A DNA stretch of 25,312 bases from a virus (lineage: Duplodnaviria > Heunggongvirae > Uroviricota > Caudoviricetes): the IMG/VR virus record IMGVR_UViG_648276668_000012. One strand, written 5' to 3'. The position numbers and the translations under genes were made by a program. Shown here piece by piece: positions 1-25,312 of the stretch. A model generated the notes under the pieces. The model was not told the origin of the DNA, searched no databases, and worked only from the letters and a program-made list of their open reading frames with translations. Within the stretch, counting starts at the first letter, position 1, and each line of letters starts with the position of its first letter.

Positions 1-7058: not shown

Positions 7059-9469
7059 GCCATGCTGATATGAACAACTGCAGCGGCTTTAACGAGGTCG
7101 CCGCAGCATTCTCATGGAACAGCCCGAAAAAGGCCATTAACCCTTATCTGGACCCGGCGGAAGTTGCGCCGGTTTCTGCGCTTTCAAACCTGATCACTCT
7201 GTACGCTGCCGATAACGAGCAGGAACAACTGCGCCGCGAGGCACTGAGTGATCAGGTCTGGGAGCGTTATTTCTTTAATGAATCCCATGATCCTGTCCAG
7301 CGCGAAATGAAGCAGGATAAGCTCATTAGCCGGGCAAAGCTGGCGCATGAGCAGCAGCGTTTTAATCCGGATATGGTCATTCTGGCGGACGTCAACGCCC
7401 AGCCTTCCCATATCAGCAAGCCGCTGATGCAACGTATTGAATACTTTAGCAGCCTGGGCAGGCCAAAGGCTTATTCCCGCTATTTACGTGAGACGATTAA
7501 GCCATGTCTGGAACGACTGGAGCATGTACGCGACAGCCAGCTATCTGCATCTTTTCGCTTTATGGCAAGCCATGAAGGGCTGGACGGCCTGCTGATCCTG
7601 CCTGAAATGAGTCAGGATCAGGTGAAGCGCCTGTCTACCCTTGTCGCCGCGCATATGAGCATGTGCCTTGATGCAGCTTGTGGTGATTTGTATGCCACCG
7701 ATGACGTTAAGCCAGAAGAAATCCGCAAGACATGGGAAAAGGTGGCAGCGGAAACCCTGCGTCTGGATGTCATCCCGCCTGCGTTTGAGCAACTCCGCCG
7801 GAAAAGAAACCGCCGTAAACCCGTGCCCTATGAACTCATTCCGGGTTCGCTGGCGCGTATGTTGTGCGCCGACTGGTGGTACCGGAAATTATGGAAGATG
7901 CGTTGCGAATGGCGGGAAGAGCAGTTGCGTGCTGTTTGCCTGGTCAGCAAAAAAGCATCTCCCTATGTCAGCTATGAAGCCGTGATGCATAAACGTGAGC
8001 AGCGCCGTAAGTCGCTGGAGTTTTTCCGTTCTCATGAACTGGTGAACGAAGACGGCGACACGCTGAACATGGAGGATGTGGTAAACGCCAGCAGCAGCAA
8101 CCCGGCGCATCGCCGCAACGAGATGATGGCCTGTGTTAAAGGCCTGGAGCTTATCGCGGAAATGCGTGGTGACTGCGCCGTTTTCTACACCATCACCTGT
8201 CCGTCACGTTTCCATTCCACGCTAAATAACGGCAGGCCCAACCCGACCTGGACAAATGCGACGGTAAGACAAAGCAGCGATTATCTGGTCGGTATGTTTG
8301 CTGCATTTCGTAAGGCGATGCACAAAGCCGGGTTGCGCTGGTATGGCGTGCGGGTGGCTGAGCCGCATCACGACGGCACAGTTCACTGGCACCTGTTGTG
8401 TTTCATGCGCAAAAAAGACCGCCGCGCCATTACTGCATTGTTGCGTAAGTTTGCCATCCGTGAAGACCGCGAGGAGCTGGGCAATAACACGGGGCCACGC
8501 TTTAAGTCTGAGCTGATAAACCCGCGCAAAGGTACGCCAACAAGCTACATCGCGAAATATATCAGCAAGAACATTGACGGGCGTGGTCTGGCTGGCGAGA
8601 TCAGCAAGGAAACGGGTAAATCTCTGCGTGATAACGCTGAATACGTGAATGCCTGGGCGTCTTTGCATCGTGTTCAGCAATTCCGCTTCTTTGGTATTCC
8701 GGGACGTCAGGCTTACCGTGAACTTCGCTTGCTGGCTGGTCAGGCGGCAAGGCAACAGGGTGACAAAAAAGCAGGTGCGCCGGTACTGGATAACCCGTGT
8801 CTTGATGCCATTCTGGCTGCTGCTGATGCTGGTTGTTTTGCCACCTACATCATGAAGCAGGGCGGCGTACTGGTTCCCCGTAAATATCACCTCATCAGAA
8901 CCGCTTATGAAATCAACGAAGAGCCGACCGCCTATGGCGATCACGGTATTCGTATTTATGGCATCTGGTCACCCATTGCAGAGGGCAAGATCTGCACTCA
9001 TTCAGTGAAGTGGAAAATGGTTCGTAAAGCCGTTGACGTTCAGGAGGCGGCAGCCGACCAGGGCGCTTGCGCCCCTTGGACTCGTGGCAATAACTGTCCC
9101 CTTGCTGAAAATTTGAACCAACAGGAGAAAGATAAATCAGCTGATGGGGACACCAGAACGGACATTACCCGCATGGATGACAAGGAGTTGCACGATTACC
9201 TGCACAGTATGAGCAAAAAAGAGCGCCGGGAACTGGCTGCAAGGTTACGCTTGGTGAAACCGAAACGGCGTAAAGACTACAAACAGCGAATTACAGATCA
9301 TCAGCGACAGCAGCTCGTTTATGAGCTGAAGTCCAGAGGATTTGATGGCAGCGAGAAAGAGGTCGATTTACTCCTTCGCGGCGGCAGTATTCCGTCAGGA
9401 GCAGGCCTGCGTATCTTCTATCGGAACCAGCGTCTGCAGGAGGATGATAAATGGCGGAACCTGTATTAA
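7055..9469 (+). CDS. A: Replication initiation endonuclease gpA (HUH rolling-circle initiator)
   Basis: 804 aa from the ATG at 7055 (ATGA overlap with dam, SD GGAG). The HUH motif [10 protein letters not shown] and the Tyr motif [10 protein letters not shown] are present. Confidence 0.9.
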
Positions 9470-9560
9470 TTACGCTGGTTAACAATTCGTGCTCTTAATA
9501 ATACCAGGCATATCAGGCTGATGAGCGTAAAAAACGTTTTACATCAGTAAGATTATTATA

Positions 9561-9580
9561 TACTGTAAATATAAACAGTG
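9561..9580 (+). promoter_or_regulatory. LexA (SOS) box overlapping a promoter
   Basis: TACTGTAAATATAAACAGTG contains CTGT-N8-ACAG, a near-perfect match to the E. coli SOS box consensus TACTGTATATATATACAGTA. TTTACA at 9538-9543 sits 17 nt upstream of TACTGT. Confidence 0.8.
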
Positions 9581-9621
9581 GTTATGTGTACAGTATTGCT
9601 TGTGGTGTCATAGGAGGAAAA

Positions 9622-9810
9622 ATGCAGGACTATTTTTTGGAGTCTTTGAAGCTCCAGCGCATTGATTTTTTTCTTAAGCTTGTAGCGGCTAGTGAGTGTA
9701 GTGATGAAGAGAAGGGGCTGGCTCTGCAGTGGGTTTCTGAGTTGACTGATGAACTCATGGCAAAAATCAGAACTCACGAATACAACCGCTCAATGGATGT
9801 CATCAGTTGA
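9622..9810 (+). CDS. Hypothetical 62-aa protein, first gene of the LexA-controlled module
   Basis: SD AGGAGG lies upstream of the ATG at 9622. The track ORF starts earlier, at 9586, with no SD. Confidence 0.55.
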   Translation: MQDYFLESLKLQRIDFFLKLVAASECSDEEKGLALQWVSELTDELMAKIRTHEYNRSMDVIS

Positions 9811-9820
9811 GGTGACTTTT

Positions 9821-10054
9821 ATGCGCATTGAAATAATGATCGATAAAGAGCAGAAGATTAGCCAGTCTACCCTGGACGCCCTTGAATCAGAGCTTTACCG
9901 CAATCTGCGCCCCCTATATCCAAAAACGGTAATTCGCATCCGCAAAGGTAGCTCTAACGGTGTGGAACTGACCGGACTGCAACTGGACGAAGAAAGAAAA
10001 CAAGTGATGAAAATTATGCAGAAGGTGTGGGAAGACGACAGCTGGCTGCATTAA
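9821..10054 (+). CDS. DinI-family protein (186 Tum antirepressor-like), 77 aa
   Basis: MRIEIMIDKEQKISQSTLDALESELYRNLRPLYP...IMQKVWEDDSWLH aligns by eye to E. coli DinI (MRIEVTIAK...ETWESADDW). SD GAGGTG at 9809-9814. Confidence 0.8.
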   Translation: MRIEIMIDKEQKISQSTLDALESELYRNLRPLYPKTVIRIRKGSSNGVELTGLQLDEERKQVMKIMQKVWEDDSWLH

Positions 10055-10213
10055 GAAAAGTTGCTGGCGTCTGAACTTGGTTCTGGCGTCAGCAAGGTTG
10101 AACAACGAGTACAGTGAGGCGTTAGGTGTGGCGTTTATTTGATGAGTGAGCGCCCGTTCTGCGACAGGTTCGGAGATTAAGGTTGAAACTACGGGCAAAA
10201 TACCATCTTTTTC

Positions 10214-10639
10214 CTACTTAATTGAGTCCAGTAACAAGTTACAGTTACTCTCATTGTAGAGAGAACGAGCAATTAGTGTTACCTGCTTTCCATTCATTCC
10301 CGGCTTATCCCATAACACAGCTTCTTGCGACGCCACAAATTCAGCATAATCAATTATGCGTTGTTCGTGATCTGGTTCCTCATAGCCAAAGTATGAGAGC
10401 GCATCGTTGTAAGCGTGGTAAGCTGCTTTCTGTAATATCTTGATATCGGCTGTAGGTACTTGCTCCGTGTAGCTAGGATCTAATTGTGTGCTACTGCCAT
10501 AGAATGCACATGAAAGGTAAGATATTGATTTCTGTTGAGCTTTAGTTCCTTTCTCATAGTTTTTAGCTGTTACCGCCTGAACTGGGACGCTAACAAAGCT
10601 TGCAACCAGAATTAAAATTAATACGTAAAAGCTTTTCAT
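10214..10639 (-). CDS. Secreted or periplasmic hypothetical protein, 141 aa (cargo)
   Basis: The signal peptide MKSFYVLILILVASFVSVPVQA has a likely cleavage after VQA. SD GAGG lies 5 nt upstream. The gene is AT-rich and sits at the P2 old/tin position. Confidence 0.65.
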   Translation of the reverse strand: MKSFYVLILILVASFVSVPVQAVTAKNYEKGTKAQQKSISYLSCAFYGSSTQLDPSYTEQVPTADIKILQKAAYHAYNDALSYFGYEEPDHEQRIIDYAEFVASQEAVLWDKPGMNGKQVTLIARSLYNESNCNLLLDSIK

Positions 10640-10912
10640 TTTGACCTCAGCCGAAACGTTAGAGAGACTATCGAAATTTGTAAAACCCGTGGCGATTCAG
10701 TTTGAGATCCTCCCCCTTACATGATTTTTAATCAAATATATGCTTTTGTAAGCATACCTGTTAACCGAATTATTTATTTTTAGAGATCTTCCGACATACT
10801 GATTATGCCCGCTGAGGAGTTCACCTTGCGTAAAGTCCGATTCGCTTTACTCGTCTGTGCATGCCTATGCTGCATGAGATTGCATGATCGTTTGAGGATC
10901 GTTTTTGCTAAG

Positions 10913-10936
10913 GCCCGCCAGAACTGGCGGGCTTTT
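10913..10936 (+). terminator. Rho-independent terminator-like hairpin
   Basis: GCCCGCCA (10913-10920), loop GAAC, TGGCGGGC (10925-10932), followed by TTTT. Confidence 0.55.
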
Positions 10937-10981
10937 GCGTAGATCATGCACCTGCATGAAAACCACTATATAAAGCGGGCA

Positions 10982-11000
10982 GGCGTGGCGGGGATACGAG
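10982..11000 (+). other. cos-like site (candidate 19-nt cohesive end)
   Basis: GGCGTGGCGGGGATACGAG followed by CGCGCGCTGA. As I recall them, the P2 and 186 cohesive ends are GGCGAGGCGGGGAAAGCAC and GGCGTGGCGGGGAAAGCAT, followed by TGCGCGCTGA in P2. GGGGATACG is repeated at 10990-10998 and 11012-11020. Confidence 0.55.
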
Positions 11001-11087
11001 CGCGCGCTGATGGGGATACGGTGTTTTTAGTAAGGTTATGAGGTAGAATTTGACGCGGTTTTTTTAAGCATATTGAGGTGTAAATAG

Positions 11088-11633
11088 ATGGATGCTATTA
11101 CTGGATTATTGGATTTTTTTAGAAAGATTCCAACGGCACTTCTTGTAGCTATTACATGTGGTTTAAGTTTGATCCTTTTTTTGCCAGAATCTTTAGCTTC
11201 TAAAGTTGCGGTTGATGGTTTCCGTAAAGAATATAGAAATTTCATAGGACCAGCATTTTTACTGGCTGTCTCTTTTTTAGTTGCAAGAGTATATCAGTTT
11301 TTTCATGACCTATATGGCGATAGACAAAGGCACAAAGTACGTATCTCTTATTTGGAGAAGCTAACTCCTGAGGAGAAGGGATACCTCTGGTCTTATATAA
11401 TTGATGGCGAAAACTCACTAATGTGTGGTCCTGAAGATGGTGTTATGGGGGGGTTGGTTGCTAAGCGCATAACCTATAGAGCTGCAAACGTGGGCAGTAT
11501 GATTGACGGATTCGCTTTCAATTTGCAGCCGTGGGCTCGCGAGCATTTACAGAACAACACTCATTTATTAGAAGGAGCGGTCGGTAGGGCAATGACACCG
11601 GGTGAGAAACTAGGATTCAGGCGTAGATTTTAA
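11088..11633 (+). CDS. Membrane-anchored cargo protein, 181 aa; possible SieB-like superinfection-exclusion protein
   Basis: Two N-terminal TM helices (ALLVAITCGLSLILFL and FIGPAFLLAVSFLVARVY) precede a ~100-aa soluble domain. SD GAGGTG lies 8 nt upstream. The gene is AT-rich. The SieB assignment rests on architecture and memory only. Confidence 0.4.
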   Translation: MDAITGLLDFFRKIPTALLVAITCGLSLILFLPESLASKVAVDGFRKEYRNFIGPAFLLAVSFLVARVYQFFHDLYGDRQRHKVRISYLEKLTPEEKGYLWSYIIDGENSLMCGPEDGVMGGLVAKRITYRAANVGSMIDGFAFNLQPWAREHLQNNTHLLEGAVGRAMTPGEKLGFRRRF

Positions 11634-11677
11634 CCAGTCGCACACAGGCGATGCTTGACTGGTTAGACAGGGATAAT

Positions 11678-12715
11678 CTATTCAGCGTTCAACTGGTAGG
11701 GGTCAAAAGATATTATTGGCTCATTTAACCATTCGTTAAGTTCTTCAAGTCGCTTTTGTAAAGGAATTAACTCATTTCGCACAAAAACGCGGCTGGCCTT
11801 TTCCACATCCCCAAAACCTCCAACATTATTTGGCATAATCCCCATCATTTGCGGCGGCACGCGGTGCGCCGCCATCATGTCATCCCGGCTCACGTTCTTG
11901 ATGTTTAGAAACTCATCCTTTGCTGCGACCTCTGACAACGGGATGATCTGAAGCCCATCCTTTTTGCCGTTAGGCGAGTACATAAACAGGTTGCGGAAGT
12001 TGCCCGGACCTTTGGCGCTTTTCATCGCGTTGCGGAGGTTGTTTACGTCCTCCTGGTTCTGCGCAGCATCGGTCATGTACATGATGAAGCCTGCATGACT
12101 GCCGTTAATGTAATACTTGCGGCGGAACAGCGTGGCGGACTCGTTGAGCAGGGCTGACGGAATGGCAGAAAGATAACCGGGCAGGCCGTAGATCTCCTGG
12201 TTAATGTCCGGTTCCATCAGATGAAAAATGCTTCCTTTCGTGAACTGATACGGCTGGGTTGTCATACCGTATTGCACAAACCAGTAGGTATCCAGGTCTA
12301 ACCCGCGTCGGGTGTATTTTGCTAGTGCAGGCTCAAGGGCGATAACTTCACCGAAGCGGTTCGTGCGTTTCTCCAGGTAGGCGTTACCAAATACCAGATA
12401 GTCCTGCACAAAACGCGAAAAAGCTTGCTGGCTGAGCAGAGGATGAGGGATATAGGTACTGGTCAGAATGTTGCACTTTACTGCAATCGGGGAACTGTGA
12501 TGCACGGCAGCGCGGAAGGTGCGCGCCAGTCCGTCAAAGCTGACGGGCGGCTCATACCAACGGTCCATCTGTACGCATTCCACATAGTCCAGTAATTCTC
12601 GGCGGTCCAGAACAGGAACGGGATCGCCGAAGCTGAATGCTTCGGCTGAAGTCTGGCTTTTATTCTGGTTCTGGTTCGTCGACGCAGTGCGGTTTTTCTT
12701 ACTCTTTCCCATCAA
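11678..12715 (-). CDS. Q: Portal protein gpQ
   Basis: 345 aa. It overlaps the P stop and sits at the P2 Q position beside cos. Confidence 0.9.
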   Translation of the reverse strand: MMGKSKKNRTASTNQNQNKSQTSAEAFSFGDPVPVLDRRELLDYVECVQMDRWYEPPVSFDGLARTFRAAVHHSSPIAVKCNILTSTYIPHPLLSQQAFSRFVQDYLVFGNAYLEKRTNRFGEVIALEPALAKYTRRGLDLDTYWFVQYGMTTQPYQFTKGSIFHLMEPDINQEIYGLPGYLSAIPSALLNESATLFRRKYYINGSHAGFIMYMTDAAQNQEDVNNLRNAMKSAKGPGNFRNLFMYSPNGKKDGLQIIPLSEVAAKDEFLNIKNVSRDDMMAAHRVPPQMMGIMPNNVGGFGDVEKASRVFVRNELIPLQKRLEELNEWLNEPIISFDPYQLNAE

Positions 12716-14478
12716 AAAATCTCCACAATATTGCTGGTATTGGCGGACTCGCCCTGCAGCGGTTCGTTAAACAGTGCGTGCATCGTTGCCCAGGCCAGAT
12801 CGGCGTGGCTGGCTTCTTCGCTGCGGCTGGCTTCATAGGTTGGGCGGTTGCCACTGGCGGTGGTTGCGCGACGGATTGCCATGAATGACTGCGCAATGTC
12901 GGTGTGCCCGGCGTCAAACTCCAGACGGCGGTGGCTGATAATGTCGTAGGCCTTGAGTACCAGGGCGTTTTTAACGTTGGGGTTGTAGACAAACTCCCGG
13001 ACGGCAGGAAAGAACGCTTTCACGTTCTCGTAAACCCCGTGACCAACGCCGGTTGAGTCGATACCGATATAAGTCACGTTGTACTGTTCGGTAAGTTTTT
13101 TGATGGCGTCAGCTTGGGCGCGGAAGTCCATCCCGCGCCACTGGTGACGCTCAAGAATGCGGAACTTACCACCCGGCACGGCTGGCGGTGCCACCACCAC
13201 GCATCCAGCGCTGTCGCCGTTTTGCGTACCTTTTGCCGGGTCATAACCGATCCACACTTCGCGCCAGCCAAACGGGCGCAGCGCCAGTGCATGAAAGTCG
13301 GTCCAGACTTCCCAACTGTCCACCATGCACGCCTGCAGCTCGCTGAGCGGAAACACGGACGCGAGATCGTCCACAAACTCGCACATCAGCAGGTTCTGGT
13401 ATTCGTCCGGGCTGTACTCCATGCGTAGCTGGTCGAGGTCGAACAGGTTACAGCCGCCGCGCACCGCATCTTCCACGGTGACTATCTGGCGGTATTGCCC
13501 GTCTGCGCACAGCAGGCCGGGGGCCAGATTGCTGTGGGACAGGTCGATGTCCACCTTATCGGCTTTGTTGCGCCCACGGTTGAACAGCGCACCGGACCAG
13601 AACGGATAAGCACTGTGTGTCAGACTGGATGGCGTGGAAAAATAGGTTTGTCGCCATTTTTTGTGAATAGCCATACCGGAAGCCACTTTGCGCAGCTCCT
13701 GGAATTTCGGTATCCAGAAATATTCATCCAGATACAGGTTGCCGTGGTAACTCTGGGCCGTGCGGGCATTGGTGCCGAGGAAGTAAAGCGTGGCCCCGTT
13801 AGGAAGCACCATCGGATCGCCTTTCAGCTCCACCTCCACTTCTTTGGCAAAGTCGATGATGTACTGTTTAAAGACGTGGGCCTGAGCCTTGCTGGCAGAA
13901 AGGAAAATCTGGTTACGCCCGGTCAGCAGGGCGTCAATCAGGGCTTCACGGGCAAAGTAAAAGGTCGCGCCGATCTGGCGTGACTTCAGCAGGTTGCGGA
14001 TGCGGTTGGTTTTTCCGGCTTCCCACCAGTGGCGCTGGTAGTTGAACATAGAGGAATGGAAGATTTCTTCCAGTTTCTCAATCTGTTCATCGGTAAAAAC
14101 ATTCTTTTCCGGCTGACGACGTGGGCCTTTGTTGCGGTTGGCAACGTTAGGGTTTAAGTCGGCTTCGTTGCCGCCATTGTTAAACTTGCCGATCCGCGCG
14201 TGGCGCTCAGACTGGCGTGCCAGCAGGTCAATTTCTTTGAAATCTTTCCCTTCTTTGTGCTCCTTCATAATGAGCTGGCAGTAGCGTGCGGCGGTGGTGA
14301 GCTGCATCTGATCCAGCGGCCCATAGTCACCCCACTTGTCGCGTTTTTTCCAGCTGTGAACGGTTGCAACTTTCTCGCCCAGCATTTCAGCAATGCGGGC
14401 GACGCGGTATCCCTGAAAGTACAGCAGCATGGCCTGCCGACGGGGATCGAGATCTGCGGGTGTCAGTGTGGTGTTCAT
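12712..14478 (-). CDS. P: Terminase large (ATPase) subunit gpP
   Basis: 588 aa. It carries the Walker-A-like KSRQIGATFYFAREA and is in P2 gpP synteny. Confidence 0.9.
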   Translation of the reverse strand: MNTTLTPADLDPRRQAMLLYFQGYRVARIAEMLGEKVATVHSWKKRDKWGDYGPLDQMQLTTAARYCQLIMKEHKEGKDFKEIDLLARQSERHARIGKFNNGGNEADLNPNVANRNKGPRRQPEKNVFTDEQIEKLEEIFHSSMFNYQRHWWEAGKTNRIRNLLKSRQIGATFYFAREALIDALLTGRNQIFLSASKAQAHVFKQYIIDFAKEVEVELKGDPMVLPNGATLYFLGTNARTAQSYHGNLYLDEYFWIPKFQELRKVASGMAIHKKWRQTYFSTPSSLTHSAYPFWSGALFNRGRNKADKVDIDLSHSNLAPGLLCADGQYRQIVTVEDAVRGGCNLFDLDQLRMEYSPDEYQNLLMCEFVDDLASVFPLSELQACMVDSWEVWTDFHALALRPFGWREVWIGYDPAKGTQNGDSAGCVVVAPPAVPGGKFRILERHQWRGMDFRAQADAIKKLTEQYNVTYIGIDSTGVGHGVYENVKAFFPAVREFVYNPNVKNALVLKAYDIISHRRLEFDAGHTDIAQSFMAIRRATTASGNRPTYEASRSEEASHADLAWATMHALFNEPLQGESANTSNIVEIF

Positions 14479-14524
14479 GGCACAAACCTACAGCCTTGAA
14501 TGAAGGCTTTCCCCGCCTGCGGTT

Positions 14525-14542
14525 TGTGTGGTTGTCGGTACA
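14525..14542 (+). promoter_or_regulatory. Late-promoter activator dyad TGT-N12-ACA (Ogr/B-type), candidate PO
   Basis: TGTgtggttgtcggtACA in the divergent P-O intergenic region. Its centre is ~55 bp upstream of a predicted start near 14589, 30 nt before the O ATG. Confidence 0.45.
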
Positions 14543-14620
14543 AATACCGCGCATTGTTTCACTGCCCCCATCACCGCAACCATAAGGCTCCAGTAAGTTT
14601 TTTCTAACGGAGCACGGCTC

Positions 14621-15454
14621 ATGACAGTGAAAGCAAAGCGTTTTCGCATCGGGGTGGAAGGTGCCACCACCGACGGACGCGAAATCCAGCGTGAATGGCT
14701 GGAACAGATGGCAGCCAGCTACAACCCGGCGGTGTACACCGCGCTGATTAACCTTGAGCACATCAAGTCTTATCTGCCGGACAGCACCTTTAACCGCTAC
14801 GGCAAGGTGACGGCGCTGTTTGCTGAAGAAATCACGGAAGGTCCGCTGGCAGGCAAGATGGCATTGTATGCCGACGTTGAGCCAACGGAGTCCCTGGTGG
14901 AACTGGTGAAAAAAGGCCAGAAATTATTCACCTCTATGGAAGTCAGCCCGAAGTTTGCTGATACGGGCAAAGCCTATCTGGTCGGCCTGGCTGCCACTGA
15001 TGATCCCGCCAGTCTGGGTACGGAAATGCTGACATTCAGCGCCAGTGCAGCCCATAACCCGCTGGCAAACCGCAAGCAGAATCCCGCCAATCTTTTTACC
15101 GCTGCAGAGGAAACGGTGATCGAACTGGAAGAAGTCCAGGACGACAAACCGTCCCTGTTTGCCCGCGTCACGGCGCTGTTTACCAAAAAAGAGCAGTCCG
15201 ATGACGCCCGGTTCTCAGATGTGCATAAGGCCGTGGAGCTGGTCGCCACTGAGCAGCAGAACCTGAGTGCGCGCACCGAAAAATCCCTGTCTGAGCAGGA
15301 AGAACGCCTGTCTGAGCTGGAGACTGCCCTGCAGGCACAGCAAACCGCCTTTAACGAACTGGTGGACAAGCTGAGTCATGAAGACAGCCGCCAGGACTAC
15401 CGCCAGCGTGCAACAGGCGGTAACGCCCCCGCTGACACTCTGACCAATTGCTGA
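14621..15454 (+). CDS. O: Capsid scaffold (and maturation protease) gpO
   Basis: 277 aa with a coiled-coil-like C-terminus. Divergent from P, as in P2. Confidence 0.9.
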   Translation: MTVKAKRFRIGVEGATTDGREIQREWLEQMAASYNPAVYTALINLEHIKSYLPDSTFNRYGKVTALFAEEITEGPLAGKMALYADVEPTESLVELVKKGQKLFTSMEVSPKFADTGKAYLVGLAATDDPASLGTEMLTFSASAAHNPLANRKQNPANLFTAAEETVIELEEVQDDKPSLFARVTALFTKKEQSDDARFSDVHKAVELVATEQQNLSARTEKSLSEQEERLSELETALQAQQTAFNELVDKLSHEDSRQDYRQRATGGNAPADTLTNC

Positions 15455-15470
15455 TGGAGCACAAAACCCG

Positions 15471-16529
15471 ATGAAGAAGAATACCCGCTTTGCTTTTAAC
15501 GCTTACCTGCAGCAGCTGGCGCGTCTGAACGGTGTGGCAGTTGAAGAACTGTCCAGCAAATTCACTGTGGAGCCGTCTGTGCAGCAGACGCTGGAAGACC
15601 AGATCCAGCAGTCCGCCGCTTTCCTGACGCTGATTAACGTCACGCCAGTGACTGAGCAGTCCGGTCAGCTGCTGGGGCTGGGTGTTGGCAGCACCATTGC
15701 CGGAACCACTGACACCACCGCGAAAGAGCGTGAACCTGTCGATCCGACGCTGATGGTCGATGTGGAATATAAATGCGAGCAGACCAACTTTGACACGGTG
15801 CTGACCTACGCGAAGCTGGACCTGTGGGCGAAGTTTCAGGATTTCCAGGTGCGTATCCGTGACGCCATCGTGAAACGTCAGGCACTGGACCGCATCATGA
15901 TCGGCTTTAACGGCGTGAAGCGTGCGAAAACCTCCAACCGTAGTGAAAACCCGCTGCTGCAGGATGTGAACAAAGGCTGGCTGCAGAAAATCCGTGAGGA
16001 TGCACCGGATCACGTCATGGGCAGCACCACCACGGGCGGCGAAACCACACCGGGTGCGGTGAAAGTCGGGAAAGGTGGCGAATATGCCAACCTGGACGCT
16101 GTAGTGATGGATGCGGTCAATGAGCTTATCGACGTGGTCTACCAGGATGATGACGATCTGGTGGTGATTTGCGGTCGTGAACTGCTGTCTGACAAGTATT
16201 TCCCGCTGGTCAACAAAGAGCAGGAAAACAGTGAAAAACTGGCTGCCGATATGATCATCAGTCAGAAACGCATGGGTGGCCTGCAGGCCGTGCGTGCGCC
16301 GTTCTTCCCGCCGAATGCGCTGCTGATCACCCGTCTGGATAACCTGTCCATCTACTGGCAGGAAGACACCCGCCGCCGTTCAGTTATCGACAACCCGAAA
16401 CGTGACCGGATTGAAAACTTTGAATCCGTTAATGAAGCCTATGTGGTTGAGGACTACCGCTGCGCCGCACTGGTGGAAAACATCCAGATTGGCGATTTCA
16501 GCGCCGCCGCAGCAGAAACCGGAGCGTAA
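15471..16529 (+). CDS. N: Major capsid protein gpN
   Basis: 352 aa at the P2 N position, with P2-type size. Confidence 0.9.
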   Translation: MKKNTRFAFNAYLQQLARLNGVAVEELSSKFTVEPSVQQTLEDQIQQSAAFLTLINVTPVTEQSGQLLGLGVGSTIAGTTDTTAKEREPVDPTLMVDVEYKCEQTNFDTVLTYAKLDLWAKFQDFQVRIRDAIVKRQALDRIMIGFNGVKRAKTSNRSENPLLQDVNKGWLQKIREDAPDHVMGSTTTGGETTPGAVKVGKGGEYANLDAVVMDAVNELIDVVYQDDDDLVVICGRELLSDKYFPLVNKEQENSEKLAADMIISQKRMGGLQAVRAPFFPPNALLITRLDNLSIYWQEDTRRRSVIDNPKRDRIENFESVNEAYVVEDYRCAALVENIQIGDFSAAAAETGA

Positions 16530-16532
16530 TCC

Positions 16533-17183
16533 ATGAGCCTGAGTCCCGCACGGCAGCATCGCCTGCGCGTTCAGGCTGAACAGGCCGCCCGCGAGGGCGG
16601 CAGTGTTCGCCACGCGTCGGGCTATGACCTGATGCTGCTGCAACTGGCGGAAGACCGCCGCCGTCTCAAGGGCGTTCAGTCCACGGTCAAAAAAGCGGAA
16701 ATCAAGGTGGAGCTGCTGCCGAAGTACGCCGCCTGGGCGGAGGGTGTCCTGGCTGCCGGAGGCGCTCAACAGGATGACGTGCTGATGTACGTGATGCTGT
16801 GGCGTATTGATGCCGGAGATTATGCCGGGGCGCTGGAGATTGGGCGTCATGCCCTGCGTCATGGCTGGGTGATGCCGCTGGGTAACCGCAACGTGCAGAC
16901 CGTGCTGGCAGAGGAAATGGCAGACGCGGCGCAGAGCGCAATGCTTGCCGCCACCGGCTTTGATGCTGATCTGTTGCTGCAGACGCTGGAGCTGACAGAC
17001 GGTCTGGATATGCCGGACCAGTCACGGGCGCGTCTGCATAAAGCGATTGGCGCGGTCCTGAGTGAAAGCAATCCGGCTTCCGCCCTTAATCATCTCAACC
17101 ATGCGTTACAGCTCGATCCCCGCTGTGGCGTGAAAAAAGACAAACAGCAGCTGGAGCGCAGACTGCGCAATGACAGCCGCTGA
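16533..17183 (+). CDS. M: Terminase small/endonuclease subunit gpM
   Basis: 216 aa at the P2 M position. Confidence 0.85.
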   Translation: MSLSPARQHRLRVQAEQAAREGGSVRHASGYDLMLLQLAEDRRRLKGVQSTVKKAEIKVELLPKYAAWAEGVLAAGGAQQDDVLMYVMLWRIDAGDYAGALEIGRHALRHGWVMPLGNRNVQTVLAEEMADAAQSAMLAATGFDADLLLQTLELTDGLDMPDQSRARLHKAIGAVLSESNPASALNHLNHALQLDPRCGVKKDKQQLERRLRNDSR

Positions 17184-17277
17184 CAGAACGTGCCCCGCGC
17201 ACGGGCGGCACGGGGTGGCGAAAGGCACAGCCACATCAAAACTCCGTCCACCGCCCTCTATTTCAGGAGAAAGCAGC

Positions 17278-17742
17278 ATGAAGTTTGTTGCGCCAGAACA
17301 GGCACCGGAACAGGCGGAAATCATCAGAAATACGCCGTTCTGGCCTGATGTGGACCTGTCGGAGTTTCGCAGTGTCATGCGCACTGACGGCACGGTGACG
17401 CAGCCGCGTTTAAAGCAGGTTGCGCTGTCGGCAATTTCGGAGGTCAACGCAGAGCTGTATGAGTTTCGCAGACGCCAGCAGATGCTGGGGTATGCGTCGC
17501 TGGCAGAGGTTCCGGCGGAACAGCTGGACGGGAAAAGTGAGCGCATTCAGCACTATTTCAACGCGGTTTACTGCTGGGCACGCGCCATGCTCAACGAACG
17601 ATACCAGGACTATGACGCCACGGCATCCGGTGTGAAGCGAGGCGAAGAACTGGCGGAAGCCAGCGGTGATTTGTGGCGTGACGCCCGCTGGGCCATCAGC
17701 CGGGTGCAGGACGCGCCGCACTGCACAGTGGAGCTTATCTGA
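17278..17742 (+). CDS. L: Head completion protein gpL
   Basis: SD AGGAG lies 8 nt upstream of the ATG at 17278, giving 154 aa. The track ORF starts earlier, at 17170. Confidence 0.85.
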   Translation: MKFVAPEQAPEQAEIIRNTPFWPDVDLSEFRSVMRTDGTVTQPRLKQVALSAISEVNAELYEFRRRQQMLGYASLAEVPAEQLDGKSERIQHYFNAVYCWARAMLNERYQDYDATASGVKRGEELAEASGDLWRDARWAISRVQDAPHCTVELI

Positions 17743-17945
17743 TGAAAGTGCGTGCGCATCAGTATGACACGGTGGACGCGCTTTGCTGGCGTCATTACGG
17801 GCGCACGCAGGGTGTCACGGAGCAGGTACTGAAGGCAAATCCGGGGCTTGCCGAATACGGCCCCTTTTTACCTCACGGGCTGCAGGTGGAGCTGCCGGAC
17901 ATTCCGACCACCACCACTGTGCAGACCGTCCAGTTATGGGACTGA
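17742..17945 (+). CDS. X: Tail protein gpX
   Basis: 67 aa, MKVRAHQYDTVDALCWRHYGRTQGVTEQVLKANPGLA, matching the P2 gpX pattern. Confidence 0.9.
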   Translation: MKVRAHQYDTVDALCWRHYGRTQGVTEQVLKANPGLAEYGPFLPHGLQVELPDIPTTTTVQTVQLWD

Positions 17946-17948
17946 ATT

Positions 17949-18164
17949 ATGACGCTTGAGCGAATCAGCGCCTTTATCACGTATTGCATCGCCGTCGTGC
18001 TGGCCTGGCTGGGCGATTTGTCCATCAAGGATGCCTCCACGCTGGGCGGCCTGATGATCGGTGTGCTGATGCTGGCTATCAACTGGTACTACAAACACAA
18101 AGCCTACCAGCTTCTGCGCGACGGGCAGATCTCGCGGGAGGACTATGAATCCATCAATCGTTAA
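17949..18164 (+). CDS. Holin (gpY position)
   Basis: 71 aa with two hydrophobic helices and a charged C-terminus. It sits immediately upstream of the endolysin. Confidence 0.8.
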   Translation: MTLERISAFITYCIAVVLAWLGDLSIKDASTLGGLMIGVLMLAINWYYKHKAYQLLRDGQISREDYESINR

Positions 18165-18657
18165 AGGCTGCCTTGTCGGGGCCGTGCTGGCTATTGCTGC
18201 CACGCTGCCGGGTTTTCAGCAGCTTCACACCTCCGTGGAGGGGCTGAAACTGATTGCCGATTACGAAGGTTGTCATCTGCAGCCGTATCAGTGCAGCGCG
18301 GGTGTCTGGACCGACGGCATTGGTAATACATCTGGCGTCATTCCAGGCAAAACCATTACGGAACGACAGGCAGCGGAAGGACTGATCTCCAACGTGCTGC
18401 GTGTGGAGCGGTCACTGGAAAGGTGTGTGAAGCAACAGCCACCGCAGAAGGTGTATGACGCGGTGGTGTCATTTGCCTTCAACGTGGGAACGGGCAATGC
18501 CTGCAGCTCCACGCTGGTGAAATTGCTCAATCAGCGGCGCTGGGCGGATGCGTGCCGACAGTTGCCGCGCTGGGTTTATGTAAAAGGTGTGTTTAATCAG
18601 GGGCTGGATAACCGCCGTGCGCGGGAGATGGCCTGGTGTTTACAGGGAGCAAACTGA
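18145..18657 (+). CDS. GH24 lysozyme-type endolysin with an N-terminal signal-anchor-release (SAR)-like helix
   Basis: The N-terminus is CLVGAVLAIAATLPG. The catalytic region EGLKLIADYEGC...VWTDGIGNT shows an E-D-T triad pattern. The C-terminus C..LPRWVY..G....GL.NRRARE resembles P21-type lysozymes. Confidence 0.85.
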   Translation: MNPSIVKGCLVGAVLAIAATLPGFQQLHTSVEGLKLIADYEGCHLQPYQCSAGVWTDGIGNTSGVIPGKTITERQAAEGLISNVLRVERSLERCVKQQPPQKVYDAVVSFAFNVGTGNACSSTLVKLLNQRRWADACRQLPRWVYVKGVFNQGLDNRRAREMAWCLQGAN

Positions 18658-18658
18658 A

Positions 18659-19036
18659 ATGAAAAAGAAATTAATCAGCGGACTGTTTCTGATGTTATGG
18701 ATGGCGCTGTTAATCGCAGCAATGGTGTATCCGCAGGGGATTTTTCCGGTACTGGCAGCGTCCGGCGTTTGGGTAGCCTGTTTGCTGACATGGGCGGTAA
18801 TTCCGGTAGCACTGGCTGCGTTAATTAAGAATGGCCCGCTCTGGCAGGAGTTAAGGGCATCTTTGCTGAAGACAATTACCCGAAAAGAAAACGTATTTAC
18901 CAGTTGGGTGATGCGATTGCTGATTGTTGTAAGTCTCGCCTGGACGGGGTGGGCTATTACCCTGGTCTTTTATCTACTGACCGTTATTGCCTTCTGGATC
19001 ACCCGTAATCAGATGGCGCAACAGGTAGCAGCATGA
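18659..19036 (+). CDS. lysA: LysA-like membrane protein (lysis timing)
   Basis: 125 aa with four hydrophobic segments, at the P2 lysA position. Confidence 0.7.
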   Translation: MKKKLISGLFLMLWMALLIAAMVYPQGIFPVLAASGVWVACLLTWAVIPVALAALIKNGPLWQELRASLLKTITRKENVFTSWVMRLLIVVSLAWTGWAITLVFYLLTVIAFWITRNQMAQQVAA

Positions 19037-19461
19037 ACCGGTTGCTGCTGGTTGTGCTGACGTTATTACTGGCGGCGCTGGGCTGGCAGACGTGGCGGCT
19101 GGCTGATGCCAGCCAGACCATCAGCACGCAGGCAGACGAGCTGCAGAGCAAAAGCCAGGCACTGGCAAAGAGCAACAGCCAGCTTATCAGCCTGTCCATT
19201 CTGACTGAAACCAATAACCGGGAGCAGGTGCGGCTCTATGCCGAAGCAGAACAGACCAGCACGCTGCTGAGACAACGACAACACCGGATCGAGGAACTGA
19301 AACGTGAGAACGAGGATTTACGCCGCTGGGCTGATACTCCTTTGCCTGCTGACATTATCCGGCTGCGGAAACGTCCGGCACTCACCGGAGGTATGGCTTA
19401 CCGTCAGTGGTTGTCCGCGAGTGACGCCGTGTCGGCTGGATCAGGCAACGCCGCGCACTAA
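19033..19461 (+). CDS. lysB: i-spanin (Rz-like) LysB
   Basis: An N-terminal TM helix is followed by a coiled-coil region. ATGA overlap with lysA. Confidence 0.8.
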   Translation: MNRLLLVVLTLLLAALGWQTWRLADASQTISTQADELQSKSQALAKSNSQLISLSILTETNNREQVRLYAEAEQTSTLLRQRQHRIEELKRENEDLRRWADTPLPADIIRLRKRPALTGGMAYRQWLSASDAVSAGSGNAAH

Positions 19462-19594
19462 CGGTGATCTGAACGCGTTGCTGGATGAAACGGAGGCCGC
19501 CTGGGCGGTCTGTGCAGACAAAGTGGACATGATTATTGCGTGTCAGGAGCGAAACAGTGAACAAACCACAATCCCTGCGCCACGCCCTCAATAA
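19304..19594 (+). CDS. lysC: o-spanin (Rz1-like lipoprotein) LysC, overlapping the lysB 3' end in another frame
   Basis: GTG start at 19304 with SD GAGGA. Lipobox LTLSGC (Cys21). It extends past the lysB stop, as in the P2 lysB/lysC architecture. Confidence 0.8.
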   Translation: MRTRIYAAGLILLCLLTLSGCGNVRHSPEVWLTVSGCPRVTPCRLDQATPRTNGDLNALLDETEAAWAVCADKVDMIIACQERNSEQTTIPAPRPQ

Positions 19595-19988
19595 AGCGGT
19601 GCCTTATGTCCGCAATAACCCGGACAAACTGCATCTGTTTGTGGATAACGGTTCGCTGGTTGCCACGGGGGCCAGCTCCATGTCGTGGGAGTACCGTTAC
19701 ACACTGAACGCGGTGATTGAGGATTTCAGCGGCGACCAGAATCTGCTGATGGCCCCGGTTTTGCTGTGGCTGAGGGATAACCAGCCCGATGCCATCAATA
19801 ACCCGGCGTTACGGGAAAAGCTATTCACCTTTGAGGTGGATATTCTGCGCAACGATGTCTGTGATATCAGCCTGAACCTGCAACTGACGGAGCGTGTGCT
19901 GGTCAGCACTGACGGCAGTGTGTCGAGCGTTGAAGCTATAGCGGAACCTGATGCACCTGAAGAAATGTGGACGGTGAAACGTGGCTGA
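19557..19988 (+). CDS. R: Tail completion protein gpR
   Basis: SD AGGAG lies 6 nt before the GTG at 19557. The sequence VNKPQSLRHALNKAVPYVRNNPDKLHLFVDNGS is like the P2 gpR N-terminus. Confidence 0.85.
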   Translation: MNKPQSLRHALNKAVPYVRNNPDKLHLFVDNGSLVATGASSMSWEYRYTLNAVIEDFSGDQNLLMAPVLLWLRDNQPDAINNPALREKLFTFEVDILRNDVCDISLNLQLTERVLVSTDGSVSSVEAIAEPDAPEEMWTVKRG

Positions 19989-20427
19989 ACTGCAGAAGGT
20001 GGACGACTGGCTGAGTGCCTTGCTGGCGAATCTGGAACCAGCCACGAGAAGCCGCATGATGCGCCAGCTGGCGCAGGAACTTCGCCGGACACAGCAGCAG
20101 AACATCAGGATGCAGCGTAATCCTGATGGCAGCAGCTATGAACCGCGAAGGGTAACAGCACGCAGTAAAAAGGGGCGCATCAAACGTCAGATGTTTACAA
20201 AGCTTCGCACCACAAAATACCTGAAAACTGCCGCCAGCGCCGATTCTGCCAGCGTGCAGTTTGAAGGTAAGGTACAGCGCATTGCCCGTGTTCATCACTA
20301 CGGCCTGCGTGATCGCGTCAGTCGTAATGGTCCGCGAGTACACTATGCAGAGAGACGGCTGTTAGGGATAAATGCTGAAGTAATTAAGCTCATTCAAGAT
20401 ATGATATTTAGAGTCGTTACAAATTAA
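19981..20427 (+). CDS. S: Tail completion protein gpS, with its last ~20 codons encoded by AT-rich insert DNA
   Basis: 148 aa from a GTG start overlapping the R stop. Composition changes abruptly near 20365 (…RRLLG|INAEVIKLIQDMIFRVVTN). Confidence 0.8.
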   Translation: MAELQKVDDWLSALLANLEPATRSRMMRQLAQELRRTQQQNIRMQRNPDGSSYEPRRVTARSKKGRIKRQMFTKLRTTKYLKTAASADSASVQFEGKVQRIARVHHYGLRDRVSRNGPRVHYAERRLLGINAEVIKLIQDMIFRVVTN

Positions 20428-20445
20428 CACTTCGAAGCTAGTAAA

Positions 20446-20475
20446 AATTAGAGTGACATAATTGCCACTCTAATT
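20446..20475. terminator. Hairpin between convergent genes (bidirectional terminator candidate)
   Basis: AATTAGAGTG (20446-20455) pairs with CACTCTAATT (20466-20475) across a 10-nt loop. On the minus strand it is followed by a T-run. Confidence 0.5.
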
Positions 20476-20482
20476 AATGCGT

Positions 20483-21427
20483 TTAAATTTCGGATTTGGT
20501 TTCAAGGTTTCTCAATGTATTCGGTATCAATGTTTCACTGAATCCAGAAAGCGCACAAATCACATAAATGGAGAATGAGATGTCACTACTATTATTCATA
20601 AACCCGAAGATAATATTCCCCTTGAGCATAAAGTATACAAGTACGCCAGCCATCATTGAAAGGAGTATTCTCTCCGCACCATAGAAGAAATAAGTTTTCT
20701 TTTTTAGTTCTCTGTCTGTATGGAGGCTTTTTATTTTTAGGGATACAGAAATAAACCCCCCGATGGAAGCAAAGGAAGCGGCGTATAACACCACTGGAAT
20801 AAAGTGATTAGCTTTTATGAAATTAGAATCTCTAGCCAAATATGTTATCAATGCAAGGATGATGAATATCAATGCTAAAGTTATGGCTCCTGATTGATAT
20901 AAATTCCTTCCAAGCATTGTGTTTTCATAATCGTTTTTAATGTCTCTATTTATTGCGGCGAAGTTATTTTTGTTTATATCATTTTTTCCAAGTATTGTTG
21001 CTGACATAACTGTTGCTGCTCTTTTTTTATAAATAGAAGAGCAGTTGTATTTGTAGCAATGTGAAATAAACTCATCAAAGTGCTCTTTTGAAGCATGATA
21101 TCTATCAATCTTACTGTCATCCTCCTCAATGATTGAGTCTATGAAAACGAGCATAGACTCATGAGGCGGAAGATTGGCTACTTCATAAATGACATATTCA
21201 TCCCCACGTGAATAAATTTTACTTATGGTGTTTCCACCCAAATCTGTTCCACCAACGACGTATTTGCCAATTCTTTCTTGCTGTTTTTTTTTGTATTCAT
21301 CCCTCTCCTTCTTTGTAGGTGGGGGATTGATGGGATCATTCATTGCATCCATGGGGACAATATTATCTTGCTCAGCTGCTTCTGGGGTATTGGTGTTAGT
21401 TGTCATTTTTTGTGTAGTTAATGTCAC
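20483..21427 (-). CDS. Cargo membrane protein: ~170-aa soluble N-domain plus a C-terminal 4-TM module
   Basis: TM segments are AITLALIFIILALITYLA, FIPVVLYAASFASIGGFISVSL, ILLSMMAGVLVYFML and FSIYVICALSGFSETLI. The gene is very AT-rich and on the opposite strand to its late-gene neighbours, at the P2 orf30 position. The start is uncertain (GTG 21427 or ATG 21406, neither with a clear SD). Confidence 0.6.
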   Translation of the reverse strand: MTLTTQKMTTNTNTPEAAEQDNIVPMDAMNDPINPPPTKKERDEYKKKQQERIGKYVVGGTDLGGNTISKIYSRGDEYVIYEVANLPPHESMLVFIDSIIEEDDSKIDRYHASKEHFDEFISHCYKYNCSSIYKKRAATVMSATILGKNDINKNNFAAINRDIKNDYENTMLGRNLYQSGAITLALIFIILALITYLARDSNFIKANHFIPVVLYAASFASIGGFISVSLKIKSLHTDRELKKKTYFFYGAERILLSMMAGVLVYFMLKGNIIFGFMNNSSDISFSIYVICALSGFSETLIPNTLRNLETKSEI

Positions 21428-21428
21428 A
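21411..21428 (+). promoter_or_regulatory. TGT-N12-ACA dyad upstream of V (candidate PV activator site)
   Basis: TGTgtagttaatgtcACA. The centre is only ~55 bp from the V ATG, so the spacing is not ideal. This pattern is expected by chance a few times in 25 kb. Confidence 0.25.
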
Positions 21429-21474
21429 AGGAAAGTGGATATAAATATACAAATAGTACAAATAAAATCAACTT

Positions 21475-22053
21475 ATGAACGCACAACTGACTGAAATCAT
21501 GCGCCTTATCACCAATCTGATCCGCACAGGTGTAGTCACCGAAGTGGACCGGGAGAACTGGCTTTGCCGGGTGAAAACGGGCGACCTTGAAACCAACTGG
21601 ATCAGCTGGCTGACCCTGCGTGCCGGGAATGCCCGCACATGGTGGAAACCATCGGAAGGTGAGCAGGTGGTGCTGCTGAGTCTGGGCGGCAATCTGGAGA
21701 CCGCCTTTGCGCTGCCCGCTGTCTATTCGAATCAGTTCGCACCACCGTCGACGTCGGCGGACGCCTGCGTGACAGAACATCCTGACGGTGGCTGGTTTGA
21801 ATACGAACCCGCCACCGGGCGCTGGTATGTCAGGGGCATCAAATCAATGGTCATTGAGGCCGCTGACAACATCACCATGAAAACCAGTGAGTTTGTACTG
21901 GAGGCTGACCGCACGCGCATTAACAGCGAAGTGGTGATCAATGGTGGCGTTAACCAGGGCGGCGGAGCGATGAGTTCTAACGGGATCGTGGTTGATGCGC
22001 ATCAGCATACTGGCGTCCTGAAAGGCGGCGATACAACCGGAGGCCCGGTATGA
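21475..22053 (+). CDS. V: Baseplate spike/assembly protein gpV
   Basis: The 192-aa sequence ...LIRTGVVTEVD...WLTLRAGNARTWWKPSEGEQVVLLSLGGNLETAF aligns by eye with P2 gpV. Confidence 0.9.
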   Translation: MNAQLTEIMRLITNLIRTGVVTEVDRENWLCRVKTGDLETNWISWLTLRAGNARTWWKPSEGEQVVLLSLGGNLETAFALPAVYSNQFAPPSTSADACVTEHPDGGWFEYEPATGRWYVRGIKSMVIEAADNITMKTSEFVLEADRTRINSEVVINGGVNQGGGAMSSNGIVVDAHQHTGVLKGGDTTGGPV

Positions 22054-22409
22054 CGCTTTATAGCGGGATGAACAATACCAGCGGCAAAGTCATTACTGAT
22101 ATTGATCATCTGCGCCAGTCGGTGCGGGACATTCTGCTGACACCGCAGGGTAGCCGTATTGCCCGCCGGGAATATGGTTCCCTCCTGTCGGTTTTAATAG
22201 ATCAGCCACAAAATCCGGCATTACGCCTGCAGGTCATGTCGGCAGTGTATGTGGCGCTGAGTCGCTGGGAGCCACGGCTGACGCTGGATTCCATCACCAT
22301 CAACAGCAACTTTGACGGTTCTATGGTGGTGGAGCTGACCGGGCGGCGGAATAACGGTGTGCCTGTGTCCCTTTCCGTATCAACAGGAGCAGAGAATGGC
22401 AGTGATTGA
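22050..22409 (+). CDS. W: Baseplate wedge protein gpW (gp25-like)
   Basis: 119 aa. ATGA overlap with V and P2 synteny. Confidence 0.85.
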   Translation: MTLYSGMNNTSGKVITDIDHLRQSVRDILLTPQGSRIARREYGSLLSVLIDQPQNPALRLQVMSAVYVALSRWEPRLTLDSITINSNFDGSMVVELTGRRNNGVPVSLSVSTGAENGSD

Positions 22410-23304
22410 CCTTTCGCAGTTGCCTGCACCGCAGATTGTGGATGTGCCGGACTTTGAGACGCTGCTTGCCGAACGCAAGGCAGAATTTGTGGCGCTTCAT
22501 CCGAAAGATGAGCAGGAAGCCGTGATCCGAACGCTGGAACTGGAATCTGAACCCGTCACTAAATTGTTGCAGGAGAACGCTTACCGTGAGTTGCTTCTGC
22601 GCCAGCGCATTAACGAAGCCGCGCAGGCGGTGATGGTGGCTTACGCGATGGGCGGCGATCTTGACCAGCTCGCTGCCAACTACAACGTGACACGCCTGAC
22701 GGTGACGCCTGCTGATAATGATGCTGTGCCGCCCGTTGCAGCTGTGATGGAAAGCGATGAAGCGTTACGCCTGCGTGTGCCTGCAGCCTTTGAAGGGCTT
22801 TCTGTTGCGGGGCCAACTGCAGCTTATGAATTTCATGCCCGAAGCGCCGACGGTCGGGTGGCGGATGCCAGTGCAACCAGCCCGGCACCTGCAGAGGTGG
22901 TGCTGACTGTCCTTAGCCGCGAAGGCGATGGAACTGCAGAAAAAGACCTGCTGGACGTGGTGGAAAAAGCTCTGAACAGTGAGAACGTCCGCCCGGTGGC
23001 TGACCGGCTGACGGTTCGCAGCGCAGAAATCATCCCGTATCGCGTGGAAGCCACCATTTTTCTCTATCCGGGACCGGAAGCAGAGCCGGTAATGGCAGCG
23101 GCAAAAGCCAGCCTGCAGAAGTACATCGCCAGTCAGACGCGTCTTGGTCGGGATATTCGCCGTAGCGCCATCTTTGCCGCCCTGCATGTTGAGGGTGTGC
23201 AGCGTGTGGAGCTGGCTTCTCCTCTGGCGGATGTGGTCCTGAACAAAACACAGGCGGCATCATGTACGCAGTGGAGCGTAACCAACGGAGGAACGGATGA
23301 ATAG
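22396..23304 (+). CDS. J: Baseplate wedge protein gpJ
   Basis: SD AGGAG lies 6 nt upstream of the ATG at 22396, giving 302 aa. Confidence 0.85.
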   Translation: MAVIDLSQLPAPQIVDVPDFETLLAERKAEFVALHPKDEQEAVIRTLELESEPVTKLLQENAYRELLLRQRINEAAQAVMVAYAMGGDLDQLAANYNVTRLTVTPADNDAVPPVAAVMESDEALRLRVPAAFEGLSVAGPTAAYEFHARSADGRVADASATSPAPAEVVLTVLSREGDGTAEKDLLDVVEKALNSENVRPVADRLTVRSAEIIPYRVEATIFLYPGPEAEPVMAAAKASLQKYIASQTRLGRDIRRSAIFAALHVEGVQRVELASPLADVVLNKTQAASCTQWSVTNGGTDE

Positions 23305-23902
23305 TCTGCTGCCACCGGGTTCAACTTCACTGGAGCGCCGACTGGCGCAAACCTGTAGCGGGATTTCTGATCTGCAGGTGCCGCTGCGTGACTTGTGGAA
23401 TCCGGCTACCTGTCCGGTCAGTTTCCTGCCTTATCTCGCCTGGGCGTTCTCTGTGGATCGCTGGGACGAGGGCTGGACAGAAAGCGTCAAACGCCAGGTA
23501 GTGAAGGATGCTTTTTATATTCATCAGCATAAAGGAACCACCAGTGCCGTGCGGCGGGTGGTGGAACCGTTCGGATTCCTGATCCGCATTATTGAGTGGT
23601 GGCAGACCGGAGAAACACCGGGCACGTTTCGCCTGGATATCGGCGTGCAGGACCAGGGCATCACTGAAGATACCTATCTGGAACTTGAGCGGCTGATAAG
23701 CGATGCCAAACCATGTAGCCGTCACATGAGCGGCATGTCCATCAATCTGCAGACCAGCGGTCCGCATTGGGTGGGGGCTGCCAGCTATCTTGGTGAAGAA
23801 ATCACGATCTATCCGTATATCAACGAAACAATTATTTCCGGCGGCACCGCGCATGAAGGTGGGGCGGTCCATGTTATTGACACAATGAGAGTGAATCCAT
23901 GA
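23297..23902 (+). CDS. I: Baseplate/tail-fibre attachment protein gpI
   Basis: 201 aa. It overlaps the J stop and the H start. Confidence 0.85.
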   Translation: MNSLLPPGSTSLERRLAQTCSGISDLQVPLRDLWNPATCPVSFLPYLAWAFSVDRWDEGWTESVKRQVVKDAFYIHQHKGTTSAVRRVVEPFGFLIRIIEWWQTGETPGTFRLDIGVQDQGITEDTYLELERLISDAKPCSRHMSGMSINLQTSGPHWVGAASYLGEEITIYPYINETIISGGTAHEGGAVHVIDTMRVNP

Positions 23903-25312
23903 GCACAAAATTTTATACCCTGCTGACGGATATTGGCGCGGCGAAACTTGCCAGCGCCGCCGCGCTCGGTGTGCCTTTAAAAAATTACCCATATGGCGGT
24001 CGGCGATGGCGGCGGAACATTGCCAACGCCGGACGCAAAGCAGACAGCATTGGTAAATGAGAAACGCCGGGCTGCGCTGAATATGCTCTATATCGACCCG
24101 CAGAACAGCAGCCAGATTATTGCTGAACAGGTGATCCCTGAAAACGAGGGCGGTTGGTGGATACGTGAAGTGGGCCTGTTTGATGAGTCCGGGGCATTGA
24201 TTGCCGTGGGCAACTGCCCGGAAAGCTATAAGCCGCAACTGGCTGAAGGCAGCGGGCGCACCCAGACCGTGCGCATGGTGCTGATTACCAGCAGCACGGA
24301 CAATATCACCCTGAAAATCGACCCTGCCGTCGTGCTGGCAACCCGCAAGTATGTGGATGACAAGGTACTGGAGCTGAAGGTGTACGTGGATGATAAGATG
24401 GCAAAACATCTTGCCGCACCGGACCCGCATTCACAGTATGCACCCAAAGAAAGCCCGACATTGACCGGAACACCCAAAGCGCCAACGCCAGCGGAGGGGA
24501 ATAACACCACGCAGATTGCGACCACCGCGTTTGTTCAGGCGGCACTGACGGCCCTTATTAATGGTGCGCCAGCCACACTGGATACGCTGAAAGAAATTGC
24601 CGCTGCCATTAATAATGACCCGAAATTCAGTACCACCATTAACAATGCGCTGGCACTAAAAGCACCGCTGTCGAGTCCGGCACTCACCGGAACGCCAACA
24701 GCCCCCACGGCGGCGCAGTCGGTCAACAATACACAGATTGCCACTACGGCTTTTGTGAAATCGGCGATTGCGGCAATGGTGGGTTCTGCACCTGCGGCAC
24801 TGGATACACTGAATGAACTGGCTGCGGCGCTGGGGAATGACCCGAACTTTGCCACGACAATGCTTAATGCGCTGGCAGGCAAACAACCGCTGGACAATAC
24901 GTTGACTAATTTGAGTGGAAAAGATGTTGCTGGTCTTCTCGCATACCTTGGTTTGGGAGAAGGTGCTCCAGCTATTGGCGTTCCGTTCTTCTGGCCCTCC
25001 GCGGCAATGCCAAATACTGTAATCGACAGCTGGTCCGGTATGGTGTTTTTGAAGTTCAACGGGGCGAAATTTTCTGCCTCTGATTACCCTGTGCTGGCGA
25101 AAGTGTTTCCTGCGCTGGTATTACCTGAAGCCCGCGGTGATTTCATTCGTATCTGGGATGACGGGCGAGGTGTAGACGGTGGTCGCATGTTGTTAAGCGC
25201 ACAGGACTTTGCTCAGCAGCGTATAACAGGGGATTTCATGGGGGGAGCTATGGGTAGCTCTGGCTCAATAAAAGCGGGTGCACTTGTTAATTCTTACACC
25301 AATTACGGTGCT
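23899..25312 (+). pseudogene. H: Tail-fibre gene H, interrupted by a 1-nt frameshift in an A6 run; 3' end beyond the window
   Basis: The ATG at 23899 gives MSTKFYTLLTDIGAAKLASAAALGVPLK, then runs out of frame to a TGA at 24058-24060. The +1 frame continues (K)ITHMAVGDGGGTLPTPDAKQ...AEGSGRTQTVRMV to 25312 without a stop. Together the two parts match the conserved P2 gpH N-terminus (…ITTMAVGDGGGKLP…). The distal part has a tail-collar-like motif, LPEARGDFIR. The open-ended ORF is absent from the track because it has no stop in the window. Confidence 0.8.
24452..24895 (+). repeat. Two tandem 222-nt (74-aa) tail-fibre repeats within H
   Basis: Copy 1 reads SPTLTGTPKAPTP..NNTTQIATTAFVQAAL..GAPATLDTLKEIAAAINNDPKF. 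Copy 2, from 24674, reads SPALTGTPTAPTA..NNTQIATTAFVKSAI..SAPAALDTLNELAAALGNDPNF. Confidence 0.85.

Follow-up and report, generated by a model that had tools for sequence, protein, structure and literature searches.

A 25,312-nt stretch of DNA (the window) from an Escherichia P2/186-like prophage carries a sieB-family gene between cos and the portal gene Q. This is probably best read as a single-gene SieB-family cargo cassette in the Q-proximal half of the gpA–gpQ hotspot, encoding a prophage-expressed abortive-infection/exclusion protein. The cos–Q cargo slot is already known as a hotspot, and the finding is an ordinary one of low novelty, because the slot is a long-known, usually occupied site for swappable anti-phage genes.

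The cos module and the adjacent cassette

The late genes Q, P, O, N and M lie to the right of cos; a Dam-type methylase and a DinI-like protein are encoded to the left of it, together with the integrase, CI repressor and replication protein A (Table 1). The segment 9400–12800 is 100% identical to NCBI assembly GCA_000176615.2, and the leftmost 4.4 kb of the window matches several E. coli chromosomes at 97% identity. An Rfam scan of the window gave no matches. Between the integrase and CI genes, at 1135–3651 (−), three genes encode an ASCH-domain protein of 123 aa and proteins of 233 and 356 aa, the latter two without a Pfam match. These genes probably make up a second cargo region; a 2026 NAR census (PMC13586616) mentions minor hotspots close to the integrase.

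Table 1. Features of the prophage window, with positions counted from its first nucleotide
Feature	Position	Strand	Remarks
Integrase gene	1–1056	−	
CI repressor gene	3674–4327	−	
Replication protein A gene	7028–9469	+	
A-side cargo gene, 141 aa, signal-peptide-like N-terminus	10214–10639	−	phrog_7437 (function unknown), E 4e-99
Conserved cos module, ~150 bp	10857–11008		blastn of the window against 160 loci
GC-rich hairpin followed by TTTT, within the cos module	10907–10938	+	Inverted repeat I1; 15-nt arms, 87% complementary
cos core GGCGTGGCGGGGATACGAG	10982–11000		P2-type 19-nt cohesive-end homologue
Exchangeable Q-side cassette	11009–11720	+	Upstream region, sieB-family gene, hairpin and variable last ~15 codons of Q
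17-nt island GTTATGAGGTAGAATTT	11035–11051	+	Holds a −10-like TAGAAT at 11044–11049
SieB-family (PF14163) gene, 181 aa	11088–11633	+	
9-bp perfect inverted repeat, 17-nt loop	11631–11639 / 11657–11665		100% complementary arms
Portal gene Q	11678–12712	−	ORF list; PF04860 in the identical locus L007; convergent with the cargo gene

A first-pass annotation of this DNA had placed a cos-like string to the left of the cargo gene, and comparison with P2 supports its being a P2-type cos. The pattern GGCGNGGCGGGGA is matched once in the window, at cos, with a chance expectation of 0.04. The core aligns with the annotated P2 cosL, GGCGAGGCGGGGAAAGCAC, and both flanks are kept, AAGCGGGC before it and GCGCGCTGA after it; it also aligns with P2 cosR and with the 'putative cos' of phage Cartapus. 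The cos core is the predicted left end of the virion DNA.

In blastn comparisons of the window with 160 related loci, homology spanning cos begins at 10856–10859 in 98 loci and ends at 11006–11010 in 111. The module delimited in this way is common to nearly all related P2/186-like loci, with variable cargo on both sides. From the cohesive-end sequence it reaches ~125 nt on the A side and only ~8 nt on the Q side. The GC-rich hairpin within the module was not called by the terminator scan; its stem and the TTTT that follows suggest that it is probably a terminator of rightward (A-side) transcription just before cos. A promoter shared through the cos module was considered and rejected, because its TATATAAAG is not conserved; relatives carry TACATAAAG.

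To the right of the module, the 181-aa ORF is preceded by a Shine–Dalgarno-like GAGG at 11075–11078, and 44 nt separate the end of its stop codon (11633) from the stop codon of Q (11678–11680). Its GC content is 40.8%, compared with 51% in Q, 56% in P and 53% in A, and it has the look of foreign, horizontally acquired cargo. The interval from cos to the Q stop is 677 nt in the window. In P2 it is 167 nt and gene-free: the P2 map places cosL at 1–19, the tQ terminator at 160–181 and the Q stop at 187, with tQ as the sole content of the interval. The first-pass description of an AT-rich 181-aa ORF with two N-terminal hydrophobic helices, ending 44 nt short of Q and followed by a 9-bp hairpin between the convergent genes, therefore holds in every particular, as does the statement that P2 has no gene between cos and Q.

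The limits of the cassette are seen in the same blastn comparisons. Homology to other loci, empty P2-type loci included, breaks at ~11006–11010 and returns at 11721–11736, inside the 3′ end of Q. In Cartapus, a DUF4145 gene occupies the interval that matches this cassette. The cassette is probably swapped between phages by recombination, with one junction ~8 nt to the right of the cohesive end and the other inside the 3′ end of Q. The last ~15–20 residues of the portal protein are hypervariable: 128 distinct C-terminal tails occur among relatives. These tails keep a WL..(V/I)I.F..Y.L pattern, and the Q-side recombination junction falls inside the tail.

The 9-bp inverted repeat sits between the convergent sieB and Q genes and overlaps the sieB stop codon. 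Its folding energy is −17 to −19.5 kcal/mol (z −2.0 to −2.4 against shuffled sequences). No U-tract follows the stem on either strand, and the terminator scan did not call the hairpin. A diverged allele, 73% identical, has a hairpin at the same place, with a longer stem, different bases and a T-rich tail. The inverted repeat is a candidate terminator.

A sigma-70 promoter scan of the + strand upstream of the ORF found no canonical site. In the spacer between cos and the ORF, a 17-nt island is perfectly kept in the 73%-identical allele, the rest of the spacer having diverged. The island has no canonical −35 sequence and was not reported by the promoter scan; its conservation and its −10-like hexamer suggest that it may be a promoter element of the cassette.

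Several further small elements were seen in this region. A promoter-like site on the opposite strand at the 5′ end of sieB, 11133..11105 (−), has TTGGAA and AATAAT separated by 17 nt, with 9/12 matches, and recalls the sas antisense RNA of P22; it is within chance (three such sites found, 2.0 expected). Direct repeats lie at the edges of the cassette. GGGGATACG occurs twice on the left, at 10990–10998 and 11012–11020, and TTTAACCA(G/T)TCG occurs twice on the right, as TTTAACCAGTCG at 11629–11640 and TTTAACCATTCG at 11724–11735. These repeats were not read as recombination scars, being at chance level by a rough estimate.

The sieB-family gene is under strong purifying selection, with a dN/dS of 0.06 between the window gene and a second allele from the same slot (73% nucleotide identity). 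In the assembly collection, 6679 blocks list the exact 181-aa protein, and the identical protein adjoins Q in all eight loci that were retrieved.

Relationship of the protein to SieB

The 181-aa protein matches the SieB family model PF14163 with 79.7 bits (cut-off 26; E 2.2e-22), and residues 21–157 align with profile positions 5–146 of 147. The same model gives 103 bits for lambda SieB and 101 bits for P22 SieB. Direct comparison is less informative: pairwise BLASTP against lambda SieB was not significant, identity to the P22 and lambda proteins is 18–21% in a joint alignment, and a narrow profile of close homologues (A2) reached only 34% probability against the lambda SieB family in hhalign. 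Because these direct and narrow-profile comparisons were weak, distant relatives were gathered into a diverse profile. An exhaustive profile search for them returned 2127 representatives of 50%-identity clusters at E <= 1e-3, of which 1062 were at E <= 1e-10, and the resulting profile A6 comprised 128 sequences. In hhalign, A6 aligned with P22 SieB at 90% probability (E 1.6e-6, 112 columns) and with the lambda SieB family at 87.5% probability (E 3.6e-6). By profile comparison, the protein is a genuine yet divergent member of the SieB family. The first-pass annotation had noted a resemblance to SieB in size and topology, and the PF14163 search and these profile links bear it out.

Structure and nomenclature point the same way. 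The best structural match in BFVD was a 195-aa P22 'N operon' protein (E 0.015, probability 1.00), which we take to be SieB, and the RefSeq name of the exact protein is 'super-infection exclusion protein B' (WP_000338835.1). Across 39 homologues, 27 alignment columns are invariant. A tblastn search of a phage collection found detectable similarity only to YopH of the Bacillus phage SPbeta and to an ORF of an Akkermansia phage (29–32% identity, E 3e-10 to 3e-13). YopH carries the RefSeq name 'superinfection exclusion B family protein'. Both YopH and the Akkermansia phage ORF, which is similar to the present subfamily, come from distant hosts and from other genomic contexts.

Other collections did not recognize the protein. 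Scans of the ORF found no match in PADLOC-DB 2.0 at E <= 1 and no model in NCBIfam, and in PHROGs it matched neither of the SieB families (phrog_1301 and phrog_6399) nor any other useful model. Silence of this kind is what a decaying remnant or a chance ORF would give, but the dN/dS value, the presence of the exact protein in thousands of assemblies, membership of a large conserved family, a confident structure prediction and a good Shine–Dalgarno sequence make the likelihood of such an origin negligible.

Compared with the SieB proteins of P22 and lambda, the window protein has a full-length, collinear PF14163 match, two N-terminal hydrophobic helices, a basic linker, an LTxEE..YL helix and a C-terminal domain of similar size, its total length being 181 aa as against 192 and 184. 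All three genes are non-essential cargo of temperate phages. The differences lie in the low sequence identity, in the failure to match either SieB PHROG, in the lack of an in-frame start at the Esc position and in location: the window gene is found beside cos in a P2/186-like phage, whereas SieB of P22 and lambda is encoded in the lambdoid immunity/N region. In P22, esc is read from an internal start, in frame, at sieB codon 25, and lambda sieB has ATG at codons 25 and 27. No ATG, GTG or TTG is conserved at the equivalent position in the window gene and four homologues. An invariant Met120 was considered as an internal start; the claim was not made, because the Shine–Dalgarno-like bases upstream of it follow from conserved E/D-D-G codons.

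The hydrophobic segments are at residues ~14–34 (mean Kyte–Doolittle value 2.4) and ~51–72 (1.6). A first AlphaFold2 model, for which 39 close homologues supplied the alignment, was of low quality (pLDDT 66.7) and was discarded. With the diverse alignment, AlphaFold2 gave a pLDDT of 96.6 and a pTM of 0.80. This model has an amphipathic helix at 2–13 and a helical hairpin, made up of helix 16–31 and the start of helix 43–90, which coincides with the two hydrophobic segments. The long helix runs on into the basic stretch and is followed by a compact alpha/beta domain at 94–161, which weakly resembles a winged helix. The N-terminal two-helix hairpin is a predicted inner-membrane anchor, and in the model the long helix and the alpha/beta C-terminal domain would face the cytoplasm.

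[quoted passage not shown] This is unlikely. The relation that profile A6 has to P22 SieB is absent for P22 SieA, for which the hhalign probability was 3.4%, and in the AlphaFold2 model most of the protein is cytoplasmic domain. Moreover, P22 SieB acts not at entry but in mid-lytic cycle: it halts macromolecular synthesis midway through the lytic cycle in superinfected lysogens (PMC10461980). In the account of SieB given there, the abortive-infection phenotype is known only for P22 and lambda. The P22 phenotype cannot simply be assumed for the window protein.

The Q-side slot in related loci

The region between gpA and gpQ has a considerable history as a site of variable gene content. Rousset et al. 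(2022) defined it as a defence hotspot 'adjacent to the cos site' (PMC9122126), and the primase–portal hotspot is repeated in the 2026 NAR census of de Sousa et al. (PMC13586616). A 2017 paper on the Ralstonia phage phiRSY1 states that the cosL–gpQ interval had been suggested earlier as a hotspot of P2-like phages, citing Dodd & Egan (1996) and Nakayama (1999) (PMC5694545). The same cosL–Q slot carries cargo in the 186-related retron phages (Ec67/Ec86), in phiCTX and, as ORF1–4, in phiRSY1 (PMC5694545). The four phiRSY1 ORFs share one orientation and are foreign genes beside cosL, as described in that paper, with a content unlike that of the window. The DUF4145 gene of Cartapus lies in the same slot as the window gene and points from cos to Q; the two slots differ in gene content.

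The sieB-family gene agrees with the published hotspot, of which P2 old and tin are examples, in lying between gpA and gpQ beside cos, in the variation of content among otherwise syntenic prophages and in having defence systems as neighbouring occupants of the slot. It differs from old and tin in that these are on the A side of cos and the window gene is on the Q side; in their passages on the region, Rousset et al. and de Sousa et al. treat it as one hotspot, with the two sides unseparated. SieB is listed in the supplementary loci table of Rousset et al., WP_021548667 included (PMC9122126), and this protein is an allele found in the same cos–Q slot in E. coli. The main-text passages of that paper on the cloned P2-hotspot systems make no mention of SieB (PMC9122126).

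To place the window gene in this setting, 160 loci with a relative of Q were taken, 80 each from species-representative genomes and viral contigs; the survey is biased to Q proteins like that of the window and limited by 4-kb flanks. A cos core was present downstream of Q in 135 of the 160 loci. In these 135, the distance from Q to cos is 111–3506 nt (median 1687 nt); the interval is short and P2-type (<300 nt) in 12 and holds cargo (>300 nt) in 123. The 123 occupied intervals contain 210 ORFs in 104 protein clusters. SieB is found in the Q–cos slot in 4/135 loci, and a SieB gene is present in 24/5426 complete E. coli genomes. The sieB-family gene is therefore not a conserved core gene but cargo, as the first-pass annotation had it, and, since most relatives lack it, phage growth does not depend on it.

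The suggestion that went with this, that the gene marks an additional and unusual cargo slot, did not survive the comparison. A new left-end slot, normally lacking in P2-like phages, is the impression given by P2 itself, with its short gene-free interval from cosL to Q. Set against this are the cargo in 123/135 loci, the published status of the position as a hotspot (PMC5694545) and the occupation of the slot in Cartapus, and a new slot is very improbable.

In 109 loci, both flanks of cos were measurable. Cargo of any kind was present on the Q side in 100 (92%) and on the A side in 70 (64%); it was present on both sides in 62, on the A side only, which is the P2 arrangement, in eight, and on neither side in one. 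In this sample, the gpA–gpQ hotspot consists of two sub-slots split by the ~150-bp conserved cos module. The empty Q-side interval of P2 is a minority state and makes P2 an atypical reference.

Orientation separates the two sides further. On the Q side, 205/210 cargo ORFs run in the cos-to-Q direction and converge with the late P–Q operon, as does sieB here. A-side cargo is of mixed orientation (55 versus 47 ORFs). The bias on the Q side may serve to avoid transcription across cos, or may allow antisense silencing by late transcription; both are possibilities.

Pfam and PADLOC scans of cluster representatives identified many defence-associated domains in the slot, including TIR, GmrSD, AIPR, retron reverse transcriptases, Schlafen and DprA, in addition to Cap4 nuclease, PIN, AbiC, DndB and AAA_15/21 (AriA-, AbiL- and PtuA-like). 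PAAR, Fic and thymidylate-kinase domains are also among the hotspot cargo.

The A side of the window holds a 141-aa gene with a GC content of 40.4% and a promoter-like site at 10764..10735; its product has no Pfam match. In the eight retrieved loci, identical sieB is paired with at least six different A-side gene sets: the 141-aa protein; an acetyltransferase with DUF8087; a KAP NTPase; HipA with HIRAN; HEPN_LA2681; and DUF4145. DUF4145 itself occurs on either side of cos according to the phage. In Cartapus (L001, NC_070909) it lies at 162–860, between cos and the portal gene, and in E. coli EH09-18-41 (L004/L014) it lies at 5116–5856, on the A side, with sieB on the Q side.

In Pseudomonas, Vibrio and Halomonas, the homologues are found within islands that also encode integrases, IS110 transposases, HipA, a Schlafen-type helicase and CcdAB. 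No conserved partner gene accompanies them, and the upstream neighbours in Pseudomonas and Vibrio are unrelated to one another; the loci thus give no indication of a two-gene system. Island contexts of this kind, with no conserved partner, are consistent with a stand-alone defence gene.

The cargo could instead serve a purpose other than defence, for example in host envelope physiology, or as an aid to the replication or lysis of the phage itself. The PAAR, Fic and thymidylate-kinase domains of the hotspot and the neighbouring 141-aa secreted protein of no known function would fit such a role, as would the finding, in the report of Rousset et al., that three of eight additional P2-hotspot systems that they cloned had anti-phage activity (PMC9122126). 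However, the sole characterized relatives of the protein are exclusion proteins, its contexts in other genera look like defence islands, and the gene is missing from most relatives; a role outside defence is accordingly an improbable account of it.

Possible action and wider meaning

The protein most likely has an anti-phage role, in abortive infection or exclusion, as judged from its family and its setting. The sieB-family gene would be transcribed in the lysogen, probably from its own promoter, and the hairpin at the left of cos should block A-side read-through into the cassette. The N-terminal hairpin would anchor the protein in the inner membrane, leaving the cytoplasmic domain as a sensor or effector. 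By analogy with P22 and lambda SieB, the protein may then abort or exclude the development of heterologous phages, with the outcome that the lysogen population and the prophage would be protected.

Two more specific proposals can be added which, taken together, are fairly unlikely. In the first, this SieB subfamily would be a defence protein encoded by a single gene, tethered to the membrane and activated by a logic of its own. The cytoplasmic domain might then detect, at the membrane, either phage DNA or a protein of the phage, and the logic of activation and self-immunity would differ from that of P22 SieB. In the second, the gene would be self-silenced by antisense late transcription. There is no U-tract terminator after Q, and the cargo reads almost uniformly from cos towards Q, so late P–Q transcription could run antisense into the cargo; if so, it would silence the defence gene during the lytic growth of the prophage itself. 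Such read-through might, more speculatively, be how the prophage is spared by its own protein, no esc being evident.

As an exclusion gene in the Q-proximal half of the hotspot, the sieB-family gene would be one further instance of a documented pattern, in which temperate P2-like phages carry swappable anti-phage genes beside cos. The subfamily to which it belongs is large (>2000 cluster representatives at 50% identity), has a confident predicted fold and is absent from defence catalogues, which makes it a cheap candidate for plating screens. The two-sided anatomy of the hotspot, together with the orientation bias on its Q side, could merit a systematic census.

Follow-up and report, generated by a model that had tools for sequence, protein, structure and literature searches.

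The window analysed here is a stretch of 25,312 nucleotides from a viral record (IMGVR_UViG_648276668_000012), and its DNA is 97% identical to a P2-like prophage of E. coli W. Between the tail genes gpS and gpV of this window lies an AT-rich segment with one gene on the minus strand, termed the cargo gene below. Pfam identifies the flanking genes as gpR (PF06891), gpS (PF05069), and gpV (PF04717 and Apex). The GC content is 0.29-0.42 over positions 20300-21500 and 0.51-0.63 on both sides; for the cassette itself it is 0.35, whereas the flanks have 0.57. This AT-rich stretch represents one allele of a swap-in cassette that fills the gpS-gpV slot of P2/186-like prophages, and this slot is the boundary of two late operons, between the terminator of the O operon and pV, an Ogr-dependent promoter. 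With the cassette come the 3′ end of gpS, a hairpin terminator, a single gene pointing leftward, and the complete promoter region of pV. Its features and those adjoining it are as follows:

19981-20427, plus strand: gpS, tail completion, last gene of the late O operon (PF05069, E 8e-41)
20367-21474, no strand assigned: exchangeable AT-rich accessory cassette in the gpS-gpV (P2 "orf30") slot, delimited by GC, breakpoints, and the P2 layout
20446-20475, no strand assigned: hairpin with a 4-nt loop, probable intrinsic terminator of the cargo gene, with a U5 tail on the minus strand
20483-21406, minus strand: cargo coding sequence, unannotated membrane-protein family, 307 aa (314 aa from an alternative GTG at 21427)
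20519-20545, minus strand: family signature GFSETLIPN at the cytoplasmic end of TM4, residues 288-296
20525-20890, minus strand: four transmembrane (TM) helices, residues 173-294, predicted from hydropathy, loop charges, and the AF2 model
20894-21316, minus strand: predicted cytoplasmic N-domain and long helix into TM1, residues 31-171, AF2 pLDDT about 90
21411-21428, plus strand: TGT-N12-ACA dyad TGTGTAGTTAATGTCACA, probable Ogr/Delta-type activator site of pV with P2-like geometry
21444-21471, minus strand: candidate sigma-70 promoter of the cargo gene (-35 TTGATT at 21471-21466, 16-nt spacer, -10 TATATT at 21449-21444)
21463-21468, plus strand: TAAAAT, putative -10-like element of pV, proposed from sequence and the P2 annotation
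21475-22053, plus strand: gpV, baseplate spike, first gene of the V late operon (PF04717, PF18946)

Comparison with eleven other S-V junctions delimits the cassette. On the right, homology breaks at 21472-21475 in all eleven; on the left, the breakpoints span 20323-20381, with nine at 20366-20381 and two earlier, at 20323-20334. The shifts in composition that an earlier note on this DNA had placed at about 20365 and 21470 coincide with these breakpoints. The last 46-61 or so nucleotides of gpS (from 20367-20382) are AT-rich and part of the variable cassette, which substitutes the final 15-20 codons of the gene. Identity is 97-98% for R, V, and W but 86% for gpS, and in an E. coli prophage whose R, V, and W show this level of identity (97-98%), the cargo allele is only 60% identical. 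All E. coli junction cassettes compared have a GC content of 0.31-0.37. In the present one, the non-coding DNA amounts to 55 and 68 nt, and there is a single gene. This gene does not interrupt a late operon, as had been claimed, but sits between the O-operon terminator and the pV promoter. Its likeness in position to P2 orf30 was rightly recognized (minus strand, AT-rich, between S and V); the order annotated in P2 is S, terminator, minus-strand orf30, activator site, and V. The orf30 locus is one of three with horizontally acquired genes in P2-like phages (PMC3091744), and the view of the present gene as horizontal cargo agrees with a cassette that looks exchanged, with foreign GC and breakpoints common to other alleles. 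Such a design suits the study of how essential phage operons can take up cargo between them and stay intact, and permits a test of anti-coupling between cargo expression and late transcription.

The hairpin at the left of the cassette has two arms of 13 nt each (20446-20458 and 20463-20475) with one mismatch; it is real and flanks the gene as described earlier, although the length of 10 bp given at that time was wrong. On the minus strand, the RNA folds with -15.9 kcal/mol (z -4.8) and continues into U5; on the plus strand, it folds with -14.8 kcal/mol (z -3.7). Its position is that of the O-operon terminator in P2. An Rfam search of the cassette found no RNA. On the right, the centre of the dyad lies 55.5 nt upstream of the V ATG, within the 5′ leader of the cargo gene, at the same distance from V as the annotated Ogr site in P2. 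A TGT-N12-ACA dyad occurs at -55.5 to -57.5 in all eleven E. coli junctions, the empty one included. Judged by sequence, a terminator after S and an Ogr-type site about 55 nt before V thus both appear to be kept in the cassette.

The earlier note also proposed that the gene has its own promoter, and here the evidence points both ways. The candidate promoter overlaps the core promoter of pV. The GTATATT block that holds its -10 element is invariant in six distinct family alleles, which favours the proposal, and the segment 21394-21513 is the best-conserved part of the region (95%, versus about 80% around it). However, a scan with the promoter consensus found three matches versus 4.4 expected in shuffled AT-rich sequence. 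The TAAAAT element of pV would stand at -12 to -7 if transcription begins at the V ATG, as annotated for P2.

The minus-strand open reading frame has 314 aa when started at GTG (20483-21427), as described earlier, while the PGAP start of the identical gene in the E. coli W prophage, an ATG at window position 21406, gives 307 aa (WP_001350048.1, 100% identical); residues are numbered from the latter start. Other records of the gene have starts giving 289 or 286 aa. The first 25-30 or so residues are unconserved and modelled at low confidence, and no Shine-Dalgarno sequence could be read by eye before any candidate start codon. By our own arithmetic, the chance of an open frame of 314 codons in DNA of 35% GC is about 1e-10. 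Intact copies are widespread, and dN/dS against a 92%-identical allele is 0.04, denoting strong purifying selection. Since the open frame is so improbable, full-length homologues exist across phyla, and dN/dS is this low, the frame is not a product of chance; that the segment is an accessory cassette carrying a real membrane-protein gene is close to certain.

The protein consists of a soluble domain and four TM helices, and the earlier note was correct in this respect. Its hydrophobic segments (173-191, 205-223, 247-265, and 276-294) match helices of the AF2 model, which has a mean pLDDT of 82.9. The N-domain is modelled as an alpha/beta fold of about 140 residues with a helix, three strands, and two helices. 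The role of a sensor that had been ascribed to it is an assumption; the domain has no recognizable relative. Conserved residues within 31-171 are G52, D55, G58, Y74, and Y170, and those of the TM region include G216, G217, and S220 in TM2 and G243 and R246 at the start of TM3. The signature residues G288, F289, S290, E291, and P295 are each present in 91-99% of 123 diverse members, and the near-invariant positions of the family are Y74, G216, S220, R246, G288-E291, and P295. Loop 2 contains five K/R residues, loop 1 one, and loop 3 none, as read by the positive-inside rule. The protein has no signal peptide, and its two predicted periplasmic loops are short, at about 9 and 13 residues. We infer that it lies in the inner membrane with the N-domain and the C-terminus facing the cytoplasm. 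With this topology, the cytoplasmic face of the membrane would bear a conserved cluster of polar residues, made up of R167/Y170, GG-x2-S (TM2), G-x-ER (start of TM3), and GFSE-x3-P (end of TM4).

The family comprises 2679 cluster representatives at a cutoff of E<=1e-3 and 164 at the stricter E<=1e-30, all unannotated and spread across phyla (Proteobacteria and Bacteroidota), and 42 close clusters show conservation along the full length. Pfam, PADLOC, NCBIfam, and PHROGs gave no meaningful match to the cargo protein, whether nuclease or otherwise for the N-domain; a profile search against PDB sequences found nothing, and structure comparison with the PDB and BFVD gave no specific match. PADLOC-DB v2.0.0, a check that the earlier note had suggested, contains no model that matches the protein at E<=10. 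The protein has no Pfam match to YLATT (PF20303) at E<=1, and seven of the 123 relatives match this model below threshold (best E 2.7e-4). Three of the 123 weakly match Phage_holin_2 (E 0.016), and the weak Rhomboid, holin, and DUF matches among the relatives are taken as noise from TM composition. A holin or antiholin was considered and rejected: the gene is on the opposite strand and outside the holin-lysozyme-LysB/C block at about 17.9-19.5 kb. Neither Pfam nor the PDB has a match for the N-terminal extensions of two fusion proteins (P0065 and P0067). A tblastn search did not find the cargo protein in the collections of isolated phages and plasmids, no mention of WP_001350048 was found in a literature search, and none of three accessions was found in the DefensePredictor supplements.

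Across 19 loci, an all-against-all BLAST of neighbours revealed no conserved partner gene within 5 kb; the recurring pairs are only generic ones (two-component, methylase, acyltransferase). With no such partner and a single-gene cassette, two-component abortive infection of the RexAB, CBASS, or Pycsar kind was set aside. Some distant homologues belong to integrase islands that also contain R-M or an AbiJ-NTD4 protein, some to integrative elements, and others adjoin ParDE or stand near type III R-M, Tmn, or PDC-M19A. The surroundings of several others are housekeeping or hypothetical genes, and neither a mobile element nor a defence island is apparent there.

The cargo gene and P2 orf30 (NP_046770) are alike in many respects. 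Both occupy the gpS-gpV slot on the minus strand at a GC of 0.35 and a size of about 0.9-1.0 kb, with a terminator before and the Ogr site of pV after; both have TM-like segments, and Orf30 is non-essential. In RefSeq, E. coli cassettes of the same size at the S-V slot are annotated as DUF6216. The identical slot and strand, the similar size, and the TM segments of both proteins could be read to mean that the cargo protein is a divergent orthologue of Orf30 (DUF6216) and shares its function. At the level of detectable homology, however, such an orthologue is already refuted. BLASTP gives an E of 7, hhalign of the 123-sequence profile against Orf30 a probability of 0.2%, and the family HMM matches neither Orf30 nor any other slot allele. 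The architectures differ as well, in that Orf30 has three TM-like peaks spread along its length, whereas the cargo protein has its N-domain and then a block of four TM helices. Orthology thus has next to no probability left. The earlier note had counted clear homology to Orf30 with a known non-defence role against its own proposal; since the cargo protein is not homologous to Orf30, that argument does not apply.

The slot itself is more informative. A survey of the S-V junction for allelic cargo, as the earlier note had suggested, shows that 19 of 49 sampled E. coli junctions (about 40%) are occupied, by at least ten unrelated single genes. Five of ten unrelated slot genes match PADLOC models, namely SIR2 (an LmuA/ThsA-like allele), TIR, PDC-S15, PDC-S31, and PDC-S59, the PDC models being candidates rather than validated systems. 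Because known defence-type proteins are among the products of the unrelated genes found there, the cargo gene is a candidate phage-defence gene; a defence role expressed in the lysogen is plausible, and it is location that makes it so. The accessory defence genes old, tin, and Z/fun of P2, with the gpA-gpQ and Z/fun hotspots, are comparable, being AT-rich, lysogen-expressed cargo at fixed slots of P2-like prophages with many unrelated alleles, defence systems among them, but they lie in other slots than S-V, and the present gene is a candidate. P2 defence hotspots are known within the tail genes (PMC13586616), and the hotspot papers deal mainly with the gpA-gpQ and Z/fun loci (Rousset, 2022; Vassallo, 2022). 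The S-V slot is barely covered there, at most as a hotspot "within the tail genes / downstream of GpL", and in E. coli it already holds SIR2, TIR, and PADLOC candidates as interchangeable single-gene cassettes.

These observations can be assembled into a proposal. In the lysogen, where pV is silent, the cargo gene would be transcribed from a sigma-70 promoter of its own that overlaps pV, and activation of pV by Ogr would probably shut it off. The product would act as a stand-alone anti-phage protein, whose cytoplasmic N-domain may detect a cue of infection to which the TM bundle would respond, most likely by oligomerizing and depolarizing or permeabilizing the inner membrane (abortive infection). 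An anti-phage role of any kind we regard as an even bet. Abortive infection through membrane permeabilization is a more tentative proposition. Equally speculative is the broader reading, in which the family would be a new self-contained immunity protein (sensor and four-TM effector with no partner) and the S-V slot a largely unmined single-gene defence hotspot. In that reading, an Ogr-dependent pV comes with each cassette and overlaps the promoter of its cargo, so that expression would persist in the lysogen and cease upon late activation, whether the switch is the firing of the prophage's own late genes or an Ogr/Delta-type activator of an incoming P2-like phage or P4-type satellite.

The lambda RexB protein is a membrane effector with four TM helices. 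RexB and the CBASS 2TM/4TM, Pycsar TM, and SLATT/YLATT effectors likewise carry a multi-TM C-terminal module on a cytoplasmic domain, and PADLOC returned scattered weak matches to TM effectors in single members of the 123 relatives, with SLATT, "2TM_IV", and "4TM effector" models among them (best 3.6e-4). The cargo protein itself matches none of these models, shows no significant homology to such effectors, and has no sensor, cyclase, or RexA-like partner gene. SNIPE (PMC13190303), a nuclease bound to the membrane and active when the genome is injected, is similar in concept as a single membrane-anchored defence protein, but the N-domain of the cargo protein matches no known family, nuclease or otherwise. 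If protective, the cargo protein would enlarge the single-gene membrane defences by a new fold and a new family, one of about 2,700 cluster representatives with none annotated; if it has no defence phenotype, it is one more orphan moron.

SieA, Imm, and HK97 gp15 exclude phages at the inner membrane without killing the cell. The cargo protein could act in the same manner, with the incoming genome or injection machinery blocked or attacked and the cell surviving, and a prophage-encoded protein predicted in the inner membrane with a large cytoplasmic domain would fit. A SieB-family gene (11088-11633) in another hotspot of the same prophage shows that such cargo is common, and membrane localization alone can provide self/non-self discrimination, as for SNIPE (PMC13190303). 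Yet the periplasmic loops are short, the near-invariant residues lie at the predicted cytoplasmic face, and the N-domain has no Pfam, NCBIfam, PHROG, or PDB-sequence match. Neither Pfam nor PHROGs links the protein to SieB or other exclusion families (SieA, Imm, Sim), and members of the family also occur in islands outside phages in various phyla, an unusual distribution for exclusion proteins specific to phages. Exclusion without cell death is unlikely, though not negligible.

A similarly low probability is given to an accessory membrane protein outside defence, serving lysogenic conversion (envelope, stress, or transport) or modulating prophage induction or lysis. In its favour are the lack of homology to any defence family and the homologues in ordinary chromosomal neighbourhoods, and hotspots of P2-like phages also hold non-defence cargo such as cytolethal distending toxin and tail-fibre modules (10.1101/2024.10.15.618418). 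The occupants of the slot (SIR2, TIR, and PADLOC-candidate single genes) tell against it, as do the many family members in mobile elements beside R-M, TA, and Abi-domain genes, and the orientation and position of the gene argue against a late lysis function. Far less probable still is a toxic membrane protein that stabilizes the prophage as an addiction module, its antidote being an antisense RNA or encoded elsewhere. A small multi-TM protein could be toxic, and one homologue adjoins ParDE, but the 55 and 68 nt of non-coding DNA leave no room for a second gene, Rfam found no RNA, no neighbour is conserved, and intact copies under a dN/dS of 0.04 are widespread.

In Klebsiella/Enterobacter-type phages, the cargo is 92% identical and the capsid 69% identical, a difference that raised the idea of a recent transfer of the cassette into these phages. 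Two findings led us to drop it: synonymous sites have almost reached saturation (pS 0.53), and identity over the cassette DNA is only about 85%. Strong purifying selection on the cargo explains the gap between cargo and capsid identity better than recent transfer.

The cargo gene of the window, a P2/186-like prophage whose late genes start at ~14.6 kb, occupies the minus strand between gpS and gpV. Positions 11754-24962 share 97% identity with the P2-like prophage of E. coli W, and the main features are as follows.

1-1056, integrase
1135-1506, minus strand, ASCH-domain ORF
3674-4327, CI repressor
10214-10639, minus strand, unannotated 141-aa ORF
11088-11633, plus strand, SieB-family superinfection-exclusion gene (PF14163, E 2e-22)
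11678-12715, portal-like ORF (synteny with E. coli W)
12712-14478, terminase-like ORF (synteny with E. coli W)
19981-20427, gpS (PF05069)
20483-21427, minus strand, cargo ORF
21411-21428, TGT-N12-ACA dyad, within the cargo 5′ leader
21475-22053, gpV (PF04717)

As the earlier note had described, the cargo is an AT-rich ORF (GC 0.29-0.42 vs 0.51-0.63 in the flanks) encoding four hydrophobic segments after a soluble N-terminal part of ~170 aa. The 10-bp hairpin described beside it is real, but its arms are longer (20446-20458 and 20463-20475, 13 nt each with one mismatch); its minus-strand transcript has a folding energy of -15.9 kcal/mol (z -4.8), with U5 directly after. The start codon is uncertain. 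Counted from GTG, the protein has 314 aa; PGAP starts at the ATG at 21406, giving a 307-aa form with 100% identity in E. coli W, and other records annotate starts giving 289 or 286 aa. The 307-aa form is adopted here, since MTT is also the N-terminus of close relatives and the dyad, a probable Ogr/Delta-type activator site, falls between GTG and ATG.

In the AF2 model (mean pLDDT 82.9), residues 1-25 form a disordered tail and 32-47 a helix, after which come three strands (60-67, 71-76, and 85-89), two helices (98-120 and 124-138), and a long helix (150-190) that continues into TM1; three more TM helices follow. The K/R counts of the loops (five in loop 2, one in loop 1, none in loop 3) and the absence of a signal peptide place the N-domain and C-terminus, by prediction, in the cytoplasm, with periplasmic loops of ~9 and ~13 residues. 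Conservation among 123 diverse members is highest at G52, D55, G58, Y74, Y170, G216, G217, S220, G243, R246, G288-F-S-E291, and P295, and those in the TM region would all be close to the membrane's cytoplasmic face in the predicted topology.

The protein had no match in Pfam, NCBIfam, PDB sequences, or PADLOC, the last a check that the earlier note had proposed, PHROGs gave a noise-level match at best, and no homologue among characterized proteins was found. A word-indexed search returned 42 clusters, all "hypothetical" and conserved over ~88-100% of their length, from Enterobacterales, Vibrio, Bowmanella, Burkholderia, Rugosibacter, Flavobacterium, and Hymenobacter. Among 1.84 billion cluster representatives, a profile search picked out 2679 at E<=1e-3 (164 at E<=1e-30), and the best 150 listed are almost all 250-310 aa and matched full-length; a second profile search again recovered unannotated proteins only. 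The identical protein occurs on 417 contigs, and variants of at least 90% identity are found in Enterobacter, Klebsiella, Raoultella, and Salmonella. Kinship with a known family is hinted at only weakly, through relatives of the window protein: PF20303 (YLATT) has sub-threshold matches in 7 of the 123 (best E 2.7e-4), and CBASS-type 2TM/4TM and SLATT models match single members weakly. Two metagenomic relatives, P0065 (763 aa) and P0067 (442 aa), have N-terminal extensions of ~480 and ~160 aa fused to the entire family module; the extensions are related to each other and have no match in Pfam or among PDB sequences.

Enterobacterales members of the family sit in the same S-V slot in the same orientation, as seen in E. 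coli, Pantoea, Citrobacter, and P2-like contigs of IMG/VR. One E. coli prophage matches the window at 97-98% identity in R, V, and W but at only 60% in the cargo, which shows allele replacement by recombination. Comparison with a 92%-identical allele gives a dN/dS of 0.04, with synonymous sites near saturation, and thus a strongly constrained protein. Outside Enterobacterales, no conserved neighbour was found among 19 loci, so the gene works as a single unit. Homologues there include one in a Burkholderia integrase island with a type II R-M system, one in an integrated conjugative or plasmid-like element of Bowmanella, one adjoining an AbiJ-NTD4 protein in an integrase/DUF3987 island, one in an AEP-primase element, one beside ParDE, and one adjoining a primase/helicase gene on a non-P2 viral contig. 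Others lie within 5 kb of type III R-M (two loci), Tmn, and PDC-M19A (a PADLOC candidate defence family), and some have plain chromosomal neighbours.

In the P2 annotation, S is followed by the terminator of the O operon, the non-essential orf30 (261 aa) on the minus strand, the activator site of the late promoter pV, and V, whose transcription start is its start codon. The S-V site is therefore the junction of two late operons, and not the interior of an uninterrupted one as had been assumed. The parallel drawn with orf30 holds for position but not for descent, kinship with P2 Orf30 being rejected (BLASTP E 7; hhalign probability 0.2%). When the window was compared with eleven further S-V junctions from E. 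coli, homology broke off within gpS, at 20366-20381 for nine of them and at 20323-20334 for the other two, and resumed at 21472-21475, the V ATG; these points coincide with the composition breakpoints noted earlier. The exchangeable unit thus comprises the last 15-20 gpS codons, of which each cassette carries its own, the terminator, the cargo gene, and the entire pV promoter region. GC is 0.31-0.37 in every cassette examined. The dyad has its centre 55.5-57.5 nt upstream of the V ATG in all 11 E. coli S-V alleles examined for it (loci L031-L039 and L044 among them), even in a 68-bp empty junction, and the sequence around it is unrelated between junctions, so that each cassette brings its own version of the pV promoter.

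The survey of this junction that the earlier note had called for revealed many different single-gene occupants. Megablast with S-cargo-V as query matched 1051 of 5426 complete E. coli genomes, 11 of which carry this cargo at >=99.9% identity. Of the rows listed, which were evenly spaced down the ranking, 49 had S and V joined as one match; 30 of these have an empty junction (1094-1100 bp) and 19 an occupied one. The occupants are single genes, mostly on the minus strand. They encode SIR2, TIR, an FRG-domain protein, a DUF2971 protein, a protein of 429 aa, four further hypothetical proteins, and DUF6216-annotated proteins in P2-sized cassettes. SIR2 and TIR run in the direction of the late genes (plus strand), and FRG, DUF2971, PDC-S59, P2 orf30, and the other hypotheticals run opposite. 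At least ten cassettes are mutually unrelated save one related pair, and none is related to the window protein. PADLOC models match five of ten occupants: SIR2 (LmuA/ThsA-like), TIR (PDC-S66/SpbK, weak), and one each for PDC-S15, PDC-S31, and PDC-S59 (E 2e-197). TM-like segments also occur in loci L037/L038 and in P2 Orf30. Two 4.83-Mb "DH5alpha"-labelled assemblies (NZ_CP026085.1 and NZ_CM135829.1) carry this cargo of the E. coli W-type prophage with 99.9% identity and may be mislabelled W derivatives.

A putative sigma-70-like promoter precedes the cargo on the minus strand (-35 TTGATT, 21471-21466; -10 TATATT, 21449-21444). Such a match is not statistically significant in DNA so AT-rich, and the comparative evidence is stronger: in six distinct family alleles (proteins 60-92% identical) a GTATATT block is invariant in the same place, and a TTGAxT/TTTAAT block and the dyad are also kept. 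In comparison with the L051 allele, 21394-21513 is, at 95%, better conserved than any other part of the 2-kb S-V region. The putative promoter and the pV core overlap, with the -35 of the former lying over TAAAAT at pV -12 to -7, and the dyad would cover approximately positions +10 to +27 of the cargo transcript. This arrangement suggests that the cargo would be transcribed from its own promoter in the lysogen while pV is silent, and that activation of pV by Ogr would probably occlude it.

The cargo is a real, stand-alone gene under constraint and is carried on mobile elements. Together with a cytoplasm-facing domain on a four-TM bundle and a slot rich in defence-type single genes, this makes a lysogen-expressed anti-phage protein the best-supported reading, at about an even chance; all of the functional reading draws on location and architecture. 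The defence interpretation of the earlier note is plausible, its support being location and context. On the same grounds, the likeliest mode, tentatively, is infection-triggered membrane permeabilization leading to abortive infection. The main rival, a non-abortive block at genome entry, for which SNIPE is the comparison system, is rather unlikely, and an accessory role outside defence is about as improbable. As a defence candidate the gene is well defined and cheap to test.

As hotspot cargo of P2-like prophages, a kind already known, the gene is new and unannotated but not surprising in itself. orf30 is one of three horizontally acquired gene regions of P2-like phages (PMC3091744; PMC6823313), the hotspot studies consulted deal chiefly with the gpA-gpQ and Z/fun loci, and a 2026 survey places defence systems "within the tail genes / downstream of GpL" (PMC13586616). 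In the window, the gpA-gpQ (old/tin) hotspot spans 10064-11754 and holds the SieB-family gene and the 141-aa ORF, in place of which the E. coli W prophage, elsewhere 95-97% identical, has a GmrSD endonuclease. A third variable locus lies on the minus strand between integrase and CI (1135-3651), where, besides the ASCH-domain ORF, two ORFs (233 and 356 aa) have no Pfam match; in E. coli W a KAP-family NTPase adjoins CI. A 174-aa minus-strand ORF (24535-25059) without a Pfam match sits where identity with E. coli W ends (24962), in the tail-fibre/Z-fun region, and may be part of a variable tail-fibre or Z/fun locus.

What the first reader, a model, noticed from the sequence alone, without database searches (positions are those of the whole stretch)
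23899..24060. Tail-fibre gene H is frameshifted in an A6 tract 80 nt into the gene
Seen in the sequence: the reading frame from the ATG at 23899 reaches TTA AAA AAT (A-run 23979-23984) and terminates at 24058-24060 after 53 codons. Removing one A restores ...GVPLKITHMAVGDGGGTLPTPDAK..., which aligns with the conserved P2 gpH N-terminus (…ITTMAVGDGGGKLP…). That frame stays open for 440 more codons to the window edge. Inference: three explanations are possible. It may be a homopolymer sequencing error. It may be a genuine inactivation, making this a defective prophage that can still express its cargo. Or it may be slipped-strand ON/OFF switching of fibre production. A second single-A frame problem exists at 1864-1870.
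Basis: partly seen in the sequence, partly recalled or inferred. Interest (0 to 1): 0.5.

Follow-up and report, generated by a model that had tools for sequence, protein, structure and literature searches.

The report
Sequencing-error frameshift in prophage tail-fibre gene
The broken tail-fibre gene is really in this sequence, but the extra A is almost certainly a homopolymer miscall in an old draft assembly of E. coli TA143, so there is no evidence here for a defective prophage or a genetic switch.

Summary
The ATG is at 23899, the A6 tract at 23979-23984 and the stop at 24058-24060, giving 53 codons. The +1 frame is then open for 440 codons to the window edge.

Removing one A gives a P2 gpH-type tail fibre:
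- It matches Pfam PF12571 over 1-150/150.
- It is 54% identical to P2 gpH.
- Its first 354 residues are 100% identical to the intact H of a near-identical prophage.

The window is scaffold GL884207.1 of draft assembly GCA_000176615.2 (E. coli TA143). It ends at a 692-N gap.

No other sequence examined has A6:
- 0 of 410 matching records from complete E. coli genomes.
- 0 of 12 fetched related loci.
- 0 of 9 contigs encoding the identical gpI protein. Two of these match TA143 over about 3 kb apart from this one base.

Across 40,169 aligned bases against near-clonal assemblies, TA143 differs by 4 substitutions and 7 single-base homopolymer length changes. The frequency rises with run length: 0/1808 for runs of 3-4, 1/155 for 5, 1/47 for 6, 3/14 for 7 and 2/5 for 8. 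These changes also "break" an acetyltransferase gene at 1865-2284 and the sheath gene beyond the window.

The best explanation is a sequencing or assembly artefact (about 0.85). A real private mutation is about 0.12. Phase variation or recoding is about 0.03. Interest is low.

The parts
23899..24060 (+). 53-aa ORF. It is the N-terminal 28 residues of tail-fibre protein H followed by 25 out-of-frame residues and a stop.
   Evidence: Pfam PF12571 matches only profile positions 1-28. The gene call in the source assembly is the same ORF.
23979..23984 (+). A6 homopolymer. It is A5 in every other sequence examined. The extra A causes the frameshift.
23993..25312 (+). The rest of gene H in the +1 frame, 440 codons open to the window edge. 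The constant part runs to about 24961. The invertible variable C-terminal part runs from about 24962 to 25312, and a 692-N scaffold gap follows.
   Evidence: Residues 1-354 of the repaired protein are identical to the near-clonal H and diverge from residue 355.
23297..23902 (+). Baseplate/tail gene I (PF09684). Its stop overlaps the H start (ATGA).
1865..1870 (.). T6 run, T7 in four relatives. It frameshifts the N-acetyltransferase / PDC-M11A gene on the minus strand.
2250..2261 (.). T7A5, where four relatives have T8A6. These are two adjacent homopolymer under-calls in the same gene.
2278..2284 (.). T7 run, T8 in four relatives, in the same gene.
9529..9534 (.). A6 run in the intergenic region after the replication gene. 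It is A7 in six related loci and A6 in one.

Best explanation
The extra A at 23979-23984 is a homopolymer-length miscall in the draft assembly of E. coli TA143 (GCA_000176615.2, scaffold GL884207.1). The true sequence is most likely A5. That would give one continuous gene H that starts at 23899, is translationally coupled to gene I, and encodes a normal P2 gpH-type tail fibre. Its C-terminus lies in a Gin-type invertible segment. No biological frameshift mechanism is involved.

Shown: A6 is unique to this assembly, and this assembly carries a length-dependent excess of homopolymer indels compared with near-identical independent assemblies.

Inferred: all seven discrepancies, including this one, arise from base-calling or consensus error rather than mutation.
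For: 1. A6 is unique.
- 410 records from complete E. coli genomes match the 66-mer around the tract. None matches at 100%; the listed best hits are 98.5% identical, with the 66-base query spanning 65 bases of the record.
- 12 of 12 fetched related loci have A5.
- The 53-aa product occurs on only one contig among about 15 billion proteins.

2. The closest relatives have A5.
- Nine other contigs encode the identical gpI protein, and all have A5.
- L048 is identical to TA143 over 3,006 nt and L050 over 2,853 nt, apart from this single gap.

3. The near-clonal comparisons show an indel excess.
- L018 against L020: 21,056 nt, 2 mismatches, 5 gap bases.
- L024 against L029: 19,113 nt, 2 mismatches, 2 gap bases.
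- Every gap lies in a homopolymer of 5 nt or more.

4. The discrepancy rate rises steeply with run length: 0/1456 (3-mers), 0/352 (4), 1/155 (5), 1/47 (6), 3/14 (7), 2/5 (8). This is the expected signature of flow- or signal-based homopolymer error.

5. The same assembly "breaks" two other conserved genes in the same way.
- PDC-M11A/acetyltransferase carries four miscalls within 420 nt and no substitutions.
- The sheath gene FI has T6 where relatives have T7.

6. The repaired H shows no decay. Residues 1-354 are 100% identical to the intact H of L029, and PF12571 matches 1-150/150 at 220 bits.

7. The source is a gapped draft scaffold. A 692-N gap lies directly after the window. The strain comes from a Broad Institute E. 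coli genome collection available by 2015.

8. MutS and MutL are each listed as present in TA143. That argues weakly against a mismatch-repair mutator.
Against: - No read-level data could be inspected. The sequencing platform could not be confirmed with the tools; my recollection that it was 454 is unverified.
- The H event is the only over-call (5 to 6). It sits in the shortest affected run class, whereas the other six events are under-calls in runs of 6-8. It therefore fits the pattern less well than the others.
- The 10 kb of chromosomal flank shows no homopolymer discrepancy. It holds only four runs of 7 nt or more, so the test has no power.
- Other singleton frameshifts exist in the H N-terminus, two of them at this same T3A5 junction in other samples. 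Real insertions here are therefore possible.
Confidence: 0.85

Rival explanations
1. This is a genuine private +1 insertion (A5 to A6) in TA143's prophage. It truncates gpH after 28 native residues, so the prophage would make fibre-less, non-adsorbing particles while still expressing its cargo genes.
For: - The base is in the deposited sequence.
- Short homopolymers are natural indel hot spots.
- Other assemblies carry independent singleton frameshifts in the first 40 or so codons of H, two of them at this same junction: T4A5 in ERR10498185 and a G insertion in ERR4405724.
- It is the only over-call among the seven discrepancies.
Against: - The allele is not shared by any relative, including contigs identical over about 3 kb.
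- The downstream 354 residues show no decay.
- It sits among six other homopolymer-only differences and just 2 substitutions in about 30 kb of prophage. That spectrum does not fit ordinary mutation in a strain listed as having MutS and MutL.
Confidence: 0.12
2. The A-tract is a functional switch or recoding site. Either slipped-strand A5/A6 variation turns fibre production ON and OFF, or +1 ribosomal or transcriptional slippage on A-AAA-AAT restores low-level gpH from the A6 allele.
For: Read directly from the sequence, tRNA-Lys could re-pair perfectly one base downstream (AAA 23980-82 to AAA 23981-83). That would give exactly the wild-type ...LKITHM... reading. Three independent +1 insertions map to the same T3A5 junction.
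Against: - No A5/A6 polymorphism appears in 410 complete-genome records or in any fetched locus.
- All relatives have a single continuous ORF, so no conserved two-ORF architecture exists.
- The tract is far shorter than typical contingency tracts of about 8 nt or more (established knowledge).
- No rare or stop codon sits in the A site to stimulate a +1 shift.
- The clustering of database frameshifts near this site is partly an artefact of searching with the out-of-frame peptide.
- The phage already has an invertase-based fibre switch.
Confidence: 0.03

Closest known systems
Homopolymer-length errors of flow- or signal-based sequencing (454, Ion Torrent, nanopore) in draft assemblies
   Same: The indels are confined to mononucleotide runs and their frequency rises with run length. 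Indels outnumber substitutions against near-identical genomes. They create artificial frameshifts in conserved genes.
   Different: The platform of this assembly could not be verified here. The H event is an over-call in a 5-mer, the least error-prone class affected.
Phage P2 tail-fibre protein gpH (Pfam PF12571 N-terminal domain)
   Same: The repaired protein is 54% identical to P2 gpH over 346 aa and matches PF12571 over its full length. The gene order V-W-J-I-H is the same, and the H start overlaps the I stop.
   Different: The C-terminal receptor-binding part is unrelated to that of P2. It lies in an invertible segment with a resolvase-family invertase, as in Mu or P1, which P2 lacks.
Mu G-segment / P1 C-segment Gin/Cin invertible tail-fibre switching
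   Same: Downstream of H lie alternative fibre C-termini, oppositely oriented tail-fibre assembly genes and a PF00239 invertase. Near-identical prophages differ after residue 354 of H, as expected for the two orientations.
   Different: This is the phage's real fibre-variation system and has nothing to do with the A-tract. In TA143 the segment is interrupted by a scaffold gap.
Phase-variable homopolymer contingency loci (slipped-strand mispairing)
   Same: A mononucleotide tract near the 5' end of a surface-structure gene, where a change of one base toggles the frame.
   Different: The tract is only 5-6 nt, no tract-length polymorphism occurs among relatives, and A6 is a singleton.
P2 E/E' programmed -1 translational frameshift
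   Same: It is a frameshift within a P2-family tail gene (annotated).
   Different: E/E' is conserved across the family and produces two products. Here relatives have one ORF, and the shift needed is +1, at a non-conserved extra base.

Membership tests
Homopolymer sequencing/assembly artefact | The discrepancy is a length change of a mononucleotide run and is absent from independent assemblies of near-identical DNA. | tested here: met
   A6 against A5 in L029, L047, L048, L050-L054 and others. L048 and L050 have 0 mismatches apart from this gap.
Homopolymer sequencing/assembly artefact | The same assembly shows further homopolymer discrepancies whose frequency rises with run length. | tested here: met
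   Seven events: 0/1808 for runs of 3-4, 1/155, 1/47, 3/14 and 2/5 for runs of 5-8.
Homopolymer sequencing/assembly artefact | Indels outnumber substitutions against near-clonal genomes. | tested here: met
   7 indel events against 4 substitutions in 40,169 columns. Within the prophage it is 7 against 2.
Homopolymer sequencing/assembly artefact | The platform is prone to homopolymer error, and reads show mixed or ambiguous run length. | not testable with these tools
   The source was identified as the E. coli TA143 draft from a Broad Institute collection.
P2 gpH-type tail fibre | An N-terminal PF12571 tail-collar fibre domain. | tested here: met
   The repaired protein matches 1-150/150 at 220 bits. 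The unrepaired ORF matches only 1-28.
P2 gpH-type tail fibre | Sequence similarity to P2 gpH and position after V-W-J-I in the baseplate operon. | tested here: met
   54% identity over 346 aa, E = 6e-93. Gene order.
P2 gpH-type tail fibre | Followed by a tail-fibre assembly (gpG/Tfa) gene. | tested here: inconclusive
   The 692-N gap replaces this region in TA143. Relatives have Caudo_TAP genes there.
Phase-variable contingency locus | Tract-length polymorphism among closely related strains or within populations. | tested here: not met
   0 of 410 complete-genome records and 0 of 21 fetched related loci have A6.
Phase-variable contingency locus | A long, hypermutable tract, typically 8 nt or more for mononucleotides. 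| tested here: not met
   The tract is 5 nt in relatives and 6 nt here.
Programmed ribosomal frameshift / transcriptional slippage | A two-frame architecture conserved in homologues. | tested here: not met
   All homologues examined have one continuous H ORF.
Programmed ribosomal frameshift / transcriptional slippage | A slippery site plus a stimulatory element such as a rare or stop codon, a Shine-Dalgarno-like sequence or a structure. | not tested
   A-AAA-A allows +1 re-pairing by inspection, but the next codon, AAT, is ordinary. No stimulator search was done because the conservation test had already failed.

The most novel reading that the evidence does not exclude
The A6 allele is real, and the T3A5 junction at codons 27-28 of H is a natural insertion hot spot. 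It would stochastically switch fibre production OFF in P2-like prophages, possibly leaking through +1 slippage of tRNA-Lys on A-AAA-A. Three independent +1 insertions map to this exact junction: +A in TA143, +T in ERR10498185 and +G in ERR4405724.
Probability: 0.03. Interest if true: 0.35.

Novelty: not a real feature. Interest (0 to 1): 0.05.

Why it matters
It matters mainly as a caution. This prophage should not be scored as defective, and its tail-fibre gene should not be scored as phase-variable, on the strength of this draft assembly.

The same artefact class also makes a candidate defence gene (PDC-M11A) and the sheath gene look like pseudogenes in this assembly. Pseudogene or "domesticated prophage" calls from it would therefore be unreliable.

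If the A6 were real, it would be an ordinary private inactivating mutation of a prophage tail-fibre gene.

Tried and rejected
- **Species-representative scan.** I scanned the GTDB species-representative genomes for the tract with a 0/1-base gap. It found one locus, and that locus had A5, so it was of little use for counting.
- **Assembly and platform in the literature.** Searches for the assembly and scaffold accessions and for the sequencing platform found nothing. Only strain origin (Tasmanian devil, Broad collection) and MutS/MutL counts were recovered.
- **Out-of-frame peptide search.** I used the whole 53-aa ORF instead.
- **Genome-wide or prophage-only errors.** I tried to tell whether the homopolymer errors are genome-wide or confined to the prophage, using the 10-kb chromosomal flank. 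It has no discrepancies but only four runs of 7 nt or more, so the test is uninformative.
- **Mismatch-repair mutator.** I considered this as the cause of all seven indels. It is not excluded, but it is disfavoured by the very low substitution count and by the listing of MutS and MutL as present.
- **C4/C5 difference at 17193.** It is seen only against relatives about 97% identical, and the near-clonal L029 agrees with the window. It is natural intergenic variation, not an error.

Full report
**1. The observation**

- The ATG at 23899 overlaps the stop of the upstream gene I (ATGA).
- Codons 27-29 read TTA AAA AAT.
- The A-run occupies 23979-23984.
- The frame ends at TGA 24058-24060 after 53 codons.
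- The +1 frame is open from just after TAA 23978-23980 to the window edge. That is 440 codons counted from ATG 23993.

Deleting one A gives ...GVPLKITHMAVGDGGGTLPTPDAK....
- The repaired protein matches Pfam PF12571 (phage tail-collar fibre N-terminal domain) over 1-150/150 at 220 bits. The 53-aa ORF matches only profile positions 1-28, which is exactly up to the A-tract.
- It is 54% identical to P2 gpH over 346 residues, E = 6e-93.
- The gene order around it is the P2 baseplate operon V-W-J-I-H.

**2. Where the window comes from**

An exact look-up of the 53-aa product finds one contig in the whole collection: NCBI GCA_000176615.2, scaffold GL884207.1, 1.25 Mb. Protein names identify the strain as Escherichia coli TA143. 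It is a Tasmanian-devil isolate whose genome comes from a Broad Institute E. coli collection (PMC4422515).

The window corresponds to about 672152-697463 of that scaffold. It ends where a 692-N gap begins. The gap lies inside the invertible tail-fibre segment. This is a gapped draft assembly.

**3. Do relatives carry A6?**

None does.
- About 1,039 records from complete E. coli genomes contain this part of H.
- 410 match the 66-mer around the tract. None matches at 100%. The listed best hits are 98.5% identical, with the 66-base query spanning 65 bases of the record.
- Alignments with an E. coli chromosome, phage Cartapus and Klebsiella phage KP12 show CC(K)(Y)T-AAAAA-TTACC, which is A5.
- All 12 fetched related loci that contain the site have A5.

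The closest relatives matter most. Nine other contigs encode a gpI protein identical to the window's, and all have A5. L048 (GCA_025491965.1) is identical to TA143 over 3,006 nt, and L050 (GCA_020300365.1) over 2,853 nt, apart from this single gap. In these contigs H is one continuous gene beginning at the same ATG.

**4. Is the extra A an error or a mutation?**

Two independent assemblies are near-clonal to TA143 across this region.
- L020 (GCA_016760575.1) covers 10 kb of chromosome plus the left 11 kb of the prophage. Over 21,056 nt it has 2 mismatches and 5 gap bases.
- L029 (GCA_013353565.1) covers the right arm. One segment of 14,480 nt has 2 mismatches and 1 gap, the H A-tract. Another of 4,633 nt has 0 mismatches and 1 gap, T6 against T7 in the sheath gene.

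Every gap is a single-base length change in a homopolymer. I tabulated each run in the reference assemblies by length:

| Run length | Discrepant / total |
|---|---|
| 3 | 0 / 1456 |
| 4 | 0 / 352 |
| 5 | 1 / 155 |
| 6 | 1 / 47 |
| 7 | 3 / 14 |
| 8 | 2 / 5 |
| 9 | 0 / 1 |

Both L018/L020 substitutions lie in the chromosomal flank. Within about 30 kb of prophage there are therefore 7 homopolymer indels against 2 substitutions.

At six sites TA143 alone disagrees with every relative that contains the site. The exception is the intergenic run at 9529-34, where one related locus also has A6.

This pattern has four features: indels only in homopolymers, a steep dependence on run length, indels outnumbering substitutions, and a single assembly as the outlier. 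It is the recognised signature of homopolymer miscalling in flow- or signal-based sequencing (established knowledge). It is not the spectrum expected of ordinary mutation. TA143 is listed with one MutS and one MutL (PMC3774996), which argues weakly against a mismatch-repair mutator.

The repaired H shows no decay. Residues 1-354 are identical to the intact H of L029. The two sequences diverge only from residue 355, where the invertible variable segment begins.

**5. Caveats**

- I could not see reads or confirm the platform. My recollection that this Broad project used 454 is unverified, and the literature searches found nothing.
- The H event is the only over-call, and it lies in the shortest affected run class.
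- The chromosomal flank has no discrepancy, but it contains only four runs of 7 nt or more.
- The protein database holds other singleton frameshifted H N-termini. Two of them sit at this same T3A5 junction: T4A5 in Logan ERR10498185 and an inserted G in ERR4405724. Each occurs on one contig only. Their clustering near this site is partly a consequence of querying with the out-of-frame peptide.
- A genuine private insertion therefore remains possible, at about 0.12.

**6. Switch or recoding readings**

An ON/OFF contingency tract would show length polymorphism among relatives and would normally be much longer. Neither holds. A programmed frameshift would be conserved as a two-frame architecture, and it is not.

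By inspection, tRNA-Lys could slip +1 on A-AAA-A and regenerate the wild-type reading. Nothing suggests that this is selected.

The phage's real fibre-variation device is the downstream invertible segment. It comprises a PF00239 invertase, alternative fibre C-termini and opposed Tfa genes.

**7. Verdict**

Its most likely cause is a sequencing or assembly artefact (0.85). I rate novelty as "not a real feature" and interest as low.

So do three more miscalls in the same gene (2250-2261, 2278-2284), one intergenic site (9529-9534), and the split sheath gene beyond the window.

Noticed in passing
window 1478-2553 (minus strand); miscalls at 1865-1870, 2250-2256, 2257-2261 and 2278-2284: The 359-aa "N-acetyltransferase" gene is intact in relatives. 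Here it is broken by four homopolymer under-calls, so only a 233-aa ORF (1852-2553) remains. The intact protein and the adjacent ASCH-domain gene (1135-1506) match the PADLOC candidate defence pair PDC-M11A/B (E = 1e-134 and 3e-48). The pair lies between the integrase and cI.
   Followed up: partly
beyond the window: L007 13253-14424 (GL884207.1, about 699302-700473): The tail sheath gene FI is split into 112-aa and 278-aa pieces by a T6 run that is T7 in near-clonal L029. The same 112-aa fragment occurs on 69 contigs. These range from low-numbered (early) GenBank assemblies to recent complete genomes. This T7 run looks like a recurrent miscall, or mutation, site in this phage family.
   Followed up: partly
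window 24962-25312 and the 692-N gap that follows (L007 11416-12107): From residue 355, H differs from the near-clonal L029. Downstream lie a gp53-like alternative C-terminus on the opposite strand and a resolvase-family invertase. This is a Mu/P1-like invertible tail-fibre segment. The TA143 assembly breaks inside it, so the 3' end of H and the Tfa genes are missing from the scaffold.
   Followed up: partly
window 20483-21427 (minus strand): A 307/314-aa low-GC ORF lies on the opposite strand between tail genes S and V, the position of the non-essential orf30 in P2. It has no Pfam, PHROGs or PADLOC match. The identical protein is nevertheless widespread, indexed in 695 blocks of the collection. 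It is cargo of unknown function.
   Followed up: partly
window 10214-10639 (minus strand) and 11088-11633 (plus strand): The variable cargo slot between the DinI-like gene and the portal gene holds a 141-aa protein of unknown function (phrog_7437) and a SieB superinfection-exclusion homologue (PF14163, E = 2e-22). Related prophages carry quite different cargo in this slot: SEFIR/TIR, GmrSD, AIPR, DUF4145 and an SMC-like ATPase.
   Followed up: partly
L033 2548-2709 (Logan ERR10498185) and L045 176-337 (Logan ERR4405724): Two other samples carry independent +1 insertions at the same T3A5 junction of H: T4A5, and CTG-AAAAA with an inserted G. Both give 53-aa truncated products. Each is a singleton contig.
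   Followed up: partly
window 9529-9534; window 17193: The intergenic A6 at 9529-34 is A7 in six related loci and A6 in one. The intergenic C4 at 17193 is C5 in relatives about 97% identical but C4 in near-clonal L029, so this second case is natural variation, not an error.
   Followed up: yes
window 1-1056 (minus strand) and the left flank (L018 11057-21056): The window starts exactly at the stop codon of the prophage integrase. The prophage sits next to a TetR-family regulator gene (rcdA in the annotated relatives) and an MFS-transporter gene (ybjJ). Many E. coli assemblies carry P2/186-like prophages at this site with an identical integrase but different cargo.
   Followed up: no
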